Origin: an uncultured Gammaproteobacteria bacterium
GTDB taxonomy: Bacteria; Patescibacteriota; Microgenomatia; UBA10105; UBA927
Reading direction: 5' to 3'
Assembly: GCA_964349125.1 (NCBI GenBank)
Contig: CAYGFH010000002.1
Span: 110,484 to 174,483 of the forward strand
Length of the DNA: 64,000 nt
Shown: in pieces, positions 1 through 64,000 of the stretch
How positions within the stretch are numbered: the stretch's first letter is position 1
Layout: each line of letters opens with the position of its first letter
The notes under the pieces: model-generated
What the model saw: only the letters and a program-made list of their open reading frames with translations
The model's database searches: none
Told to the model about the DNA's origin: nothing
Made by a program: the position numbers and the translations under genes

Positions 1-1556
1 TTGAATCACTTCGGGGAACTGCCCAAGATGCATCAAGTGCAGTACAAGCATGTATTGATGCGGCACAGTCGGGAGACATTATTGAATTTCCGGCAGGGAA
101 ATATCAGATTGCACGCCAGGTGTTTTCACAAAAAAGCGGAATCACGCTTCGAACACAAGGCAAACAAGCATCTATGCCACGTTGCAACAATAGAACAACT
201 GATTGTGCAGAATTTGTCGCAACTTCATCGTTCCAGGGCGCCCAGGCATTATTTGTATTCCATGGGTCTAACCTGACTGTGGACCACCTCTCATTCAACG
301 GGAATCAATATGCACGAAATCATCAGAGAAATACCGATATCGGCGGGTACAATATCGTTGCAGCCGGTAACAATAACACATTCACAAATAACGTCGTTAA
401 AAATGCTCTGAAAATCGCCGCGTTTTGGATCGGAGGCGAATCAATCACTGTGAGTCGTAATCTTTTTTCCGCGAACGGGATGAGGAAAGATCCCTGGGTG
501 AATTTTGTTGCAGATGGCCTTATTGTCGCTGATACCACTCATGGAGTGTTTGAATACAACGAATTCGTCAACGGTGGCACGGACGTCGATATGATCTTTG
601 GATCATGCACGGACTGTTCTATCCGCCACAATACGTTTCGTCGAACGCCCCACATGTGGGGACACACAAATGCTGCTCTCATGTTTACCGATTGGGCCAC
701 GCCGATAGATACATCACTTGCACGGACACAGGTGTCTGACAATATGATAGATTGCGGACCACAGCGACGCTGTACGTTTGGGCTGGTAATCGGAAGTCAT
801 GCATGGATTCCGGACGCGCCGATTGCAGAGGGTGGCATGTTTTTCAACAATACCATTACCAACGCTCAGTACGGCCTTGTGATCGATGATCACAAAAACG
901 CTGAAGTGTACAATAACCCTGTGTCAAACACCACGGGATTTGCCTACTCCATCGGGCTTCATTCCAGTGGCATAGATCGATCAAAAGATACAACAGGGAC
1001 AACATATACCACGCATGATTGGGGTGGCAAGTATATGATGGGCTGTTTACTCAATTGTGACCTCCCTGCAGTAAATGCACAATTTATCAGCCAAAGTGTT
1101 CCGACAACCATGATTGCAGGAAGACCGTACGAGGTTTCGATAACACTCAAAAACACCGGATTTTATGAATGGAACACTTCGGAAACAAATGTCATGGGAC
1201 TCGGATCACACAATCCGCCAGATAATGGGACATGGGGTATGGCGCGTGTGGCGCTACCAGCACATATGAACGTAGGGATCAACGAATCACAAACTTTCAC
1301 CTTTACGGTTACAGCACCAAGCACGCCGGGAACGTATAATTTTCAGTGGCGCATGCTGCAGGATCAGGCGTACGGATGGTTCGGAGACACCACTCCAAAT
1401 GTTCAGATACAAGTGGCTGCCCCCTCACCAAACAGTAGTGATTTGAACACAGACGGCAAAGTAGATATATTTGATTACAATATTCTTGTTGCCAATTTTG
1501 GTAAACCATATACCATATTTGACTACAATACGCTGATAGGAAATTTTGGACGGTAA
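1..1556 (+). CDS. Secreted right-handed beta-helix (pectate-lyase-fold) protein with CARDB/NBR1-like Ig domain and C-terminal dockerin; 5'-truncated at the window edge
   Basis: Frame 3 is open from nt 3 (...AVQACIDAAQSGDIIEFPAGKYQIARQV..., a typical beta-helix N-terminal motif), so the true start is upstream of the track's GTG at 120. 'NNTFTNNVVKNA...SRNLFSANG' are beta-helix repeats. 'GRPYEVSITLKNTGFYEWN...TFTFTVTAPSTPGTYNFQWRM' is a CARDB-like segment. The C-terminus 'DLNTDGKVDIFDYNILVANFGKPYTIFDYNTLIGNFGR' is an EF-hand-like dockerin duplication. Confidence 0.6.
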   Translation, partial: ESLRGTAQDASSAVQACIDAAQSGDIIEFPAGKYQIARQVFSQKSGITLRTQGKQASMPRCNNRTTDCAEFVATSSFQGAQALFVFHGSNLTVDHLSFNGNQYARNHQRNTDIGGYNIVAAGNNNTFTNNVVKNALKIAAFWIGGESITVSRNLFSANGMRKDPWVNFVADGLIVADTTHGVFEYNEFVNGGTDVDMIFGSCTDCSIRHNTFRRTPHMWGHTNAALMFTDWATPIDTSLARTQVSDNMIDCGPQRRCTFGLVIGSHAWIPDAPIAEGGMFFNNTITNAQYGLVIDDHKNAEVYNNPVSNTTGFAYSIGLHSSGIDRSKDTTGTTYTTHDWGGKYMMGCLLNCDLPAVNAQFISQSVPTTMIAGRPYEVSITLKNTGFYEWNTSETNVMGLGSHNPPDNGTWGMARVALPAHMNVGINESQTFTFTVTAPSTPGTYNFQWRMLQDQAYGWFGDTTPNVQIQVAAPSPNSSDLNTDGKVDIFDYNILVANFGKPYTIFDYNTLIGNFGR

Positions 1557-1665
1557 ATTTGGATAGTGATCAGTATCTACATTATTCTTAAGGTTTTTCT
1601 CGTCTGCAGAAGCCTGAATTACTTCTTTTTTTTCCTTATTAATAATATAGTATATACTGATAGAA

Positions 1666-2688
1666 ATGGATCCTGAATTTACGGAACAAGCTCCAGTAAG
1701 ACAATCACCTCACAAAAAAATCATACTGATGCTTTCAGTATTATTATTCGGGACAGCGTCAGCTGCCATCTATTTTACCTTTGAGAGCCAAAAGATAGTG
1801 GGAGAACTCAACCGATTACAAGTATCACAAGACGCTGTCGGAGCACAGGCGACTCAATCAACAGAGGATTGGAAAACATATACCAATACGAACTATAACT
1901 TTAGCATCAAACACCCTGGTAATTGGAGTGTTACGGATAAACCATTAAATGATAAACGCTCAGGAATAAACACCGTGAGAGTATCAAACGGCTCAGATGC
2001 GGTATATATATCAATTCTTTCTGATGGATATGGAGGCGCATGTGCTTCAGAGTTTCAAAAAATACGTATCAGCGGTCAATATCGTGATGTATGCGTGTAT
2101 ATTTCAGAATCAGGAGAGAAAGCGTGGGAACAAATTACATTTGAAACAAAGAACGCTATTTTTGAACTGAGAGGATATGCAAAAACACCCGCAGATAGCT
2201 CATCATCTCTAATACCCCTCATTATATCGACGTTTACCTATGAGAATTCCGTTCAAGATTCGCAATGGAACGTATTCTCAAGCACAGAATACTCCTTTTC
2301 CTTTAAATATCCAAGTCGATTCAGCCGGTTAAATGAATTATTAGACGATGGCACATACGAGAGTATTGGATCGTTTTTCTCACAAAAGGATGAAGAGACA
2401 ATATCAGTTTCAGTCGTCAAAAATAGAACAGACTATACAGGAAAACCCGCATCCTTTGTCGCAAGACAAGAGGCAGCAAACAGCGGTTATGCGCATGCAA
2501 TAACCGAAACAAAAATTGGAAACTCTGCCGCTGCAATCACCAGCTACGACGATTCAAGCTTGGGATATGTTGTCATCACCCTAGCCCATCCGAGAAAAAA
2601 TACTTTTATAACGATTACGTTGCCAACTTCACTATCAAAAACTGAGTTCGAAGAACTGATTACTTCGTTTGAGTTTTCGATGAAGTGA
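1666..2688 (+). CDS. Hypothetical N-terminally membrane-anchored extracytoplasmic protein
   Basis: 340-aa ORF with a signal-anchor (KKIILMLSVLLFGTASAAIYF) followed by a soluble domain with no recognisable motif. Confidence 0.4.
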   Translation: MDPEFTEQAPVRQSPHKKIILMLSVLLFGTASAAIYFTFESQKIVGELNRLQVSQDAVGAQATQSTEDWKTYTNTNYNFSIKHPGNWSVTDKPLNDKRSGINTVRVSNGSDAVYISILSDGYGGACASEFQKIRISGQYRDVCVYISESGEKAWEQITFETKNAIFELRGYAKTPADSSSSLIPLIISTFTYENSVQDSQWNVFSSTEYSFSFKYPSRFSRLNELLDDGTYESIGSFFSQKDEETISVSVVKNRTDYTGKPASFVARQEAANSGYAHAITETKIGNSAAAITSYDDSSLGYVVITLAHPRKNTFITITLPTSLSKTEFEELITSFEFSMK

Positions 2689-2759
2689 AATTCTCCAGTG
2701 TCGAAATCAAACCGTACTTCTCGTTGTGACTCGTAACATCTACATGCTACCCTATATAT

Positions 2760-3938
2760 ATGTATTCATCACTAGTTAAAGTAGTCGGTTTCGTAAGCCT
2801 AGCATTCATATTCACGCCCGTTGTTATGGCAACAGGTAAGGAGACTAGCACGATCACTATTAACAAAAGTGTCCATGTTCCTGCTCAAGATAGTCCGTAT
2901 GTCAAAGTATTCGCCAAGGTTATCCCGGCTCCAACAAGCCTTAATGTGTCAGGAATGACCGGCAGCATTACCTTTACCAGTACACTCCCATATATCGCTC
3001 AAAGCGCAGTTGCTATCTGGTCCAGCCCTAACGGCACTTGTCCGGACGAACAAACTGTTTTTACCGAATATCAAACAATCCTCACCAATTTTCCCGGCAG
3101 TAAAAACATTAATTTTATCAACCTCATTCTCTCAAAGCCAGGTAGCGTCACTGTACCTGTCACTCACCAGTTCTCAGTCAAAAGACCACTGACTGGCTGC
3201 ATTTTTGTGACCTTTGACATGGCCGCAGCACCCGATGGAACTACCAGTAGCGGTGGGATCACTACCACCACCAATATATCCCTTACGTATGACACCCTCA
3301 CACCACCCTCACCTGCGCCTTTTGCAATTCCCATCGGCACTGAATACTGCTTTGGCACCACACAAGGATGTGCCAAGGCAACCACTTGCACAAATATCTC
3401 TTGTGCTTTTGCCACAATGTATAAAGTCACTTCTCCCCTCACGCTAACCGATCTCTTTGGCGATGTGACCGCAAGCCCACTCAATAGCCCAATGTATGGC
3501 ACTGCCCCCACAAGCACTTGGAGCGCTGCCACCGATTTTTATGTGTACAATACATGCGACAATCTTCCCAACCGCGTCAACGGGCCTGATAATTACTATG
3601 CACAGATTCCCGGGGATGCCACTCCCCTTCTCCATGTGCCAATAAATAGTACCTCAGACAACTCAGTCAACACTGCTGTTTCCAAAAAATTTGCCCCAAT
3701 CAAACTCGAAAAAGGCAATTGTCTCATCGGCCTCACCAAATTTTTCTCTCCAAATGGCGCTGTGACTGTCAATGCTCAGGTCTACGCCCTCCTGCAAGCC
3801 AGAAATACTACAAAGCCGGGAGATCTCGATGGCAATGGCAACGTCGACCTTTTTGATTACAATATATTGATCTCTAAATTTGGTAACCCCTATACGCTAA
3901 TTGATTTTAATACGTTACTAAGAAACTATGGTACTTAA
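2760..3938 (+). CDS. Secreted protein with C-terminal dockerin module
   Basis: Signal peptide MYSSLVKVVGFVSLAFIFTPVVMATG; C-terminus DLDGNGNVDLFDYNILISKFGNPYTLIDFNTLLRNYGT. Confidence 0.5.
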   Translation: MYSSLVKVVGFVSLAFIFTPVVMATGKETSTITINKSVHVPAQDSPYVKVFAKVIPAPTSLNVSGMTGSITFTSTLPYIAQSAVAIWSSPNGTCPDEQTVFTEYQTILTNFPGSKNINFINLILSKPGSVTVPVTHQFSVKRPLTGCIFVTFDMAAAPDGTTSSGGITTTTNISLTYDTLTPPSPAPFAIPIGTEYCFGTTQGCAKATTCTNISCAFATMYKVTSPLTLTDLFGDVTASPLNSPMYGTAPTSTWSAATDFYVYNTCDNLPNRVNGPDNYYAQIPGDATPLLHVPINSTSDNSVNTAVSKKFAPIKLEKGNCLIGLTKFFSPNGAVTVNAQVYALLQARNTTKPGDLDGNGNVDLFDYNILISKFGNPYTLIDFNTLLRNYGT

Positions 3939-5691
3939 TATATCTCTCCGTATCAAAATATTCTTACTTCTGGTTAGCATCTTATTCATTGGGGCACAAT
4001 CAACCAGAGCTACCAGTGCTCTCCTCACGGGTTCAATCATATCTATTGACCCGACTGGCTATATTCTAGGCAGAGTCACAGGCTCCAATAATAGTAAATT
4101 ACAAATTAACTTCTATCTCGATGGTCCTTCTGGTACCGAAGCCTGGATAGGTGATGCACACACGATACCCAATGGATACTTCTATTTTCAAATCCCAATC
4201 GAGAGGATCGAAGATGGTCAACGACATCGAGTCTACGTATATGCTTTTGACCCATCTGCCAGCGAATCAGACCGATCTGTACTCCTGATAGCTGGCAAAG
4301 CGCACGACATCCCTATAGTCTACCCCCTATCCCCCCATGCTTTCACTATTAATAACGTCATGCTCGCTAGTCCCACTAGCACCTCTATCACACTCGTTGT
4401 CCACACATCCCACCCCAGTAATATTACCGTTGAATATGGTCAGAACAGCAACTATGGTAGTCGAATAAGCTCCTCTAACCTTACGATACATAAAATTCTA
4501 ATATCTGGCCTCACTGCTAATCATTTATATCACTATCGCCTCACTGCCCAACAAGTATCAAATCTCACAACAATCATCACTAAATCTGACAAAACGTTCA
4601 AAACACAAGCACCACCAGGACAAGCATTTACTTTCGGCATTACCTCTGACAACCAAGGGCAGAATTGGTCCGCAATCGCCTCCAGACTACAAGAGCATAG
4701 CCCAACGCTCCTTTTGGGGATTGGCGACCATAGTGACAATTATGTACTGAACAAAATAAACCGTTTTGACTATTACCTCAGACAATGGCAATTAGATATT
4801 TTTAATTATACTCAAAATCTCACTGATCATATCAGCTCGTACTTCATTATGGGCAATCATGACTACCTCTCTCAACCAAGCAGCGGGAAATTACCCGTCC
4901 ATGTCTACGAAGATAGTCAAAAATATTTCAAGCAAATCTTTGCCAATCCAATTCCCTCAGATTCTCCCGACACCAATTATTCCTTTGAATATGGAGACGC
5001 TCACTTTGCCACTCTCGAAACATTTGATTCCTGCCCCAGCGAGTCTCAGTTAACCTGGCTCGATCAGGACCTAAAAAAAACCAATCGTATCTGGAAAATA
5101 ATTCTCATGCACATCCCCAACATAAATCCTGGCATGACTAGTACCACCACCCAATCACGCGGCAATTGTCTATTCACCAACCCCGAACGCGCCAAGTTGC
5201 TTCATAACATTTTCAAAACCAACAAAGTCGATCTCGTAATTAATGGACATTCACATACCTACAGCCGCTGGGTAAAAGATGGAGTTTATTACCTCACCAA
5301 TTCTACTTCTGGCAACTATACCAGTCACAACTCGCCCACTTCTATTATGAATATTTTTGATCTCCCCTTTGGAGAGACCGGTACACTCAATCCTCCCCGT
5401 TCAATCGCTGGGTCTGGATACATGGTAGGTTCAATTACCAGCAGTGAAATAAAAATCAGTGTGTTTAAAGCAGATGAACTATCTACTGTTACAGGTATAA
5501 AACTGCTGCAATACACAGAACCCAAATATGCACCTATAGATGCTGTCAGTATCAAAAAAAATCTGGCGAAGGGTGATCTCAATCAAGACGGCTTCGTCAA
5601 CATCATTGACTATAACGAACTTGTCAGTCACTTTGGATCAACATACGACATTAGCCATTACAATGACATAATCAAAAATTATGACAAATAA
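3928..5691 (+). CDS. Secreted metallophosphoesterase (purple-acid-phosphatase-like) with C-terminal dockerin
   Basis: Signal peptide. FN3-like N-terminal region. Calcineurin-like motifs GIGDHSDNY, FIMGNHDY and GHSHTYSR. C-terminus DLNQDGFVNIIDYNELVSHFGSTYDISHYNDIIKNYDK. The start ATG lies inside the previous gene's NYGT* codons. Confidence 0.6.
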   Translation: MVLNISLRIKIFLLLVSILFIGAQSTRATSALLTGSIISIDPTGYILGRVTGSNNSKLQINFYLDGPSGTEAWIGDAHTIPNGYFYFQIPIERIEDGQRHRVYVYAFDPSASESDRSVLLIAGKAHDIPIVYPLSPHAFTINNVMLASPTSTSITLVVHTSHPSNITVEYGQNSNYGSRISSSNLTIHKILISGLTANHLYHYRLTAQQVSNLTTIITKSDKTFKTQAPPGQAFTFGITSDNQGQNWSAIASRLQEHSPTLLLGIGDHSDNYVLNKINRFDYYLRQWQLDIFNYTQNLTDHISSYFIMGNHDYLSQPSSGKLPVHVYEDSQKYFKQIFANPIPSDSPDTNYSFEYGDAHFATLETFDSCPSESQLTWLDQDLKKTNRIWKIILMHIPNINPGMTSTTTQSRGNCLFTNPERAKLLHNIFKTNKVDLVINGHSHTYSRWVKDGVYYLTNSTSGNYTSHNSPTSIMNIFDLPFGETGTLNPPRSIAGSGYMVGSITSSEIKISVFKADELSTVTGIKLLQYTEPKYAPIDAVSIKKNLAKGDLNQDGFVNIIDYNELVSHFGSTYDISHYNDIIKNYDK

Positions 5692-7129
5692 ATCGCATGT
5701 AATTGCACAACTATTACTCTTTTTTCTGCCTCTCTGTTGCAATATCAATTATGTTTCCGCAAATACTACAACCAAGATCAGCGATATTACCATCAGTGCT
5801 TCCAGCACGATGGCTGACATGTCCCCACAGAACCTCCTCGATAATATCCCCAGTACTGTCTGGAATGCCGGGAGATCAGCGCCAGCCTGGGTCGCAGTTG
5901 ATCTTGGAAAACCCTATACAGTGAATCAGCTAGATCTGCGTACCAATCAAAGTAGCACAGGGAGAATAATCGTTACTATATCTGGGGGCCTTAGTCTCGA
6001 AACGTTGAAACCACTCATCACAATTGACCAATTCACATCCAACAAACAAGTTCTCACAATACCCTTACTCGCACCCGTTAGTAACATTCAATACATCAAA
6101 ATAACCACAACTCACAGTCCTTCTTGGGTTTCATGGTCTGACGTGGCTATCTATTCAGGAACAACCTCTGCGAATACTCATCTCAGGTATTACGGATATA
6201 TGAGTCATGACGGGCTGGTGAGTGACGTCGGCAGTAATTATTTTGCAGAAATCAGCGCTTTAGGCAATACCAATATTGCGTGGAGTACCTCAGCCAATTC
6301 ACAGCGTTTTGCTGATCATGGTATCATCACTATGATTACCGATCAAAGATGGGTTTTTTTTGACTCTGGTGGTAACCTCAACGTCAATTGGCAAACTAAA
6401 TGGAATACCCTCAAAACCCGTCTAGGTAGCGCCGACCATATTTACGGATTTTACTTTGATGAGCCTGTTTGGCGAGGGTACTCCAAAGAGGCGTTCCTGA
6501 CTGCAACTAAAACTATTAAGGAAGCCTATCCCAGCAAGGCGATTGTGGTAGTTGAGGCCGAGCCACCCATCTCAAACCACACGATTCCTGATGGATATTA
6601 TCAATATGTTACTGATATAGGTTTTGATTATTACTACACCAAAAACGGCAATGATTGGCAAACGTATCTAGATTTATTCGAAAAATTTCGCCCATATGCA
6701 GCAGGGAAAAAAATCTGGTTAATTCCCGATGGCTCCGGCAGCTACAGTAGTCTCTGGTCAGATGCCTACGAAAAATATCTCAGCATTGCTCTAACCAACC
6801 AACAAGTAGTTGGTCTGATGGGATTTTTATACCAATGGCCGACCGACAAACTCACGCTTCGTTCAGCTCTAATTCCGGGTGGATCAGTATACAACCAATC
6901 ATTTCGTACGAGGCAAATTGATATTGGCAAACATATAATCTCTACATCCAGAAATTCTATGCCAGGCGATCTCGACGAAAACAACTCGGTTAATATATTT
7001 GATTACAATATACTTGTTTCGAACTACGGTAAAACGGGATCAGTGGGGTGGATAGTAGCAGACATCGTAGCGGACGGCGTTATTAACATCTTTGATTACA
7101 ACATGCTGTTATCACAATTCCAATTGTAA
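5681..7129 (+). CDS. Secreted F5/8-type-C (discoidin)-domain protein with putative TIM-barrel hydrolase-like region and tandem dockerin repeats
   Basis: Signal peptide. 'ISASSTMADMSPQNLLDNIPSTVWNAGRSAPAWVAVDLGKPYTVNQLDL' is discoidin-like. C-terminus DLDENNSVNIFDYNILVSNYGKTG...DIVADGVINIFDYNMLLSQF. The start overlaps the previous gene's NYDK* end. Confidence 0.5.
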   Translation: MTNKSHVIAQLLLFFLPLCCNINYVSANTTTKISDITISASSTMADMSPQNLLDNIPSTVWNAGRSAPAWVAVDLGKPYTVNQLDLRTNQSSTGRIIVTISGGLSLETLKPLITIDQFTSNKQVLTIPLLAPVSNIQYIKITTTHSPSWVSWSDVAIYSGTTSANTHLRYYGYMSHDGLVSDVGSNYFAEISALGNTNIAWSTSANSQRFADHGIITMITDQRWVFFDSGGNLNVNWQTKWNTLKTRLGSADHIYGFYFDEPVWRGYSKEAFLTATKTIKEAYPSKAIVVVEAEPPISNHTIPDGYYQYVTDIGFDYYYTKNGNDWQTYLDLFEKFRPYAAGKKIWLIPDGSGSYSSLWSDAYEKYLSIALTNQQVVGLMGFLYQWPTDKLTLRSALIPGGSVYNQSFRTRQIDIGKHIISTSRNSMPGDLDENNSVNIFDYNILVSNYGKTGSVGWIVADIVADGVINIFDYNMLLSQFQL

Positions 7130-7152
7130 CTCGTATTGTTAGGGTACCGAAA

Positions 7153-8127
7153 CTACTTTCGGAAGAAATTCAGTACACTCTGGAGAATATTTTTTACAAA
7201 CAAAACGACACCTGATAGAACTCCGGCTGACTGTGCCGTGTTTTCTCCGACGGTTGTGTCTGAAAACGGAGAATATTCATTTGTATCTGAAACAACTGGT
7301 TCCTGACCCATAACAGGATCAGATATAGGTTCCTGAGGAAGATCCGAGGAATCACCCATCGGGCTGTTCCGGACAGAAACAGTTGACCCGGGGGTCGATG
7401 TAACCGAAATATTTGCCCTATTCGTTGCGTTTCTCGCTATTTGTTGGGAAGCAGTCGGACTGGGTGTTGATGTCTGCTGTACGTGTTGCGTGGGTGACAG
7501 CGTGGATTGAGCGTTGCTTTCAACGGAGACAGCCACATCACCGCGGGAAGCCAATACGTTGGTTTGTTTTCCGACAGCAGTCACAATAGTAGCAGGGTCA
7601 AGGACCAAAGATGTTTGCTTCTTTGCTTTTCCCTTTACTATAAAGCTCCCCATGCTGACGGATCCTTTGTAGGGCGATTGGGGTTGCACCCCCACAACGA
7701 CAACCGCATGATTGTTTGCTTTGGTAAGTGGCTTTAACACAATCGGAAAATTGTTTGATGGTGTAAACGAAACAATATCGAGTGCTGTTTGATCAAATCG
7801 CATATCAATGGAAGCCGCGGAAACAACATCGTCATGCGTGTCCAACCATACGTCCACCCGTGTCTGCTCTCCGACAGGAAATGCTTTTTTCCCAATCAGC
7901 AACTTTAACGATGGACCCGTATATCCGGCCTTTGTCCGCGTCTCTGTCGATTTTGATGGCGACCAAATCACCATACCAAGCACTCCAAGCGATAGAATAG
8001 AAAAAAAAGTGAAAGCGGCAATTTTTCTGTATGATCCTGATTGTTGTACTGGATCTGGTACAACCGAACGTGGCGGTTGTACAAAAGAATGTTCATCATC
8101 GATCGTCTGGTTTGCCTGTTGATCCAT
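7153..8127 (-). CDS. Membrane-anchored protein with cohesin-like beta-sandwich domain and Ser/Thr/Pro-rich linker
   Basis: Short cytoplasmic N-terminus, then TM (IAAFTFFSILSLGVLGMVIWS). The ~140-aa segment 'RVDVWLDTHDDVVSAASIDMRFDQTALDIVSFTP...SVSMGSFIVKGKAKKQTSLVLDP' has the strand pattern of cohesin domains. An STP-rich tail follows. It sits among five dockerin genes. Confidence 0.4.
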   Translation of the reverse strand: MDQQANQTIDDEHSFVQPPRSVVPDPVQQSGSYRKIAAFTFFSILSLGVLGMVIWSPSKSTETRTKAGYTGPSLKLLIGKKAFPVGEQTRVDVWLDTHDDVVSAASIDMRFDQTALDIVSFTPSNNFPIVLKPLTKANNHAVVVVGVQPQSPYKGSVSMGSFIVKGKAKKQTSLVLDPATIVTAVGKQTNVLASRGDVAVSVESNAQSTLSPTQHVQQTSTPSPTASQQIARNATNRANISVTSTPGSTVSVRNSPMGDSSDLPQEPISDPVMGQEPVVSDTNEYSPFSDTTVGENTAQSAGVLSGVVLFVKNILQSVLNFFRK

Positions 8128-8216
8128 ATTGCTCTATGAGTATCTCTATTATGCCTTACCGAGTGATAAAGTCAATTATGATTGATATTGCACTGGTATT
8201 GCCATACTATATCCAT

Positions 8217-9881
8217 ATGAACATACAGGGAATTGTTGTGCGCATTATTACGCTTAGTGTAATCTTGTTACTCCATACTGTTCCCGCTCATGCCGCACCT
8301 AACCCTCCCCAACTAGACCGTTCATTTTTTGACCGTAAGGACGTTATCTACAGCTCACAGATCCCTTCATGGGGCCAGATAGATGGCCGATTTGATGGTC
8401 AATACATGCTTAATTATAACAATAGCTGTCCCACGTGTCCTCAGCTTGTCCGGGATGCAAAAATTCCCGTAATTCGCTGGATGGTTTGGGCGCCGTTTTC
8501 TGACCAGATCGATCCAAAAACGAATAAGCCAGGTGCCATGACCGAGGAACAATTTAATAACGTCATCAACGGTATTAGAAACACACTCAATGCCCATCCG
8601 TTTATCCCGCTGCAACCGATCGCTGAAAAGATATTTTGCCCGGATACCTGGGGCGTTGATAACCTGATGAAAATGAACAAAAACATCATACGGGTGGCAG
8701 GAAATCGAGTCCAGCTCTACGAAATAGCCAATGAGCCGGAAATTGATTGTAAATGGGCTAAGTATTCCACTGGAACCGGTGGTCAGGGTGTCAAAATGGC
8801 AGATTACTGGATTAAAATGGTTCCGGAATTAAAACGCTATGCCCGCTCATTGGGGTTTGAAATTTACATTGGAGGCCCTGCTTTTTTCACCGCTGCAGTA
8901 ACGTCTGAAATGCAGGATTTCCTGACCACCATCAGAAGTGAATATAATCGCACGCAAAATAAAGATCTGATTCCTGATTTCGTTACGTTTCATATATTCG
9001 GTGATACCAACTGTACCGTAGCGGCAGGTAAGACACTGAACGATATACCAGGCTCATGTCTGGACAGCTATGGCAGCCAAATCGACAACGTCCATCATAT
9101 GATTACTACGACCTGGGCGGGAGTAAACCCTCTGCCAAAACTGGTTATCTCTGGCTCTGCAGTTTCAGTTGCTGCTACATGGCCAATAGAGCAAATTAAT
9201 GTGATTTCAGAGAAATGGCAGGAGCGATTTTTGACACTGATGCGCAGTAAAAATATATTCATGGCAAACCTCGTCACGATGGCGAGTAAAGAAGGTAACC
9301 CCCGCGATGTTATTAGAAAAGATGGATCAACCGCTCCATCATACAATGCGCTAAAAAGACTCTCACTCACTGATCCTCTAGCGATAGAATCTAGAAATAA
9401 ACTGGTAAAACAACCTGAAGGATGGTTAACCGGCGTAACTTGTGAGCAGATTCGGGGTTGGGCTTGTGATCCCGAGGATTTCAACCAATCAATCGGCGCA
9501 TATCTCTATGCCGACGGGCCAACAGGAACAGGGAAACACATTGGATCGCCCGTGGCAAACAACCAGAGCGAAAATAGTGTTTTTCAATACTGTGGTGGTG
9601 CAAAGAATCGAACCTTTTCCATGCCATTCCCATCTTCACTCAAAGATGGTAAGCCGCACACTATCTATGCCTATACCAAACGCCTAGATACCACAAAAAC
9701 AAATCCACAACTGGGTGGTTCTCCAAAAACAATTACCTGTGCGCAATCAACGGCTAAACAGGGAGATTTAAATAATGATAATCGTGTCGATGCCGATGAT
9801 CTCTCCATTCTTGTGAGTCGGTTCGGAAACCCCTACACAATATTTGACTTTAATACACTAACCACACACTTCGGGAAATAA
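8217..9881 (+). CDS. Secreted clan GH-A-like glycoside hydrolase with C-terminal dockerin
   Basis: I moved the start from the track's 8031 to the ATG at 8217, which gives a clean signal peptide MNIQGIVVRIITLSVILLLHTVPAHA. The 'LYEIANEPEID' NEP motif is typical of the clan GH-A acid/base. C-terminus DLNNDNRVDADDLSILVSRFGNPYTIFDFNTLTTHFGK. Confidence 0.5.
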   Translation: MNIQGIVVRIITLSVILLLHTVPAHAAPNPPQLDRSFFDRKDVIYSSQIPSWGQIDGRFDGQYMLNYNNSCPTCPQLVRDAKIPVIRWMVWAPFSDQIDPKTNKPGAMTEEQFNNVINGIRNTLNAHPFIPLQPIAEKIFCPDTWGVDNLMKMNKNIIRVAGNRVQLYEIANEPEIDCKWAKYSTGTGGQGVKMADYWIKMVPELKRYARSLGFEIYIGGPAFFTAAVTSEMQDFLTTIRSEYNRTQNKDLIPDFVTFHIFGDTNCTVAAGKTLNDIPGSCLDSYGSQIDNVHHMITTTWAGVNPLPKLVISGSAVSVAATWPIEQINVISEKWQERFLTLMRSKNIFMANLVTMASKEGNPRDVIRKDGSTAPSYNALKRLSLTDPLAIESRNKLVKQPEGWLTGVTCEQIRGWACDPEDFNQSIGAYLYADGPTGTGKHIGSPVANNQSENSVFQYCGGAKNRTFSMPFPSSLKDGKPHTIYAYTKRLDTTKTNPQLGGSPKTITCAQSTAKQGDLNNDNRVDADDLSILVSRFGNPYTIFDFNTLTTHFGK

Positions 9882-9909
9882 CAGAAAGACGAATTTAATA
9901 TATTTAGTG

Positions 9910-10416
9910 TCAATCCGCACACACGACATAGTCAGTGGTGGGAACCACGCTGGAGGGGCAAATGGCATCACATCGTAAATGGGACTTTGCGATCTCAGGG
10001 TCAGACACGTTTTCAAGCGTGCTCCACATGCAAAAATCATCCCCGCTGTTTTGCTGTTGATAGTACCACTCATAATCGGAGGGTGGCGGCAATAATTTCA
10101 TGTATACATCCGTAGAACAGGTCGCACCACTTGCAAATACACCGCTGCATTCTGCCAGACAGTCCTGATTCGGAGGTGACCCAGCTTTACATCCGTTAAA
10201 TGTGTTCGTGGCGGTTGTTGCCGGACCGGGATAGATATTGTAATCGTTGTAATAGAGACGGAGAGCATTTTTTACCTGCCGAAACTCGGCTTTAATCTTC
10301 ACATCCTTCGCCCGTTGCCTGGCCCCCAAAAAATTAGAAGATATAAACGCCACAAGGATGGCAATAATGGCAATAACGACGAGTATCTCAATGAGTGTAA
10401 ATCCCAGTTTTTTCAT
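9910..10416 (-). CDS. Type IV pilin / pseudopilin-like protein (prepilin-type N-terminus)
   Basis: MKKLGFTLIEILVVIAIIAILVAFI: class III leader with a G|FTLIE cleavage/methylation motif and Glu at +5. Confidence 0.65.
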   Translation of the reverse strand: MKKLGFTLIEILVVIAIIAILVAFISSNFLGARQRAKDVKIKAEFRQVKNALRLYYNDYNIYPGPATTATNTFNGCKAGSPPNQDCLAECSGVFASGATCSTDVYMKLLPPPSDYEWYYQQQNSGDDFCMWSTLENVSDPEIAKSHLRCDAICPSSVVPTTDYVVCAD

Positions 10417-10422
10417 AGTCTA

Positions 10423-10941
10423 TTATTCTATGGCCACATTTGTGCTGGATATGCCATACGTACACGAGTACGTACCTCCGCAGATCCGCGTCCCGTATCC
10501 ACTTTGATTTATTCCGGCTCCAGTGTCAAGTTCATTCTCAAGACTGGCATATAGTTTAAAATAACTGCCGTCAGATTCATAATAATACGATCTGCCTGAT
10601 TGCGGATCAGAGGGAAGGGCAATCATATACACAGTGGGAGCGCCGGAGGCGGGAGTTTTTTTCCATGGATCTCCCCACTCGCACAACTGCTGTCCATCGA
10701 TGCCACATCCTTTGATTTGATTGGTGGACACGTCTGATTCAGGGTATGCTCCAAAATCGTTATAATAGGTTTCCATAGCCAGGGATATTTGCCTCAGATC
10801 GTTTTTCCGCCGCACATCTCGGGATTTTTTCTGAGAAGAAGTAAAGCTTCCGAGACCGGCAACTATGAGCACGCCGAGGATAGCAATGACCACAAGAAGC
10901 TCCATGAGGGTAAACCCTGCAGATTTTCGAATATTTCTCAT
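10423..10941 (-). CDS. Type IV pilin-like protein
   Basis: I moved the start to the internal Met giving MRNIRKSAGFTLMELLVVIAILGVLIVAGL (prepilin motif). The track start at 10989 adds an unlikely 16-aa extension. Confidence 0.6.
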   Translation of the reverse strand: MRNIRKSAGFTLMELLVVIAILGVLIVAGLGSFTSSQKKSRDVRRKNDLRQISLAMETYYNDFGAYPESDVSTNQIKGCGIDGQQLCEWGDPWKKTPASGAPTVYMIALPSDPQSGRSYYYESDGSYFKLYASLENELDTGAGINQSGYGTRICGGTYSCTYGISSTNVAIE

Positions 10942-10970
10942 ACTATGTAGTTGTATCATATGTAGGACGG

Positions 10971-11633
10971 TTATGGACATCGGTACCACGGATCACCACA
11001 TAACCCCTGACAATTAGGCTCGGCAAACGACATAGGGCACCCAAGTGCCTGCGCGTTACCCACGTCATTGCACTGTCCATCTTTTCGACAGGCATATGAG
11101 CCATTAAATGTGGGGACAACCGTCGGTGTCGGCGTAAACCCATACGCTCCCTCAAAATCCTCATACCCACCACCTGCACTTGTAGGTTCAAATCCGGCAG
11201 ATACACAGTAATTATATCCGGGAGAAAATCCGCAGCCACTGACAGGATCACACCCGATTCTCGTTATATCAGGATCACTGGTGTCTTCAAGCTTTGCACA
11301 GACGCGATATCCCGAGCACACACGAGGTGAACCAGGCACATGGAGGTACGGCAACTTTGTTACAGGGTCACATGGCACCTTTGCAATATACGGACTCAAG
11401 TCTGCCCCATTACAATTTTGGAGAATTCCGGCAGCGGGATAACACTGCGCATCATTGAAGTACTCTTCAAATGTTTTCTGAATTTTTTGCAGATCGGTTT
11501 TTCGCTTTATATCACTCGCCCGCTTTATCTGTGTACCGTAATTCAACAAAACGAGGAAAAGAATAATAAGCAGGATAGAAATCACAATAAGGATTTCCAT
11601 GAGGGTAAAGCCACGTGTGCGGGCACTCGTCAT
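10971..11633 (-). CDS. Type IV pilin-like protein, Cys-rich C-terminal domain
   Basis: MTSARTRGFTLMEILIVISILLIILFLVLL prepilin motif; 12 Cys in the globular part. Confidence 0.65.
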   Translation of the reverse strand: MTSARTRGFTLMEILIVISILLIILFLVLLNYGTQIKRASDIKRKTDLQKIQKTFEEYFNDAQCYPAAGILQNCNGADLSPYIAKVPCDPVTKLPYLHVPGSPRVCSGYRVCAKLEDTSDPDITRIGCDPVSGCGFSPGYNYCVSAGFEPTSAGGGYEDFEGAYGFTPTPTVVPTFNGSYACRKDGQCNDVGNAQALGCPMSFAEPNCQGLCGDPWYRCP

Positions 11634-11975
11634 ATACCCAGTATCGCACAGTCATGACAAAAATCAATCCGGATTTGGGTTCCTACACACAGCGAAAAAC
11701 AGTACTACGGCAATAATGTATGAAAGTATACTAAACTAGATCTAGTATCATGCATATGATGATAGTTTGCATGAATACCCTACCACACGCAGAACTACGG
11801 TATCATGAATCTATTAGATATAGTTATATATTGATATAACTATGTGCGGTTTCTTACTGATATTAAATATATAAATATATAAAAATATAAATCAATATAT
11901 ATAAATCTATTCCTTTATTGATGTCTGTCCTCCACTCTTTACTTACCCCGCTGGCTCTTTTATCATACACGTACC

Positions 11976-13823
11976 ATGCACACAAAGAGACTATCTATCC
12001 AAACATTTTTCACATGGGCGCCAATCGGCATTGTGTCTCTGATCCCATTATTCTTCCTCCCGAGTATTCAGGAATATTATGAGGTGGCAAAGTGGTATGC
12101 CCTTACATTCGTCACACTGCTGGTAAGTGGCGTGTGGACGATTCGATACCTGTGGACCAAACATCCTGTGAAAGTTGAGTTTTCCAATTATACAATAGGA
12201 CTCCTTTCAATGACCGTTGTATCATTCTTGAGTCTTTTTTTCTCCTCCACAAATAGAGTCGAAGCGCTACTTAATCCGTTAGGGCCAATTACATTTGTAT
12301 GCCTTGCCGTACTCACGCTCGTTCTCTCATCCATCCTTGATACACAAACCAAGAATCTCCTGCGGACCTATATATATGGAAGCGCAAGTATCCTTGGACT
12401 CATCGCTATATATCAGCAGATTGGAATAGCGAAGTCTATGTTTCCTGGTGTTACCTATCTCTCTGATCCACTCTGGACGCCGACAGGATCCAGTCTTGCC
12501 ACCATCACGATACTGCTTTCTGTGATTCCTCTGCTTGCCACCGATATTCAGGCACAATTGAAAGAAAAGCGGGAAATGGCCGCATCTCTGTATATTATGA
12601 TGGCGCTACTGATAACAGCAGGTCTTGGGGTCACTATATGGCAATTTTTCCCAAAGATAATAACTACCCTTCTCCCTCTTTCCACAGGATGGACCATAAT
12701 GCTGGATGTTCTCAAATCAGTAAAACAGGCGGCATTTGGCATCGGAGCAGAAAATTTTCTGACAGCATTTAACATGGGCCGGCCCGCATCGTACAACATG
12801 ACTCCTCTTTGGAATATACGATTTACGTCAAATGCCAGTTTCATGCTGCATAGTGTGACTATCTATGGACTATTAGGATTCGCAGCAGGAATTCTTATGC
12901 TCAGAGGGCTCATACCTAAACAGCTCAAACATGCAGAGTCCTTGAGCCTGATCATCTGCATCGTGGCGCTTCTTTTCACACCGCCATCGCTTGCAGTGCT
13001 GTTGACTATCACCATGATCACACTGGTTTCACCTCACGCGCACACTCGGGAGCTGCATCTGCAGCACCTCCACCGCACCTGGGTAAAAGCGATACTGGCG
13101 TTTCTTGTGTTTGGCATACTTGGGTATGGTGTGTTCCTGGTTGGCCGAGAGTATAGAGCACAGCGGGTATTTTACACATCACTTCAGAGGGCAAAAGAAA
13201 ATAATGGGACAGAGACATACAATCTGCAAATTAAGGCGATAGGACTTAACAAATATGTCAGCCTATACCATCTCATTTACAGTCAAACGAACCTAGCACT
13301 GGCAATTTCACTGACCAACGCCATGAATCAGCCTGATGCTGATCAAACGCCGGAGCAAAAAGGTAAAGATCAGCAATTAGTAGCGCAACTCATCCAGCAA
13401 AGTATTAGAGAGGCAAAACTCGCGACAACACTAAATCCGGTGAGCGTACTTGCCTGGGAAAATCTCGCACGCATATATAACCAGCTCATCGACGTAGCAC
13501 AGGGAGCAGATGCATGGACCATCGCATCATATGGCAAGGCCATAGAGCTTGATCCAAATAATCCGATCCTCAGGTTCGAGCTGGGATCAGTGGCCATGAA
13601 GCAGAAAAAATATCCTGAGGCAATCTCATATTTCCAAAAATCAGCAAGTCTCAAACCAAACTATGCAAATGCGTACTATAACCTGGCCTATGCCTACAAA
13701 GAGATGGGAGACGATGCAAAAGCTCTTGAGACATTGAAGCTGACAAAAACCCTCATAGATAAAACATCATCTGATTGGGAAAAAATTACCAAGGATATCG
13801 AATCCCTTGAGCAGAAGAAATAA
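11976..13823 (+). CDS. Wzy_C (O-antigen ligase / O-oligosaccharyltransferase family) polytopic membrane protein with C-terminal TPR repeats
   Basis: About 10 TM helices. The Wzy_C-like periplasmic loop 'GIGAENFLTAFNMG...NASFMLHSVTIYGLLGF' has a His plus a G-rich motif. The C-terminal ~150 aa are TPR-like (AWENLARIYN..., NYANAYYNLAYAYKEMGDDAKALE). Confidence 0.55.
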   Translation: MHTKRLSIQTFFTWAPIGIVSLIPLFFLPSIQEYYEVAKWYALTFVTLLVSGVWTIRYLWTKHPVKVEFSNYTIGLLSMTVVSFLSLFFSSTNRVEALLNPLGPITFVCLAVLTLVLSSILDTQTKNLLRTYIYGSASILGLIAIYQQIGIAKSMFPGVTYLSDPLWTPTGSSLATITILLSVIPLLATDIQAQLKEKREMAASLYIMMALLITAGLGVTIWQFFPKIITTLLPLSTGWTIMLDVLKSVKQAAFGIGAENFLTAFNMGRPASYNMTPLWNIRFTSNASFMLHSVTIYGLLGFAAGILMLRGLIPKQLKHAESLSLIICIVALLFTPPSLAVLLTITMITLVSPHAHTRELHLQHLHRTWVKAILAFLVFGILGYGVFLVGREYRAQRVFYTSLQRAKENNGTETYNLQIKAIGLNKYVSLYHLIYSQTNLALAISLTNAMNQPDADQTPEQKGKDQQLVAQLIQQSIREAKLATTLNPVSVLAWENLARIYNQLIDVAQGADAWTIASYGKAIELDPNNPILRFELGSVAMKQKKYPEAISYFQKSASLKPNYANAYYNLAYAYKEMGDDAKALETLKLTKTLIDKTSSDWEKITKDIESLEQKK

Positions 13824-13840
13824 GCCCAATACAGAAAGCC

Positions 13841-15478
13841 ATGCGTGTTATTCACAGACTCATCCATCTGATAACTGTTCCGATTATACTCTTACACCTG
13901 CTGTTTCTGGTTCAATGGGGAATTTTTATGGGAACTGTACTGCAGCCGTACACCATATCAGTTCCCGGACACACATACGTTCCGCTTCGCGGCCATCTCA
14001 CCTATACCTCACTTATCAGGCAAAGCAGAGATGGCGCATGGAAAACGCTCACAACTCATACAACACGTCCCACACCGGAACTGTATGTGCATACGTTTTT
14101 TGTATTTTTAGGCAAACTGGCGGCGATATTTCACATAGACCCGCCCACTATGTATATGGCTTCCCGGATGGCAGCAGCTGTGATTTTATTCTGGAGTACC
14201 TATTGGTTTGTTCACACACTGCTCCCAAAGCCCATCCATTCTCTTGCGTTGTTTTTTATCCTCGCGCTAGAGCCCGGACCAATGCTTTCTACTATCACCA
14301 CAAGTCTCACCACCTGGAGACCCGCGATATTCAGTTATTATCCGCAAATCGTGAGCCTCAGGCACTTCGGACTTCCCCACCATACGCTGGGAGAAGCGCT
14401 GGGCCTTATCTCAATCACCCTTTTGTTTTTGGCAGTAAAAAAGCCGACGTTCTCCAGACTGGTATGGCTTGGTATAGCAACCTTTCTGGGTGTAAATGTG
14501 CTACCGCCCTACTTTATCATCATCAGCATTTGCCTGCTTTTGCCGTGGGCACTATGGGCTCTCGTACATAGCTCGGTCGCACGGATTGTACTCCCCATGA
14601 GTATCAAAGTAGGGATTATCGCACTGGTATCCCTCTTTCTGAAAGCTCAGATGTCTCAGGGATATCCTGCGAAAGACTTTAATATAGACGAAAAGCGGTG
14701 GGTCACGAACGCGGATGTACTCGTGAGTTACGCCTCTACCCTCATACTGTATATCCCCTTTATCGCACTTCTATGGTCCAGATGCATCGGAGTATGGAGA
14801 ACGCTGGATACCTCAACGAAACGGCTGATTGCTCTTATGAGTGCATGGACTGTACTGCCCGCACTCCTTGTCCCACTATCCAGTTACGCCTGGTTTCCGC
14901 TTGCAAACTTCAGACTCATGGATGGGTATAATTACGCGCCTGCTGGTATACTCGCTGCTATCGGATTTTACTACGGTATGAAAATGATTCGAAACCATGC
15001 GGCGTCACAGTTTATCGCCGGGTTTCTGATGATGGGACTTGTACTGGCAACGGGATTTCTGTCGTATCACTATACGAAGCTTGTTCTCACCGAACAAAGC
15101 TACCCATGGACAAATGTGTATATACACAATGATCATTACAAGGCATTCAAATTCCTTGGTACGGTACCCAACATGAGTGGTCTGATGATCAGCAATCATT
15201 TTGGGGAAATCGCACCGGAATTTGCTCCAGTACGCGCATTTATTGGATCCACTCCTGGTTTTGTGGATTGGGATGAACGGTTTTGGATAGTCGGACGATT
15301 TTATAGTCAGTCATTCACAGAGAGCGATGCCGCTGCGTTGCTGGCACGGGAAGATATCTCGTATGTGTATTATGGTGATGCTGAGAAGAGCATTAACACA
15401 TCAGGCAGACCATTGTATCCGAATTTGTTGACGCCGGTATTTGAGACACCGGTCGTCACAGTATACAAAGTCAAATAG
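13841..15478 (+). CDS. Polytopic membrane protein, putative GT-C-fold glycosyltransferase (paralog family member)
   Basis: More than 10 TM helices with a C-terminal soluble domain ending ...ISYVYYGDAEKS...VVTVYKVK. This architecture is shared with 11 other ORFs in the window. Confidence 0.35.
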   Translation: MRVIHRLIHLITVPIILLHLLFLVQWGIFMGTVLQPYTISVPGHTYVPLRGHLTYTSLIRQSRDGAWKTLTTHTTRPTPELYVHTFFVFLGKLAAIFHIDPPTMYMASRMAAAVILFWSTYWFVHTLLPKPIHSLALFFILALEPGPMLSTITTSLTTWRPAIFSYYPQIVSLRHFGLPHHTLGEALGLISITLLFLAVKKPTFSRLVWLGIATFLGVNVLPPYFIIISICLLLPWALWALVHSSVARIVLPMSIKVGIIALVSLFLKAQMSQGYPAKDFNIDEKRWVTNADVLVSYASTLILYIPFIALLWSRCIGVWRTLDTSTKRLIALMSAWTVLPALLVPLSSYAWFPLANFRLMDGYNYAPAGILAAIGFYYGMKMIRNHAASQFIAGFLMMGLVLATGFLSYHYTKLVLTEQSYPWTNVYIHNDHYKAFKFLGTVPNMSGLMISNHFGEIAPEFAPVRAFIGSTPGFVDWDERFWIVGRFYSQSFTESDAAALLAREDISYVYYGDAEKSINTSGRPLYPNLLTPVFETPVVTVYKVK

Positions 15479-15481
15479 CCA

Positions 15482-16516
15482 CTAGGTATGCCCACGATGC
15501 GTGGTGCGGAAGAATTGGTAGTACACCGCTCCCGCAACAATCACACAGTACAGTATGACCCCTGTTACCAGCGATTTCAGGGTAAACAGAAGCCCTTTTT
15601 CGTGGTATACGAATCGCAAAAATTTACCCAGTAGCACCACATGGATGCAAAATAGAATGGCAGATAGCCAGAGAACAGCAAGTTTTACGAGCTGGGATGG
15701 GATAATAAAAAATAGCATGCTCCCACTGGCAAGTGAAGCCACTGCACCCGCTCCTGTTATACCCGTCATACTTTCCCACAGTGTTGTTGCTACGGGATCA
15801 AACTTATGCCGCTGCCCATAAAGTCGGCTCCAGTAAAAGCTGCGCCAAAAATATTTCCGTGCAACTGGCCAGAAACCTTCAAACTCATGATGCACCCGTA
15901 CGTCAGGCGCAAAAATAATTGCGTATCGTTTTACAATACGGTACGTGATCTCCACATCCTCCATCTGGCGGAATGTTTCATTAAATCCGCCAAGCCGCTT
16001 AAACACATCTGTTTTAATCGCGGCAATGCGTGTACTGAACAGATAATAGTATCCGTCCCGATCTCGCTCATTTATCCAATAACTCCAGTCACGAAGCGCT
16101 TTAAATTGAGGGAAAAAATTATTCGTTTTTTGATGCTTGTCCCACACCCCGGTTAAGGCGGTCAGATCTTCGTCGCCTCTGAATTTCTCTGCAATTTTAC
16201 CCACCGTGTCAGGGTATACCGTCACATCACTGTCTAAAAAGACTAACACTTTCCCTTTCGCGTGTCGTGCCGCGATATTTCGCGCTGCGGCAGGTCCTTT
16301 GTTCACGGGAATTCTATATACCTCAGGAGTGGAGATCCCTGCCTTTTTCCCTAATAGCTGCAACAGGGCTTTGGGTTTCTCCGTATGTGACGCGTCGTCT
16401 CCAATACGCACCTCAAAGTTTGTGTACGAGGACTTTTTCAAACTGGAGAGAAGCACGGCAACATTTCCCCAGGAATTATAGGAAGGAATGACTATAGTGA
16501 GAAACGGCGCTGCCAT
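15482..16516 (-). CDS. Family 2 glycosyltransferase (GT-A) with C-terminal TM helices
   Basis: IVIPSYNSWGNVAVLL...RIGDDAS...VFLDSDV carries the DxD signature; the C-terminal part is hydrophobic. Confidence 0.7.
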   Translation of the reverse strand: MAAPFLTIVIPSYNSWGNVAVLLSSLKKSSYTNFEVRIGDDASHTEKPKALLQLLGKKAGISTPEVYRIPVNKGPAAARNIAARHAKGKVLVFLDSDVTVYPDTVGKIAEKFRGDEDLTALTGVWDKHQKTNNFFPQFKALRDWSYWINERDRDGYYYLFSTRIAAIKTDVFKRLGGFNETFRQMEDVEITYRIVKRYAIIFAPDVRVHHEFEGFWPVARKYFWRSFYWSRLYGQRHKFDPVATTLWESMTGITGAGAVASLASGSMLFFIIPSQLVKLAVLWLSAILFCIHVVLLGKFLRFVYHEKGLLFTLKSLVTGVILYCVIVAGAVYYQFFRTTHRGHT

Positions 16517-16684
16517 CGCACGTATTTGTATACTGTTTAGACAGAAGAGTCAATATGAGCCTGTACGAGTCCGCCCGTCTTTTCCATCTCCGTATAATTA
16601 GTGCGATACGCACGAAGTTATTTTCTGGTAAACACAATCAGATCGTCCTCCCGCTTCGCGGGACTTCGAGGGACAGGCACGAAT

Positions 16685-17617
16685 TTACTTCTTTGCAAAC
16701 ACAATCATATCATCCCAAGGGTTGATCGGGTTCATGATCTTAAAATGGTCAAAAAGTTTTCCAAGAGGTTTTAACATCCATGCTGCCCATGGGAAGTAAT
16801 CCCCTGCTCTTGTGAAAGCAAACGACAAAGGAAATGGTCGTGGAGTATCGGACAGAATTTCTATATGGGAAAATCCCGTTTTTTGCAGAAGTTTTCGCAT
16901 GGTATCGAAATCTAGAAGGACTACATGCTCCGGGTGTCTATACCCAAACCATCGTTTTCCCATGATTTTTTGCCATATTCCTCCCTGATTCGGAGTTGCT
17001 AAAACTAGCAAACCACCCTTTTTGAGTAATTTATATACTCTATTCATCATACGCAGAGGATCACGCTCGTGTTCAATAATCTGAAATGCACTGATCACAT
17101 CAAATGACGAATCCTTCAATTGTTTGACTGTATAGACAGTTCCCTGATATGCACGCAGGTTTTGTTTCAAGCAGTACGAGACAGCATCTCTGGAAATATC
17201 TATACCCTCTACCCTGAATCCTTCCTTTTTTGCTTCTTCCAACAAAACCCCCATAGCGCAGCCGATGTCAAGAAATCGCAATCCGCGAATCGTGAATCGC
17301 GAATCGTGAATCGCATCAATTTTTCGATGTTTTACGGTTAACGGTTTACGTTTAGCGATTAACGAAGATATTTCACCAACCTTCTTCTTAAAGTACGCGT
17401 GGTGAACAGCCAGTTGGTCCATATACGGATCAAAATGCTCAAGATCCTCATGATACAGGGATGCGATTTCCTTAGCTGTGGGCATCGGGACAACCTGCAC
17501 TAGGCCACAGTGCCTGCATTTTCCCATATTCCATCTTTTATGATGTGCAAATAGGATTGTAAACGAACCTGACCGGCACAGTACGCATTTCATAACCAGG
17601 TAATAATACCATACCAT
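16685..17617 (-). CDS. Class I SAM-dependent methyltransferase with N-terminal Cys4 zinc-ribbon
   Basis: Motif I LDIGCAMGVLLEE. N-terminal CVLC...CRHC. It contains an in-frame heptamer-repeat-encoded segment (KRKPLTVKHRKIDAIHDSRFTIRGLRF) immediately before motif I. Confidence 0.65.
   Translation of the reverse strand: MVWYYYLVMKCVLCRSGSFTILFAHHKRWNMGKCRHCGLVQVVPMPTAKEIASLYHEDLEHFDPYMDQLAVHHAYFKKKVGEISSLIAKRKPLTVKHRKIDAIHDSRFTIRGLRFLDIGCAMGVLLEEAKKEGFRVEGIDISRDAVSYCLKQNLRAYQGTVYTVKQLKDSSFDVISAFQIIEHERDPLRMMNRVYKLLKKGGLLVLATPNQGGIWQKIMGKRWFGYRHPEHVVLLDFDTMRKLLQKTGFSHIEILSDTPRPFPLSFAFTRAGDYFPWAAWMLKPLGKLFDHFKIMNPINPWDDMIVFAKK
17284..17364. repeat. Two heptamer arrays, (GCGAATC/GTGAATC)x4 and ACGGTTA-ACGGTTT-ACGTTTA-GCGATTA, inside the methyltransferase CDS
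   Basis: Read directly; in-frame coding. Confidence 0.8.
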
Positions 17618-17699
17618 TCGGCCATGGGAATCATGCTACTTACGAGGTTTTTTTGAGCACCAGTTTATTTTTTCGCACTCTTCAAAATACAGGCTATTT

Positions 17700-19328
17700 T
17701 TGATATCGTATGGTATTATGAGGCGGATTGGTCGTTCTCTCATAGTGTTTTTGACCCTGGCAATCACGTTAATTGCTATAAATCTGCAGTATCGCACCCA
17801 TAAAACTGCGCTCACAATCCCCGGCACGCTCAATACGTACGCAATGGGTAACACAGAGGATTACCACCAGTACATGTATATCATCAAACGCGGGATGGAA
17901 GGGCATCTCCTCTATCACAACGCGTATTCGGAGGAAAGTATTCCGGATGTACTGCTGCAACCCTTCTACCATATCGCTGGCGCCATACTGGCACCACTTC
18001 GTTTGTCGCCGTACGATGTGTATTTTTTGCTTCATCTCGTGTCACTGAGCATCCTACTTTTTTATATATACCGTCTTATCTGCAGCGTACTCAAAACTGA
18101 AACCGGTAGGACTGTAGCGTTCTTGCTGTTTATTTCCGCCACCGGTTTCTGGTCACTTACGTCTGCATATCCCTTTACGGCCGTGAGACAGTATCTGCCG
18201 GACTATAATTTTGATTTATTTATCAAGTATCATGTCATGCAGCCACATCATGACATTGCCACGGCGCTCTATATCATTGCCATCATGGCACTCTCAGAGC
18301 GTGTGTACACGTGGAGACGCATAGTCGTGGGAGGATTCTCCGCCGCGTTACTCGGATTTATTCACCCGTACATCCAGTTATTTTTATTTTTCACTCTTAT
18401 TGTTGAACACATAGTCAGAATTTTTCTTATGAGACGGGAATATTGGAAAGAGGCATTTCGCTATGTAGCCCCAATCCTTATTGCCATACCCACAGCAGCC
18501 GTCACGTACTATACGCTCGTGCATGTACTTCAGTTTGAGATAGGTCTCAAAGGTATTGTCACCCATCTACCCAGGCAACAGACTTTTTGGTCATATACGG
18601 TGTCTCTGGGTCCACTGCTGTTCACTTCCCTATGTTGTGTGTTCCACATCAAAAAAATTGTAGAGATACCCATTCTCCGCTTTATGGCAATTTGGGCATA
18701 TCTTCCCATCATTCTGTTTTTTTTGCCAGATTATCAAATACCCATCAATACTTGGCGATTGTTTCAGACGTATCAGCATATACCAATGGCTATCCTCACC
18801 GCCTATTCACTGGTGTCTTGGGCAAAAACCTCCCGCCTGTTCGCCCTCAGTATCCCGGTGATTGCGGCAGGCTTCCTCATCTATGGGGGAGGTATGTATG
18901 CGTACGCCTATAAAGAAGCCACACAACCAGCCAATAGACTCGTCTGGACTGTAGACGTTCCGCATGTGGTCCTCTCGTTGTTTGAATACCTCAACACAGC
19001 GAGCGAGCCCGATAGTGTCGTGTTAGCTGGCGGCCAATTGTCAAACCTAATTCCTGAATTCACCCATAATCGTGTCATTATCGGACACAACGGGGATAAC
19101 CGTAATTTTCTTGCCAAACAGGCTGACATAAGCGGTTTTCTTATGGGAAATGTACCACTGTCTGAAGTCAGGAATTTTTTATCCCGATACCGTGTATCGT
19201 ACATTATCTTTGGTATAGATGCGCCATACTTCGCCAACACTCCCTATACAGCATTACCGTTTCTTAAGGAAGTGTACGTGGAGCCAAAAACAGGGTTTTC
19301 AGTGGTGCAGGTGCTCACTGACAAATGA
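17700..19328 (+). CDS. Polytopic membrane protein, putative GT-C-fold glycosyltransferase (paralog)
   Basis: About 12 TM helices. N-terminal loop motif 'EDYHQYMYIIKRGMEGH' resembles the D-Y-x2-Y-x3-I-x-QG motif of the other paralogs. C-terminal soluble domain ...VSYIIFGIDAPYF... Confidence 0.35.
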   Translation: MISYGIMRRIGRSLIVFLTLAITLIAINLQYRTHKTALTIPGTLNTYAMGNTEDYHQYMYIIKRGMEGHLLYHNAYSEESIPDVLLQPFYHIAGAILAPLRLSPYDVYFLLHLVSLSILLFYIYRLICSVLKTETGRTVAFLLFISATGFWSLTSAYPFTAVRQYLPDYNFDLFIKYHVMQPHHDIATALYIIAIMALSERVYTWRRIVVGGFSAALLGFIHPYIQLFLFFTLIVEHIVRIFLMRREYWKEAFRYVAPILIAIPTAAVTYYTLVHVLQFEIGLKGIVTHLPRQQTFWSYTVSLGPLLFTSLCCVFHIKKIVEIPILRFMAIWAYLPIILFFLPDYQIPINTWRLFQTYQHIPMAILTAYSLVSWAKTSRLFALSIPVIAAGFLIYGGGMYAYAYKEATQPANRLVWTVDVPHVVLSLFEYLNTASEPDSVVLAGGQLSNLIPEFTHNRVIIGHNGDNRNFLAKQADISGFLMGNVPLSEVRNFLSRYRVSYIIFGIDAPYFANTPYTALPFLKEVYVEPKTGFSVVQVLTDK

Positions 19329-20609
19329 CTCAATTGTCCGAACCACATACTTGAGCATTTGTTTGGTCAGTCCAGGGTGCACGCCAATCCAAAACGCATC
19401 ATTCATGAGTTTGTCTGAGCTTTTTAAATCCCCTACTTTGCGTATACGCGGATGATTCACGTACGCAGGGTGGCGGGTCAAATTTCCTCCAAAAATCGCA
19501 CGGGTCGCGATTTTTTTCTCATCCAGATAATTGACGAGATCGACTTTGGTAAACGGTGCCCCATCTCGTACAACCAGAGGGAACCCGAACCAGCTGGGAT
19601 TAGCGCCGGGCAATGCCTCCGGCAATATAAAGTATTGTTCTAATGTTTTAAAATATTGAAACAAATAGGCAAAATTATCTCGTCTGGCTTTGATAAACTT
19701 CGGTAGTTTTTTCATTTGCGCAAGCCCTATGGAAGCCTGGATATCTGTAAGCTTCAGGTTATAGCCGATTTGCGAATAGGTGTATTTGTGATCATACCCG
19801 TACGGCAACTCTCCCAATTTCCATTTGAATCGCATCCCGCAGGTGTTGTCTTTTCCCGTGTCGCACCAGCAGTCACGACCCCAATCCCGAAACTGTCGTA
19901 TTGCTTTATTTAGCCGTGAGTCGCTCGTCACTATAGCTCCTCCCTCACCCATCGTAATCTGATGAGCAGGATAGAAACTGAATGTTGCGATGTGTCCGAA
20001 TGTTCCTGCTAATCGGCCGTTATACTCCCCTCCCAATGCATCGCAGCAATCTTCAATAAACCACAGGTTATATTTGGCAACCAATGCCATGATTTCATCC
20101 ATAGGCATGAGGTTCCCCAGCGTATGGGCCATCATAATTACTTTTGTTTTGGGTGTTATCGCCTGCTCCAGATCCGCAGGATTCACATTTTTTGTGACGA
20201 TGTCATTATCCAAAAGCACCAGAGTGCAGTTGTTCTGGATCGTCGGGTTGATTGTTGTCGGGAAACCGGTTCCCACACTGATGACTTCATCTCCCGGCTG
20301 TAGAGCCCTATCACGAAAAACTTTGGATGTGAGAGCAGTGAGTGCCACTAAATTTGCGCTAGAGCCGGAATTTACCAGAGACACAAATTTCACACCAAGA
20401 AATTTTGAAAATTCTTTTTCAAATTCCAAAGCAAACCGCCCTTCAGTCCACCACCCATCTAAAACCGCCTCAATGCCGTATAAAAGCTCGCTCTCATCAA
20501 ACACTTTACCTGATACTGGCACGCTAGCTTCCCCTGCCACAAATTTCTTTTTGGCAAAGTTTTTTTTGTAGTGGGCAAGAATCTGTTTTTGCAGCGTTTT
20601 TGAAATCAT
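19299..20609 (-). CDS. ddhC: CDP-6-deoxy-D-glycero-L-threo-4-hexulose 3-dehydratase (E1; DegT-fold PMP/[2Fe-2S] enzyme)
   Basis: DegT/DnrJ fold, but the active-site Lys is replaced by His (FSFYPAHQITMGEGG versus FSFYPGKNLG in the 38202 paralog). It has a C-x-C-x7-C cluster (RDCWCDTGKDNTC). The 436-aa length matches RfbH/AscC. Confidence 0.75.
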   Translation of the reverse strand: MISKTLQKQILAHYKKNFAKKKFVAGEASVPVSGKVFDESELLYGIEAVLDGWWTEGRFALEFEKEFSKFLGVKFVSLVNSGSSANLVALTALTSKVFRDRALQPGDEVISVGTGFPTTINPTIQNNCTLVLLDNDIVTKNVNPADLEQAITPKTKVIMMAHTLGNLMPMDEIMALVAKYNLWFIEDCCDALGGEYNGRLAGTFGHIATFSFYPAHQITMGEGGAIVTSDSRLNKAIRQFRDWGRDCWCDTGKDNTCGMRFKWKLGELPYGYDHKYTYSQIGYNLKLTDIQASIGLAQMKKLPKFIKARRDNFAYLFQYFKTLEQYFILPEALPGANPSWFGFPLVVRDGAPFTKVDLVNYLDEKKIATRAIFGGNLTRHPAYVNHPRIRKVGDLKSSDKLMNDAFWIGVHPGLTKQMLKYVVRTIESFVSEHLHH

Positions 20610-20677
20610 ACCAGCATTATAAACACTTCTAATCTATCAATCTATACTTGAGCAAATACATACTATAAGATATAATC

Positions 20678-21823
20678 TTGTGCATGTCTATTTCCGAGCA
20701 TGCGGAAACACGCAGAGAACCTGCACAAGCAAAACAAATTCCAATACACATCGGTTTTTTTGAACACGATACTGGTTCTCGTGCCGATAATAGTGTGGTA
20801 TTTTCAAAATTAGAATTGGCAGCGACAGAAGTAATGCGAAATAATAATGGCACTGTTGCACTTTTATTGGAGTCTCCCGAGTTTACTGAAGAACTTGCAC
20901 ATTCCTTACATAACATACATTCTGCCGGTTTCAGCTATAAAGAATCGTTCATTCTTCAGTCGTATTCTCATTCTCTACTACGTGAACATGCCTATAAGCC
21001 AAATACCACTGATAGAATACGATGGACATATATTAACCCTCAGAAAAACCCGATAAAAAAACTGATACTGCAATACTATCTTCCCACAGCTGCGGAACAT
21101 TTTATTAGAATATCTGATCACTTAACTACAGATTGGAATCAATTACTGATATTTCTGGATAAGCTTGAATCTAAGTTCGGAAGCAGATTTACAGTGATAT
21201 TTGAATCATATTCTGAATCTAAGCTATCTAATCTGAAACGATACATGTCAGAAATGGATACATGCATGTCGAGTGGAGATATAAAAGGCGCTGCAGACGC
21301 ACTTTTCAATCAAATGTGGAGTATTCATCAGGAAACGGTAACAAGAGACCCTAAAGCGGAAAGTCAAATTGAAGAGCTTGCGCATAAAACAGATGTAGCT
21401 ATAGTTCTTTCGCTGTTCGGAGCTATACATCAAATGATAGCAGAGTCGCTTTTTTCAAAAGGCTTTGCGGTATTTCCACATGTAGTCGAAGATGGAGAGC
21501 AATACGCGAATTTGCTATTCGGAATAGTCAGGCAAATCAGGAGAGGTGAAAATCCGTCATATTTTCTTCTTAAACGGGCTGCGATTTTATCATGGTATTA
21601 CCGACATGTATTTGCTTCCTGGTCACTATTGCCGATTGATATTTCTGATTCTATAAGTCAAAAACATGCAATTGAAAGAACTCAAATACTATCATCTATA
21701 CTCTCTTCACGTGAGGATTTAGAGGAGGTGGAAAAACAGTTAAAAACGGATCCAGAGCATAATACCTTTAGCTTTTTGAATAAACTCACAAGAAGAGAAG
21801 TTGTACTTTTTGCCGAAAAGTAA
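20678..21823 (+). CDS. Hypothetical cytoplasmic protein
   Basis: 381-aa ORF with no TM segment and no recognisable motif. The likely start is the ATG two codons in (MSISEHAE). Confidence 0.35.
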   Translation: MCMSISEHAETRREPAQAKQIPIHIGFFEHDTGSRADNSVVFSKLELAATEVMRNNNGTVALLLESPEFTEELAHSLHNIHSAGFSYKESFILQSYSHSLLREHAYKPNTTDRIRWTYINPQKNPIKKLILQYYLPTAAEHFIRISDHLTTDWNQLLIFLDKLESKFGSRFTVIFESYSESKLSNLKRYMSEMDTCMSSGDIKGAADALFNQMWSIHQETVTRDPKAESQIEELAHKTDVAIVLSLFGAIHQMIAESLFSKGFAVFPHVVEDGEQYANLLFGIVRQIRRGENPSYFLLKRAAILSWYYRHVFASWSLLPIDISDSISQKHAIERTQILSSILSSREDLEEVEKQLKTDPEHNTFSFLNKLTRREVVLFAEK

Positions 21824-22020
21824 TTCGACAATCATCACTTTCAACATGTTCATGTCTCTGTCGAAAAACTCAACGTTTTTAAACACGAAATATAAACGAC
21901 AGATCGCTGACGAAGTAGCAGGAAAATTATAAGAAATATACTCTAGTTTCTACACTGAGTGGTTTATGATCGATATTACCTGTAATGATACGAATAAAAT
22001 TTCATTTCTAAATGCAATCA

Positions 22021-23208
22021 TCAGGTAAGAACCTTTTTCAATACCATGCAGACAAATTCCACATCGCGCTCGGTGATATCAAACGCACTGGGTAAATTAA
22101 ACCCATCATTTGCTACTTTGGTAGCGACAGGATTTGCAAAGCGAGCCGTGTACATCGGGAACAAACTCATGCGTGGAAACGCCTCACGGGCATGAATATT
22201 GTATGTTTTGAGCTTCGCCACCAGTGCGTTTCTCGAGATTTTTTTCGTATTGAGCATCACTGCAGGATATGCGTAATTTGAGCGCATGCCTTCCTGCTCT
22301 CTCAAGAGGGTAATTTCTTCCATATCAGAGAGTCTCTCCCAATACCATTCAAAAATCTTGCGTTTCATGGCAACCAACTCTTCTATTCGTTCCACCTGGG
22401 CAAGAGCCAAAGAAGCGGTCACATTTGCCATCTGGTACTCAAAGCCCATCGTGTCACACCAGAAGTTAGCCTTACTGTCAGTGCGCCCCATATTGCTGAG
22501 GAGATATGCCTGATCAAGCATCTTTTTGTTATTTGTGAGAAACATTCCGCCTTCACCACTTGCCGCGATTTTCGCGCCGTGGAACGATACACATCCCACA
22601 TCCCCAATGCTTCCGACCTTTTTACCCTTATAGATACTCCCCAATGAGGGCGCGGCATCCTCTATCACTTTCAGCTTATATTTTCTGGCGAGCTTCATGA
22701 TCGCATCCATGTTTGCAGGCATGCCAAAGGTGTGAACGAGCATGATCCCTTTTGTCTTTTTCGTGATGGCGTTCTCTATCGCCTTGGGGTCTATACACCA
22801 CGTGTCAGGCTCTATATCAACAAATACTGGAGTGGCTCCTGCCCATGCTATGACGTGTGCGGTCGCAGCCCAACTGAAGTCAGTCACGATGACCTCATCA
22901 CCCTTCCCAAAACCACAGACGAGACATGCCAGATGCATCGCGTGTGTTGCACAAAACTGCGCAAGGGAATATTTTGTTCCAACATATTCTGCCATCTCGT
23001 GTTCCAGTTTTTTTACGTGCTTATCAAATGTTTGGTAAAAACCGTTTTTCACACCGTCAACAACATACGTCAGTTCTTTTTTTGTAATAGATGGACCCGC
23101 GAAACTGATTTTCTTCTTACTCGGTCTTAACAAATCAGATCTTTTTGATTTGTTATAGAGCGAGTTATCCCGTGAAGCGGGGTTACTCTGTTGTTTTTTT
23201 GTTTTCAT
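22021..23208 (-). CDS. DegT/DnrJ/EryC1/StrS-family PLP-dependent sugar aminotransferase
   Basis: FGKGDEVIVTDFSW...; VSFHGAKIAASGEGG carries the Lys; 395 aa with a basic N-terminal extension. Confidence 0.75.
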   Translation of the reverse strand: MKTKKQQSNPASRDNSLYNKSKRSDLLRPSKKKISFAGPSITKKELTYVVDGVKNGFYQTFDKHVKKLEHEMAEYVGTKYSLAQFCATHAMHLACLVCGFGKGDEVIVTDFSWAATAHVIAWAGATPVFVDIEPDTWCIDPKAIENAITKKTKGIMLVHTFGMPANMDAIMKLARKYKLKVIEDAAPSLGSIYKGKKVGSIGDVGCVSFHGAKIAASGEGGMFLTNNKKMLDQAYLLSNMGRTDSKANFWCDTMGFEYQMANVTASLALAQVERIEELVAMKRKIFEWYWERLSDMEEITLLREQEGMRSNYAYPAVMLNTKKISRNALVAKLKTYNIHAREAFPRMSLFPMYTARFANPVATKVANDGFNLPSAFDITERDVEFVCMVLKKVLT

Positions 23209-23209
23209 T

Positions 23210-23854
23210 TTAATTCCCTTCTCCTGTCATATAGACATCAAATCGTTTTATACGTTTGGTATATCCGTCAGGTGCTATAGTCCACTCTCCTCCATCCGGC
23301 GTCTTTGTGTACACCAATGGGATCCGTTTTGTTTCTACAAATCCCAATCGGGTATATAGAGCAAGTGCACGGGTATTATCTGACGTAGTCTGGAGCGTAT
23401 AGGACGTAAGTCCCAGTGTTTCTCTCCCCCAGCGCATCATCAGTTGTATCGCCTCGGCCATCATGCCTTTTCTTCCGACCCGTCCTCTCACTATATTATC
23501 GATTTCGCAACAGTTGTTATCGAAATCGAACCGGTAGAGGCCGACATGTCCTCTATATGTACCATGAATATCTATCATAAACAAGAGTCGGTCAGGTTCA
23601 TTAAGCACCCTGTTTTGCAGCCATGATGCAGTGCGTTTCATAGAGACTGGAAACTGGGCCGGAAACCAGTACTCATGCTTTTTCCTCCATCTGCCCAGAA
23701 GTCTCACAATACCCGTATCGTGTGCGCATTGGGTCGTCAATAAACGCAGTATAAGAGGATTTTTAGACTCACGAGATACCAGATCCATGGAGCCAAACGG
23801 GGCTTGTTTAAGTCGTGCTATCGTGGAAAGAACCTGTGTTTTTTTTGCGTTCAT
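23210..23854 (-). CDS. GNAT-family N-acetyltransferase (WecD-like sugar N-acetyltransferase candidate)
   Basis: RGRVGRKGMMAEAIQLMMRWGRETLGLTSYTLQTTSDNTRALALYTRLGFVE is a GNAT motif A/B. It lies 1 bp from the upstream aminotransferase. Confidence 0.55.
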   Translation of the reverse strand: MNAKKTQVLSTIARLKQAPFGSMDLVSRESKNPLILRLLTTQCAHDTGIVRLLGRWRKKHEYWFPAQFPVSMKRTASWLQNRVLNEPDRLLFMIDIHGTYRGHVGLYRFDFDNNCCEIDNIVRGRVGRKGMMAEAIQLMMRWGRETLGLTSYTLQTTSDNTRALALYTRLGFVETKRIPLVYTKTPDGGEWTIAPDGYTKRIKRFDVYMTGEGN

Positions 23855-23864
23855 TCGTAACAGT

Positions 23865-25643
23865 TCAAATTTCGGTCATTCGAGCAAATTCTTCTCTGGG
23901 CAAAAATGGGAATAAATCTTCATACGGTTTGGAAACCATTCGTCCGTCAGCAGCTTTCTCTGATGATACCCGCGGAATGATAAGTTGCCATTCTGGAGAG
24001 AGCACATCTATGACCATCGGCCCCTCAAATGTCATAATGCTCTTTAGTTTTCTATTCAACTCATTCGGCGTGGATATACGAACTGCCTTGATGCCATACG
24101 CCTCAGCAATTTTTATGGAGTCTGGTATATACAATCCGGTTTTGGGACTTTCTCCAAGTAGTCTTCCTTCCATATGAGTTTTTTGCGTATGGCGGATAAG
24201 TAAATACCCGTTATTGTTAATCACAAATAGTTTTATATTCAGCTTATTTTGTTTGAGTGTTGCCAGCTCCTGCAAATTCATCTGGAGACACCCGTCTCCT
24301 GTAATCACCAACGTCTGACCGTTTGGACGTGCCATAGCCGCACCTATGGATGCGGGCCAATAGCCCATGGTCGATATACCGCCGGTGGTGATAAACCGTT
24401 GCCCTTTCTTAATTTTCCATGTCTGACACACGACATGGAATGGAGAGCTCGTATCCACAACGATGGTGTCATGTTTTGAAGCGGCCTCTGATAACTTGTC
24501 AGTAAACAGATAGGAATTTACTTTTTTTTCTTTCGCGTACTGCGGGAGATTCATCGGATATGCTTTTTTCCACACACCGATCCGTGATACCCAGTGAGAG
24601 TACGAATGAAGTGACACTCCTGCTATCCCGCTTGAGAGTGCTGACAAAAACTGTTTCGCATCCGATTGAATTGTCAGTGACGGCGTAATTCCCGGTTTAT
24701 CCAATTCCTTCTGATCCACGTCCACGATTACCTTGAATGCCCGCCTACCCCAATCAGAAGCATCGTATCCAACTACCCCAGGGTCAAGTCTTGCTCCGAC
24801 TGCGATAATCAGATCAGCCATCTGGACGGCAAAGTTTGCCGGCCTGTCACCGTACAAACCCGGCCTGCCGACAAACTGATTGGTATAGGAGTCGACCAGA
24901 TCAATGCCGAGCCGTGTGGTAGCAACGGGCATGCGCGTTTTTTTTAGAAACTGTTCCATTTCCCGCACTGCGCCTGAGAGGAATATCCCATGACCCGCTA
25001 TAAACAGTGGACGCTTGGCATTACAAAGAAGCGTCACGATACGCTCGATATCACTTGCCTGTGTCATGCACGATTCTCTGCACTCTGACTCAGAAAATTG
25101 CTTCATGCCTTTTTTGGGCATTTGCATTCTCTGGATATCCAGTGGTACATCAATCCAAACAGGACCCGGTCTTCCATGAGTCGCAACATGCCATGCTTTT
25201 TCCAGGTGATACTCTACACTCAGAGGGTCATCGATCGACACATAGTATTTTGTCACACTGCTGGCCAAGGGTTTCATGTGGATGCCCTGAAGTCCGTATT
25301 GCCGTATCCCTGTTTTTTCCATGTACGCGGCATTACCGCTTGATGATTGGCCCGCTATGACGATCATTGGAGCGCTGTCCACATAGGCTCCGACTACACC
25401 GGTAAGTGCATTCACACCCGCTGGGCCTGCTGTCACCATGGCAACACCCAAGTTGCCCGAAATTCTTCCATATCCTTCCGCAGCCATAGCCGCTGCCTGC
25501 TCATGATGATGGAAAATCGGACGTATTTTCTTAGACTGATAGATTGCGTCGTTTAGAAACATCGCCTGCCCGCCGGGAACCATAAACACGGTATCCACCC
25601 GTTTTTTTTCTATGTACGACACGATGTACTCTGCAATATTCAT
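23865..25643 (-). CDS. Thiamine-diphosphate-dependent enzyme, acetolactate-synthase/YerE-like
   Basis: N-terminal Pyr domain (VFMVPGGQAMFLNDAIYQ...). C-terminal ThDP motif GDGCLQMNLQELATL...NNNGY. 592 aa. Confidence 0.75.
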   Translation of the reverse strand: MNIAEYIVSYIEKKRVDTVFMVPGGQAMFLNDAIYQSKKIRPIFHHHEQAAAMAAEGYGRISGNLGVAMVTAGPAGVNALTGVVGAYVDSAPMIVIAGQSSSGNAAYMEKTGIRQYGLQGIHMKPLASSVTKYYVSIDDPLSVEYHLEKAWHVATHGRPGPVWIDVPLDIQRMQMPKKGMKQFSESECRESCMTQASDIERIVTLLCNAKRPLFIAGHGIFLSGAVREMEQFLKKTRMPVATTRLGIDLVDSYTNQFVGRPGLYGDRPANFAVQMADLIIAVGARLDPGVVGYDASDWGRRAFKVIVDVDQKELDKPGITPSLTIQSDAKQFLSALSSGIAGVSLHSYSHWVSRIGVWKKAYPMNLPQYAKEKKVNSYLFTDKLSEAASKHDTIVVDTSSPFHVVCQTWKIKKGQRFITTGGISTMGYWPASIGAAMARPNGQTLVITGDGCLQMNLQELATLKQNKLNIKLFVINNNGYLLIRHTQKTHMEGRLLGESPKTGLYIPDSIKIAEAYGIKAVRISTPNELNRKLKSIMTFEGPMVIDVLSPEWQLIIPRVSSEKAADGRMVSKPYEDLFPFLPREEFARMTEI

Positions 25644-25648
25644 ATGGA

Positions 25649-26692
25649 TTATGTCAGTGACTCCAGATGGAAATCATTTGGCTTATTTCGTTTTTGACTT
25701 CCCAGCATTTTTGCTATCTCGATAATCATATCTTCCTGCCCTGCAACTATCTGTCTGCGGCCTAACTCGGATAGTATATCACGCACATCAACATCGTATG
25801 CTTTCGCGGCTTTCACCACGTGCGGAGCAAAGCCTGAAAATACTCCCGCAAGCCCGCTTGATAACGTCACTGAGTTTATTTCCGGTAGGTGCGGCACCCA
25901 TGTTGACACAATATCTCCCCCATCCATGAGCGGGTACAATTCCACACCCGTGTCCAGTTTCATTCTGGCAAACAGCGCCACAACAACTTCAAGGGGCACA
26001 TTTCCGGCTCCAGCGCCCAGACCGCGTGCTGTGCCATCGATAATCGTGGCGCCGTGTTCTACGGCAACCAACGAGTTTGCCACGGCCAATCCCAGATTAT
26101 TATGTGCATGAAACCCCACGTCTATCGATAAACCGGAGACGAGCTTTTCCACTTTCTCTTTCACATCATCCGTCAGATACGCGCCTGCGCTGTCCATGAG
26201 AATCACGCCTTCCGCCCCATAAGACTCCATCAGTTTTGCCTGTTCCAGAAGTCCGGATGCATCAAGCATATGGGACATCATAAGCACACCATAGGTGGTT
26301 AATTTTTTGTTTTTTGCGTACACGATATGCTGTTTTGTCACGGTCGCCTCGCTGCAGTGACACGCGACTATGAGTGTGCTGATTCCGGATTCGATTGCGG
26401 GCGCGAGATCCGCATGTATGGTGCCAAATCCGGGAATTAAAAATCCGGCAAGTGACGTGTTGTGAAGTACGGATTTCGCCGACGCAAACATATCACTGTC
26501 CGAGAGTAGCGCCCGTCCCAAATGGACAGACGATGCGCCCAACCCGTTTCCGTGCCCTACCACAAGTACCGGTACATGCGCTTCTTCCGCCTTTGTTGAG
26601 TATGACGAAATCATGTCAGCGGAAAGTTGGTGCGCTATGGCATGGGAACCATCCCGAAGCGTGGAATCAATGATGGTAATTTTTCTGTTCAT
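25649..26692 (-). CDS. 4-hydroxy-2-oxovalerate aldolase-like (DRE-TIM metallolyase, DmpG family)
   Basis: IIDSTLRDGSHA, HAHNNLGLAVANSLVAVEHGA and DGTARGLGAGAGN motifs. Confidence 0.7.
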   Translation of the reverse strand: MNRKITIIDSTLRDGSHAIAHQLSADMISSYSTKAEEAHVPVLVVGHGNGLGASSVHLGRALLSDSDMFASAKSVLHNTSLAGFLIPGFGTIHADLAPAIESGISTLIVACHCSEATVTKQHIVYAKNKKLTTYGVLMMSHMLDASGLLEQAKLMESYGAEGVILMDSAGAYLTDDVKEKVEKLVSGLSIDVGFHAHNNLGLAVANSLVAVEHGATIIDGTARGLGAGAGNVPLEVVVALFARMKLDTGVELYPLMDGGDIVSTWVPHLPEINSVTLSSGLAGVFSGFAPHVVKAAKAYDVDVRDILSELGRRQIVAGQEDMIIEIAKMLGSQKRNKPNDFHLESLT

Positions 26693-26705
26693 ATATACTA
26701 TTTTA

Positions 26706-27590
26706 TTATTTTATTTTTTTGGTAGCATACCCTTCAGCAACGGCGATGGCCGCGCAGTTAATGATATCCAGATTACCGGCATAAATAGGCAGAAAATCGC
26801 CCAAGCCTACCACCTGAGACATGATGACAATCCGTCCATGATCATAGAACGGAGCATGAATCAGTGAGTAGCCCGGAGTATATTCACGGACTTTGGAAAC
26901 CACCGCAGATACAGCCTTCTCAATAGCCTTCATGTCGGGAGACTCATACGGTATATAGATTGTATTATGCATCATAATTGGCGGATCTGCGGAATTGAGA
27001 ATAATAATCGTTTTTGCTTTTTTCACACCGGTAAGGGAAACAATGGCATCGCTGGTTGTTTGGGTATACTCATCGATGTTCTCCCTGGTGCCGATACCTG
27101 CTGATCGGGAGGAAATACTCGAAACAATCTCTACGTAGGGTATATTGGGTAATACTGTTGATATGGCATGAAGTATCGGAATATTTGCCTGACCACCGCA
27201 GGAAATCATACTGACATTGGCATTCTTAACGCCCTCCGATTTATTCACTACGGGGACACATAATGCCCCGATTTTAGATGGCGTCATATCGATGACAAAT
27301 TTTTGCAGTTTTTTAAGTATCGGTGCGTGAACAAGGTGGTGTTTGGCGCTGGTTGCATCAAACACAATGTCAATATGTTTCTCCTCACGCACGATTGCAG
27401 CAATGGAATCAGCGGATACGGGAATCCCCATACGTTTTGCCCTCTGAATTCCTTCAGACGCTGGATTTTGTCCTGCAAACAATACACAGGATAAATGGGG
27501 AGATCGCATCACTTTGGAGAGCAAATCACTCCCGATATTTCCGGTGCCAAGGATGGCAACTCTCGCTTTTGTTGATCGTGATTTTTTCAT
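26706..27590 (-). CDS. Acetaldehyde dehydrogenase (acetylating), DmpF-like
   Basis: VAILGTGNIGSDL Rossmann motif. Catalytic-Cys region ISCGGQANIPILHAIS. About 294 aa. Adjacent to the DmpG-like gene. Confidence 0.7.
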   Translation of the reverse strand: MKKSRSTKARVAILGTGNIGSDLLSKVMRSPHLSCVLFAGQNPASEGIQRAKRMGIPVSADSIAAIVREEKHIDIVFDATSAKHHLVHAPILKKLQKFVIDMTPSKIGALCVPVVNKSEGVKNANVSMISCGGQANIPILHAISTVLPNIPYVEIVSSISSRSAGIGTRENIDEYTQTTSDAIVSLTGVKKAKTIIILNSADPPIMMHNTIYIPYESPDMKAIEKAVSAVVSKVREYTPGYSLIHAPFYDHGRIVIMSQVVGLGDFLPIYAGNLDIINCAAIAVAEGYATKKIK

Positions 27591-27625
27591 GATACCGTAC
27601 GGTGTTGACCGGCACTGGATAAGGG

Positions 27626-28570
27626 TCAGTTGGATACATTAACCGTCTTACTCACAATGTATTTTGGTCGCCGTTTTACTTCCAAAAATATCTTCGCCAA
27701 ATATTCTGCAATAACACTTAATGATAATAATTGTACACCACCCAAAAAAAGAATCAGAACCACCACAGTCGGAATTCCTTTTGCTGCACTACCGTATGTA
27801 AGAAATGCGATAATATCGTAAATAAGAAACAAGAATGAAAAAATCGTTACACCAAACGCAATCGTAGATATCCACTCAAGCGGTTTAAAAGAGAAGTTCA
27901 CAAGTATAGTTTTTGCCCACCAGAACCCCGTCAAAATACTTTCCGATGACCTGCCATGTGCCCGTGCATCACGTACATAGTCTATACCAACCTGTTTAAA
28001 TCCGACATACGCCCGAAGACAGCGTAAATAATAATCGTATTCGTCAAGCGCCAACAACTCTCGTATGACCTTACGGTCGACAAGAGAATACTCCCCTGCA
28101 TTCATCGGAATGTGGATGTACGCCAGTTTATTGAGCACATAATAAAATCCTTTGTAGAGTGTATTCCACATCCACCCGTACCCTTTTCGCGATTTCCTCA
28201 CACCATACACGACATCAAATCCTTCTTCCCATTTTTTCACAAATGCCCCGATGAGTTCAGGCGGATCCTGGATATCTCCATGCATAAATACAGCGGCCAT
28301 CCCTTTTGCATATTCCATTCCCGCGATAAATGACGGCTGCGGGGAACCGAAATTCCGGCTCATATAGATGATTTTTACCTGTTTATCTTTTCTTGCAAGT
28401 TTGGTGTACAGCTTGTCTGAGCGATCCAGCGATGCATTATCCACATACAGAATTTCGTAGGTATATCCCGGAAGTTTTTTAAATACAGAAACGATCCGCT
28501 CGTACATTTCGAGGATATTTTCGACCTCATTATAGTTGGTAACGATGATAGAAATTATTTTTTTCTTCAT
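27626..28570 (-). CDS. GT2 polyprenol-phosphate sugar synthase-like glycosyltransferase (DPM1/GtrB/ArnC-like) with C-terminal TM helices
   Basis: IIVTNYNEVENI...YVDNASLDRSD...HGDIQDP; two C-terminal TM helices. Confidence 0.7.
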   Translation of the reverse strand: MKKKIISIIVTNYNEVENILEMYERIVSVFKKLPGYTYEILYVDNASLDRSDKLYTKLARKDKQVKIIYMSRNFGSPQPSFIAGMEYAKGMAAVFMHGDIQDPPELIGAFVKKWEEGFDVVYGVRKSRKGYGWMWNTLYKGFYYVLNKLAYIHIPMNAGEYSLVDRKVIRELLALDEYDYYLRCLRAYVGFKQVGIDYVRDARAHGRSSESILTGFWWAKTILVNFSFKPLEWISTIAFGVTIFSFLFLIYDIIAFLTYGSAAKGIPTVVVLILFLGGVQLLSLSVIAEYLAKIFLEVKRRPKYIVSKTVNVSN

Positions 28571-28576
28571 GCTATT

Positions 28577-28604
28577 CGATTCGCGGTTAACGGTTAACGG
28601 TTAA
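28577..28604. repeat. Heptamer array CGATTCG (CGGTTAA)x3 spanning the epimerase stop codon
   Basis: Read directly. Its reverse complement encodes ...ALTVNR-TAA. Confidence 0.85.
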
Positions 28605-29555
28605 CGCTTTTTTATACCATGCGTATGTTTCAAGTAATCCCATTTCCAGTGAAAATTTCGGCCTCCAGCCGAGTTTTGCTATTTTACTCCAATTGAGGTG
28701 TTGACTTGGGATTTCATTTTTCTGAGTATTTTTGATTGAGTAGGGTATCGTTGCACCCAATATCCGCTGGGCAGATTCAATTAATTTCAGTACAGAAAGA
28801 CTCGTATCAGACGCGATATTAAACGCTTCGCCGCGTGCCGCATCAAAATGCTCAAGCAAATAGAGGTATGCATCCACCACATCCCCGACATACACATAAT
28901 CCCGTACAAACGTCCCGTCGGACCGCAAAGCCAATTCTTCTCCTGTAATTGCCGAGTTCACTATGCTTGGTATGATTCTGGACATATTTAGGTCACCGGG
29001 ACCGTAAATATTACCAAATCGCACGGTTGATACAGGAGCACCATAGGTCCTCACATATGCGTTTGTTATGATATCAGCTGCTGATTTACTTGCTTCATAC
29101 GGGTGGTCACCGGCCAGAGGGTGATCCTCTGAGTAAGTTTTGTCACTTTTGCCATAGGCCTTGTCTGATGATGTCACGATGATCCGCTGCACTGTAGCAC
29201 TCTGCCAGGCGGCATCAAGTACATGTGTTGTCCCGATCACATTGGTGGTTATTGTTTCAACAGGGTTTGCATAGGCCGTATCCACAATCGGCTGCGCCGC
29301 CAGGTGGTAGATAGTTTCAATTTCGTATTTGGATACAATATCAGTAATTCTCCGTCTGTCTGTAATATCTCCCTGCGCAAGCACTGTTTTTTTATCTAAA
29401 CCGCGGGTCATAAAATATGAGGCATGATCAATGCTCCGAAATGGGATAACCACACGTGCACCTCTTTGCACCAGTGCCTCAACGAGATGACTACCGACGA
29501 ACCCGGTTCCGCCGGTAACCAATATGTGTGAATGACTGCCGATTTGATAGCTCAT
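28587..29555 (-). CDS. NAD-dependent sugar-nucleotide 4,6-dehydratase/epimerase (SDR); candidate CDP-glucose 4,6-dehydratase
   Basis: ILVTGGTGFVGSHLVEAL and YEASKSAAD (YxxxK). Its last residues ...ALTVNR* and its stop codon are encoded by the CGGTTAA heptamer array. Confidence 0.65.
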   Translation of the reverse strand: MSYQIGSHSHILVTGGTGFVGSHLVEALVQRGARVVIPFRSIDHASYFMTRGLDKKTVLAQGDITDRRRITDIVSKYEIETIYHLAAQPIVDTAYANPVETITTNVIGTTHVLDAAWQSATVQRIIVTSSDKAYGKSDKTYSEDHPLAGDHPYEASKSAADIITNAYVRTYGAPVSTVRFGNIYGPGDLNMSRIIPSIVNSAITGEELALRSDGTFVRDYVYVGDVVDAYLYLLEHFDAARGEAFNIASDTSLSVLKLIESAQRILGATIPYSIKNTQKNEIPSQHLNWSKIAKLGWRPKFSLEMGLLETYAWYKKALTVNR

Positions 29556-29674
29556 GGTGTGTGAAAACGGGGTGGGAGGATTCCCGCTATACGGTTGCTG
29601 CGGTCTGCATCAACTCAGACTGACTATAGCACAAAAACAGAGAACTACAACAGGGTTCGTGGCGCGGGCACCTG

Positions 29675-30457
29675 TTACTTCCAGACTTTCCACTGAGGAT
29701 CTGTGTTCCAATACGTGTTCAGATTCTCCACATCCGCATAGGTATCCATCGCATGCCAGAATCCTTCATGAACATGGAGAGACAGTTCTCGTTTCATGAC
29801 CAGTCTATGCAGGGCTTTATGCTCAAATTCACCCACGCGCAGGTACTCAAAAAATTTTTTGTTAAATACCATAAACCCGCCATTCACCCATTCTTTGAGT
29901 GATGGTTTCTCCACAAATTCGGTTACTGTATGTTCTCCATTTATTCTTACCTGTCCATATTTACTGCGTGGGTGTACACCCGTTATTGTTCCGATTGTGC
30001 GCTGTTTTTTATGGAAGGCGACCAGTTTTTTGATATCTATAGTGCCGACTCCATCGCCGTAGGTCACCATAAAATCTTTATCTTCTTTCGGTATGTAGTC
30101 CTTAATTCTCAAGATCCGCTCACCGGGAAGTGTTTCCGCCCCAGTGTCCACAAATGTGATGTTGAAATCATCCACAGTGTTCTCCCCTGCCGAGGCTTTA
30201 TGGATTTTTGTTTTTCCATTTTTTGTGGAGAGTGAAAAGTCGTGTGTGAAATATTGTTGATTTAAAAAATACTCTTTTATGTAGTCACCCTTATATCCGA
30301 GTGCAATGATAAAATCATTAAACCCGTAGTGGGCATAGATTTTCATGATATGCCACAATATCGGCTTATTACCGATAGTCACCATGGGTTTTGGCTTAAA
30401 TTCCGTTTCCTCTTTCAGACGATATCCTATACCACCACACAAAATCACTGTTTTCAT
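29675..30457 (-). CDS. rfbF: Glucose-1-phosphate cytidylyltransferase
   Basis: I moved the start to the internal Met: MKTVILCGGIGYRLKEETEFKPKPMVTIGNKPILWHIMKIYAHYGFNDFIIALGYKGDYIKEYF. This matches DdhA/RfbF and gives ~260 aa. Confidence 0.8.
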   Translation of the reverse strand: MKTVILCGGIGYRLKEETEFKPKPMVTIGNKPILWHIMKIYAHYGFNDFIIALGYKGDYIKEYFLNQQYFTHDFSLSTKNGKTKIHKASAGENTVDDFNITFVDTGAETLPGERILRIKDYIPKEDKDFMVTYGDGVGTIDIKKLVAFHKKQRTIGTITGVHPRSKYGQVRINGEHTVTEFVEKPSLKEWVNGGFMVFNKKFFEYLRVGEFEHKALHRLVMKRELSLHVHEGFWHAMDTYADVENLNTYWNTDPQWKVWK

Positions 30458-30524
30458 ACTTCTCGTAATTATAGTTGTACGTTCATGAATTGCAAGTGGA
30501 GTAACTCCAGCGAGTGCCGGTTCT

Positions 30525-31034
30525 TTATGGAAAAATCCGCCAGTACCATTCAAGTACCAGTTCTCTTATGCGAAAATATGACTGCGTTTTGCCGAGTCTG
30601 TACAGTGTTCCGTTGTATTGGATATCTCCTGAATCAAGCAACCGCTCAATTCGTCTTTGTACAATCTGTCGAACACCATACGTTTTTAACAGTTCATTTT
30701 TTGATACACCGTTCGTCCTTCCGCTGATTTCAGAGAGAAACCACACGGTTAGAGAGGCTTCGAACACACTAAACACAGTAAACAAAAATAACACCACACA
30801 TGCTGTATATATACCAATCACGAGTACTACCCCCGTCGTGTACTGCATGAGAGAGAGTCCAAGTATATCCGCTTTGTGAATCCATATACCGCTTGCAAGA
30901 AACAGCCCGAAGAAAAATACGATTAGCATTGCCCGTATCGCCAGTTTTTGTGAGACAATGCGAAACAATATTGGCAAACAGCATATTGCCAGAAGTACCG
31001 TTACTAGGCTTGACACTATAATCCACTCATCCAT
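30525..31034 (-). CDS. Small membrane protein (3-4 TM) with C-terminal winged-helix-like domain
   Basis: Hydrophobic N-terminal ~100 aa. C-terminus ...LLKTYGVRQIVQRRIERLLDSGDIQYNGTLYRLGKTQ. Paralogous to 31037..31522 and 40318..40839. Confidence 0.35.
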   Translation of the reverse strand: MDEWIIVSSLVTVLLAICCLPILFRIVSQKLAIRAMLIVFFFGLFLASGIWIHKADILGLSLMQYTTGVVLVIGIYTACVVLFLFTVFSVFEASLTVWFLSEISGRTNGVSKNELLKTYGVRQIVQRRIERLLDSGDIQYNGTLYRLGKTQSYFRIRELVLEWYWRIFP

Positions 31035-31036
31035 AC

Positions 31037-31522
31037 TTACCCCCGTTTTTTCCTATAAAATAGCGTTTCATAAGCTGCTATCATGCGAGCAAATTGCATG
31101 CCTTTCTTTGTACTGACAACTCCCTGTGATGTTATCGCAACCAGCCCGGACGAGCGCAAATCATCAATACGTTTCCATACGAGCTGTTTTTCACTAAACA
31201 GCGATTCTATCGCGGATTTAGTCATACCGGGACGGGATGCAAGGGCGTGAAGGATCATAGACGAGGGCGTCTCACCTCCCAAAATCACCCCGACATATAA
31301 AAACGAAAAAATAGCCGACAGCAAAAGATACAGGAGGACCGAAGAGAATATAAAGTCACTCTGTATATAGAGAAGTAGAAACACTAATGGAACTACACCC
31401 AACAGGTACACACAGACACTGCCGAGTGTGATGGCATTGTTCTTTCGACCAGACAAATGAATACCACGGTGAACCCAAATAAAAAAACCTAACACGGATA
31501 GTATACTCACCAGACTAAGCAT
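31037..31522 (-). CDS. Small membrane protein with C-terminal winged-helix-like domain (paralog)
   Basis: 4 TM helices, then ...MTKSAIESLFSEKQLVWKRIDDLRSSGLVAITSQGVVSTKKG. Confidence 0.35.
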   Translation of the reverse strand: MLSLVSILSVLGFFIWVHRGIHLSGRKNNAITLGSVCVYLLGVVPLVFLLLYIQSDFIFSSVLLYLLLSAIFSFLYVGVILGGETPSSMILHALASRPGMTKSAIESLFSEKQLVWKRIDDLRSSGLVAITSQGVVSTKKGMQFARMIAAYETLFYRKKRG

Positions 31523-31525
31523 ATG

Positions 31526-33076
31526 TTATTTTCTGCGCCAGAGAGCAGTCCCCCACCCCTCCACTTTTTCATAGTGCTCATTGATATACGGAAGATCATC
31601 AGTGAGTTCCCAAAACCTGCCGCTGTCGCCCTGATAGATATATGCCACCTTCTTTTCCTCCAGTACTTCACGAAGCGGTCTAGGAGGTCTGGAAAGAAAC
31701 CGTACGAAGGTACCAAACGGCAGACAGCAAATATCGTACGGGTCCGTCCTGTATATAAACCTGCCGTCGAGATCCAACACCTGCTCATTCTCACCAACGA
31801 GCGACCGCAGTTGTTCCGTTTGGACAAGCTGTACTTTGTTTGATATCTGCATTTTTGGGGCATTCACTACTGCTGTCTGCCTCGCAAATAGAAGCGCCAA
31901 CGCGATAAGCAGTACGGGAGACAAAACAGAAGTACGACGAAAAACTAACGAAACGAAATCTGCACAGTACATCGCGATAAAGACCGCAATGGGAATCAGA
32001 TACTGACTGTGCTTCATGGGAAAAAACATCACATACAATACCACTGAGACAATAAATACTCCTGCGATCAGGAGCTCTGATAACACCCGCTTCCCTTTCC
32101 CGTCAGCTCTAATATAGGGGGTGAGCAGACTCATCACACCCACGCAAATGCCGATCGCCCAAATCGTATGGTTCAAGAGAAGCGCATTGGTAACCCCCCA
32201 TCCACCATAAAACGATGCGTTAGGGAAAAAGAACAGGTGTGGCTCCATTATATATATGCGCCCGATGGTATTTGCCTCAAACGGCATGCTCGTCAGTGAA
32301 TAGAGCACTTTAGATATATCCCCCAGTGACAGCAGCCAGAATGCGAACAACAGTCCCGTCATACCAAATCCGTAGAGAAAATATGCATGGGCTCCTGTGC
32401 CCGGCAGGCGCTGAATCCTGCGTGTAGAAAGTGTGCGGAGTATCCACTGATACATCCCCACATCCAACAGGTATATGGCAAAACCTACCACGACAAACGG
32501 GAGTGATTTTACAAGAATTATCATAGATGCAGCGTAGCTAATCGCCGAGAAAAACCAATAGTACCTGCTGCGCCCATGGAGCGGATTCTCCATAGCTATG
32601 ATCTGTAGATACATTCCCAAAAGCCCGAACACTGTGGAGACATTATCGGGACGCACTTCCATAAATTTGTCAAATGGCATCGGTAAAAACGCGAGGATAC
32701 ACATCGGAATCACAAAAAACCGCTTTGACCTCACGGTTCTATACAGAAGTCCCGTCAAGGCAACCATGACAGCAAAAACAACAAATGCAGCAACTCGTGT
32801 GGCGATAAATAAGGATGTGCTCTTGCCGAAGAGCCAAAACAACGGAGTTAAAAGCCAATAAAAACCGGGGGTAAAAAAGGTGAAAAAATCTATATATGGC
32901 GTCTGACCCCGGGCAAAATTTGCGGCCCAGTGCAGATGGGTGAATTCGTCCACATCAAAAAAGCGAGTAATTCCGACTGTGTAATGCCAGTACAGCAGAT
33001 ATCCCAAAAGAACACTCGCTATTACATACTCGACGAGAATAATCAGTTTGGGGATGGTGAAATATGATGATTTCAT
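31526..33076 (-). CDS. Polytopic membrane protein, putative GT-C-fold glycosyltransferase (paralog)
   Basis: About 12 TM helices. C-terminal domain ...KKVAYIYQGDSGRFW... It overlaps the upstream SDR gene by 4 bp. Confidence 0.35.
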   Translation of the reverse strand: MKSSYFTIPKLIILVEYVIASVLLGYLLYWHYTVGITRFFDVDEFTHLHWAANFARGQTPYIDFFTFFTPGFYWLLTPLFWLFGKSTSLFIATRVAAFVVFAVMVALTGLLYRTVRSKRFFVIPMCILAFLPMPFDKFMEVRPDNVSTVFGLLGMYLQIIAMENPLHGRSRYYWFFSAISYAASMIILVKSLPFVVVGFAIYLLDVGMYQWILRTLSTRRIQRLPGTGAHAYFLYGFGMTGLLFAFWLLSLGDISKVLYSLTSMPFEANTIGRIYIMEPHLFFFPNASFYGGWGVTNALLLNHTIWAIGICVGVMSLLTPYIRADGKGKRVLSELLIAGVFIVSVVLYVMFFPMKHSQYLIPIAVFIAMYCADFVSLVFRRTSVLSPVLLIALALLFARQTAVVNAPKMQISNKVQLVQTEQLRSLVGENEQVLDLDGRFIYRTDPYDICCLPFGTFVRFLSRPPRPLREVLEEKKVAYIYQGDSGRFWELTDDLPYINEHYEKVEGWGTALWRRK

Positions 33077-33981
33077 TTCTCGTAGTATGACATATTTTTA
33101 TTTACCACATCCTGCCAGCTATATGCCGGTATACCAAGTTTTTTGCCGGTATCAACTCCTGTAATTGCGCTGTACTTGGTAAACCGGGCAGGAAGGGTTT
33201 CTCTTTTGACATAGTCATCAAATGAGATTGTCTGCAACTCATGCGTATCCAAGCCCAGACCCTTGAGTGCGTACAGACAAAGCTCGTACGGACTCACCTC
33301 ATCATCACTCACCATATGGAATATGCCGCAACTGCGATTGGCCACTAACGTCCGGACACCCTGTGCTGCGATTGCCAGATCAGTTACGGGGAAGTACTGG
33401 TCAATAAAAAGCGGGTAGAGCTGTTTTTTCCTATAGAGCATGAGTAGCGACCGAAGATACTCCCCCATTGCACTGATCCGCCTGTGGGGCGTGACCGGTC
33501 CGTACAGTGGGTGCGATAGCCGAATGATCGCGCCATGTGGCTGGAAAAATTGTTCCCCCAATTTTTTGGTTACCCCATACCAGGACAGCAGTTCGTCGGA
33601 AGCGACTGGATCTTCTTCAGAAAACGGACCAGGGTTGACTGGTGTTCCTGAAAATACGGATCCTGTGGAGATGTATATACCATATGCGCCGGATTGTTCC
33701 ATCGCGACTGCGATAGCATCAGAACCAGTCACATTAACCCTATAACACTCCCCTGACGTGTCTCCCCGCTCATTTTCTGCGCGAGTGTTATCTGTAAATG
33801 CAGCCGCATGGATAATTGCGGTAGGTTTTACACGTGATACGTAGGACAAAACTGATTCTTTTTCGGTGATATCCATTTCATCCCTGCTCGGTGTGAAAAT
33901 AGTACACCAGTCAGAAAGCAGTGAGGCAAACACCGACCCCACAAACCCTCTTGCACCTGTTATGAGTATTTTTTGTTTCAT
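33073..33981 (-). CDS. NAD(P)-dependent sugar-nucleotide reductase/epimerase (RmlD-like)
   Basis: I moved the start to MKQKILITGARGFVGSVFASLL; short-chain SDR lacking an extended substrate domain. Confidence 0.5.
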   Translation of the reverse strand: MKQKILITGARGFVGSVFASLLSDWCTIFTPSRDEMDITEKESVLSYVSRVKPTAIIHAAAFTDNTRAENERGDTSGECYRVNVTGSDAIAVAMEQSGAYGIYISTGSVFSGTPVNPGPFSEEDPVASDELLSWYGVTKKLGEQFFQPHGAIIRLSHPLYGPVTPHRRISAMGEYLRSLLMLYRKKQLYPLFIDQYFPVTDLAIAAQGVRTLVANRSCGIFHMVSDDEVSPYELCLYALKGLGLDTHELQTISFDDYVKRETLPARFTKYSAITGVDTGKKLGIPAYSWQDVVNKNMSYYEK

Positions 33982-34030
33982 ATGCATCGATACTATTTCA
34001 TGATTCAACAATACCCTTTACGCGTTACGA

Positions 34031-35701
34031 CTATAATTTCACTCTGTAAATAATCACGTCTCCCTCGTTGTACACCTCGCTCAAAAACGGGTATTTCAAT
34101 CCCCATCTGGAGGGATTAAGCGCATGTTCCTCTGGAGAATAGTACACGTACGAAATATCATAGGTCTGCAAAAATGTATATGCCGCGGCATCATCCACTG
34201 TTTGCCGATAAAACCCGGATAGAGCGCCTAATACGGCTGGGAATGATGGCGGCTCAATCAGTTTATACCACCAGCTCGTGTACACTCTGTTTCCCGCAAA
34301 TGCTGGAATGAGCATTCCTGCGTGATACCCAGACAACACAATATCACCCGTCTTTGTGTTCTGTCGTAACCAGTCAATGGATCTCATGACAGTCTTAGCA
34401 GGATACCCGAAATCTAGCACGGGAGGCTGACAGAAACATAGTTCGGACCGCCGTACGGTCCGCTGATATGAAAAAATACTGGTGCCAAGGATCAGGATCA
34501 ACAGTGCTCCGTAGATTCTATTTGGCCTCAACAGAGAGAATCTCGCTTTTGCCCACGCAACAATATGGGCCAACAGCACTCCCGACAACACGCCAAACGC
34601 GACATAGTACGGGGTGATCATATACCGGATCGGATTGATATGCATGAATTTGGAAAGTACGAATTCCCCCACCGGATGCATGATTGTCCATGTCCATAAA
34701 AGCAGAAGAAGCGGCGAGCCTTTTTTCAGAACAATGGGTAACGATACTATTGAGAGGATATACGGAACTCCCATTACAAATAGATACTCGGAAAATGTCA
34801 GAACAAACGGATTGAGAAATTCCATTTTTCCGGTATTCAAATCTTGCCAGTAGTATCCGACAATATAGCGCACGTATAGAACCGGAATAAGCACAACTGC
34901 CGCATAGGTACATATCACTCCCAGCTGTACCACAGAAACAGTCAGTTTTTTGCGGCGGATCCATCCTGATAGGATACTGAGGAGCACAAACAGCGGAAAA
35001 CTGGAGACAATAAGTATGATATCGGGTGCATAGAAAAACGCCACGAGGATTCCTGATATTAAGGCCAGAACGAATAGCGTGAACGCGCGGGAGATGACAA
35101 ATACCCGCGCTAGTAGGTACATGGTTACGAAAGAAAACAGACCTCCCAACAGATAGTGCGGCATGGCGATAGTCATGCGTTGAAACACCAGGACATCGTA
35201 AATTGCTCCGTCCGGAAAACTAAATTGCCAGGAGGGCAACACGATGCCCGATCCAAACAGAACAAGTATATATGCAGCAACGCGTCCGGCGAGAGGCGGG
35301 ATGACACTCCGTATCAGTATGTACACCATCGCCATATAGCCAAGTGACAGGACAAATTGGGATATCCGAAACATATGTATGGGATCAGTCCGAAGCAGCC
35401 GTGCGAGATGTCCTATGACTATGTATTCGAATTTTACAATCGACGGATGATCACCCAAAAAAATGGAATAGTTAAACCGTGCAAACACCTCTCCCAGATA
35501 CCCTTGCCTGACATACGCCAGATTTCCCAGCTGATCTATCGGAAATTCTTCCGCACCAAAATAGTATCTGTCAGTGGGTGCGCGCTGATAATTTCTATAT
35601 ATGGGAAAGTATGCACAGCATAGGAGCACAATGCTGATACTTACTATATAGATATACTCACGGTAGCGTCCAATAAATCCGGCCATACGGTATACATCCA
35701 T
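34031..35701 (-). CDS. Polytopic membrane protein, putative GT-C-fold glycosyltransferase (paralog)
   Basis: N-terminal loop 'DRYYFGAEEFPIDQLGNLAYVRQGYLGEVF'. More than 10 TM helices. C-terminal domain ...YDISYVYYSPEE...DVIIYRVKL. Confidence 0.35.
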   Translation of the reverse strand: MDVYRMAGFIGRYREYIYIVSISIVLLCCAYFPIYRNYQRAPTDRYYFGAEEFPIDQLGNLAYVRQGYLGEVFARFNYSIFLGDHPSIVKFEYIVIGHLARLLRTDPIHMFRISQFVLSLGYMAMVYILIRSVIPPLAGRVAAYILVLFGSGIVLPSWQFSFPDGAIYDVLVFQRMTIAMPHYLLGGLFSFVTMYLLARVFVISRAFTLFVLALISGILVAFFYAPDIILIVSSFPLFVLLSILSGWIRRKKLTVSVVQLGVICTYAAVVLIPVLYVRYIVGYYWQDLNTGKMEFLNPFVLTFSEYLFVMGVPYILSIVSLPIVLKKGSPLLLLLWTWTIMHPVGEFVLSKFMHINPIRYMITPYYVAFGVLSGVLLAHIVAWAKARFSLLRPNRIYGALLILILGTSIFSYQRTVRRSELCFCQPPVLDFGYPAKTVMRSIDWLRQNTKTGDIVLSGYHAGMLIPAFAGNRVYTSWWYKLIEPPSFPAVLGALSGFYRQTVDDAAAYTFLQTYDISYVYYSPEEHALNPSRWGLKYPFLSEVYNEGDVIIYRVKL

Positions 35702-35920
35702 CTTACTCAGATTTGCAGCTCTTCTCAGTGAAAAATCTGACTCGCCTCGCTGTTATGTAGCGAAGCGGGTTAGATGGGTCTATACCCAAAAACTAATGTT
35801 GCAAATCTGCGTTTTTGCGGTATACACATACTATCAAAGCACCTTACACAGTCAACACCAAAATACTTTTTTTGAGACTCTCCAAGTAGGCGCGCTTGGA
35901 GGTATAATGAGCTACCAGGT

Positions 35921-36622
35921 ATGAAACTTCGATCGCTTACAATCGTTATCCCCTGCTACAACACAGCCTCTACCGTACAGGATGTGGTTCTAAACGCCCA
36001 CTCAGTAGCAAAACGGGTAAGCAGTTCTGTGGAAATAATTACACTTGACGATGCCAGTACTGACAGCACACCGGCGATACTTGTTAGTCTCAAGTCAAAG
36101 ATCCCCGGGATGAGAGTACTTTCTCACTCGGTAAACAAAGGATACGGAGAAACGATAAAAACCCTGTACCAAAAGGCAACGGGAGACTGGATATTTTCGC
36201 TGCCTTCAGATGATCAGTTTGATGCCGCTGAACTTATGAAATTACTCCCCTACACCACGTCTGCAGATATGATACTGGGCAGGAGGGTAAAACGCAGCGA
36301 TATAGCCAAGCGCAGGCTTCAGTCACAGATATATAACTGGTTGCTTCGATTCCTTTTTGGGATGAATCTTCATGATGCCAATACAATACGGCTTATGAAA
36401 AAAAGCGTGATCACTGCACTGCCACTTGTATCACGGAGTGCGTTTGTTGATGCGGAACTCGCCATTAGAATGCAGCAACATGGGTATACAATGCGGGAAG
36501 TCCCGGTTACCCATAAAGTCCGCATAGATAAAGGCGGATCTGGTGGAAAATTTTTCAAAACAATCCTTCCTACAATTATAGATATGGTGAGGATGAAAAT
36601 ATCGTTAACCGCGAAACGCTAA
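35921..36622 (+). CDS. GT2 DPM1-like glycosyltransferase (soluble, 233 aa)
   Basis: TIVIPCYNTASTV...ITLDDASTDST...SVNKGYGE. The C-terminus ...SLTAKR* is encoded by heptamer-repeat-like sequence. Confidence 0.7.
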   Translation: MKLRSLTIVIPCYNTASTVQDVVLNAHSVAKRVSSSVEIITLDDASTDSTPAILVSLKSKIPGMRVLSHSVNKGYGETIKTLYQKATGDWIFSLPSDDQFDAAELMKLLPYTTSADMILGRRVKRSDIAKRRLQSQIYNWLLRFLFGMNLHDANTIRLMKKSVITALPLVSRSAFVDAELAIRMQQHGYTMREVPVTHKVRIDKGGSGGKFFKTILPTIIDMVRMKISLTAKR

Positions 36623-36636
36623 TCGCGAACGCAAAA

Positions 36637-36692
36637 CGATTAACGATTAACGATTAACGATTAACGATTAACGATTAACGATTAACGATTAA
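36637..36692. repeat. Perfect tandem heptanucleotide array (CGATTAA)x8, flanked upstream by degenerate CGNNNAN heptamers from 36603
   Basis: Direct count: 56 nt = 8 x 7. It lies 25 bp upstream of the ATG at 36718. Confidence 0.9.
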
Positions 36693-36717
36693 CGTATGGT
36701 ATCATACCCTCACAATT

Positions 36718-37725
36718 ATGATTCAGATAGGCATTATCGGATTCGGATACTGGGGTCCAAATATTTTGAGAAACTTCGCCTCCCATAATGACGCTAGTGT
36801 TATATGGGTATGCGATATAAACCCAAAGACCACCACTCTGGTGGAAAAACAGTACCCGGGTGTCAAAGTCACCGCAAACGCGAGGGATGTATTTGATGAC
36901 CCCACCTGTGATGCTGTGGTTATTGTCACACCCATATCCACACACTTCTCCCTGGCAAAAAAAGCGCTCGAAGCCAAAAAGCATGTGCTGATAGAGAAAC
37001 CCATGACCCAGAAAAAAACAGAGTCAGACACGCTGATATCACTGGCAAAAAAACATAAAAAAACCCTTATGGTTGATCATACGTTTATCTATACTCCGGC
37101 CGTATCTGAAATTAAAAAAATAATAGACTCAGAAAAACTTGGGAGTATACTCCATGTAGACTGTGTCCGAACCAATCTCGGTCTTCTTCAGCGTGATAGT
37201 AATGTGCTCTACGACTTGGCTACACATGATCTTTCTATCATTGATTATATTTTCGGCGCATCCCCCACTGCGGTGTCTACACAGGGAGTGACCCTCGATG
37301 GTACAAATCAGGAAGCGGTTGCCTATATGAACGCGACTTATCCCGGCAATCTGCATGTGCATATTCATGTGAGCTGGATATCGCCGGTCAAGGTCAGAAA
37401 GATTACCATAGTCGGTACGAAAAAAATGCTCGTATATGATGATATGGAACCGACAGAGAAAATAAAGATTTATGATAAATCAATTTCCCTCACCGCGGAT
37501 GCACATGCGGCACAGCAGCTCAGGATCGGGTACCGCATCGGTTCGACGATTGCCCCGCACATCGACGTTGCCGAAGGACTTTCGAAAATGGCATCTGTAT
37601 TTATACACGCCATCACGACGCACACTCCTCCTCCGACAGACGGCGATCAGGGAAAGCGTATAGTGCACATTCTTGAGTCTGCTACAAAATCGATCAGGAA
37701 TAATGGTAAAATGATTCGACTCTAG
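36718..37725 (+). CDS. Gfo/Idh/MocA-family NAD-dependent sugar oxidoreductase (WbpB/WlbA-like)
   Basis: IGIIGFGYWGPNILRNF Rossmann motif. EKP motif (LIEKPMTQ). Adjacent to a hexapeptide acetyltransferase and a DegT aminotransferase. Confidence 0.7.
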   Translation: MIQIGIIGFGYWGPNILRNFASHNDASVIWVCDINPKTTTLVEKQYPGVKVTANARDVFDDPTCDAVVIVTPISTHFSLAKKALEAKKHVLIEKPMTQKKTESDTLISLAKKHKKTLMVDHTFIYTPAVSEIKKIIDSEKLGSILHVDCVRTNLGLLQRDSNVLYDLATHDLSIIDYIFGASPTAVSTQGVTLDGTNQEAVAYMNATYPGNLHVHIHVSWISPVKVRKITIVGTKKMLVYDDMEPTEKIKIYDKSISLTADAHAAQQLRIGYRIGSTIAPHIDVAEGLSKMASVFIHAITTHTPPPTDGDQGKRIVHILESATKSIRNNGKMIRL

Positions 37726-37735
37726 TAGTACCGCT

Positions 37736-38197
37736 ATGATCACAGACGATGTTATCCTCGGGAAAAACGTGCAAATATTCCATCCGGAACAGGTAAATAT
37801 ATACGGATGCTCCATTGGTGACAATACAAAAATCGGCTCGTTTGTCGAGATAAAAGAAACGGCAATAATCGGAAAAAACTGTAAAATCCAGGCTTTTGCG
37901 TTTATCCCTGAGGGGGTTGTGATAGAAGACGGTGTATTTATCGGTCCACACGTTGTGTTTACAAACGATACGTATCCTAAAGCTATAAACGAAGACGGGA
38001 CGATGAAAAAAGCCGGCGACTGGACACCGAAAAAAACCCATGTTCGGGCTGCAGCCGCCATCGGCGCAGGGGCAGTGATTTTGCCTGGAGTGACGATCGG
38101 TCGAAATGCTACGGTAGGTGCAGGATCTGTCGTGACAAAGGATGTCCCTGCACACAGTACCGTAATCGGAAACCCTGCCCGCATTCAAAAAAAATAA
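37736..38197 (+). CDS. Left-handed beta-helix (hexapeptide-repeat) sugar N-acetyltransferase (WbpD/WlbB-like)
   Basis: Repeated [LIV]G-x4 hexapeptides (IGDNTKIGSFVEI..., IGAGAVILPGVTIGRNATVGAGSVV). Confidence 0.7.
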   Translation: MITDDVILGKNVQIFHPEQVNIYGCSIGDNTKIGSFVEIKETAIIGKNCKIQAFAFIPEGVVIEDGVFIGPHVVFTNDTYPKAINEDGTMKKAGDWTPKKTHVRAAAAIGAGAVILPGVTIGRNATVGAGSVVTKDVPAHSTVIGNPARIQKK

Positions 38198-38201
38198 TCG
38201 C

Positions 38202-39320
38202 ATGAAGCATATACCTCTCGTGAACCTGGAGCGTCAATTTACGTCAATTAAGCGTGACGTAACACGCGCGCTACTTGCCGTCTGTAAAAAGACCGATTTT
38301 ATTCTCGGTGATGAGGTTCTGGAATTTGAAGAAGCGTTTGCCACGTATATAGGAGTTTCGTACTGTGTCGGTGTTGCAAACGGTACAGACGCCTTAAAAC
38401 TTATGGGAATGGCCTCTGGCATCACAAAGGGTGACGAGATTATCATGCAGGCCAATACGTTTATCGCGACAGCCCTCCCGTTTATTGAACTTGGTGCGAC
38501 ACCGGTCTTCGTTGACTGCGATCCAAAAACCGGACAGATAGATGTAGCAGCTGTAGAAAAAGCGATGACGAAAAAGACCCGTGCCATTATCCCAGTCCAC
38601 CTGTACGGGTATCCGGCACCCATCAATGAATTATCACGGTTAACGGTTAACAGTTCGCGATTAACGATACTTGAGGACGCCTGTCAGGCACACGGCTCCA
38701 TGGTGAACGGCAAAAAATGCGGATCGTTTGGCGATATGGCTGCTTTTTCTTTCTATCCGGGCAAAAACCTTGGCGCGTACGGCGACGGCGGCGCAGTGGT
38801 GACAAACAGTAAGAAACTGTACGAAAAGCTGAAGATTATTAGAAACATCGGACAGAAGAAAAAATATGAGCATACGGTGCTTGGCACCAACAGCAGGCTT
38901 GATACCATACAGGCGGCTGTATTATCCGTCAAACTCCCCCACCTTGATTCGTGGAACAGGAAAAGAAATACTATCGCGCTTCGATATCTGCGGGAGCTAT
39001 CCGATGTACAGGGATTGGCATTGCCACCACTTCCGTCGAGAGAATCAGCTACAAACTGGCATTTATTTGTCGTTCAAACCTCAAGGAGAACTGCACTCAT
39101 GAAATTTTTACACGCAAACGGTATTCATACAGGCATCCATTACCCGACACCGCTACATACTACACCTGCATTGAAGTTTCTGGGATATACACAGGGAGAC
39201 TTCCCCAGGAGCGAGGCACGCGCCAAGCAACTGCTCACACTTCCTCTGTATGCTGAACTTACAGAATCTGAAATTTCCTATATAATCCGAACAATCAAAA
39301 CTTTCTGTATAAAAAAGTAA
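38202..39320 (+). CDS. DegT/DnrJ/EryC1/StrS-family aminotransferase (WbpE/WlbC-like)
   Basis: Lys motif FSFYPGKNLGAYGDGG. It has an unusual in-frame heptamer-repeat-encoded segment INELSRLTVNSSRLTIL where paralogs have MDAIMKLARKYKLKVI. Confidence 0.75.
   Translation: MKHIPLVNLERQFTSIKRDVTRALLAVCKKTDFILGDEVLEFEEAFATYIGVSYCVGVANGTDALKLMGMASGITKGDEIIMQANTFIATALPFIELGATPVFVDCDPKTGQIDVAAVEKAMTKKTRAIIPVHLYGYPAPINELSRLTVNSSRLTILEDACQAHGSMVNGKKCGSFGDMAAFSFYPGKNLGAYGDGGAVVTNSKKLYEKLKIIRNIGQKKKYEHTVLGTNSRLDTIQAAVLSVKLPHLDSWNRKRNTIALRYLRELSDVQGLALPPLPSRESATNWHLFVVQTSRRTALMKFLHANGIHTGIHYPTPLHTTPALKFLGYTQGDFPRSEARAKQLLTLPLYAELTESEISYIIRTIKTFCIKK
38637..38664. repeat. CGGTTAA CGGTTAA CAGTTCG CGATTAA heptamers inside the aminotransferase CDS
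   Basis: Read directly; encodes SRLTVNSSRLTI. Confidence 0.8.
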
Positions 39321-39327
39321 CGACACT

Positions 39328-40317
39328 ATGAAACTTCGCGGTAAAACACTGTTGGTCACAGGCGGTGCCGGATTTATCGGCTCCCATTTTGTGGAAGAGT
39401 ACGCAAAAACGCATACGATCATCGTATATGACAACTTCGCATCGAATGTAGTCACTCCATCACAATTGAAAACATTCGGTGTGTCCCGTGTGGTCAAAGG
39501 GGATATTCTAGACCGGGAAAAACTGACGAAGGCCATGAAGGGTGTGGATGTCGTGTTTCATTTTGCCGTTGCCTGCGTACGGCTATCACTGTCCGATGAA
39601 GCGCATGTGCACGAAGTAAATGCCACAGGGACACTCTTCGCACTCCTGGCAGCGAAAAAGGCGGGGGTGAAACAATTTGTCTATATTTCCTCCTCGGAAG
39701 TGTATGGCACAACCCATGGAGAATCCATTGATGAATCACACGGTATTACACCGCAGACGGTATATGGCATGAGCAAGTACGTGGGAGAATTGTATGCCAA
39801 ACACTTCAACGATATAGAAGGCCTCCCAAGTTGCATCATACGGCCATTTAATGCGTATGGACCCAGAGCACATTTTGACGGTGTATACGGAGAAGTCATT
39901 CCCCGGTTCACCATACAGGCACTAAGCGGCACTCAGCTGACGGTATTCGGAGACGGATCACAAACACGTGATTTTACCTATGTGAAAGATACGGTAACAG
40001 GCATATACGCTGCGGCAGAAGAGGAAAAATTGCGGGGAGATGTCATAAACATTGCCTTCGGCAAGGAGGTGTCAGTGAGAACGATTGCACAGACCATTTG
40101 CCGCCACACCAATCTTCCATATCAGCCCGATCAACTCCCTCCCCGTCCAAATGACGTGGATAGGCTTGCTGCAAATACAAAAAAAGCCGGGAAGCTACTC
40201 GGGTTTTCTCCGAAAACGGCAATTGAAACAGGGCTAGAACTGTATGTGGATTGGGTGAAGCAATCGTATCGCGACACCAAGAAGCTGCTAAGACAAATAC
40301 CCTCCCGTAACTGGTAA
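39328..40317 (+). CDS. NAD-dependent sugar-nucleotide epimerase/dehydratase (SDR)
   Basis: LLVTGGAGFIGSHFVEE and YGMSKYVGE (YxxxK). Confidence 0.7.
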   Translation: MKLRGKTLLVTGGAGFIGSHFVEEYAKTHTIIVYDNFASNVVTPSQLKTFGVSRVVKGDILDREKLTKAMKGVDVVFHFAVACVRLSLSDEAHVHEVNATGTLFALLAAKKAGVKQFVYISSSEVYGTTHGESIDESHGITPQTVYGMSKYVGELYAKHFNDIEGLPSCIIRPFNAYGPRAHFDGVYGEVIPRFTIQALSGTQLTVFGDGSQTRDFTYVKDTVTGIYAAAEEEKLRGDVINIAFGKEVSVRTIAQTICRHTNLPYQPDQLPPRPNDVDRLAANTKKAGKLLGFSPKTAIETGLELYVDWVKQSYRDTKKLLRQIPSRNW

Positions 40318-40839
40318 TTAGCGGCCGGACGGCTGTATACCGAATAGTGCTCCAACAATCCTGTACATATTCACTATCCACTCTCCGCGCGGTGTGATAC
40401 GCCAACCACCTCCATCAGGTCGTATGGAGCCTGTCTGTTCCTGTTCGATAATCCGCTTTCCCACCGCATCACTCTTCAGGATAAAGCCATCGATGAGCAC
40501 GTCCTCCAACTGTTTTTTTGTGTAAACCGTGCCGTTTGAGAGCATCCGCTGCAGCAAAAACACAGAGACAGACCGGTCAAGCGTTACAGGAACCAATGTA
40601 AAAAATACGATATGCATACTTATGAATATGATAGTGAGAGATATGATCACCAAGCGAGGTATCACCAGTCGTTTCCGTAGAACACCAAGGACTATTCCCT
40701 GTAACAATCCAACACATAAGATAAAGACAAGACCTCTATAAAAAAATGCCAAGGTGCCAGCTATGCGTGTGTGAAACAGAGATAACAACAGGAGTGTGTG
40801 TATGGCGAAACTAATAACCATTAGCGTAAGCGTTCTCAT
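40318..40839 (-). CDS. Small membrane protein with C-terminal winged-helix-like domain (paralog)
   Basis: 4 TM helices, then ...LLQRMLSNGTVYTKKQLEDVLIDGFILKSDAVGKRIIE. 4-bp overlap with the upstream membrane gene. Confidence 0.35.
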   Translation of the reverse strand: MRTLTLMVISFAIHTLLLLSLFHTRIAGTLAFFYRGLVFILCVGLLQGIVLGVLRKRLVIPRLVIISLTIIFISMHIVFFTLVPVTLDRSVSVFLLQRMLSNGTVYTKKQLEDVLIDGFILKSDAVGKRIIEQEQTGSIRPDGGGWRITPRGEWIVNMYRIVGALFGIQPSGR

Positions 40840-42131
40840 ATATCTTTTTTCAATTCCCGAATAAGTAATACAGTGCTCACTAGTAACAACGGTCTGGCAA
40901 CAGCAAGCAACCGTCCGAAATCATCATATGCCATGAGAGAACTCACCGCTACATGATAGACCCCTATGAGGGTGATACACAGCACGCCGGAGAGTGTGGC
41001 ATCACTTTTTTTGATCGCCCTGTACAGTACAAACAGCACACCGAATAGTGGAATAAATGACAGGTACACCAATCGTTGGTATATCAGTTTCAACACTGCA
41101 AAAAAAGCATCATACTTCCCGGTCGTAGCTGTTTTATCCACAATGTCAGTGGGGCTTGTCACCACAGCTGGCAACGATGTTACGGAGTGAGCCACATACG
41201 CTCCTAGATGGTCTCTAACCAGACCGGTGGTGAAGTTATGGAAAGTTCCAGCATGTTCGCGTTTGTACAGTTCTGGAAACTGTCTAAATATTTCAAACGG
41301 ATGTTTTGCATGTACCTGCATAGCTGCCCTCGCTTTACGAGCCGTGTCAGAATCACCCAGATCTTGGTCAGAAATTCCCATATGGAGCAATTTCCCCCAC
41401 ATATTCACATCCTGAATTCGGCTTATCCCGGAAAATCCCGACTGTGACAGGTTAACACGCGAGTACACGGTGATCACACCAACATAGAGGATCAGTGAAA
41501 TGATGCTAGCAACCAGCATCCTTCTCGTGCGATACCGAAGGATGCTAGCGCCTAGAATAAGAAATGGCAACCCGATGACGCTCGGACGCAGGAACATTCC
41601 TATTATCCATAGAATTGTGAGGACCGCGATATATCGCCAGCTGAAACGTGTAAATAATAGTACCGAGAAATATACAACGATGCTAAGCCAAAAAAACGAA
41701 AATGCTTCAGTAAGTATTGCATGTTCCAAAAGCAGCAACGTATAGTCTGCAGTTGCCACAAAAGATAGCGCTGCAGATAAAAATGAATTCAATCGCAACT
41801 TCAGACATATTACGTAGAGTATCAGAGTTCCAATCACCATAAAAACGGACTGCCATATGCGGATGCACATAAGTCCTGATGTAAATACTCCGGATATTTC
41901 GGTTGGCATGGGATGACCACTGAAGACATATGGAACAGCAAGGAGAAGCGGATATACCGGTGTCCTCCATGGGTCTACAAGATTCCCTGTTTCAACAATA
42001 TGTTTTGCGGTCAAAAAATAGCTGACAGAGTCTCCTGTCGTGATGTATGAGGGAGAGTGCGCTGCGTAGGCAAATCGCAGCACCGTTGCGCAAAGTACGA
42101 GGCAAATACCCCAAAAAACATGGTGTTTCAT
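40836..42131 (-). CDS. Polytopic membrane protein, putative GT-C-fold glycosyltransferase (short paralog)
   Basis: About 11 TM helices, 431 aa. Translationally coupled between the GT2 gene (42128..42823) and the small membrane gene. Confidence 0.35.
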   Translation of the reverse strand: MKHHVFWGICLVLCATVLRFAYAAHSPSYITTGDSVSYFLTAKHIVETGNLVDPWRTPVYPLLLAVPYVFSGHPMPTEISGVFTSGLMCIRIWQSVFMVIGTLILYVICLKLRLNSFLSAALSFVATADYTLLLLEHAILTEAFSFFWLSIVVYFSVLLFTRFSWRYIAVLTILWIIGMFLRPSVIGLPFLILGASILRYRTRRMLVASIISLILYVGVITVYSRVNLSQSGFSGISRIQDVNMWGKLLHMGISDQDLGDSDTARKARAAMQVHAKHPFEIFRQFPELYKREHAGTFHNFTTGLVRDHLGAYVAHSVTSLPAVVTSPTDIVDKTATTGKYDAFFAVLKLIYQRLVYLSFIPLFGVLFVLYRAIKKSDATLSGVLCITLIGVYHVAVSSLMAYDDFGRLLAVARPLLLVSTVLLIRELKKDI

Positions 42132-42823
42132 ACGCGTAGAGTGCGGTACACGCGTATCATATCGAAAAGCGCTTCAATTACATGAGACATACGTATGCCG
42201 CGTTTTCGTTTAATTTTTTTATAGTGATCAATCGGAAGATATCCAATGGTGTATCCTGCCCTGGATGCACGCAGTAGTCGCTCGGCCTCATCAAATACTC
42301 CATTGGATAGTATCGGAAGTGATAATACTTTTTTTTTGAACACTTTAATACTTCCTGCATCTCTGGTTTGCACACCAAAGAGATGGTTCATGAGAAAGTT
42401 ATACATATATGAGACTAATCCACGCCATGGTGTGTATTGTTTTTGCATACGACATCCGATGATGATGTCCTTACCTGTCTTATTTTGTTCGTCCAAGAGT
42501 CGCAGTACGTCATTTGGATTCCATTCTCCATCCATGCTAAACAGTACAACACGTTTTCCATTTGCTCGTTTATATAGTTCTCTGTATGTTTTTGCGATCC
42601 CCTGGTTGGTATCGTGGGTAAATACTTTCAAATGCTTCATATGCTTTTCACAGACTTTTGCTATACGCACACTGTCATCGGTGCTCGCATCATCTATACA
42701 AATAATTTCATATGAGGACGTTCGTTTAGAGAGCAGCGTGTTTACCGTAGTCAGTACTTGCCTGAGTGTTCGAGTATCGTTATATATAGGACTAACAATG
42801 GAAATATCCGCAATCTTTTTCAT
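42128..42823 (-). CDS. GT2 DPM1-like glycosyltransferase
   Basis: ISIVSPIYNDTRTL...ICIDDASTDDS...DTNQGIAKT. Confidence 0.7.
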   Translation of the reverse strand: MKKIADISIVSPIYNDTRTLRQVLTTVNTLLSKRTSSYEIICIDDASTDDSVRIAKVCEKHMKHLKVFTHDTNQGIAKTYRELYKRANGKRVVLFSMDGEWNPNDVLRLLDEQNKTGKDIIIGCRMQKQYTPWRGLVSYMYNFLMNHLFGVQTRDAGSIKVFKKKVLSLPILSNGVFDEAERLLRASRAGYTIGYLPIDHYKKIKRKRGIRMSHVIEALFDMIRVYRTLRV

Positions 42824-42852
42824 AGAGGAGCTTTTACAAACCGTATGCTATT

Positions 42853-44475
42853 ATGAATCACATGAAGAGTATACCTTTCTTACTGCATTTTGCAACGATT
42901 CTTCAAGACATACCGGCACATGTGCAAAATCAGGTTAGAATGCGTTATATCCCAAGCACATCTTCAGGTGGAGGGCATAAAGTGCTCGCTTTTCGATTTA
43001 TTCGTATATACATTCTTCTTATTTCTATACTCAGTGTCCTGTTATTGGCACCACTCCTGTTCTCCGCCTTTCAGAGCGGATACGGGTATCAATTTGATAC
43101 GGATGAATTGCATCACGCAAATCTTGTTTACTTGATTGCCAATGGCTTTATTCCCTACCGTGATATATACAACTCATTTTATACACCATTATTTGAGTGG
43201 ACCTTATTGCCCGTGTTTACATTTTTTGGATTTTCGTTCAAAACAATCATGTTTACCAGATTCGTTATGATTCTCATGTATGGGATACGACTGCTGTCAC
43301 TTTATACACTTATTCGGAATCTATGGAACAGACGTACGGCCTTACTTTTTATCCCCTTGTTGATTCTTGATCCGTTTGCTGTGCTGTCGAGTTTTCAAAT
43401 CCGAACAGATAACTTCATGCTTATGCTCTATAGCGTGGGACTTGCGATTGCTGCTGTTGGCGTAAAACGGCCGGCTTCGCACATGTTGGAATTTGCTGCA
43501 TTTTTTCTGGGCCTTTCTGCTCTTTCGTTTCCCAAAATTATTCCCTCGGTTGGAATCATTGTGCTGTTTTTGATGTGGTTCAGGTATTCACAAAAAGGAT
43601 TCAGGGGAATAGTGAAAACGATTACTGCGACTGCCTTCCCTACTCTCCTGTTTCTGATGTACGGACTTTTCACAGGTAGCCTATACGAAATGTGGATGCA
43701 ACTTGTGGTGGATGCGAAAGCCGCATATAGCGTATTTCGCGCGCCCTTGCCATTTGGCGCAATCTTTTATCCAAATAACCTCTGGATTTATGGCACCATG
43801 GGTAAGCCTGTCACATGGATGTATATTTGGATTTTACCGCTTCTGGGAGCGGGAGGGTTATTTTCACAGCTCACATTGCTACTTCAAAAGAAAACGATCG
43901 TACATACCGATGTATTTAAACTGCTCCTTGGACTGACGCTCATATTAAATTTTATTTCTTTATTTGCACTTCCTGTCGTGTTTCTCCAACACTATCTACT
44001 AATCAATTGGCTCTACGCCCTATTTGCAGGTGCGCTTATAGACGATACTCTTCGAGCTATCGAATCGAGAAAAACCGCGTATGTGGTGGTCATAACAATA
44101 CTATTTTTGGTATATGCCCACATGGTGAATATGAGCCGCACGTATAACTACGCCCGTTCGACCATACGCGGTCAGGAAACAATCGAGGCCTATGAAAAGC
44201 GTTTTACCCAGATAGGACAGAGTGAATCGGTGTTCCCGAATTTTCTGTTTCGCCCACCCGTCTACCCAGTTCCGTTTGGATACTACATTGGGAATGTTCC
44301 TGAGAGCATCATGAACCGGCTGCCTGATATCCCAACGATGTTGGATGATAAGAAAGTTCAAAAACTCTTATTTGATGAATACACGTTCTCCCTGATGCCT
44401 ACACATGTGCAGGCATATGTGACCGAGCATTACTCCCGTGTACCCGGAGATCCGGAGCTCATGGTTCGAAAGTAA
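42853..44475 (+). CDS. Polytopic membrane protein, putative GT-C-fold glycosyltransferase (paralog)
   Basis: N-terminal loop 'DTDELHHANLVYLIANGFIPYRD'; more than 10 TM helices; C-terminal soluble domain. Confidence 0.35.
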   Translation: MNHMKSIPFLLHFATILQDIPAHVQNQVRMRYIPSTSSGGGHKVLAFRFIRIYILLISILSVLLLAPLLFSAFQSGYGYQFDTDELHHANLVYLIANGFIPYRDIYNSFYTPLFEWTLLPVFTFFGFSFKTIMFTRFVMILMYGIRLLSLYTLIRNLWNRRTALLFIPLLILDPFAVLSSFQIRTDNFMLMLYSVGLAIAAVGVKRPASHMLEFAAFFLGLSALSFPKIIPSVGIIVLFLMWFRYSQKGFRGIVKTITATAFPTLLFLMYGLFTGSLYEMWMQLVVDAKAAYSVFRAPLPFGAIFYPNNLWIYGTMGKPVTWMYIWILPLLGAGGLFSQLTLLLQKKTIVHTDVFKLLLGLTLILNFISLFALPVVFLQHYLLINWLYALFAGALIDDTLRAIESRKTAYVVVITILFLVYAHMVNMSRTYNYARSTIRGQETIEAYEKRFTQIGQSESVFPNFLFRPPVYPVPFGYYIGNVPESIMNRLPDIPTMLDDKKVQKLLFDEYTFSLMPTHVQAYVTEHYSRVPGDPELMVRK

Positions 44476-44517
44476 TGCACATCTCTACCACCTCCGAGGT
44501 GGAAGTGAAAATTGAGG

Positions 44518-46350
44518 CTAATTTTCAGGTGTTTTATATATTCTGACCATCGGACTTTGATACACCTGGACAAGTGCAGGATACAGTGTCCGCAAGTCCT
44601 CTACCCCACCGGATATTTCAAACTCCTCAGGCCCGTAGAACACATAAGACGCCTTGGAGTTTTTCAGAAATTCCATTTCTTCTTCCAGAGGTAAATGTCG
44701 CCGGTAAAAATTCCCGATTTCGGCTTCTTTGATTTCAAGTTTTACTGTGTTGGCGTGTCCGATATAGGCAGTGTTTCCGCTATACACGGGCATATAATTT
44801 CCGGTTGTTTTACCGGTCAACACGATGGAGCTCCGTGGGGTATTTACCTGGAGCCAAATGAGCCCTTCCACAATCTCCCGCATCGGATACATGACATCAG
44901 CATTGTGCGGCACAAGCGGTATTGTCGCGCGCAGTTTATGATCCACAAAATCCCGTAGCCACATATAGGAGGAAGCCATGGAAGATAGAGATAAGATAAT
45001 GATGACAACTGGTATCGCGTATATCGTATGCTGTATTGCGCATAAAACCTTCTTCAAATGTGCTTTCCCAATATACACAATACTAAATATAGGATACTGG
45101 GTGCCATCTTTCAGTTTAGACACCTTCGTGGAAACTAACAGAGATATTTCATACAGTAATACCCCTGTAAACACGCCCAACGGTACTTGCGGCACCATTT
45201 GAGTAAACCGGGTCGGTGACTGTTGCGGAATCCGGTCAAACACAAACAGAAATACAATCCATGCGACTGTCCAGTACAGGAAGAATTGCAGTTTCCCAAT
45301 GAGCTCTTTTTTATATAACACGACAAACAGGATTCCCAATACTCCCAGAGGGAAGAGTGGACCGACTGCCATAAAGTATTCCACAAATGAGAACTTCGTC
45401 GGATGCAGTACATCAAATTCAACGAGCCGTTTCCATGGGTACTGAGACAGAAGGAGCGCAAAGTATACAAGAGACGGCAGGCTGATAATGCCAAAAATAA
45501 ACCGGTCATATCCCACCGAAACAAACCATTTTCCAAGTATCGCACCTATCCGTGTTTTGCGGGCACCCACTTTCGTAAACAGTGCGATCATTTCACCCAC
45601 ACACACAAATGCAATGACGCCATACACAAACGTGAGACCGGGTGGAAATATTATTCCAAGGATAAGCCCGACCACTCCAAGAAATATCGCATTTCCGGGA
45701 TGTTTTTTGGTAATAAATCCGCCTGTTCCAAACTGCATGGTACTAAACACCCAAAAGATAAAGATCATGAGCGTCTGCGCCAGAAGTACGTGCGGCATAA
45801 ATGTTGTCCGTTGCAGGCTATCTGCCTGCGTATACCACGGCATCCACCCTCCCAGGCGGGGTACGCCCAATACCGTTTCAAATTTCGGCCAGGTGGATTG
45901 AAGAGCAATCAGTAAAAACATCACCAGCTGATAGCCAAATCCCGCTTGCCGCATAAGCCATTCACTGAGCTTCCAAATACTCCAGAGAAACACGCCGGAA
46001 AAAAACAATCTTGCCACATGATAGGCAAACCACACGTACGGGGTCTGAATATGCGCGTAGTCGGCAAGCCTTCCGATTATTACATACAGTATTTGTGAGA
46101 GAGAACCACTGTGAGGTTCTGACGTATATTTTTCACGGGCTAGCCAGGACCCTTCCTTTCCCTGCCTAATTTTTGACAGATATAAATTGTAGTCCGTGGG
46201 AAAGTTGTGTACCAATTCAAAAAAACGATCAGGCTTAGTCCTGCCGCGTGCGTTCCACTCATACATGGTGGGAGCAAATGAAAAGAGTATCAGAAATACG
46301 ATGATACCGACCACTATATGCGTGTGACGGGGTGAACTGTCAGGATCCAT
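44518..46350 (-). CDS. Polytopic membrane protein, putative GT-C-fold glycosyltransferase (paralog)
   Basis: 'FPTDYNLYLSKIRQGKEGSW' loop motif. C-terminus ...ASYVFYGPEEF...VRIYKTPEN. Confidence 0.35.
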   Translation of the reverse strand: MDPDSSPRHTHIVVGIIVFLILFSFAPTMYEWNARGRTKPDRFFELVHNFPTDYNLYLSKIRQGKEGSWLAREKYTSEPHSGSLSQILYVIIGRLADYAHIQTPYVWFAYHVARLFFSGVFLWSIWKLSEWLMRQAGFGYQLVMFLLIALQSTWPKFETVLGVPRLGGWMPWYTQADSLQRTTFMPHVLLAQTLMIFIFWVFSTMQFGTGGFITKKHPGNAIFLGVVGLILGIIFPPGLTFVYGVIAFVCVGEMIALFTKVGARKTRIGAILGKWFVSVGYDRFIFGIISLPSLVYFALLLSQYPWKRLVEFDVLHPTKFSFVEYFMAVGPLFPLGVLGILFVVLYKKELIGKLQFFLYWTVAWIVFLFVFDRIPQQSPTRFTQMVPQVPLGVFTGVLLYEISLLVSTKVSKLKDGTQYPIFSIVYIGKAHLKKVLCAIQHTIYAIPVVIIILSLSSMASSYMWLRDFVDHKLRATIPLVPHNADVMYPMREIVEGLIWLQVNTPRSSIVLTGKTTGNYMPVYSGNTAYIGHANTVKLEIKEAEIGNFYRRHLPLEEEMEFLKNSKASYVFYGPEEFEISGGVEDLRTLYPALVQVYQSPMVRIYKTPEN

Positions 46351-46450
46351 TTCTTCAGTCTATACCCATCTTACGCAGGTTTGCAACAGAAATATGTTGC
46401 CAAAACGGCTTAGATGGGTTTATACCCGAAACATGCTGCACGTGTGAAGG
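46351..46450 (-). promoter_or_regulatory. Conserved structured 5' leader element (GGGTATAnACCCATCTAA ... TGCAAAyCTGmGTAAGATGG) upstream of 44518..46350; second copy at 35702..35800 upstream of 34031..35701
   Basis: Direct comparison of the two upstream regions. Both contain TTAGATGGGTyTATACCC and CATCTTACnCAGnTTTGCA, plus inverted-repeat potential (TATAAACCCATCT / AGATGGGTATA). Confidence 0.5.
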
Positions 46451-46694
46451 GTGTACTAGAACATCGCGGTAACGACAATAACTGACGGAGTCTCTGAATA
46501 TACATGTGTTGACTGATGTCATCCTGCCCCTGTATTCTAGTTGAGTGGATACGCAGTCAACCTTTCCCAGTAAAGCAATGATTATTTCCCTATTGGGGTC
46601 ACTCGTTTTGATTACTGTTTCCAGTTGGATCATTGAGTACGCGTACACGAGAAGTGCGTTTGGCGTAACCCCATAAGTGAGTACCGTATTAGGA

Positions 46695-48488
46695 TCATCC
46701 ACACTCTATGGGAGGGACATCCACCACAGTATAGACGGTTGTCATCCCAAAGGTATTCCATGGCTGCAGAAATAAGTATCTAGAAACCGCATTCCCGGCT
46801 TGTCTTTCATCAGCGCTAAAAAATACCGCTTTTATGTTGTTGGTCTTCACGAGCATATAGGCCTCACACGGAGACATGGTTCCGGCAAAAAATGACCAGG
46901 AAACTGCCAGTTTCTTATCCAACTCAGGTGTGTAGACAACCTGCCCTACATAGACTGACCTATTCACATATGTCGGTATTGTCATACCGGCAAGAGACAG
47001 TGACATGATCGCTTCGCCCGGTTTTGTTATAGCCCCAAGTTCACGAATTGCACTCACATATTGGATGTCTGGATATTGGTAGTCACGGCCAAAATAGACA
47101 TGTGCTATCTGTTCACTCACTGTGGAAGGGTACCCGACAAATGTCAGCACAACCATAGCGGCAATCACAAGGATACGAAGCACCGAGGGAAGAATCTGAA
47201 GCGCGGTGGAAAACCCGACTGCCCCCAAAATTGACAAGGGAACCCAGACAGCTACCTGTAAAAAACGGATATTGGATATCGGGTGAGTTCTGATAACCTC
47301 AAATGGGCTAAACGGCATGAGCTTTGACAGTGGGATCATCACAATTGAGGTGACAATCCAAAGCAATAATATAAGAAAATTCGAAATCCTAAACTCGAAA
47401 TTCGAAATATGTTTGATACCGTTATATGTTGTACCTTTTGTTTGTTTTGAATTTGTTTCGAGTTTCACGCTTCGTGCTTCGAATTTAAGTGATACGAATA
47501 TGGCAATCATGCCAATGATTGCAAAAAATACCACTGGCCCCAATGCCAACAGATATTCAGGTACGGATAATGCAAATGACCACCCTTCAAATGCACGTGC
47601 CAGATTCCAAGGAAAAATCGCGGATACACTGTTTATAATACCGAGTCCGCTTCCGGCTCCCACGAGTGAAGCAAAACCAATTTGGATCATCCTCTGTGAC
47701 CGGATGATCACCATAATGAGTGGGATGATAAGCAGTATCTGTATTGCGCTGGGAGGGTGGACAAATGCAGCAATCCACGCGGCGACTGCCACCCTCACGA
47801 GCCACCGTTTTCCCGTCCTTGATTCCCTATGCCACCAGGTGGAGAACGCCCATTTCGTCCGCTCGGGAACTATTTTTTTAGGAGCCTGGAAACGGACGTA
47901 TTCCAAAACCGATATAAACACAGAGACCATCATGATATGCCCCATTGTGAAGTGCGGGATAAAAGCCGCTCGAACTACGGGATCAAGCTCACTCCACCAG
48001 GTCATGTAGCCTGTGACAACCGGGGCTCCCAATACCTCGACCACACGGGGAAAACTGGCGCTAAACAAGGAAAATGCGAGAGCCAGTATCCTCTGCCATT
48101 TTTCCCGGATGGAGAGTGTTATGAGTCTGTATATCGCGATACACCAGATAATTCCGAGCACATAGCGCGAAGCGTGGTATGCAATATGCGCATCTGATAC
48201 CCCGATACTTCGTGCCACCATGCCTATAGCCAGATAGAAAAAATGGATCACACTCCCTTCGTGGGTCTCCGTGGCAAACGGATTGAATACTGTTATACTC
48301 CCGTCGACTCCCTGCCGCACCACAGACACGTAAAATGAATAATCACTCAGTGAATTGTGTATAGGGATGTACGTGTGGCCGGGATCAATCTGCGCGAGCT
48401 TCCCTACCCATACGGCGATATTAAGACACAGTGCTATGGCGCAAAGAAGGATAACGATGCCGTATTCACTCTTAGTAGCGTCCTTCAT
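46695..48488 (-). CDS. Polytopic membrane protein, putative GT-C-fold glycosyltransferase (paralog)
   Basis: 'LSDYSFYVSVVRQGVDGS' loop motif. It contains heptamer-repeat-encoded ISNFEFRISNF. C-terminus ...IKAVFFSADE...TTVYTVVD. Confidence 0.35.
   Translation of the reverse strand: MKDATKSEYGIVILLCAIALCLNIAVWVGKLAQIDPGHTYIPIHNSLSDYSFYVSVVRQGVDGSITVFNPFATETHEGSVIHFFYLAIGMVARSIGVSDAHIAYHASRYVLGIIWCIAIYRLITLSIREKWQRILALAFSLFSASFPRVVEVLGAPVVTGYMTWWSELDPVVRAAFIPHFTMGHIMMVSVFISVLEYVRFQAPKKIVPERTKWAFSTWWHRESRTGKRWLVRVAVAAWIAAFVHPPSAIQILLIIPLIMVIIRSQRMIQIGFASLVGAGSGLGIINSVSAIFPWNLARAFEGWSFALSVPEYLLALGPVVFFAIIGMIAIFVSLKFEARSVKLETNSKQTKGTTYNGIKHISNFEFRISNFLILLLWIVTSIVMIPLSKLMPFSPFEVIRTHPISNIRFLQVAVWVPLSILGAVGFSTALQILPSVLRILVIAAMVVLTFVGYPSTVSEQIAHVYFGRDYQYPDIQYVSAIRELGAITKPGEAIMSLSLAGMTIPTYVNRSVYVGQVVYTPELDKKLAVSWSFFAGTMSPCEAYMLVKTNNIKAVFFSADERQAGNAVSRYLFLQPWNTFGMTTVYTVVDVPPIECG
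47370..47480. repeat. TTCGAAA-type heptamer repeats inside CDS 46695..48488
   Basis: ttcgaaatcctaaactcgaaattcgaaat ... ttcgagtttcacgcttcgtgcttcgaattt. Confidence 0.6.
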
Positions 48489-48503
48489 ACTTTGATCATA
48501 GCA

Positions 48504-48546
48504 CGGTAAAATCGCTAATCGCTAATGGTTATTCGTTATTCGTATA
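48504..48546. repeat. Heptamer array (ATCGCTA x2, TGGTTAT, TCGTTAT x2-like) in the promoter region of the minus gene starting at 48488
   Basis: Read directly. Confidence 0.75.
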
Positions 48547-48600
48547 TATTATTCTGTCCCCTAACCCCTATTCTAATCTCTATGGTACAATTGCGCTGAT

Positions 48601-49371
48601 ATGAACGATGTAGACGAGCTTCCGGATCTGCCCAATCTCAAAAACACAGGCCTTATCGCAGGGGTAATTTGCGTGGGGCTTATCTTGTTTATCATTCTGC
48701 AACACAATTTGTCATTTCAAAAAACCTCACAAACAATAATCCCGGCTGGAAATACCTATCTTGGCCCCCCAAAGACAGAGACTCCGGCTCCCACCGCAGA
48801 AACGGTAGTAGCAACAAATACACCAGACACTACCCCACTTCCCACCGAAAAAGGCCGGACGAATACCAAAGCAGTCGTGACAATGAATGCACAGGGCAAA
48901 CTCACAGCTCCCGCAGATGTTCCCATGACCGTTATGAAAGGGAAAAGATATCCATACTCATTTTCTGTTCCGTCCACCCTCAAGCTAACGACGTTTCCCA
49001 ATGATCAATTTGATATTTACGCAATCGTGTGGGAAAACCGCCCGCCGGACCAGAACGTACTCGTTGGAGTTGATAATTTATCACGTACAGATGCACTAAA
49101 ACAATATATATCACTTTCCAAACGGTCATATGTGGAGACATGGTGGAAGCAGTTTGGAGGACTCAAGGGAGTCGCATCCATAGTGGAATTCAAAAACAGC
49201 AAAGGACTCAAGGGGTATCGTGCGAAATATTTAAACACCAGTAATCAGTCTCCAAACGAGGATGTTTTTTTTGAGACACCCGACCCCAAGTTCGTCATTC
49301 ATCTGGCAAGCGGCATTCTAGACAGCGCACTGTTTAACAGTATCGTTGATACCGTTTCGTGGAGTAAGTAA
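48601..49371 (+). CDS. Hypothetical membrane-anchored protein with Pro/Thr-rich linker
   Basis: TM helix LIAGVICVGLILFIIL, then a PTAETVVATNTPDTTPLPTEKG linker and a ~150-aa domain. Confidence 0.35.
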   Translation: MNDVDELPDLPNLKNTGLIAGVICVGLILFIILQHNLSFQKTSQTIIPAGNTYLGPPKTETPAPTAETVVATNTPDTTPLPTEKGRTNTKAVVTMNAQGKLTAPADVPMTVMKGKRYPYSFSVPSTLKLTTFPNDQFDIYAIVWENRPPDQNVLVGVDNLSRTDALKQYISLSKRSYVETWWKQFGGLKGVASIVEFKNSKGLKGYRAKYLNTSNQSPNEDVFFETPDPKFVIHLASGILDSALFNSIVDTVSWSK

Positions 49372-49451
49372 CAGTATTGTCATTCTCGACCATATCGAAA
49401 ATCTCTGTATAATTAATTACATATCCCCGCCCGCAGGGTGACTTTCTTTCT

Positions 49452-51047
49452 ATGAAGCGTGCAGTCATTAGTATCATCCTCATATTCACCATACTCAATA
49501 TCAGCAGTTTTTTTATTATGCGTGCTCGGGCACCAAAATATACCGTATACACGGGCGCGGTGCACTATCCGCCGGATTATCTGTACTACTTGTCCTATAT
49601 CGCTCAGGGACGTGATCATTGGGTGCTTGGAGAGAATCTTAAATCCGCTGAGACAACACAGGGAGCGCTGGTAAATTGGTTCTATGTACTGGGAGGACGC
49701 TTCGGCAACAGTATCGGAATGTCAGACATTATCACCTATCAACTACTCGTCATTATGGCAAGTATTTGGTATTTGTCTGCGTCCTATTTTTTATTTGCGC
49801 TCTGTTTCCCAAAGCAACCCATGACTCGGCTCATCGCATGGGTGCTGTTTTTGCTCTCAAATGCGTTTCCAAAAATCACTCATACGTCCCAGGGATGGGA
49901 TTTTGGATTTTACTACCCGTTTAACAATCTGGGACATCCCTTCGTACGGCTTTCAAATGTACCGCACCATACACTTATTCAGGGGTCTATTATGGCTGCA
50001 TTTGCATTCACTCTCTATTACTGGAAAACATACGCGCCAAACGCACTGGGCATGCTCATTCTGCTTGGTATGATACTCGGAACAATGCAGCCACTTCAGT
50101 GGGTGTTTACTGGTAGTGTAATTGGCGTGTATGGGCTTGTACTCTGCTACGCTATATATACAAAACAGTGGCAACACCCATATGAATTTCTCCGGCCGCT
50201 TTTGCCCGCTGTCTCATTATGTATCATAGGATTTCCCGGCGCACTCTATATACAGCACCTGTATAGTGGCCCTCTCTACCAATACATGCTTGCCTGGGAA
50301 AAAAATCAGCATGTGTTCATCCCTATTATCGACTTTATTCGGTTGCATGGCCCTGTGGTACTCATAGGGTTACTTGGCATTCCGATCACATTCCCAAAGA
50401 CCCCACGACATATACATATAGTATGGGTGTATTCAGGACTCGCGCTTGCTATTTTTTTCTCTCCTATCCCGCAGTGGATTGGAGTACTTAATCTTAGATT
50501 TTTGTCCGTGCTGCCAATATTCGTTGCTTCTTATGCAACTGCCGAACTCATTAGAAGGATAACGAAACGGGCATCGCAACAGCTTCGCTATCCCCTTATG
50601 TGGACCATCGCATTTCTTATCATCGCCATTACCATACCTGTCACATATGCACATGTTGCATTGGGTCGACCGAATGCTAAAGGCGAGGATGTACTCACCT
50701 ATCTGCCTATTGGTGCCTTCCAGATATATGAAACAGCAAAATACAGTATTGACCCACAGGAAACGACGTTGGTTACACCTCTGTTTACACAAAGCTTTCC
50801 AGCATTTACCGGTCGACATGTCTATGAGGCGGATGTATTTGGAACCATCGATTTTGCCCGCAAACACGCTGAGGCGCAGCGTTTTTGGAGCTCCATTGAC
50901 CCGCCAGATGTGCGTGCCAATTGGCTTCGCAAACAGGATATTTCCTATGTATTCACCTATGCCTGGACCCCTATTTCAGATATGCAAAACCTGACAGTGG
51001 TGTCTGCAAACGATTATGCTATCTTGTATAAAGTGCGGCACAATTAA
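49452..51047 (+). CDS. Polytopic membrane protein, putative GT-C-fold glycosyltransferase (paralog)
   Basis: 'PPDYLYYLSYIAQGRDHW' loop motif. C-terminus ...ISYVFTYAWTP...AILYKVRHN. Confidence 0.35.
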   Translation: MKRAVISIILIFTILNISSFFIMRARAPKYTVYTGAVHYPPDYLYYLSYIAQGRDHWVLGENLKSAETTQGALVNWFYVLGGRFGNSIGMSDIITYQLLVIMASIWYLSASYFLFALCFPKQPMTRLIAWVLFLLSNAFPKITHTSQGWDFGFYYPFNNLGHPFVRLSNVPHHTLIQGSIMAAFAFTLYYWKTYAPNALGMLILLGMILGTMQPLQWVFTGSVIGVYGLVLCYAIYTKQWQHPYEFLRPLLPAVSLCIIGFPGALYIQHLYSGPLYQYMLAWEKNQHVFIPIIDFIRLHGPVVLIGLLGIPITFPKTPRHIHIVWVYSGLALAIFFSPIPQWIGVLNLRFLSVLPIFVASYATAELIRRITKRASQQLRYPLMWTIAFLIIAITIPVTYAHVALGRPNAKGEDVLTYLPIGAFQIYETAKYSIDPQETTLVTPLFTQSFPAFTGRHVYEADVFGTIDFARKHAEAQRFWSSIDPPDVRANWLRKQDISYVFTYAWTPISDMQNLTVVSANDYAILYKVRHN

Positions 51048-51170
51048 CGGCCGTGCGCCACAAGAATCAGACATCATCTCAGGTTCTATAAATGCATAAT
51101 GGCGGGTGCTGTGTGTGTTTGTTACAATGCCATATACACAGCCGTTACATGACACTATAAGAGAGAACCA

Positions 51171-53126
51171 GTGGTATCAATGTGGTGTTATATTCTTATG
51201 AAACGAGTCTTTACATACCTTGCTGATCCATCTCATATACACATCATTTTAGCGGTGGGATTGCTGTTTCGTCTCGTACTTATACCGAGCCCCGGGTTTG
51301 AAGCGGACATTTCATTCTGGAAATCATGGGGTCTTGCTGTGCGTGATTACGGCATAGTGAAGGGATTACCACTTACGAATTTCAACTACCCTACTCCTTT
51401 CGGATACATGCTTGGTTTCATGGCGCATGTGTATAGCCTTTTCTCTGATCCGCATAATTTTGATCAGTTCTGGAAAAATACAAATCTCCTCTTCCTCACT
51501 GTTGCAAAAGCTCCATCAATTTTAGCTGATTTTGGTATTTTTACTATTATCCTTTGGGTTGGGAAAAATGCAAAACGGCTCAATTTTCCGCAACTTTCGC
51601 TCTCAATCTATTATCTTTTGGCAGCCATATATATACTTTCTCCCCTCCCGATGTTTGATGGTGCGCTTTGGGGACAGGTTGATAGTGTGGGGGTATTTCT
51701 GTTTCTGCTTGCCAATGTGTTCGTATGGAGAAAACAGCCACTTTTGGGAGGAATTTTTTACATGGTTTCCATGATGACCAAGCTGCAGAACCTTATCTAC
51801 GGACCGGCATTTTTTCTCTTTGTCTGGCAATATCTGGGTTATACGGGACTTGTGCGGGCAGTCGCCGGGAGCGTAGCCACATTTATCGGACTGAACATTG
51901 AGTTTATCCTTGCTAGGCAAATGTACCGCGTTGCGGGAGACCTGACAGGCAATTATGACTATTTCCCATGGATGTCGCTTAATGCCTATAACGTCTGGTG
52001 GATAGTAGCCAAGGCGCACGGGATGCAGATTTCAGATAAACTGTCAGTCATAGGTATTGCAAGCGCAAAGACAGTCGGATTATTTCTGTTTTCCTCCACA
52101 TACCTTTTGGCCTGTTTACAAATGCTTAGAGGTCGATTCCTTGGTGTCGTTGCGAGCGAAGCGCGGCAATCTCATCATAAGATTGCTTCGACCGATGGTA
52201 CTCATGGGTCTCGCAATGACATTGATGAAAGCTCAATCATCAATAAAGAACTTATCTTCCGCTACCTGAGCGCACTTATCATTGTGTGTGCCGGGTTCTT
52301 CCTATTCCAAACTCAATCGCACGACAGATATGCATTCCCAATCGCTGTATTTGCCCTTCTTTGGGCTCCCTTTTACATCAGCGGGTTACGTGTTGCGATA
52401 GACAAAGTACGCATACAACAATTTATATTGTTTTACGGAATTTTTACCGTTCTATTTTTCTACAACATCCATAACGCCATGATTGCAAACTACCCAAAAA
52501 ATGGCATCCCGCTTCTCGGTTCACTCAATATCCCTCCCCTGACCATCGCCACGTCGTATGGGCAAATAGGGTTATTCCTTGCCTTTCTGTACACTATCAG
52601 AACATACATAACGAACCAAATTTTCATAATTGCGACGAGTGTTTGGATATTACTTGTCGTCATGGCAAACAAGGCACTCATTCTGGGTAAGCCCATACCC
52701 ATCACAGACCTCACACCAATTACCAGCATCACGGGCTACGGCAGGCGTCAGGAAAACATGCCGGTGAATGCGAGTTTCGGTATAAAAAACTGGGGATTTT
52801 TGTCGGTACAATATGCGTACTACAAGCGAGGTATAGGAACACACGCGCCGAGCCGTGAGGTATATGATATAAATCGTAAGTTTCGCACACTTTCTACAGA
52901 CATGGGAATCGACACCAACGGCGGACCACAGGGAAGTGTGATATTTTCAGTGTATGGGGACGGGAAACAACTGTACCAATCAGAACTTATCAAGCGGTAC
53001 GAATTCCCTAGGCACGCCACCATAGATATAACAGGTGTAAAGACACTGGAACTAAGCATTTCAGATGGCGGAAACGGAAATTTTGATGATCATGCAAATT
53101 GGTTAAACACGTACCTGATACCGTAA
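51171..53126 (+). CDS. Polytopic membrane protein (GT-C-like paralog) with C-terminal NPCBM/NEW2 carbohydrate-binding domain
   Basis: The C-terminal 140 aa 'FGIKNWGFLSVQYAYYKRGIGTHAPSREVYDI...GIDTNGGPQGSVIFSVYGDGKQLYQS...LELSISDGGNGNFDDHANWLNTYL' match the NPCBM signature. The gene contains an in-frame 75-bp palindromic element at 52146..52220. Confidence 0.45.
   Translation: MVSMWCYILMKRVFTYLADPSHIHIILAVGLLFRLVLIPSPGFEADISFWKSWGLAVRDYGIVKGLPLTNFNYPTPFGYMLGFMAHVYSLFSDPHNFDQFWKNTNLLFLTVAKAPSILADFGIFTIILWVGKNAKRLNFPQLSLSIYYLLAAIYILSPLPMFDGALWGQVDSVGVFLFLLANVFVWRKQPLLGGIFYMVSMMTKLQNLIYGPAFFLFVWQYLGYTGLVRAVAGSVATFIGLNIEFILARQMYRVAGDLTGNYDYFPWMSLNAYNVWWIVAKAHGMQISDKLSVIGIASAKTVGLFLFSSTYLLACLQMLRGRFLGVVASEARQSHHKIASTDGTHGSRNDIDESSIINKELIFRYLSALIIVCAGFFLFQTQSHDRYAFPIAVFALLWAPFYISGLRVAIDKVRIQQFILFYGIFTVLFFYNIHNAMIANYPKNGIPLLGSLNIPPLTIATSYGQIGLFLAFLYTIRTYITNQIFIIATSVWILLVVMANKALILGKPIPITDLTPITSITGYGRRQENMPVNASFGIKNWGFLSVQYAYYKRGIGTHAPSREVYDINRKFRTLSTDMGIDTNGGPQGSVIFSVYGDGKQLYQSELIKRYEFPRHATIDITGVKTLELSISDGGNGNFDDHANWLNTYLIP
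52146..52220. mobile_element. MITE-like palindromic element copy A (75 bp) with terminal inverted repeats GTCGTTGCGAG / CTCGCAATGAC and internal hairpin GCAATCT-n7-AGATTGC, inserted in-frame in a CDS
   Basis: Direct alignment with copy B. It is translated as ...VVASEARQSHHKIASTDGTHGSRND. Confidence 0.6.
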
Positions 53127-53139
53127 TAACATTCTGCAT

Positions 53140-53231
53140 GTCATTGCGAGGAGTCCACGACAGTTCGTCGTGACGACGCGGCAATCTCTTTCGTATAGAT
53201 TGCTTCGCCGTTGGAACGGACTCGCAATGAC
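53140..53231. mobile_element. MITE-like palindromic element copy B (92 bp), intergenic
   Basis: TIRs GTCATTGCGAGGAGTCC / GGACTCGCAATGAC. It shares the core GCGGCAATCTC..AGATTGCTTCG with copy A. Confidence 0.6.
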
Positions 53232-53243
53232 AAAGAAGAATAT

Positions 53244-55751
53244 ATGAAAAAACTGACGATTGATAAAATACTAGGACTGCTGATGCTCATTTTTTCCATC
53301 GGCTTCAACTTGTTTCTCTACAGGTTGGAGCCCACCGCGACAATCGACCCAAACGACAATACATTCCAGTTTGCTCTCGTAGATAGGACAAACACTATAT
53401 GGGATTTTGCTGTCAAAAAGTGTTCATCTTCAATATCCGGAATTTTGACCTATCCGATCTGTCATTTTTCGTACTTGGCTGACCATTGGGTGAACAATTG
53501 GGCAGAAGGATATAACCTCCCCTACTACTACTCACATATCCCGCAGATTGCCATAGTTGGAAGCTACCGATTGATTCACTGGATTACTTCAATGTTCAAT
53601 GTTCAATTTTCAATTTTTCAATACTATCATGTAGTGATTTATTTGCTTCTGTGTTTTACTCCACTGCCTGTATTTCTTGCCATCCGTGTGATTGGATTGT
53701 CTTGGCTGACAGCAGGCATAGGCGCGCTCTTAGCTACACATTTATCTACGGACGGATTGTACGGCCTTGACCCGTCTTCGTACCTTTGGCGGGGATACGG
53801 ATTATCCAGTCAGCTGTTTGCGATGATATGGCTTCCTCTGGCATTGGCCTATTCGTATAAATTTTTCGTTAACCGTGAACCGTTAACCGCTAACCGCGAT
53901 TGGAAACACTTATTTTCGATTAACGATTTACGATTAGCGATTAGCGCTATTGTATTTACTACCCTCACCACCGCCGGTCATTTGGGTATCGGTATGATTA
54001 CCATGCTCTCTATTGGCTTTTTGGCTATCTCAAACCCGATTTCTAGATTCATGGAGCAGTCATCTCGTAAGGAAATCCTGCAGTCTCTTTTTGAATCGCT
54101 TATCCGATTATTCCTGATCGCAGGAGTGTCGATTTTCCTCCTGAGCTACTGGATTATCCCAACCTTTATACATGGCAACTTCCACAATATGTCCTTCTGG
54201 GATCCGGTGTGGAAATTTGACTCGTACGGGGCTATGGAAACAATCATCAGATTGTTCAATGGAGATCTATTGGACTTCGGGCGCGTCCCCATTCTGACCG
54301 CGCTAACATTTGCAGGGATAGTGGCTGGATTTGGTCTGACTATCAACAGGGCTGTGAAACGGGCTGAAGATGCTGACGGACAAGCAGATGGCATATATAA
54401 AACGCTCTACCCTTTCTCGTTTCTTTTCTTATTCTGGATAGTATTTTACTTCGGCCGTACCACGTGGGGTGGACTGATTGATCTCATTCCCGGCATGAAG
54501 GATTTTCATTTGTCCCGTTTCATAGTCGGTGTGCATGTAGCCTCTATGCTGTTAATACCGATCGGATTTTCTTGGATCGCTGAACAGTTGATTCAATACA
54601 TACAACGATCCAAGAATGTTCAATTTTCAATTTTCAATTATCGATTACCGTCTCACTTGCTTATTCGCGTATTTGTGTATATGTCTATTGGAATATTGAT
54701 TATTCCTCCTGTCTATCGGTGGACACTCACCTATAATGAGCTCAACGACCGACTGATCGTCCAGGCAAACGGCAACCATGCAAAGGTAACAGAAGATGAG
54801 CAGGCACTATTTACAAAGCTGCGAAGCCTACCTCCCGGGCGCATATTTGCGGGGCGTGGTGGAGGGTTCGGGAAACGGTTCGAGGTCGCGGAAACACCAT
54901 ACTACATGCATCTGTCCACGTACGGCCTTCCTACCACATTATGGCTCCCGGAAACATGGTCTATGAACTCCGATACAGAACAGTATTTCAGTGAGGATCA
55001 GGAAAAAGATTATGACTTATACAATATCAGATATGTGGCGGCTCCAGCAGATGAGCCGGCACGTCCATTTTGGACACTGATAGACGAACGCCCCACATGG
55101 AAACTGTATAAAGTGAAAACAACCGGATACTTCACCACAGGAGTACGACCGGCAACCATTTCTATCGGAAAACAATCATTTATGTCATTGGTTCACCTGT
55201 GGATTCAGTCAGATATGCATAAAAATAGATTGTTTCCCGAAATGACCTTTGATACAACGTATCCCAAACCATTCGGACTTCCAAATTTCAAAATGCTAGA
55301 TGAGGTTACGTACATGACCCCAGATGGAAAAAAGCACAACCTATGGGCTGAACCTCCGGTCTATCTCCCCTCGGGCGTGAAATCACTTGACGAGTTTGCA
55401 AAATTAGAAAACCAGAAGCAGGGAGACATGGAGCTCCTTGGCCCTGAGAAAACCGACACAGATATGGTATTTTCCACGACGGTGAAAGTCGGTAAAAATT
55501 GTACGGAGTGCATGGTTATCCTAAAACACACATTCCATCCCGGATGGAGGGCATTCATTGACGGAAAAGCGGCAAAAACGATGATAGTATTCCCCTTCTA
55601 TATCGGAGTTCATGTTCCAGAAGGAACACATACGATAACACTTTCTTATGAACCATCAAAGCTAAAAATAGCACTTCTTACAGCGGCTATCGTCGCCTTG
55701 GCAGGGTTCATTTGGTTAGCCCGTCTACACGCTCCAAAAAATCAAACCTAA
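53244..55751 (+). CDS. Large (about 835 aa) polytopic membrane protein, GT-C-like paralog with extended C-terminal extracytoplasmic domain and terminal TM
   Basis: I moved the start to MKKLTIDKILGLLMLIF because the track start at 53211 lies inside the MITE-like element. It contains heptamer-repeat-encoded NVQFSIFQY / NVQFSIFNY and LTANRDW...INDLRLAIS segments. Confidence 0.35.
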   Translation: MKKLTIDKILGLLMLIFSIGFNLFLYRLEPTATIDPNDNTFQFALVDRTNTIWDFAVKKCSSSISGILTYPICHFSYLADHWVNNWAEGYNLPYYYSHIPQIAIVGSYRLIHWITSMFNVQFSIFQYYHVVIYLLLCFTPLPVFLAIRVIGLSWLTAGIGALLATHLSTDGLYGLDPSSYLWRGYGLSSQLFAMIWLPLALAYSYKFFVNREPLTANRDWKHLFSINDLRLAISAIVFTTLTTAGHLGIGMITMLSIGFLAISNPISRFMEQSSRKEILQSLFESLIRLFLIAGVSIFLLSYWIIPTFIHGNFHNMSFWDPVWKFDSYGAMETIIRLFNGDLLDFGRVPILTALTFAGIVAGFGLTINRAVKRAEDADGQADGIYKTLYPFSFLFLFWIVFYFGRTTWGGLIDLIPGMKDFHLSRFIVGVHVASMLLIPIGFSWIAEQLIQYIQRSKNVQFSIFNYRLPSHLLIRVFVYMSIGILIIPPVYRWTLTYNELNDRLIVQANGNHAKVTEDEQALFTKLRSLPPGRIFAGRGGGFGKRFEVAETPYYMHLSTYGLPTTLWLPETWSMNSDTEQYFSEDQEKDYDLYNIRYVAAPADEPARPFWTLIDERPTWKLYKVKTTGYFTTGVRPATISIGKQSFMSLVHLWIQSDMHKNRLFPEMTFDTTYPKPFGLPNFKMLDEVTYMTPDGKKHNLWAEPPVYLPSGVKSLDEFAKLENQKQGDMELLGPEKTDTDMVFSTTVKVGKNCTECMVILKHTFHPGWRAFIDGKAAKTMIVFPFYIGVHVPEGTHTITLSYEPSKLKIALLTAAIVALAGFIWLARLHAPKNQT
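53867..53947. repeat. Heptamer arrays CGTTAAC-CGTGAAC-CGTTAAC-CGCTAAC-CGCGATT and CGATTAA-CGATTTA-CGATTAG-CGATTAG inside a CDS
   Basis: Read directly. Confidence 0.8.
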
Positions 55752-56006
55752 GCTTTAAAATCAATGGTGTATTGAAGCTAAAATTTTGACATATTGTATG
55801 AATATTGCTATTGACCAATCTATCCGCATTGTTTTCTCTCGCGATAAAGACACGTGTTATCTTCTCGACATCGGCTCGCACGATGAGGTGTATTAGTTTG
55901 AGAGACAACCACTTGTGTAAAATATACTCACGCCCTTCAAACATGTCACTGTTTTTGGGAATCACTTCTGAGTTTCTTTAACACTCGGCGTTCACGATGT
56001 GTATTT

Positions 56007-59000
56007 TTATCTTGCTTCTTCCGCCTCGCTACAGCTATACATATCATTATGTAGTGTCGGATTATATCTATTGAAAAATGCTTCCATGCCAAATAAATCT
56101 CTGAGAACCTTCAGCTCATCAGCCCACCTGAGTGCTCCGTATTGTGATCGCGATTGCCCAAGAACCGTCGGGATAATGACTTCCGGAGATGTGTTATTTA
56201 AAAGCACCAATAAATTAAACGCATGATATGCTTCTCCGACGCGATTGACCAGTGAATAGTCCTTATATTCATTTTTAGCCAGAAGCGCATCTGCGTTGAA
56301 ATATCCTTCAATCGGATACGGCAATTCTTCCGGGTGACCGTATTGGGACAAAATCATATCTCCTGTAGTCTCAGGGGTTTTATACGCTGGCAATGTGTTA
56401 AAGGATAAATTAGACGAATATTCATCCAAAATATGTTTTCGCATCCAATTGGCGGATTGCCATAACGGAATCATTTCTTCACGATTTTGCTTAGCGGTAA
56501 ATGCCTGTCGGGATTGATACTTCAGATAGTTCGTAGTGTCTGTAAGAGCTAAATCTAAATCACCATTCTCATAATCCAAAAAATGCGCCAAAATATATGA
56601 AGCAGATACTGGAGTATTGGTTTCCTCCACTGTCTTCTCAATTTCTTTTGTCAACAAATAGAAAGCCTCTAATCTTGGTTTATATGAGTCTTCTGGCAAA
56701 TCTGTATTGAACGCGGCACTATACCCACCCCCGCGTCCTAATAAGTCCGTAATCGGCATGCCACGATAGGTTTGCTCTCCGACACCTTTTAAGCATGTAA
56801 ACGCAGATTTCGGCAGGTTTCCACTTGATCCACTTGTTCCCTCAACAGCTTTCCAACCATTTTCGATAAACAGTCGTATCAACGATTTTCCAACCATGTA
56901 ATCTGCCAAACCATCTTCACAAATGTCCTTTATGAGCTTATATTTCTCATCATCCTTCTGAATTTTTTTTGTGAATTGTGAAACTACTTCATAGGGTGAC
57001 GTATAGTCTCCATAACTCCAAATGACAGGCGCATTTGGATTATTTTCTCTATACAGATCAATTCCTTCCTGAACTATTTCCTTCACGGGACGTGCGTTTG
57101 GATTCTCTTGTGGCAACGCTGGCCCGTGCAACGTATCATCTTCTACAGCCATCTGTAACAAATCTTTGTGCCAGTACGATAGCCAAAGATACGCGGAGCC
57201 TTTCACTAGTAAGCGCCCTACTGTATAGCTCATTGTTCCCTCTTTGCATTTATTTAAGATGTCGGAAAGAAGTTGGAGTGAGAATACCCAGGTAAGTATT
57301 TGTCGTTTTTTCATCTTTTTTTCTCCACCACCCCCACCGTTTCCCTTTTCTGAATCTCGCAATCTCAACGCTTGGGCGACTGCAACAGGGGCGTGTGTGA
57401 TAATTTTTCCTACTGCAGCCAAACATGTTTTTCCAAAGCCCGCACCATCCCCGTCCTTCGCATAAACTTTGTGAATAAACGGATTTTGCCCCAATCCTCC
57501 CCCACCGCAATAATCTTCAACAGCAGCAATTTCTTCTTTAATTTGAACTGTTTCATTCTGAAATTGTAATTGTGTTGTTCCATTATTTGAAATACCTGAA
57601 TGACCATCCCTATCTGGATTTGAATATACATATCCTGGATTGGTGTTCATAAACACTGGTAGCTTATTTGGTATATTAATATTTTTATTCAACCAATTGC
57701 CTGGATTCAGATAATCATTTTCTTGCACTCTATTTGGTCTTATATTCTTGGATAGATTTTTTTCGTAACGTGCCTTTCGATATACCTGAGCAAGTGAGAA
57801 AATACGCACAGCATAGAAATTTTTTCTAAGCCCATAAATCAAAATATCTGCAGAAGCATCAGTATAGAAAATCGATATATTTTGTGTTTTTGAAGTAGGC
57901 ATTCTATTATTTGAAATTTCTATGGCTAAATACCTTGCCTCTTTCTCAATATTCATAACTTCCTCTGCTGTAAACTCATGCTGGAAATATTGTTTCAATG
58001 CCTTATATTGGGCACGATATGTTGAGTATTTGATATATCCTTTATAGATAAGTTCAGGCACATTATGGGTGAAGAATAATAAGCCACCCACTATAGCACT
58101 TGTCGGTTCAAACTTGTTGTCAACCAAAATTTGTGCGGACATAAGCGGCTGAAGTATAGTCCATGCATGTATACTTGTTTGGATAATTGTTTTTAATATA
58201 GTGCTTTGAACGTCTGCTGTAACACCTTCATCCTGTACCTTTTGAATAAATTCTCCGAGTCTATCAGTAGATTGCATAAATCGTAGTACTGATGGGTGAA
58301 TAATACCAAATATAGTCGGTTCAGATTGTGAGGATGCTTTTTTATTTTTTAGAAGCATAGTGCCAACACTCTTTTCCCATTCCTTGTCAATAATTTCCTG
58401 ATTGAGCTGTTTTTGAAGCTCTTTTAAGATAGACACTGTATTTTCCGCTTGGCGTATTCGTGCATCCCAACGTTCCGTCCATATTTGGACTGAGCTCACA
58501 GGGCGATTGCTTAGAGATATCTGTGTTTTATTTGTCGTGCCTCCTAAATAATTTCCGCTCCATTGCGCAAGAATAGCGGTATGTAATTTCGATGGAATAT
58601 CTGTCTGCTTCAGGAATTCACGCATTTCATTTTCAAAAGTTGATTCCAGATATAAGGTATCCGGAGTAAAGGCGTCGGAGTATTTTGATATTGTATCCTG
58701 AAAAATTTCATCCGAAGTCGCAAGTGATGATTGGATGTGCGCAACTTGTTTATGCATAAGCATTTTCATACGTTGTTCTTCTGTGAATTGGTATGGGTTA
58801 TAGTACCAACTATCAGTTCCAACGCCGTGTTGCTGAGACATGACTCTCATTAGAGTTCCTGTACCAAATAATGAGTCGATTAATGTTCCCAAAGCCGGAG
58901 CACTAAATTGTTGGCCATCTGATCCGACAAAGTGTTGTATTCCATACAAGTGTTCACTTCTGGCTGAAACGACGAGAGATCTCCAGACAAGCTGTTCTGG

Positions 59001-62000
59001 AAGATACGACATTAATACATCTAACACTGTACGAATACCGTATACAGACTCATCATACGAAGGAGCTCCCCCAGGGATGATTGAATGTGCAAGAGTCTCT
59101 GTAAGTCCTTCCATATTTCCTGTATCTACAGCAATCGATGGAACGTATGCAGTATTCGGTTGCATCATATGGATACTCTCATGTATTGATGTTTGCAACA
59201 GACTAATAAGTCCCATAATTACTTGCTGCCCTTCGGAAAAAACCGATAATCCAGCTACTGCAGTTTGAGTGCTTGATTGTTGCATCCCAGCTTCATTCGA
59301 TGTTAATGTTAATTTCAGTTGCTGCTCTATATACGAGATAGGAAATACAAGATCCTCGGGAGTGTGCCATGCGTCATTCCAACCCGTTCTCTCTTTCATA
59401 ACTTGCTTCGCTTTTGACTGTGATGCATGCTGTATTTCGCGATAATTATTTATGCTTCCGAAAATATCAAGAACATTTTCTATAGATGCCAATGCAAGCA
59501 TGCTGACAAATCTAAGCTTTTCATCACTTATATGCTCACTTGTCACACTATTTCCGAATCGTATGAAGAGTATTTTTAGAATTTCCCGCTCTTCCTGCGT
59601 AAACGATGAATAATCAAAAAGATTAGCGTTTAATCCTGAGACTTTGTGTAAGGTATCTCGATATTTTTTTAGCAAAATATCTAATTTTTTCATCGGGACG
59701 GTCACTGAATCACCACCCGCTATGTTCTTCGCAATATGATATGTTAAATCCTCGTAGGGAAATGGTATATGGAGTATCGATGCTGCTGCTTCATACTCTT
59801 CAAAATTTACGGCACCATGAGGACTCTCTGTAGATGTAGGTTGATGATTTTTTTGTGTGATTTTACGACTATTTTGCATATATAATACATACCCATTAAC
59901 AATATCTTCACTGAAGAGTATCTGCGTTGGGTTTAATGCTTTTATTTCTTTCATGATATATAAAATATCTTCCGTGGTCAGAATTGATCTGATGCCATTT
60001 TTAAGATCCAGAAGTCTAGGATGATGTTCAACCATTGGTTCAAGCGCATTGCTCACCAAAATTATTCGTTGAATTTTTTCTAAATTATTCACGGCCTCAG
60101 TAGCGTGGCGATTTATAACACTTGTTGAATCAGTATCATGTACGCGTACTGCTTTTCTTTGTCTAACACCGATTCCCTGTTTCAGTATTTGACTCAAACG
60201 TGAAGCTGGTATACCCATATCTGGTATAGCGAGTAACCAATCGGATGAAGTAGATATGATTGGTAATGAGCCGATATGTATACGGGCTAGCGTCCAATCC
60301 AATATGTTAAATACGCCTAAGGAAGTGATGAGTTTGGAAACATATTGAACAATTTGTAATTCCTTGAACAGCGTAATTGCATTTGATGAGATACCTGTTA
60401 TGGAATCTATCTGCTGCTGAGGTAATACAACGTCCAGGGCATGCCATACTCCCCAAGCTCCAATAGTGCTTCCCAAAATTCTCACTACTCTCGATGCTAT
60501 GCGTTTGGGCCAAAAATATTTCTCAAGTGGCTTTAGGGCCTCTGTAGTTATAGTATTTCCTAATTTATTGGCAAGCACCTTTAATAGCACTTCTGTCTCA
60601 TGTGGAGTTACATTTTCAAGGAATATTTTAGAAAAAACAGACATACGTATGTATATAACCGGAGCACGTTTCATATTGCCCTTTCGATCAATAATTGCAG
60701 AATGTGTTACAAATTGTGGCTTGTTATTCACAGTCCAATTAATCCAATCCAAACTCAGTATTTTGCCTATAATTGGTATGCGAAAAGGAGCTATGCTTGC
60801 CATGTACGCCCGGTATTCTTCAGGCGTCAGGATTACGCGGGTGCGTTCGGCGATCTGTATACCTGTAGCGTAGTCAATATTAGTTTCTATTACGGCCTTT
60901 TTAATCATTTCTTTGATAGCACCTGAATTCACTATCATCGTATAAGAAACTCCAGATCGATCAGTCTGATATGCGAAAGAGTTAGCATATTCAATTTCCT
61001 GTTGTCTCATCGGAAGAACCCAATGTTTTATGAGCATAAGTATACTTTCTTGTGGTATATTCGTTTTTGTCGAACCATACCCTCTCGATTGCATATACCT
61101 GATAATTGAACCGATCGGAGCAGTCCATATTTTTCGTATCGATTGAATACTGGTACTAACCAAAGGGTGATGTGCTATCCTGCTTCTCAACCCAGGTTTA
61201 CACGCAGATGCTGATGTGTCAGCGGCAAATACTATTTTGGTTAATCCGAAGCTATTGATTGTTACGGCGCATGCCTCTGCAGCATTCAGGCGCACCTCCT
61301 CAAACTTTGCTGCTATTTGGGACAAAATAGTATAGGTAAACCATTCAGAGGGAAGTCTGAACATTGATCCGTTTAGATAGATACTTGGTCTCACCGATGA
61401 TCCTCCGGATTTGTATTTAGCTATCAAAAAGAAATGTCCGCTGGATGTGAATGCCGGTATAAGCTGTTCGATATTTGACGGCTGGGGCGATGCCATGCCA
61501 AACCAACCAAAGCTTCCAGAGGCCGTCTGCATGAGGCCGCCTTCTTTCCCGTTACTACACGAATTAAATATGATGGAAGGATTTTCTACAAATACCTTTT
61601 TGATAATCGGTGCCAAAAATGAATCTTCGTATAAATCTGCTTTTGCGAGGATTTGATTCATATCGCTCGCATCACCAAAGGACATCTGATTGGCTGATCC
61701 ATGACCACCAAATACGCCAAATACCATGCGATTACCTCTCCCGTACCGCTCATGAAGTGTTTCGAGTTTTTTCCCTAGCGTTTGTATATCCTGTACCTCA
61801 ACTACTCTGACAAGTGGAGGTTTGAAGTCATACGAGGCATCGTGTAACTGTTTCATCTGCGAATGAAACGTCGAGAGCATTTTTATTTCGCTTAAAAATG
61901 CCCCGTTCCAATCAGCTTCCGGATTTATAATGACTCCATATTCTCGTGTTGTATCGTTTCTTTCATCGTACTGCGCAACGAGCATTTCTGTGGGATAGCG

Positions 62001-64000
62001 GGCGAAATTTTTTATGCCAAATTCATGTAACAATACAACTGCAGACCCTTTTCGTTCTTTCTCCAACCTCTCAATGGCAAGAATATTTTGCTCGTATGTA
62101 TAGAGGAAATCCCTATCTGATTTATTCAGAGGATCATATAAACTTGGGTTTATTTCTCGCATCGGGATCGGACCTAAATTCCATGCATTGCGTATAGCAC
62201 TGGTTTCCTCACCGGTAAAGCCATATTTCTGTATCAATAGGCTCACATTACGCGGCAGCAAGGTATCTCCGTTGGGATTCATCAGGGTGGCCATAAAATC
62301 AGAGGATGCTCTGGTGGGATAGAACCCTTCCATGGCACCGCTGAGAATGAGCATTTTATATCGCAATGGATTTTCGCGTAATCCTTTCCTGATCTCTGGA
62401 TTAAACGCCATGTCTAACATAGTATTCATCACATCTGAAGCCCGTCTTCCGTGAGGCAAGTACCCGTACGTTCCATTAATCTCATCCGTGATCACAGTAA
62501 CCTCTCGCATTCCTGCTCCATTGAGTGCCTCCGTAATCAGCGCTTTTTCATCGTTTGATAAGTAATCACGCAGACTTCGGAAATTCCCATAGTGGTAGTA
62601 CATTTCCCTCACAAAATCTTCGAGAGATGAATGCCCGTTTTCATTTACTATTGTTTGCATAAACGTAAATTGTGTACGAATATAGGAAAGTGCTTTTGCT
62701 TTTGCATTCGCTGATCCAAATCGAAGTATTTGCATGAGTGGATACATTCTGGTGTACCATGCTGCCGATCCGTCTCCATCGGTAAAGCGAAGAATGTCAT
62801 CAAAATGCGATTCCAAAAACCGGACTGATTCCCTATCTACTATAGAAATAGAATTATTAACGCTATAAGAAATAAGTTGTATCGATGCATTTGGGTCTTC
62901 TGCAAAGTGTTCTCGAAAAATGTCTGCATTAAATGCCAATATATCTATAACATTTTCCCGCCCGTTATCCGATGAATCATCAGCTGTAATAAACGAGACG
63001 AATGTATTCAATAGCGTGGCGTAATCCTCTTTCGACTTTGAAAGAAGTAGTAGATCTGTTCGAATATCTTCCTGTAACGATTCCCATTGTGGGGTTCTCC
63101 ATAATTTTCTATCTAGCGCAGCGAACTCTTTTACGTTAAAAAGAATTCGCGAAGCTGCTAGGCTTGCTGTAGTAGTACCTGGTGATTGCTTCTTCACAGT
63201 TTCAACCACAGAATCATCTGTTGTTGGAACAAGCGAACTGTTAGAATCCAGTGTTTTTTCTATCCACGCTTTGATTGCTCCAAAGAATTTTTGGACAGCG
63301 GTTTGCCGTGGAAGTGGCATAAGGGTATTGCCGGAAATTCTTAAAATTTCTTCGTTATTTTGGGTAAATATAATTGTTCTGGTATTTTCGAAATAGATGG
63401 TTTCATTTGGAGTAATTTGGTATTTGGTCGGGTCATCAGCAAAGTGGTAAAACCCTTCAGATGGTACTTTCCCAAGTAACTTCCCATTAGCATCGAAATA
63501 CTGTCCTCCTGCAGACAAAATTACACACCCTATACCTTCCCGCTGTGCAAACACTTGTGGAACCAAATGAAGGGCCCTGTCTCCGCAGAGATTGAATGAT
63601 TTTTTTGCTATCCCATTTTTTGACGGCTCAAATTCTGCCTGCTGCAATATTTCATATGTCCCCCGTGTTCCCCCACCCCAATGGATAGTATCTGCAGGGC
63701 CACCTTTATCTGCGCCCACACTAAATGAACCTCTCCCCACAAACTGTTCTGCATCATTACCGTTTGGACTGTCCCCTATCTTAATCACATCATCCAATTC
63801 AATTCCATGTTCCTGTAGGACTCTAAATATATTTCCTTTATTTGCTTCATTGGATCTGATTGAAATAGAGTGACGACTACGTGACACAGCTACAACTGGT
63901 AGTGATTGCTGCGTAATATACTTCTGTATCACACTCACTGCTGGAGACGTTAACTGAGCATCTTCTAACCAAAGTGTCAGTGACTCTTTTTCTTCATAGA
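56007..64000 (-). CDS. Giant multidomain protein (>2,660 aa), 5'-truncated at the window edge; N-terminal HAD/Cof-like fragment and a central region with a candidate His/Cys dyad
   Basis: The frame stays open past the track's GTG at 63938 to nt 64000. 'KGNIFRVLQEHGIELDDVIKIGDSPNGNDAEQF' resembles HAD motif III/IV. 'MVFGVFGGHGSAN ... IIFNSCSNGKEGG' appears mid-protein. GC is visibly lower than in the rest of the window. Confidence 0.55.
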   Translation of the reverse strand, partial: YEEKESLTLWLEDAQLTSPAVSVIQKYITQQSLPVVAVSRSRHSISIRSNEANKGNIFRVLQEHGIELDDVIKIGDSPNGNDAEQFVGRGSFSVGADKGGPADTIHWGGGTRGTYEILQQAEFEPSKNGIAKKSFNLCGDRALHLVPQVFAQREGIGCVILSAGGQYFDANGKLLGKVPSEGFYHFADDPTKYQITPNETIYFENTRTIIFTQNNEEILRISGNTLMPLPRQTAVQKFFGAIKAWIEKTLDSNSSLVPTTDDSVVETVKKQSPGTTTASLAASRILFNVKEFAALDRKLWRTPQWESLQEDIRTDLLLLSKSKEDYATLLNTFVSFITADDSSDNGRENVIDILAFNADIFREHFAEDPNASIQLISYSVNNSISIVDRESVRFLESHFDDILRFTDGDGSAAWYTRMYPLMQILRFGSANAKAKALSYIRTQFTFMQTIVNENGHSSLEDFVREMYYHYGNFRSLRDYLSNDEKALITEALNGAGMREVTVITDEINGTYGYLPHGRRASDVMNTMLDMAFNPEIRKGLRENPLRYKMLILSGAMEGFYPTRASSDFMATLMNPNGDTLLPRNVSLLIQKYGFTGEETSAIRNAWNLGPIPMREINPSLYDPLNKSDRDFLYTYEQNILAIERLEKERKGSAVVLLHEFGIKNFARYPTEMLVAQYDERNDTTREYGVIINPEADWNGAFLSEIKMLSTFHSQMKQLHDASYDFKPPLVRVVEVQDIQTLGKKLETLHERYGRGNRMVFGVFGGHGSANQMSFGDASDMNQILAKADLYEDSFLAPIIKKVFVENPSIIFNSCSNGKEGGLMQTASGSFGWFGMASPQPSNIEQLIPAFTSSGHFFLIAKYKSGGSSVRPSIYLNGSMFRLPSEWFTYTILSQIAAKFEEVRLNAAEACAVTINSFGLTKIVFAADTSASACKPGLRSRIAHHPLVSTSIQSIRKIWTAPIGSIIRYMQSRGYGSTKTNIPQESILMLIKHWVLPMRQQEIEYANSFAYQTDRSGVSYTMIVNSGAIKEMIKKAVIETNIDYATGIQIAERTRVILTPEEYRAYMASIAPFRIPIIGKILSLDWINWTVNNKPQFVTHSAIIDRKGNMKRAPVIYIRMSVFSKIFLENVTPHETEVLLKVLANKLGNTITTEALKPLEKYFWPKRIASRVVRILGSTIGAWGVWHALDVVLPQQQIDSITGISSNAITLFKELQIVQYVSKLITSLGVFNILDWTLARIHIGSLPIISTSSDWLLAIPDMGIPASRLSQILKQGIGVRQRKAVRVHDTDSTSVINRHATEAVNNLEKIQRIILVSNALEPMVEHHPRLLDLKNGIRSILTTEDILYIMKEIKALNPTQILFSEDIVNGYVLYMQNSRKITQKNHQPTSTESPHGAVNFEEYEAAASILHIPFPYEDLTYHIAKNIAGGDSVTVPMKKLDILLKKYRDTLHKVSGLNANLFDYSSFTQEEREILKILFIRFGNSVTSEHISDEKLRFVSMLALASIENVLDIFGSINNYREIQHASQSKAKQVMKERTGWNDAWHTPEDLVFPISYIEQQLKLTLTSNEAGMQQSSTQTAVAGLSVFSEGQQVIMGLISLLQTSIHESIHMMQPNTAYVPSIAVDTGNMEGLTETLAHSIIPGGAPSYDESVYGIRTVLDVLMSYLPEQLVWRSLVVSARSEHLYGIQHFVGSDGQQFSAPALGTLIDSLFGTGTLMRVMSQQHGVGTDSWYYNPYQFTEEQRMKMLMHKQVAHIQSSLATSDEIFQDTISKYSDAFTPDTLYLESTFENEMREFLKQTDIPSKLHTAILAQWSGNYLGGTTNKTQISLSNRPVSSVQIWTERWDARIRQAENTVSILKELQKQLNQEIIDKEWEKSVGTMLLKNKKASSQSEPTIFGIIHPSVLRFMQSTDRLGEFIQKVQDEGVTADVQSTILKTIIQTSIHAWTILQPLMSAQILVDNKFEPTSAIVGGLLFFTHNVPELIYKGYIKYSTYRAQYKALKQYFQHEFTAEEVMNIEKEARYLAIEISNNRMPTSKTQNISIFYTDASADILIYGLRKNFYAVRIFSLAQVYRKARYEKNLSKNIRPNRVQENDYLNPGNWLNKNINIPNKLPVFMNTNPGYVYSNPDRDGHSGISNNGTTQLQFQNETVQIKEEIAAVEDYCGGGGLGQNPFIHKVYAKDGDGAGFGKTCLAAVGKIITHAPVAVAQALRLRDSEKGNGGGGGEKKMKKRQILTWVFSLQLLSDILNKCKEGTMSYTVGRLLVKGSAYLWLSYWHKDLLQMAVEDDTLHGPALPQENPNARPVKEIVQEGIDLYRENNPNAPVIWSYGDYTSPYEVVSQFTKKIQKDDEKYKLIKDICEDGLADYMVGKSLIRLFIENGWKAVEGTSGSSGNLPKSAFTCLKGVGEQTYRGMPITDLLGRGGGYSAAFNTDLPEDSYKPRLEAFYLLTKEIEKTVEETNTPVSASYILAHFLDYENGDLDLALTDTTNYLKYQSRQAFTAKQNREEMIPLWQSANWMRKHILDEYSSNLSFNTLPAYKTPETTGDMILSQYGHPEELPYPIEGYFNADALLAKNEYKDYSLVNRVGEAYHAFNLLVLLNNTSPEVIIPTVLGQSRSQYGALRWADELKVLRDLFGMEAFFNRYNPTLHNDMYSCSEAEEAR

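Follow-up and report, generated by a model that had tools for sequence, protein, structure and literature searches.

The question raised by this locus is whether its many tandem arrays of 7-nt units are a regulatory device, with the longest of them switching a sugar-modifying operon, or the by-product of a mutational process. To our knowledge, the origin of heptamer arrays, the commonest long tandem repeats of bacteria, the reason for the number 7, and their function have stayed unexplained after more than 30 years. The window, i.e., the whole 64,000-nt stretch of DNA analyzed here, carries a glycan-biosynthesis cluster with GT2 glycosyltransferases, epimerases/dehydratases, three DegT aminotransferases, a GFO/IDH/MocA oxidoreductase, and acetyltransferases. 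Further genes code for a methyltransferase, a YfhO-like membrane protein, pilin-like proteins, and an ORF of 2643 aa; a tRNA scan of the window found nothing. The exact window proteins were found on a 250-kb NCBI contig as well as in assemblies from ENA and Logan. Named homologues of three of them belong to Candidatus Gottesmanbacteria, Woesebacteria, Microgenomates, and Patescibacteria, and, judged by these homologues, the host is a Patescibacteria (CPR) bacterium and a relative of the Gottesmanbacteria.

The periodicity of the arrays was far from random. Eight regions of the window had at least 17 of 21 matches at lag 7, compared to 0.0 across 20 shuffles, and perfect period-7 runs numbered 5 versus 0.07 expected from 30 dinucleotide shuffles of the window. 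Seven was the sole enriched tandem period, with the remaining periods within 4 to 15 at background (window versus shuffles), and TRF returned 17 rows of period 7, 14, or 21 for the window, consisting of head-to-tail 7-nt units. TRF and the sequence placed period-7 arrays at all six sites listed by an earlier note on this DNA, which had missed the AAATTCG array at 47377 with its inverted partner and the TTCAATK arrays at 53585 and 54612 (Table 1). The same note had described a single dispersed repeat family. Dispersed, nonrandom arrays are indeed real, but they do not form one family, as unrelated TTCAATK, AAATTCG, and GAATCGY units also occur; the units CGRTTAA, GAATCGY, TTCAATK, AAATTCG, and AATCGCT coexist in the window arrays. 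Likewise, a count against chance in the window found the tandem 7-nt arrangement in excess, but not the heptamer words themselves: of 21 occurrences of CGRTTAA, 4 lay outside arrays versus 8.9 ± 2.9 expected, and TTAAYCG was found 3 times outside arrays versus 9.2 expected (arrays masked). Because heptamer words are not in excess once the arrays are masked, the feature is a tandem 7-nt periodicity with several units and not a dispersed motif. About half of the window arrays lie inside coding sequence, and inverted pairs make up 4 of about 9 array loci (17283/17334, 36601/36637, 47377/47456, and 53866/53916).

Hardly any credence can be given to the proposals that the arrays are assembly artifacts or that they represent a word for DNA uptake or recognition that biased transformation has dispersed. 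An artifact was excluded, as identical arrays recur in at least 4 independent assemblies (ENA and three Logan runs), and is also contradicted by the reading frames preserved intact through the coding arrays. An uptake word would suit the view that CPR bacteria import DNA, the presence of pilin-like genes in the window, and the distribution of array patches, which is discordant with that of their flanks. However, CGRTTAA is not enriched as a singleton and many unrelated units are involved, and a dispersed word of this kind was rejected.

Table 1. Window coordinates of the period-7 arrays and of associated genes and predicted promoter elements
Feature	Position	Strand	Remarks
Pilin-like genes	9910-10989		
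Methyltransferase	16685-17617	minus	Carries the arrays at 17283 and 17334
(GAATCGY)4.5 array	17283-17315		Hypervariable methyltransferase linker; inverted partner of 17334-17364
(ACGGTTA)4.4 degenerate array	17334-17364		Methyltransferase linker shared with 17283-17315
(CGGTTAA)3.3 array	28576-28612		Last six epimerase residues ALTVNR and TAA stop; fills 16-nt gap to GT2 start at 28570
Epimerase	28587-29555	minus	C terminus ...KKALTVNR-stop inside array
GT2 glycosyltransferase	35921-36622	+	233 aa (229 aa in relatives); array-encoded C terminus ...SLTAKR-stop
Degenerate opposite-orientation units CGTTAAC CGCGAAA CGCTAAT CGCGAA CGCAAAA	36601-36634		Encode last GT2 codons and TAA stop
Perfect (CGATTAA)8 tract	36637-36692		TRF 36635-36694, (AACGATT)8.6, 100% match
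Predicted extended -10 box TGGTATCAT	36697-36705	+	2 nt past array, 12 nt ahead of ATG; from conservation only
GFO/IDH/MocA sugar oxidoreductase	36718-37725	+	Next gene downstream of perfect tract
Five degenerate in-frame units, DegT aminotransferase (SRLTVNSSRLTIL)	38637-38671	+	Length and CG register conserved in L125, L208, and L209, with other units
(AAATTCG)4.6 array	47377-47408		Within 597-aa ORF 46695-48488 (minus); degenerate inverted partner 47456-47486
Predicted extended -10 box TGCTATGAT	48503-48495	minus	6 nt downstream of 48510 array; 6 nt before ATG of 46695-48488
(AATCGCT)2.4 + (GTTATTC)2.3 array	48510-48543		Divergent intergenic region
(TTCAATK)5 array	53585-53622	+	In frame, FNVQFSIF; hypervariable loop of YfhO-like membrane protein
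(CGTTAAC)4.3 array	53866-53900		Hypervariable loop of YfhO-like protein; inverted partner of 53916-53948
(CGATTAA)-type degenerate array	53916-53948		YfhO-like loop shared with 53866-53900
Second (TTCAATT) array	54612-54651	+	In frame, NVQFSIFNY; another variable YfhO-like loop

The longest array proved to be a perfect (CGATTAA)8 tract ending 25 nt ahead of the ATG at 36718, just as first described. An independent assembly (L001; ENA ERZ27247817, k141), which overlaps the window by 15,935 nt in three pieces, has 9 CGATTAA units here versus 8 in the window. This ninth unit was the one indel across the 15,935 aligned nt, in which 0 substitutions were found. All other arrays were 100% identical between the window and Logan contigs from three runs, and the short arrays were also 100% identical in four other contigs. 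The Logan contigs stop 30 nt into the long tract, which is the behavior expected with a k of 31. The proposed slipped-strand mutability thus applies to the long tract, which is changeable, but not to the shorter arrays, which were the same in every assembly. Hypermutability of the long perfect tract, the most variable site observed, is supported by two alleles from only two assemblies, and the shorter or degenerate arrays are stable at the resolution of the assemblies compared.

A perfect tract of 8 to 9 units whose copy number is the only variant between two assemblies speaks for a contingency locus, in which slippage of (CGATTAA)n would switch or tune the sugar-modifying operon downstream of it (oxidoreductase, acetyltransferase, DegT aminotransferase, and epimerase), giving phase variation of surface glycans, and in which frameshifts in the coding arrays would serve as switches. 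So does its position in the promoter region of a glycan-biosynthesis operon, a classic target of phase variation (PMC8437040). There is also a precedent with a 7-nt unit, as the length of the (ATCTTTC)n tract of hmw1A tunes expression via a 5'-UTR hairpin and RNase III (PMC12721329), and in the window the left arm at 36601-36625 is 80% complementary to the perfect tract in any register and could pair with it. The Haemophilus influenzae genes hmw1A and hmw2A share with our locus a perfect 7-nt tract that precedes a surface-related gene and is polymorphic in copy number, together with a complementary arm for a long hairpin (PMC8262952, PMC12721329). In contrast, the hmw tract, with at least 11 units, is part of the transcribed 5' UTR and has a demonstrated effect on expression, whereas the window tract, with 8 to 9 units, is situated upstream of the predicted -10. 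Moreover, the hairpin predicted from the arms within 36601-36694 is weak (z = -1.7). No intrinsic terminator was predicted after the GT2 gene.

The relatives allowed the promoter region itself to be compared. In three of them that are free of an array at this site (L124, L126, and L209), TTGCAW-17 nt-TATCGT is conserved just 5' of the oxidoreductase ATG; in L126 the spacer is 18 nt and the predicted promoter overlaps the end of the GT2 gene. Judged by its conservation, this is a canonical sigma-70-type promoter, in keeping with the earlier placement of the tract in a promoter region. In the window lineage (W) and in L125, a heptamer array stands in place of the -35 part and is followed by TGGTATYAT. 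The extended -10 reads TGGTATCAT or TGGTATTAT in these two lineages and plausibly compensates for the loss of the -35. Because this -10 lies 12 nt from the 36718 ATG, which is preceded by no Shine-Dalgarno sequence, and similar boxes stand 5 to 15 nt before many ATGs of the window, the arrangement suggests near-leaderless transcription from the predicted internal promoter.

The long tract (56 to 63 nt) spans roughly -17 to -76, its periodic sequence anchored 2 nt from the TG. Since it lies wholly upstream of the predicted extended -10 and is both periodic and anchored there, gain or loss of a unit would leave the -35/-10 spacing unchanged, and a unit change would probably alter nothing within about 60 nt of the promoter, or polymerase footprint. 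The "textbook" switch geometry that had been proposed is not supported by this predicted arrangement, in which the core spacing is independent of unit number, and the arrangement speaks against a classical on/off promoter switch. Any effect of the tract on expression would be graded modulation at most, or none; an RNA-level effect in read-through transcripts is possible. The array in the 48488 promoter gave a similar picture: it is positioned beside a predicted extended -10, but has only about 2.4 + 2.3 copies and is invariant across assemblies, which does not support a switch. Because two arrays abut extended -10 boxes with like geometry, the upstream arrays could be selected for promoter function and not merely tolerated.

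At gene ends, the sequence of the unit matters. Any perfect CGATTAA or CGGTTAA array of at least 3 units contains TAA in all three frames of both strands, and because of these six-frame stops perfect CGRTTAA arrays end genes. The epimerase (...KKALTVNR-stop) and the GT2 (...KISLTAKR-stop) both have their C termini inside an array, in agreement with the claim that arrays supply gene ends. In L124, which is array-free, the corresponding C termini read KKYTVVEK-stop (epimerase) and MVKMRLRR-stop (GT2). The L124 segment matching 28576-28612 is nonrepeat, and the window DNA is 6 nt longer, in the spacer.

Inside genes, the TTCAATK and GAATCGY units are open on the translated strand, encoding FNVQFSIF and, for GAATCGY on the minus strand, DSRF/TIR. 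The in-gene arrays are otherwise degenerate copies with the stop mutated, e.g., CGG TTA ACG GTT AAC AGT TCG in the DegT aminotransferase. In-frame peptides recur as the earlier note had observed, namely, SRLTVNSSRLTI (DegT aminotransferase), PLTVK (methyltransferase), and EPLTANR (YfhO-like protein). The coding arrays occupy segments that vary among homologues in sequence and mostly also in length. In the methyltransferase, this is the linker from a zinc-ribbon-like N terminus to the SAM domain, with about 5 to 45 residues across homologues; in the YfhO-like protein, the arrays are spread over three hypervariable loops; and in the DegT aminotransferase, the site is a poorly conserved stretch (helix) directly ahead of the conserved LEDAxQAHG motif.

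These coding arrays had been thought to be on/off switches. They are degenerate, contain at most 3 perfect copies, and were the same in every assembly, and no frameshifted DegT allele was seen in six lineages (W, L124, L125, L126, L208, and L209), in which the length is constant and the frames are intact. By sequence comparison, the in-frame coding arrays do not look like on/off switches. With these findings, the upstream position and weak hairpin of the long tract, and relatives that lack any array at the same sites, we consider a contingency locus unlikely, though not remotely so.

The recurrence of inverted pairs invites a further explanation, in which each pair of ∼80 to 90 nt is a mobile element (MITE-like or similar to the Rickettsia palindromic elements) that inserts into genes and spacers. 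Three pairs are of like size (17283-17364, 36601-36694, and 53866-53948), a ∼100-nt palindromic element in one Acidobacteria MAG has (CCGTTAA)n and (CGGTTAA)n arrays in inverted orientation on its two sides, and the methyltransferase and YfhO-like sites are variable segments prone to insertion. Rickettsia palindromic elements were reportedly described by Ogata et al. in 2000 as inserted in frame in protein genes. They resemble the window arrays in being short palindrome-forming repeats that otherwise conserved proteins tolerate in frame, within surface loops or linkers, but are defined units of ∼100 to 150 bp with conserved sequence, whereas the window arrays are tandem heptamers that lack a common core, and two of them stand in place of other sequence instead of being inserted. 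These two, the DegT and epimerase arrays, leave the length of the encoded protein unchanged. Furthermore, neither a conserved core nor terminal repeats were seen, three comparisons of filled versus empty sites showed no target-site duplications, several arrays are unpaired, and the spacers between arms are unrelated. We consider mobile elements highly improbable as the source of the arrays.

Close relatives differed more than 10-fold in array density. The window has 12.5 arrays per 100 kb, compared to 0 to 1 arrays in 12 to 22 kb of L124, L126, and L211. L124, with 91% nucleotide identity and synteny to 28132-40103, has no period-7 array, and 3 of the 6 hyperdivergent patches between W and L124 coincide exactly with window arrays. 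L126 and L211, which are from one sample and 78 to 87% identical, have zero arrays and one array, respectively. In a further relative, L210, 12 arrays of up to 141 nt are packed into 15.3 kb, and some of them are compound, with the unit drifting stepwise. Arrays are also present in L125 (81% identical), whose contig begins inside a (GCTTTAC)n array of at least 4 units upstream of the oxidoreductase gene, matching the position of the window tract. The (CGATTAA)8 of W and this L125 array end in one register, ...CG TATGGTAT.

Of all the arrays, that in DegT was the most informative. It is 35 nt long and in the same CG phase in W, L125, L208, and L209, with CGRTTAA-type units in the first three and CGAATCT-type units in L209, while L124 and L126 have a common nonperiodic allele of matching length. 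Comparison with L124 had suggested a recent insertion of this array; that reading was revised in view of L208 and L209, with arrays at the same place and register but other units. Judging from these orthologues, the unit of an array can be exchanged without a shift in position, length, or register, which is concerted evolution. Simple slippage explains poorly the change of DegT unit at fixed length. The array is found in W and L125 and not in L124 or L126, although W is closest to L124, and because the array alleles contradict the flanking phylogeny, short-patch recombination or recurrent conversion would be needed at this site. The comparison of orthologous loci that the earlier note had called for revealed turnover of the unit at orthologous sites and array numbers that differ between relatives, but no frameshifted coding alleles.

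This turnover also bears on the proposal that selection keeps the arrays as cis-regulatory sites, which might bind a protein or have a role in RNA (post-transcriptional control of the S1, CsrA, or Csp type, as proposed for TAACTGA repeats, or an RNase III hairpin as in hmw). Their placement by start codons and over upstream stops resembles that of TAACTGA repeats, which lie before start codons and over upstream stop codons, since forward repeats have stops in all frames (MacGregor 2015, PMC4679880). In addition, four of the about nine loci are inverted pairs capable of forming hairpins, and the pair at 53860-53955 folds with z = -3.0, the only remarkable folding score. However, the unit is not the same from array to array, nor even among orthologous arrays, coding loops contain about half of the arrays, the corresponding genes of close relatives are free of them, no Rfam match was found in the window, and the folding z-scores of the array loci (+0.9 to -3.0) are mostly no better than -1.7. 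We regard a cis-regulatory role as very unlikely.

Period-7 arrays are not confined to this lineage. A scan of a genome collection for (CGRTTAA)3 gave more than 120 loci; these came from Bacteroidota, Acidobacteriota, Cyanobacteria, Proteobacteria, Patescibacteria, and others, and the source genome was not among them. In 120 such loci from many phyla, 266 period-7 arrays with many different units were counted, versus 0 to 20 for periods of 5, 6, and 8 to 11, and inverted array pairs were frequent. As a background control we used 80 unrelated metagenome loci (distant relatives with at most 55% identity from the orthologue scan), which contained 8 period-7 arrays (2.2 per 100 kb) versus 0 to 1 for other periods. 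We assign the window arrays to a known class, the heptanucleotide long simple-sequence repeats (LSSRs), of which they are a further member in Patescibacteria, a new phylum for the class. As summarized in PMC4679880 and PMC4692102, heptamers are the commonest class of LSSRs, occur sporadically across the phylogeny, and may be linked to polymerase slippage, as has been proposed (Mrazek, Guo & Shah 2007), and LSSRs with 5- to 11-nt units are, in such summaries, reported mainly from large genomes of non-host-adapted bacteria. The window arrays share with LSSRs the dominance of tandem 7-nt units, a lineage-specific scatter, many units per genome, and the proposed origin by slippage; they differ in that the host belongs to a CPR lineage of small genome size and in the concerted evolution, in register and inside conserved enzymes, documented here.

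Families of this class known from other bacteria resemble the window arrays in part. The TAACTGA repeats of marine Beggiatoaceae, cyanobacteria, and Bacteroidetes are similar in having a 7-nt unit that contains TAA, mostly 2 to 6 copies, a dispersed distribution, and a few copies in frame in peripheral parts of proteins. The window units (CGRTTAA, GAATCGY, TTCAATK, AAATTCG, and others) are other sequences, however, and several unrelated ones occur together, coding arrays make up about half of the total, and the stops of CGRTTAA fall on both strands, unlike the forward-only stops of TAACTGA. Cyanobacterial STRR heptamers (Calothrix, Anabaena, and Nostoc) and the G-rich GGGNATC heptamers of Xanthomonas and Nostoc (Rehm 2015, PMC4692102) are likewise dispersed tandem heptamers, mostly intergenic and of variable copy number. 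In contrast to the window arrays, which have AT-rich units without G4 potential and commonly form inverted pairs, those repeats are G-rich and G-quadruplex capable and prefer four units.

The account we consider probable, if well short of certain, is that a lineage-specific mutational process with a 7-nt step makes the arrays and selection filters them, and that the long tract was built into a promoter without acting as an on/off switch. The arrays would be made and homogenized when replication misaligns by a 7-nt step, through slippage or transient misalignment with realignment, and strand-switching would yield the inverted partners. The array-making activity would be pronounced in certain lineages but almost missing from others closely related to them. 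After selection, perfect CGRTTAA arrays are found between genes or as last codons plus stop, and inside genes only stop-free units or degenerate copies persist, in hypervariable loops, linkers, and a poorly conserved helix. The long tract would have overwritten the -35 of the conserved internal promoter of the sugar-modification operon, which may now rely on the extended -10. A bolder version is rather unlikely in our judgment: that a replication or repair process with a fixed 7-nt step, besides expanding and contracting arrays, overwrites neighboring or older sequence in place, homogenizes arrays in register at unchanged length, and is toggled between relatives by a trans-acting factor. Such a process would act by templated misalignment/realignment and strand switching even in conserved enzymes and promoters, in some CPR lineages and in scattered lineages of other phyla too.

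With the selection-filtered mutational process as the preferred reading, the locus extends heptamer arrays to Patescibacteria, a group for which we found no report of heptamer repeats or phase variation in the literature searched. Should the long tract indeed tune the sugar-modification operon, it would be a candidate contingency locus in a CPR bacterium, of which the same searches gave no earlier report. The comparative material is unusually clean, with near-identical assemblies one unit apart, sites at which some close relatives have an array and others have none, and orthologous arrays that have changed their unit and kept their length and register; because of this, the question of mutational by-product or regulatory device can be tested with existing metagenomic reads. 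For annotation, the locus is a caution that gene ends, promoters, and protein loops in such genomes may be written by repeat arrays.

At the junction between the GT2 gene and the downstream GFO/IDH/MocA oxidoreductase gene, the counterpart of the window's heptamer tract in the related contig L124 was 74 nt of unrelated spacer containing a stem-loop (CCACCTCACA...TGTGAGGGTGG; a 95-nt stretch was folded, with a predicted energy of -21 kcal/mol), and only 18 nt were present in L126. This junction is a hotspot of sequence turnover. A predicted promoter, TTGCAW-17 nt-TATCGT, was kept upstream of the oxidoreductase gene in three array-free relatives. In both the window and L125, an array was found in place of the -35 element, and the predicted -10 element was now an extended -10 (TGGTATCAT / TGGTATTAT). 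Moreover, -10-like boxes were located 5 to 15 nt upstream of many window ATGs without a Shine-Dalgarno sequence, which suggests that leaderless or very short-leader transcripts are widespread in this genome.

In the Gottesmanbacteria-like relative L210, heptamer arrays filled nearly whole intergenic regions (12 arrays in 15.3 kb; longest, 141 nt). Some compound arrays showed stepwise unit drift (GTTACGG > GTTTCCT > GTCTCCT > GTCTCTT), and two were mutually inverted copies ∼7 kb apart with a gene block between them. The contig started with a period-8 array, (CTTAGGAG)7.

Four Acidobacteria loci, three of them from MAG SRR6670122_bin.76 and the fourth being L116, contained a conserved palindromic element of ∼100 to 200 nt (CACGTCATCCTGAG...CTCAGGATGACGTG) between arrays of (CCGTTAA)n and (CGGTTAA)n in inverted orientation; this arrangement resembles a composite repeat or a unit of the MITE type. 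Immediately 5' of the YfhO-like gene, the window carried a palindromic sequence, GCGGCAATCTCTTTCGTATAGATTGCTTCGCCG, whose word AGATTGCTTCGCCG recurred in the 5' leader of the oxidoreductase gene in L209. This word may represent another small repeat family; its excess in the window was weak (5 matches versus 1.3 expected, allowing ≤2 mismatches). An intergenic patch hyperdivergent from L124 contained a weak two-unit heptamer, CTTTACG CGTTACG, similar to the L125 unit GCTTTAC, and may be an array that is just emerging or one that has decayed.

Among homologues, the methyltransferase linker (alignment A6, columns 95 to 140) and the loops of the YfhO-like protein (alignment A5) were hypervariable in length. 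Some homologues had peptides such as VIPG..TRNP or ..AGIQ.. within these segments, which look like other repetitive palindromic elements translated in frame.

Coordinates of features in the window, related contigs (L124 to L211) and Acidobacteria loci (L016 to L116)
Feature	Source	Coordinates
Stem-loop spacer	L124	8439-8514
Kept promoter	L124; L126; L209	8470-8516; 4290-4328; 4395-4440
Promoter region with extended -10	window	36697-36720
Example starts with -10-like box	window	1666, 2760, 35921, 42853, 48488 (minus strand), 48601
Array-filled regions	L210	1-460; 6860-7483
Inverted compound arrays	L210	40-160; 7090-7200
Palindromic element, inverted flanking arrays	L016; L037; L038; L116	4070-4405; 1299-1512; 1308-1521; 3253-3494
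Palindromic sequence	window	53170-53210
Hyperdivergent patch	window	33985-34030
Methyltransferase	window	16685-17617
YfhO-like gene	window	53211-55751
Giant ORF	window	56007-63938 (minus strand)
Genes at giant-ORF position	L210; L211	8058-15278; 13038-22376
Toxin-antitoxin-like genes (YafQ-like, PIN)	L126; L208; L210	5796-6328; 4136-4757; 7483-7996

Adjoining the YfhO-like gene was a giant open reading frame of 2643 aa, and the same position in relatives L210 and L211 was occupied by genes of 11849 and 8242 residues. Small toxin-antitoxin-like genes were found within the relatives' glycan operon, and since their insertion points differed while synteny was otherwise kept, they show that the gene content of the glycan cluster is in rapid flux.

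Follow-up and report, generated by a model that had tools for sequence, protein, structure and literature searches.

The occurrence of two similar palindromes in the window (the whole 64-kb stretch of DNA analysed here), one inside a membrane-protein gene and the other in the gap that follows it, raises the question of what kind of element they represent and how one of them came to be read as protein. The first-pass annotation described them as two copies of one MITE-like palindromic family. The common family is confirmed by an nhmmer profile built solely from copies in other organisms, unrelated to the window, which within the window matches 52145-52221 (copy A) and 53139-53233 (copy B) and nothing else (E 1e-10 to 1e-7). 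Taken together, the observations below make it probable that A and B belong to a widespread, CGTC-tagged, REP-like family that is spread in trans, with A being a recent in-frame insert and B a typical copy.

With 1 mismatch at most allowed, the 64 kb contain the terminal motif GTCRTTGCGAG exactly 4 times, namely at the four ends of A and B. Taken alone this count is not significant, as 14 of 100 shuffles reach 4; it is the arrangement that is significant, because neither the inner hairpin GCAATCTC-N-AGATTGC (2 in the window) nor the paired terminal pattern (1 in the window) appears even once in 100 shuffles. This inner hairpin had been reported earlier with a gap of 7 or 9 nt, which in fact measures 6 nt for copy A and 8 nt for copy B, and the terminal inverted repeats, likewise genuine, extend one base further on each side than had been proposed, so that both copies read TGTC...GACA at their ends. 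These repeats are perfect over 11-12 bp in elements of 75-92 nt, and neither copy has a flanking duplication. Folding of both copies, which the first-pass annotation had suggested as a check, yields structures far more stable than those of shuffled sequences (z -4.2 to -5.6). The spacer and side hairpins of the only two copies in the window differ, and they are therefore not recent copies of one another; the 64 kb of the source genome that was examined, with its two copies, shows no burst in this lineage. A search of metagenomes for the 21-mer at the center of A recovered three related elements in unrelated contexts, and none further attributable to this genome.

The anatomy of the family can be described from 469 units. 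Each has a (C/T)GTC tag, ATTGC-GAG, a small variable hairpin (minimally the mini-hairpin GCGNAGC), CG(AA/YG)-GCAAT and a CCA or CTC tail (254 and 104 of the 469 units, respectively), with C-GNA-G mini-hairpins being the commonest inserts. The complete element consists of two units facing each other head-to-head across a short variable spacer, which as a single strand of DNA or RNA folds into an 11-bp outer stem, a central stem of about 12 bp and one or two side hairpins. Of 137 copies, 88 have C and 43 have T at position -1, and 92 have G and 42 have A at position +1. Copy A (52145..52221, with no strand assigned) is such a head-to-head dimer, its two REP-like units being of ATTGCGAG type and tagged with TGTC. 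Its left unit (52145..52173, plus strand), as read from the sequence in the light of this anatomy, comprises the tag TGTC (52145-48), GTTGCGAG (52149-56), the mini-hairpin region CGAAGCGCG (52157-65), GCAAT (52166-70) and the tail CTC (52171-73). The right unit (52180..52221, minus strand) comprises the tag TGTC, ATTGCGAG (52210-17), a distal hairpin (52191-52209), CGAAGCAAT (52182-90) and a tail. Copy B (53139..53232, again with no strand assigned) belongs to the same family and is likewise built head-to-head, with a core of 92 nt (53140-53231), and the fold of its left unit delimits a variable distal hairpin, GAGTCCACGACAGTTCGTCGTGACGACGCG (53151..53180, plus strand). The latter is the extra palindromic insert previously recognized in B; it is indeed present but is not peculiar to B, as many family members carry a variable hairpin at this position. 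The tails of the window copies are CTC, CTT and CTA variants.

The phyletic spread of the family is wide. A collection scan, whose pattern selects dimers and whose counts thus cover dimers, recovered at least 120 loci in IMG/VR viral contigs and at least 120 in genome contigs, and one Novosphingobium replicon has an element of the family in at least 40 places. The matches listed include Alpha-, Gamma- and Deltaproteobacteria (among them Rickettsiales and Coxiellaceae), Bacteroidota, Chloroflexi, Planctomycetota, Cyanobacteria and Patescibacteria, including Berkelbacteria. The first-pass annotation had allowed that no further copies might exist anywhere, an eventuality removed by the hundreds found elsewhere. 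In curated phage genomes the matches are confined to half-elements in Helicobacter canis prophage-type records, and a phage vector is therefore not supported.

The closest published counterpart is the CGTC-tagged REP superfamily, with families CGTC-1 to CGTC-4 (Di Nocera, De Gregorio, Rocco 2013, BMC Genomics 14:522, PMC3733652). As described in the text of that paper, its units, reported from five phyla, have an unpaired terminal tag, CGTC or its variants TGTC and CCTC, at the outer end, an AT-start stem of 8-9 uninterrupted bp with a loop of 4-5 nt, and a 3-nt unpaired tail, mostly CCA; they predominantly form head-to-head dimers, have no transposase and include in-frame intragenic copies (PMC3733652). 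The same account equates RPE-6 and the Neisseria dRS3 repeat (ATTCCC-N8-GGGAAT) with CGTC-1, and RPE-4 with CGTC-4 (PMC3733652). The elements studied here share with these descriptions the tag outside the stem (TGTC in A and B, with the C/T at -1 mirrored at +1), the 3-nt tail (mostly CCA in the family), the absence of target duplications and linked transposases, and the dimers folding as one long stem-loop, which here were retrieved with a dimer-selecting pattern. They also share a location past coding regions and occasional in-frame intragenic copies, including one in uvrA. The stem starts with A-T and T-A (ATTGC...GCAAT) in three of the four window units, and in the left unit of A it has GTTGC, a G-T wobble variant of this start. 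The tag, AT-start stem, CCA/CTC tail and head-to-head dimers therefore place A and B in the CGTC-tagged REP superfamily. They depart from the superfamily, as characterized in the same text, in that the stem extends for just 5 bp (ATTGC/GCAAT) before a purine-rich internal loop and the variable distal hairpin; a scan for canonical CGTC units, with a perfect stem of 6 bp or more, yields 0 in the window and 0-8 in shuffles. Judged by the text of that paper rather than its consensus figure, the ATTGCGAG unit with its interrupted stem matches none of the four published families, CGTC-2 being the one with which it might be identical. The text and supplements of PMC3733652 contain neither the ATTGCGAG string nor VIASE or LAMT peptides; its list of intragenic copies does not include the peptides encoded here (VIASEAKQS, SLRGAKRRSN, ...LAMT, ...ARND); and Patescibacteria, Chloroflexi, Planctomycetota and Cyanobacteria are additional to the phyla it reports. 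In the full-text literature the terminal and inner strings and the encoded peptides retrieve only unrelated primers and acronyms, and later REP papers merely cite the 2013 study.

The gene that hosts copy A (51198..53126, plus strand) encodes a membrane glycosyltransferase that is polytopic and GT-C-like (GT87/Gpi18-like) and has an NPCBM domain at its C terminus. The placement of A within this gene stands, but its start is most likely ATG 51198, giving a product of 642 aa (P0001), rather than GTG 51171 as annotated at first. The 75-nt core of A (52146-52220) corresponds to 25 codons in frame 0 and is read through as VVASEARQSHHKIASTDGTHGSRND, residues 317-341 of the product (326-350 counting from GTG 51171), and in the AlphaFold model pLDDT falls below 50 exactly at residues 325-350, which span the insert. 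The site is a loop between two transmembrane helices that is hypervariable, under no structural constraint and ranges from 0 to 90 residues in orthologs. The element is absent from all other orthologs examined, including the sister L123 (92% identity, gap-free columns), and the loops of L123, L124, L125, L249 and L250 have other sequences with no significant similarity to A. Hence, the prospect that all orthologs contain the segment as ordinary coding sequence is not realized, and by sequence comparison copy A is a lineage-specific insertion of 25 codons, as had been suspected. Identical copies of A are seen in three assemblies, which may share one sample. The host gene tolerates the insertion because 75 nt are divisible by three, stop codons are missing from two of the three frames of the element, and the loop can hold anything from 0 to 90 residues. 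An 'ASE-RQS' motif in the loops of the nearest orthologs was considered as a decayed copy of A and rejected, not being significant at the DNA level (p 0.23, 0.74); these residues are due to an unrelated 9-nt tandem repeat.

Peptides of the element type are found in just 2 of 120 homologues of the host protein. In the ortholog L247 (P0011), a different dimer of CGTC type, also 75 nt long and in frame 0, occupies nearly the same codon of the same loop; its unit is CGTC-1-like (VIPAKEPES), and it is an event independent of copy A. Elsewhere, in-frame copies of the A/B family occur in a UvrA-like protein, GMP synthase and a patescibacterial transglycosylase. In-frame palindromic insertions are textbook knowledge for Rickettsia, whose palindromic elements (RPE) were reportedly described by Ogata et al. 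in 2000 and 2002. Copy A behaves in the same way, being a short palindromic repeat in frame in a functional, conserved gene, absent from orthologs, which adds residues in the range of 20-30 to a permissive surface or loop. It differs in its host, a free-living or episymbiotic member of the Patescibacteria (Gottesmanbacteria-like) rather than Rickettsia, and in its ATTGCGAG unit type, which is apparently not that of a described RPE family. The likeness to RPEs drawn in the first-pass annotation is thus apt, all the more so as RPE-4 and RPE-6 fall in the same CGTC-tagged superfamily (PMC3733652).

Copy B lies 13 nt past the stop of the host gene at 53126 and 12 nt ahead of ATG 53244, wholly between two co-directional genes. 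The downstream gene (53244..55751, plus strand) encodes a YfhO-like membrane protein, whose start at ATG 53244 (MKKLTIDK...) is conserved in orthologs; the overlap with B claimed initially exists only if the longest-ORF start, TTG 53211, is used. B is in this respect a typical family copy just past a stop codon: among loci below 55% GC, 49 lie between tandem, 10 between convergent and 2 between divergent genes, and the tandem loci of both GC classes (n=93) are a median of 23 nt from the upstream stop. At the orthologous site of relatives at least four different palindromes, from four unrelated families, are found, and nearly all relatives have some strong hairpin there. L250 (76% protein identity) lacks A and has an orthologous copy at site B, between flanks that are not alignable, with a different distal hairpin, CCCGCTTGGCGGG, at the same position as that of B. 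At site B of L123 and L125 there are CGTC-1/2 dimers, CGTC-1 being the unit type of dRS3, and this turnover recalls the mosaic intergenic regions of Neisseria with several repeat types. The right junction is identical in the window and L123 (...ATGAC/AAAGAAGAATATATG, the slash marking the junction). That B is so well conserved between the window and L250 could be due to selection for a function in the host, and not to selfish spread.

These observations bring up the best-surviving alternative, which we consider possible though rather unlikely, namely that the elements, B above all, are RNA hairpins selected by the host for mRNA 3'-end protection, termination or insulation, or tuning of downstream translation, and are spread by recombination or horizontal transfer. 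The spacing of B between the two genes, the enrichment of family copies past stop codons and their depletion between divergent genes, the recurrence of hairpins of four unrelated families at site B, the retention of B in L250 and a compensatory change (C-G to T-A) in the unit stem of L123 all speak for such a function. Against it, no T-run follows B, and the sole terminator-like match lies inside the element and is no better than those in shuffles, the promoter and terminator scan around both copies having yielded no more than shuffles give. L249 manages with an intergenic region of 25 nt devoid of a hairpin. It is the sequence itself, and not merely the structure, that is invariant across phyla, and the two units take the CGAA or the CGYG form independently of each other (112/83/21 observed, 109/89/18 expected), and full pairing between units is therefore not selected at those positions. 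Furthermore, family copies are also found within coding regions in either orientation, and copy A is left unexplained. No Rfam 15 model matches the window at gathering score, with nothing relevant up to E = 10 in 52050-53330; tRNA and tmRNA genes are likewise absent from the window.

A classical MITE, that is, a deletion derivative of an IS with a DDE transposase that generates target-site duplications in the manner of Correia (NEMIS) elements, would account for the perfect terminal inverted repeats, the small size and the presence or absence of copies at orthologous sites. This reading, suggested by the term MITE-like in the first-pass annotation, is nevertheless very improbable. Direct duplications of 2-8 nt flanking 137 copies are at or below chance (flank matches of 1-3 nt are at or below chance, with 4 against 8.6 expected for 2 nt, and the longer ones are single matches), the flanks instead extending the palindrome. 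No transposase family is enriched within 8 kb of 120 genomic copies, no transposase cluster emerges among the clustered ORFs of the neighborhoods of 240 loci, and none of the 19 window ORFs scanned is a transposase; the recurring ORF families at the 240 loci are either generic (ABC ATPases, histidine kinases, SDRs) or shared phage/GTA-like structural genes. Nor was any long element or autonomous IS bounded by the same GTCATTGCGAG termini seen near the copies. Unlike inverted repeats specific to an IS, the termini do not differ from phylum to phylum, and in its tag, its tail and its dimeric build the element resembles REPs. Inverted repeats of 26 bp and a duplication of TA, both features of Correia elements, are absent here, and the ends of A and B are REP-type tags rather than IS-derived repeats; the comparison with that class hence does not hold.

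The inverted doublets of a tagged imperfect hairpin, the lack of target duplication, the extragenic location past genes and the proposed mobilization as single-stranded hairpins are instead shared with the REPIN/RAYT system and the REP/BIME elements of Escherichia coli. The tag is CGTC/TGTC here and GTAG there, and among the neighbors of the copies there is neither a Y1 transposase nor a RAYT gene flanked by units. Each lineage has its own REPIN sequences, passed on vertically, in contrast to the identical 11-nt ends that the present family keeps across phyla.

Two further readings concern the pair as such. It is hardly credible that A and B delimit a single larger composite segment (52146-53231), invertible or mobile, with the 3' half of the gene inside: the 3' terminus of A is indeed a perfect inverted repeat of the 5' terminus of B over 13 nt, at a distance of 915 nt, but this follows trivially from the palindromy of each element, the C-terminal half with the NPCBM domain is present in every ortholog with or without elements, and the two copies occur independently, L250 having B without A. 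That A is ordinary coding sequence resembling B by chance can practically be dismissed, since the 'ASE-RQS'-like residues of the nearest orthologs, which might have favored it, stem from the tandem repeat and A matches the external family profile with E of about 1e-10.

Given the above, we infer that the CGTC-tagged, REP-like elements reached their sites by transposition. The element would spread as a non-autonomous unit with the help of a trans-acting enzyme that recognizes its hairpin and tag, probably while the DNA is single-stranded, and for which a HUH/Y1 (RAYT/IS200-like) protein or some other type is a candidate; we know of no mobilizing enzyme for any CGTC-type repeat. Insertion and excision would be precise and without target duplication, and intergenic copies may secondarily serve as 3'-end RNA hairpins. 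A more specific and doubtful proposal is that the ATTGCGAG type represents a fifth, structurally distinct CGTC lineage that is still active, with structure- or site-specific cut-and-paste. The observations behind it are the identical 11-nt termini in several phyla, including Patescibacteria genomes of ~1 Mb, the swapping of CGTC families at one exact junction (site B), and the loop of one gene having been struck twice, each time by a 75-nt in-frame unit. If it were true, the enzyme would be either part of the universal housekeeping machinery or the product of a small, overlooked, horizontally moving gene, and the tiny gene sets of Patescibacteria would make the missing CGTC-mobilizing activity identifiable by intersection of gene contents.

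The in-frame insertion of palindromes known from Rickettsia is thus extended to the minimal genomes of Patescibacteria, with two independent insertions in a single protein loop. The repeat type is very widespread, ignored by public annotation and unlike the four published CGTC families by their descriptions. For annotation, the peptides VIASEAKQS..., SLRGA..., ...LAMT and ...ARND account for many small ORFs that are spurious and for unusual inserts in loops. Finally, the presence and apparent turnover of CGTC repeats in genomes of ~1 Mb narrows the search for their mobilizer.

The window, from a Patescibacteria genome, is a cell-envelope glycan region with its nearest named homologues in Candidatus Gottesmanbacteria. 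Among its products are GT2 and PMT-like glycosyltransferases, sugar-nucleotide enzymes and pilin-like proteins; no tRNA genes were found within it. The first-pass annotation had reported two copies of a palindromic element here, and this observation was confirmed. The two copies, A (52146-52220, 75 nt) and B (53140-53231, 92 nt), start with GTC(G/A)TTGCGAG, end with CTCGCAATGAC, and share an inner part comprising CGCGGCAATCTC, 6 or 8 nt, and AGATTGCTTCG. Within the window the terminal 11-mer (at most one mismatch) occurs only at the four ends of these copies, and neither the inner hairpin pattern nor the paired terminal pattern arose in 100 shuffles. Each copy folds into an outer stem of 11-12 bp, a central stem of at least 8 bp and one or two side hairpins, with minimum free energies of -38.6 kcal/mol for A (z -5.6) and -42.5 kcal/mol for B (z -4.2); the opposite strands fold similarly. 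Rfam returned no matches to the elements at any threshold.

Comparison of 253 distinct family copies shows that each half of the element is one unit, running in the order tag, ATTGCGAG, insert, CG(AA/CG/TG)GCAAT and tail. The base preceding the 11-mer is C or T, mirrored by G or A immediately after it (with Y/R at -2/+2), indicating that the true element end is (C/T)GTC. Direct flank repeats were at or below chance across the family copies, and hence there is no target-site duplication. The commonest inserts, CGAAG, CGCAG, CGTAG and CGGAG, followed by CGAA, form a GCGNAGC mini-hairpin, and longer inserts form larger hairpins; the "extra palindrome" earlier described in copy B is one of these hairpins. 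Tails are CCA in 54% and CTC in 22% of units, and agree between paired units in 164 of 216 dimers. The CGAA and CGYG variants combine randomly within dimers (observed 112/83/21, expected 109/89/18), and perfect pairing between units is therefore not kept at every position. Some family members in viral and genome loci, for example copies with an inner TGTCGTTGCGAGGAGTCCGCGACGCGGCAAC, contain a second unit, a GTCGTTGCGAG variant resembling the left end of copy A, nested in the first, a sequence arrangement that suggests element-into-element insertion or unit duplication.

An exact-pattern scan (GTCATTGCGAG, N40-70, CTCGCAATGAC) recovered at least 120 loci in IMG/VR viral contigs and at least 120 in bacterial contigs at one genome per species; curated phage genomes gave half-element matches only. 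Carriers among the matches listed include Bradyrhizobium, Sphingomonadales and other Alphaproteobacteria, Gamma- and Deltaproteobacteria, Coxiellaceae and Rickettsiales; Pedobacter, Mucilaginibacter and Flavobacterium; and Chloroflexi, Planctomycetota, Microcoleus and several Patescibacteria, including Berkelbacteria. A single Novosphingobium replicon has at least 40 family places, none of them annotated. A profile built from external copies matches only A and B in the window (E 1e-10), and also matches the copy B site of one relative, L250. Three elements on unrelated metagenome contigs (L251 860-960, L252 2150-2250 and L253 640-740) match copy A exactly in the central stem and loop (GCAATCTCATCATAAGATTGC) but differ in side hairpins and flanks; hence, the spacer may define sub-lineages that cross organisms.

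Copy A is an in-frame, lineage-specific insertion; the permissive loop that holds it belongs to a GT-C-like membrane glycosyltransferase of 642 aa (51198-53126), which has an NPCBM domain at its C-terminus. Alignment of 32 homologues places copy A between two transmembrane helices, in a hypervariable loop of about 0-90 residues. The loop DNA is a 9-nt tandem repeat in the sister L123 (92% identity) and in L125, and short, unrelated sequence in L124, L249 and L250, none of the five having significant DNA-level similarity to copy A. The earlier comparison with Rickettsia palindromic elements was apt. Two of the three forward frames of copy A are stop-free, and the element-encoded residues 325-350 are the exact span with pLDDT below 50 in the AlphaFold model (pTM 0.81). 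Only 2 of 120 homologues have an element-type peptide. The second carrier, P0011, encoded at L247, harbors a different CGTC-type dimer (GTCATTCCGGCC...CCCGGCATGAC), likewise of 75 nt and read with GTC as its first codon, one or two codons from the copy A insertion point.

In-frame elements of the ATTGCGAG type also occur in a UvrA-like ABC ATPase (VIASKAKQSHSTGSANNGIATSPLAPRND; L167 1761-4490, minus strand), recalling the 2013 report of REPs in repair genes, in a GMP synthase inside the GATase domain (L161 4073-5743, plus strand), and in a Patescibacteria transglycosylase close to its N-terminus (L176 7112-7999, plus strand). Tandem arrays of 7-nt units (AACGATT, AACGGTT, TTCAATG/T) are dispersed in the window (17274-17364, 28572-28609, 36625-36701, 38632-38666 and 48508-48548), with three more in frame within the YfhO-like gene downstream of copy B (53591-53624, 53867-53960 and 54615-54650), where they encode SMFNVQFSIFQYY, VNREPLTANRDWKHLFSINDLRLAIS and SKNVQFSIFNY at places that are hypervariable loops in orthologs. 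These arrays are a second type of repeat-derived loop sequence in the source genome. Elsewhere, three neighbouring small ORFs (9910-11633, minus strand) have an N-terminal methylation (type IV pilin-like) motif, and a 2643-aa ORF that matches no Pfam family extends towards the end of the window (56007-63938, minus strand), in a position occupied by giant genes of 6000-12000 residues in orthologous loci.

Copy B lies between the glycosyltransferase stop and the conserved ATG (53244) of the YfhO-like gene; its supposed overlap with that gene arose from TTG 53211, merely the longest-ORF start. This agrees with the post-stop position typical of the family: at loci below 55% GC, flanking genes are tandem in 49 cases, convergent in 10 and divergent in 2, and tandem loci of both GC classes (n=93) lie a median of 23 nt from the upstream stop. 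The main rival explanation, that intergenic copies are retained for forming RNA hairpins at the 3' end of mRNAs, is compatible with copy B, but leaves unexplained copy A, the other intragenic copies and the sequence invariance across phyla.

At the site orthologous to window 53127-53243, close relatives have at least four palindromic elements that are unrelated to one another. In L250 (76% identity) the element is of the copy B type and shares its 3' side hairpin but not its 5' one; L123 (3773-3851) and L125 (2503-2692) have CGTC-1/CGTC-2 heterodimers, the latter with (GATCGTG)n(GGTTCAT)n arrays; L124 (10646-10741) and L255 (2474-2561) have another palindrome in common; L254 (2063-2152) has an AT-rich palindrome of 76 nt; and L249 (11885-11909) has a hairpin-free spacer of 25 nt. 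The right junction ...ATGAC|AAAGAAGAATATATG is identical between the window and L123, and the element states are at odds with the host-protein tree, which together argue for gain, loss or exchange of discrete units with exact end points. Alternatively, lineages may have lost different members of an ancestral cluster, or strains may have recombined. In the P0011 lineage, the place of copy B between two membrane-protein genes is taken by a gene for a 126-aa member of the 23S rRNA intervening-sequence protein family (PF05635; L247 10630-11010).

Di Nocera et al. (2013; PMC3733652) describe CGTC-tagged REPs with a CGTC or TGTC tag, an AT-start stem of 8-9 bp, a loop of 4-5 nt and a CCA tail. These are mostly head-to-head dimers without transposase linkage, located after coding regions, with some in-frame intragenic copies; in their scheme, dRS3 of Neisseria and RPE-6 of Rickettsia both correspond to CGTC-1, and RPE-4 to CGTC-4. 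The window elements share the tag, AT-start, tail, dimer form, and lack of duplication and transposase, but their stem is interrupted, whereas the published criterion is an uninterrupted one. Given this difference, and the absence of their peptides from that paper's list of intragenic copies, they are classed here as a further member of the CGTC superfamily outside the four families as set out in the published text. The MITE/Correia label is incorrect, there being no target-site duplication and no transposase family enriched near copies across 240 loci. The element boundaries are precise. Spread would be non-autonomous, the tagged hairpin being recognised by a putative trans-acting enzyme, by analogy with REP/RAYT and IS200/IS605. 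CGTC-tagged REP dimers were already known; those described here belong to a new host group and show recurrent in-frame insertion into one loop.

Follow-up and report, generated by a model that had tools for sequence, protein, structure and literature searches.

What kind of gene is the giant open frame that leaves the edge of the window (the whole 64,000-nucleotide stretch of probable Patescibacteria DNA analysed here), and what might its product do? We favor the reading that it is a genuine giant gene of an ultra-small Patescibacteria (CPR) bacterium, encoding a soluble multidomain protein whose internal protease would process its own precursor or a partner, and we put the probability of this explanation as a whole at about one half. 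The features on which it rests are collected in Table 1.

Table 1. Coordinates of the features discussed, in window positions
Feature	Position	Strand	Remarks
Convergent spacer between YfhO-like gene and giant ORF	55752..56006		255 bp
Giant ORF, in-window part	56007..64000	minus	2,663 sense codons plus TAA stop (56007-56009); 5' end beyond window
Assembly-break zone inside giant ORF	57054..57244		ends of three independent short-read assemblies (same organism): 57244, 57235 and 57054
Gly-rich stretches and segment between	57324..57509	minus	CGGGGL, aa 2164-2169; GNGGGGG, aa 2219-2225
Stretch with a relative, aa ~1196-1875	58373..60410	minus	orthologue remnant L027, JGI metagenome 3300038404, 79% nucleotide identity
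HESIH (HExxH), aa 1606-1610	59169..59183	minus	judged a chance occurrence, ~0.08 expected from residue frequencies
Extension after module, aa 870-967	61098..61391	minus	common only to the 1,073-aa relative P0027
Clan CD cysteine-peptidase-like module, aa 582-880	61359..62255	minus	Patescibacteria-wide family; helical lead-in, then alpha/beta core
Cys814 codon (NSCSNG), predicted catalytic Cys	61557..61559	minus	invariant in 149 sequences; follows model strand 184-193
His766 codon (GGHG), predicted catalytic His	61701..61703	minus	invariant in 149 sequences; follows model strand 139-145
Stretch spanning Asp696 and Glu734	61797..61913	minus	invariant alignment columns D77 and E115
HAD-IIB-like domain, C-terminal half, aa 15-91	63726..63956	minus	Cof / sucrose-phosphate phosphatase / phosphoglycolate phosphatase-like

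Coding status and composition of the giant frame

The original prediction of a single ORF of more than 2,660 aa running out of the window was borne out: the minus-strand frame read from 63998 to its TAA contains zero stops over 2,663 codons and reaches the window edge, and each of the other five frames holds 78 to 190 stops. At the local base composition, the chance of such a run is about 1e-80. GC content follows a GC1 > GC2 > GC3 periodicity over the codon positions, and dN/dS against the orthologue in L027 is 0.23-0.50 (combined, 0.32). The earliest in-window start codon is a GTG at 63938; since the HAD phosphatase similarity already starts upstream of this codon in the profile, the start of the ORF lies outside the window, and with the missing start counted (at least ~115 residues beyond the window) the protein would be at least ~2,780 aa long. 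Three other assemblies match, at 100% identity, the final 1.0-1.2 kb of the ORF together with its downstream genes (below 56007), and continuity upstream of ~57,250 is based on a single assembly. The zone in which assemblies break contains no repeat and no low-complexity sequence to account for the breaks. Taking these data together with the protease module described below, we regard it as highly probable that the ORF is a genuine, coding, lineage-restricted gene carrying a clan CD protease module.

The frame had been described as more AT-rich than its neighbors, and calculation agrees: its GC is 0.401 and its GC3 is 0.343, versus a GC3 of 0.452 +/- 0.047 for the 39 other large ORFs of the window, a gap of 2.3 gene-to-gene standard deviations (binomial z of ~11). 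GC1 and GC2 are ordinary, so the difference sits in synonymous positions, and two further ORFs of the window are equally low or lower (1666-2688, GC3 of 0.34; 20678-21823, GC3 of 0.29). Besides the protease part, aa ~1196-1875 is the only stretch with any relative, represented by the protein fragments P0010 and P0011 and by L027, in which the gene is syntenic, at the same position adjoining the YfhO-like gene. Within 2 kb, the frame of L027 is interrupted by no fewer than 4 frame changes, by stops and by 26 deletions, and a C-terminal third is not recognisable; because the YfhO-like gene of L027 is likewise broken, L027 may be merely an error-rich contig. Since L027 carries the gene at the same position, the gene is older than the split of the two lineages. 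Of the suggestion that it was horizontally acquired, the low GC3 is thus real, but a recent acquisition finds no support in view of the syntenic orthologue, and weak codon selection in a fast-evolving gene explains the low GC3 equally well.

Tandem and internal repeats were sought at both DNA and protein levels, with none found, and no 19-residue window of the protein exceeds a Kyte-Doolittle value of 1.5, leaving no membrane segment. The descriptions of the protein as non-repetitive and largely non-hydrophobic are therefore correct, and that of it as Cys-containing is true yet trivial (11 Cys, 0.4%). A giant repeat adhesin (Ig-like, cadherin or RTX), the Ig-repeat form of which had already been discounted, was rejected, as repeats, a hydrophobic segment and Pfam repeat families are all absent.

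The 255-bp spacer toward the convergent gene is present as originally placed. It holds a 32-aa ORF (55798-55896, plus strand) that is called in three assemblies, has no Pfam or PDB match and overlaps a stretch conserved in L027 (L027 positions 4126-4188, corresponding to 55895-55832 at 80%); no stable RNA fold was found in the spacer. One weak terminator-like site lies outside it. Downstream of the giant ORF there is no immunity-like gene, just the convergent YfhO-like gene and the 32-aa ORF, and no type VI secretion system (T6SS) genes were seen in the window.

A caspase-fold module and its family

The part of the protein that speaks most clearly is a module that begins with a short helical lead-in (KYGFTGEETSAIRNAW ... 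EFGIKNFARYP) and continues into an alpha/beta core. Its AlphaFold (AF2) model, with a pLDDT of 92.4, matches clan CD peptidases, namely DUF4347/Tce1, CHAT, clostripain (C11), gingipain, legumain, toxin CPDs and caspases. The modeled module forms an alpha/beta/alpha sandwich with a caspase-like central sheet, in which a His and then a Cys stand at the C-terminal ends of adjacent core strands, with small residues by the His; the modeled fold is thus that of clan CD, and His and Cys occupy the strand ends canonical for it. His766 and Cys814, which are 48 residues apart, are joined by Asp696 (61911-61913), located in the loop that follows the first core strand, and by Glu734 (61797-61799), on the second core strand; all four are invariant across 149 family members and intact in the giant. 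We infer that the module is a putative active thiol protease. By clan CD topology, Asp696 and Glu734 are candidate S1-pocket or structural residues, and, by analogy with metacaspases, the invariant Asp after the first core strand suggests a preference for a basic P1 residue; an acidic residue at this place is, we assume, a feature shared with the Arg/Lys-specific members of the clan.

Sequence profiles gave little indication of this fold. The giant, searched whole or as 323-aa tiles, has no Pfam match for the module at an E value of <=10, and searches of NCBIfam and of PDB sequences with family alignments returned no true match for it. One of ten relatives tested (P0020) matches Pfam DUF4347, at 20.2 bits versus a cut-off of 24.6 bits (E value of 5.5e-4), and membership of the module in Pfam DUF4347, CHAT, Peptidase_C11 or Peptidase_C80 was rejected, no score lying above the gathering threshold. 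The module is followed by an extension with a motif conserved between the giant and P0027, VF(A/T)AD(T/S)S..(A/T)C(K/N)P; in BLASTP, the two proteins align over giant aa 582-967 at 30% identity (E value of 1e-39).

An exhaustive phmmer search of representative proteins gave 1,108 matches at an E value of <=1e-3 and 748 at <=1e-10, nearly all on aa ~629-869, so that the family comprises more than 1,100 clusters at the 50% identity level. Among the protein searches run, this one alone revealed the family: a word-indexed search of 5.8 billion proteins gave no relative of the whole giant among its 8,000 candidates, which were taken up by chance words, at least one match with the domain alone and at least five with the 149-sequence alignment. 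The carriers are overwhelmingly CPR bacteria (22 of 23 GTDB loci with the domain are Patescibacteria metagenome-assembled genomes), and the family is a large one that has no Pfam or NCBIfam model. It is this distribution, and not marker genes, that points to a probable CPR origin of the window. Typically, the domain forms the end of a soluble protein of ~500 aa, in which a variable helical N-terminal region precedes the C-terminal protease; it is C-terminal in all 23 loci, with a median of 7 residues after it (149 hits), which makes the internal position in the giant unusual. Profile comparison gave no similarity between this helical region and aa 130-620 of the giant. None of the 127 full-length relatives has a signal peptide or a membrane segment, so the family appears to be intracellular, as would suit a regulatory protease no less than a processing one, and nothing in the gene neighborhood is conserved across the 23 loci.

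The HAD-like start and the orphan regions

The visible N terminus resembles, at the sequence level, the tail of a HAD-IIB domain, with Lys54 (ANKGN) resembling motif III and GDSPNGND (D76 and D82) resembling motif IV. NCBIfam TIGR01487 matches the region with an E value of 3.7e-5 over profile positions 118-178 of 215, below its cut-off; Pfam searches of a 323-aa tile gave weak matches to Hydrolase_3 (E value of 0.0034) and S6PP (E value of 0.024), and sucrose-phosphatase (PDB 1s2o) aligns through chain residues 124-200 (E value of 0.054). Lys54 and GDSPNGND align to 1s2o and to TIGR01487, TIGR01482 and TIGR00099, at 19-24 bits versus cut-offs of 107-198. The region thus aligns weakly to the C-terminal third of HAD-IIB phosphatases, with candidates for the Lys of motif III and the acidic pair of motif IV, but differs from them in a two-residue insertion in motif IV (GDS-PN-GND) and in scores that all lie below the curated cut-offs. 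Motifs I and II would be placed upstream of window position 64000. No fusion between a HAD-IIB enzyme and more than 2,500 aa of additional sequence is known to us.

About 80% of the giant (~2,100 aa) matches nothing known. Searches of Pfam, NCBIfam, PHROGs, PADLOC and PDB sequences with the whole giant returned the weak HAD match only, and ten 323-aa tiles searched against Pfam at an E value of <=10 added no further family; no relative emerged when genome, metagenome and viral collections were scanned with the whole giant or when metagenomes were scanned with the orthologue alignment. A single-sequence AF2 model of aa 1464-2663 reached a pLDDT of 34, too low to be of use. The Gly runs noted earlier in the C-terminal ~600 aa are present (aa 2165-2168, about 57492-57509; aa 2219-2225, 57324-57344), and their region has no match in Pfam, PDB, PHROGs or PADLOC. 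The statement that the protein carries no recognisable family motif accordingly stands for these ~600 aa but not for aa 582-880, the clan CD module, or for aa 15-91, which are HAD-IIB-like. Two motif-like strings in the orphan part were rejected: HESIH as a sign of a zinc metalloprotease, as it is replaced by SVQKYPYD in the 70%-identical orthologue fragment P0011 and no metalloprotease profile matches, and the Walker-A-like ADYMVGKS (aa 2365-2372), as it occurs at chance level (~0.17 expected) and no NTPase domain is present.

Known systems, proposed role and rival readings

Tce1 (PA0256 of Pseudomonas aeruginosa; PDB 9qpe), a DUF4347 (PF14252) protein, is the closest solved structure and shares with the module an alpha/beta caspase-like core and a His and a Cys ~50 residues apart; sequence identity is, however, 9-12%, the giant and most of its relatives have no DUF4347 match, and Tce1 is a 310-aa, Hcp-carried T6SS cargo, whereas the giant, which houses its module internally, exceeds 2,660 aa. 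In the literature, Tce1 counts as a putative cysteine protease, and the Tce1/Tce2 dyad aligns with the TcdB CPD (PMC13323088). The likeness to CHAT proteases (SAVED-CHAT and TPR-CHAT/Csx29) lies in the ~500-aa relatives, which are soluble, have no signal peptide and combine a helical N-terminal region with a C-terminal caspase-fold protease, but there is no sequence match, there are no associated sensor or nuclease genes, and the module is internal in the giant. C11 peptidases, gingipains (C25), legumain (C13) and metacaspases/caspases (C14) also have His and then Cys at the ends of successive strands, yet they show no detectable sequence similarity, and the module family has its helical lead-in EFGIxxFxRYP and is found almost entirely in Patescibacteria. 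In the C80 domains of MARTX toxins and TcdA/TcdB, a clan CD module sits inside a giant multidomain protein and cuts the precursor in cis; the protease of the giant likewise lies within a large precursor, at aa 582-880 of a chain longer than 2,663 aa, but the fold match to C80 is weaker than that to DUF4347, CHAT or C11, the flanks contain no recognisable effector, translocation or repeat regions, and the visible part has no export signal.

We propose that the giant is a soluble, non-repetitive multidomain protein in which a HAD-IIB-like head would be followed by ~450 aa of orphan sequence, the clan CD module, the ~100-aa extension shared with P0027 and ~1,700 aa of further orphan sequence, and in which the internal Cys protease would cleave the giant precursor itself or a bound partner, thereby releasing or activating the flanking parts. 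Because the module is internal and not C-terminal as in the ~500-aa relatives, cleavage of the precursor or of a bound partner would be its most likely activity, in the way of the caspase-like domains inside large toxins and polymorphic toxins; such domains have been described as processing peptidases where they are internal and as toxins where they are C-terminal (PMC3482391). Taken singly, a cis-processing role, which draws on this analogy, is a tentative assignment. A CHAT-like intracellular signaling or defense protease, in which the large non-catalytic regions would serve as sensor or scaffold and turn the protease on against cellular targets in the manner of TPR-CHAT/Craspase or SAVED-CHAT, would accommodate the relatives' order of helical N-terminal region and C-terminal protease, which is that of TPR-CHAT, and their cytoplasmic appearance; however, there is no Pfam CHAT match and no PADLOC defense-system match, CRISPR, cyclase or SAVED partner genes and conserved neighbors are absent, and so is an NTPase domain, the Walker-A-like string being at chance level, and we consider such a protease rather unlikely.

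The effector- or toxin-like function suggested originally would have the protein act in trans: exported from an episymbiotic CPR cell, its protease, and perhaps its HAD-like phosphatase, would attack proteins of the host bacterium, in the manner of MARTX toxins, large clostridial toxins or T6SS Tce effectors. The Tce1-like protease module is compatible with this, as are the giant size, the assembly breaks suggesting strain-level variability, the disrupted orthologue and the low GC3, all of them typical of conflict genes; in the ~500-aa relatives, moreover, the protease is C-terminal-most, the "toxin position" of polymorphic toxins (PMC3482391). The absence of a signal peptide or membrane segment from the 127 relatives, which look cytoplasmic, nevertheless tells against it, as do the lack, in the visible part of the giant, of a secretion signal, of RHS or filamentous repeats and of any domain recognisable as one for trafficking or as a toxin, and the lack of an immunity-like gene downstream, of a conserved gene neighborhood in the family and of any PADLOC or PHROG match, and we consider the trans-acting role rather unlikely. 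A polymorphic toxin system in particular was rejected, the visible part having no repeats and no toxin or trafficking domain, and no immunity gene being present. Finally, the frame might not be a functional single gene at all, but a remnant, neutral or only lately inactivated, in which stops have yet to arise, or an in-frame assembly chimera. The sole orthologue found is broken, three assemblies end inside the ORF at 57,054-57,244, the protein is mostly orphan and GC3 is low; yet 8 kb without a stop, a dN/dS of 0.32, which shows past purifying selection, and the intactness of all four invariant family residues argue otherwise, the broken state of L027 may reflect an error-rich contig, and against a chimera L027 independently places the central part of the gene beside the YfhO-like neighbor found here. 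We regard this possibility as very improbable, and the preferred reading remains that of a genuine gene whose internal protease would process the precursor or a partner.

To conclude, much of bacterial diversity belongs to the Patescibacteria (CPR), which live on other cells and whose lineage-specific proteins mostly lack a known function. Here, a dark giant gene carries an intact caspase-fold module, and this module is also the hallmark of a family that spans many CPR classes and more than 1,100 clusters, for which it yields a concrete hypothesis, that of a thiol protease with a defined His/Cys pair that is common in CPR bacteria. The giant itself has a rare architecture, with an internal module, a HAD-like head and an orphan tail of ~1,700 aa, and it may vary or decay among close relatives, a pattern expected of genes in conflict with hosts or phages. 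A bolder and distinctly improbable idea is that an episymbiotic CPR bacterium makes it as an effector polyprotein that processes itself, the functional counterpart of MARTX and large clostridial toxins; if this were true, the cuts would release a phosphatase-like head and ~1,700 aa of new modules acting on the host bacterium, and the ~500-aa members would represent a form that stands alone, acts in trans and occurs in most Patescibacteria lineages. If the protease is active, it would offer a biochemical entry point to the interaction between CPR bacteria and their hosts.

Open frame, composition and history of the giant gene

The minus-strand frame closed by a TAA stop (56007-56009) runs uninterrupted through 2,663 codons to 63996-63998, where the window has its last complete codon, and continues past the window's edge, as the original prediction had proposed; a stop-free run of this length has a chance probability of about 1e-80, computed from the ORF's own base frequencies, and the remaining five frames contain 78 to 190 stops each over the same 8 kb. 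The giant ORF, which also shows coding periodicity (GC1 0.48, GC2 0.38, GC3 0.34), is a real coding gene. Its product had been described as non-repetitive, largely non-hydrophobic, Cys-containing and not an Ig-repeat adhesin. This description holds: neither tandem nor dispersed repeats were found in the DNA and no internal ones in the protein, no 19-residue window reaches membrane-helix hydrophobicity, and the architecture is not that of a repeat adhesin, while the presence of cysteines is true yet uninformative (only 11, or 0.4%). The Gly-rich runs, too, are as described, and so is the 255-bp convergent spacer.

The claim of a higher AT content was confirmed by computation, with GC 0.401 and GC3 0.343 in the giant ORF against GC3 0.452 +/- 0.047 in the 39 other large ORFs of the window, a gap of 2.3 gene-to-gene standard deviations (binomial z of about 11). 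Since GC1 and GC2 are ordinary, the low GC sits in synonymous sites; TTA, AGA, CCA, ATA and AAT are the enriched codons. GC3 is low all along the gene, from 0.30-0.32 at its HAD-like start to somewhat higher values (0.39-0.43) at aa 300-900. Among the ORFs well under the window mean (see table), two have a GC3 as low or lower (0.34 and 0.29), so that the giant is not unique in this respect.

Two fragments 79% and 70% identical to the giant protein (P0010 and P0011) were found by phmmer, both on a single 4.9-kb metagenome contig, L027 (JGI 3300038404, Ga0393997_0028812, 1-4948). This contig matches window positions 60410-58373 (aa ~1196-1875) with 79% nucleotide identity, then carries 1.9 kb of unrelated, stop-filled sequence in place of the C-terminal ~790 aa, and beyond that aligns with the spacer and with the YfhO-like gene at its 3' end. 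Such synteny implies that the gene already occupied its present position in the common ancestor, which counts against a recent horizontal acquisition, and to that extent the suggested foreign origin is not supported. The dN/dS of 0.32 between the giant and L027 (574 aligned codons) indicates that the sequence evolved as protein. In L027 the reading frame shifts at least four times and is interrupted by stops, each of the 26 alignment gaps is a deletion on the L027 side, and the YfhO-like 3' end there is broken too; either the region is truly decaying or the contig is rich in errors.

Three assemblies built from short reads of other runs match the window with 100% identity and break off in the giant ORF no more than 190 bp apart, at 57,244 (Logan ERR3094302), 57,235 (Logan ERR3094293) and 57,054 (ENA ERZ27247817), and two of them share a start site (48714 and 48716). 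No repeat that could explain the ends was found at 57,054-57,244. The ends and shared starts suggest assembly-graph branch points, with strain variants at both sites; the simplest reading would be that the body of the giant gene varies between strains.

The putative protease module and its family

A word-indexed homology search with the whole giant protein gave no relative among the matches listed. When aa 560-1759 were compared by exhaustive phmmer with 1.84 billion cluster representatives, 1,108 proteins scored at E<=1e-3 (748 at E<=1e-10), and among the matches listed all but two short fragments map to aa ~629-869, with 30-43% identity. In these relatives the domain forms the extreme C-terminus (median of 7 residues beyond it) of proteins that mostly measure 400-700 aa; one relative, P0027 (1,073 aa), resembles the giant in continuing past the domain and has ~100 further residues in common with the giant (aa 870-967). 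Asp696, Glu734, His766 (GGHG) and Cys814 (SCS[TN]G) are invariant in a 149-sequence alignment that also has many near-invariant columns (EFGIxxFxRYP, PYG, DxNGAF), and the giant retains all residues of both kinds. Pfam and NCBIfam gave no match for the giant or most relatives, one relative having a sub-threshold Pfam match to DUF4347, and PDB sequence profile searches gave none for the family. Judged by sequence, the module's family is one for which current libraries have no model.

AlphaFold2 on the same alignment (aa 620-900) produced a confident model (pLDDT 92.4, pTM 0.90), in which one core strand leads directly to His766 and the next directly to Cys814. Structure comparison returned 9qpe Tce1 (DUF4347; 10.9), SAVED-CHAT (10.1), C11 clostripain-like proteases (9.8-8.7), gingipains (7.8-7.7), legumain (7.6), GPI transamidase (7.5), the cysteine protease domains of TcdA (7.3) and MARTX (7.1), and caspases, metacaspases and separase (about 7-5.4); a Foldseek search brought up these families again, Tce1 ranking first. 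The modelled fold and predicted catalytic pair thus place the module in clan CD; at the sequence level it is no member of DUF4347, CHAT, C11 or C80. The invariant Asp follows the first core strand, in a loop that is presumably the site of the S1 determinant in clan CD enzymes, and this position may point to Arg/Lys specificity.

When a 12-sequence alignment of the domain was searched against GTDB genomes, one for each species, 23 loci came back, 22 of them in Patescibacteria MAGs (Saccharibacteria, Paceibacteria/Parcubacteria, Liptonbacteria, Kaiserbacteria, Doudnabacteria, Levybacteria, Moranbacteria, Magasanikbacteria, Peribacteria and WS2) and one in a bin labelled Gammaproteobacteria. The domain ends a 330-700-aa ORF at every locus, none of these ORFs is giant, and no neighbouring gene is conserved across the 23. 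The sole member found outside Patescibacteria-labelled genomes (CAZINP010000001.1, a 240.8-kb contig, GC 0.38, bin "uncultured Gammaproteobacteria") could be due to mis-binning or real transfer. One Saccharibacteria contig (L024, 92-3264) carries two tandem paralogues of 641 and 329 aa.

Remaining protein and gene surroundings

The start of the visible part of the giant (aa 15-91) resembles the C-terminal third of HAD-IIB phosphatases, with matches to TIGR01487 (E 3.7e-5, profile positions 118-178 of 215), TIGR01482, TIGR00099, Pfam Hydrolase_3 and S6PP, and PDB 1s2o sucrose-phosphatase (residues 124-200). All score below curated cut-offs, yet they agree with one another and correctly place a motif III-like K54 and a motif IV-like GDSPNGND. 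Motifs I and II are missing and would need ~115-125 more residues, so the gene extends past the window's edge. The HAD-like segment runs into the remainder with no in-frame stop between them, and on the sequence as given the two form a fusion.

About 80% of the protein is still dark: aa ~92-580 and 970-2663 gave no match in Pfam (whole or tiled), NCBIfam, PHROGs, PADLOC or PDB sequences, nor in the 23 CPR loci or 150 retrieved proteins, which bears out the view that the C-terminal ~600 aa hold no recognisable family. Single-sequence AlphaFold2 of the last 1,200 residues gave a pLDDT of only 34 and no usable model. Two candidate motifs were rejected, HESIH (aa 1606-1610) as a chance motif because it is absent from the 70%-identical orthologue fragment, and a Walker-A-like string (aa 2365) as being at chance level.

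The window probably comes from a CPR genome, a reading that the spread of the protease family suggests and that the many orphan ORFs support; no marker gene, tRNA or Rfam match was found in it. The spacer ORF, MNIAIDQSIRIVFSRDKDTCYLLDIGSHDEVY, was called in three assemblies and is in part 80% conserved in L027; Pfam and PDB searches with it were empty, and its end looks by eye like the C-terminus of RelE/ParE-type toxins, a lead only, on which it would be a truncated remnant. Genes of the neighbouring island specify three DegT-type aminotransferases, a GNAT acetyltransferase, a TPP-dependent enzyme, an HMGL-like aldolase, an acetaldehyde dehydrogenase, several GT2 glycosyltransferases and epimerases/dehydratases, a set suggestive of a pathway to an unusual sugar, possibly a branched-chain, amino one. 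Adjoining the giant gene, positions 42853-55751 encode a series of large proteins, either orphan or predicted to be in the membrane, consistent with cell-surface glycosylation machinery.

Features of the window and of the giant protein
Feature	Position	Strand	Remarks
Discoidin/F5_F8 type C protein	5681-7129	+	weak dockerin match
Type IV pilin-like protein	10971-11633	-	N-terminal methylation motif
Low-GC3 ORF	1666-2688	+	GC3 0.34
Low-GC3 ORF	20678-21823	+	GC3 0.29
Low-GC3 ORF	42128-42823	-	GC3 0.37
Island	22021-27590	-	
Island	19299-20609		
Island	38202-40317		
PMT_2-like	42853-44475		
Four ORFs	44518-51047		256-610 aa, no Pfam match
NPCBM-domain protein	51171-53126		
YfhO-like protein	53244-55751		
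Spacer	55752-56006		255 bp
Spacer ORF	55798-55896	+	32 aa
Giant ORF	56007-64000	-	
HAD-IIB-like start	aa 15-91		
Putative protease module	aa 582-880		

Proposed role

The module would be an active thiol protease that cleaves the giant precursor, or a bound partner, and so releases or activates the flanking parts. Caspase-like domains internal to large toxins and polymorphic toxins are processing peptidases (PMC3482391), and Tce1/Tce2 have a TcdB-type dyad (PMC13323088); the giant itself does not have the architecture of a polymorphic toxin. By analogy with the internal-domain precedent, and given that the module is embedded here and C-terminal in its relatives, cleavage of the precursor or a bound partner is most likely its role.

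Several other readings can be considered: (i) a trans-acting exported effector seems unlikely, none of 127 full-length relatives having a signal-peptide-like or membrane segment and its members seeming to be soluble and probably cytoplasmic, with an N-terminal half that is helical and variable; (ii) a protease resembling CHAT that acts inside the cell in signalling or defence, with a giant sensor scaffold, is in our view similarly unlikely; (iii) a non-functional or chimeric ORF is highly improbable, a chimeric join being countered by L027, where the gene stands at the same position beside the YfhO-like neighbour.

To conclude, the giant protein represents a new variant in architecture whose core comes from a clan CD family, uncurated and mostly CPR, a finding that tells more than could be seen from the sequence at first reading, and the family offers a testable catalytic hypothesis.
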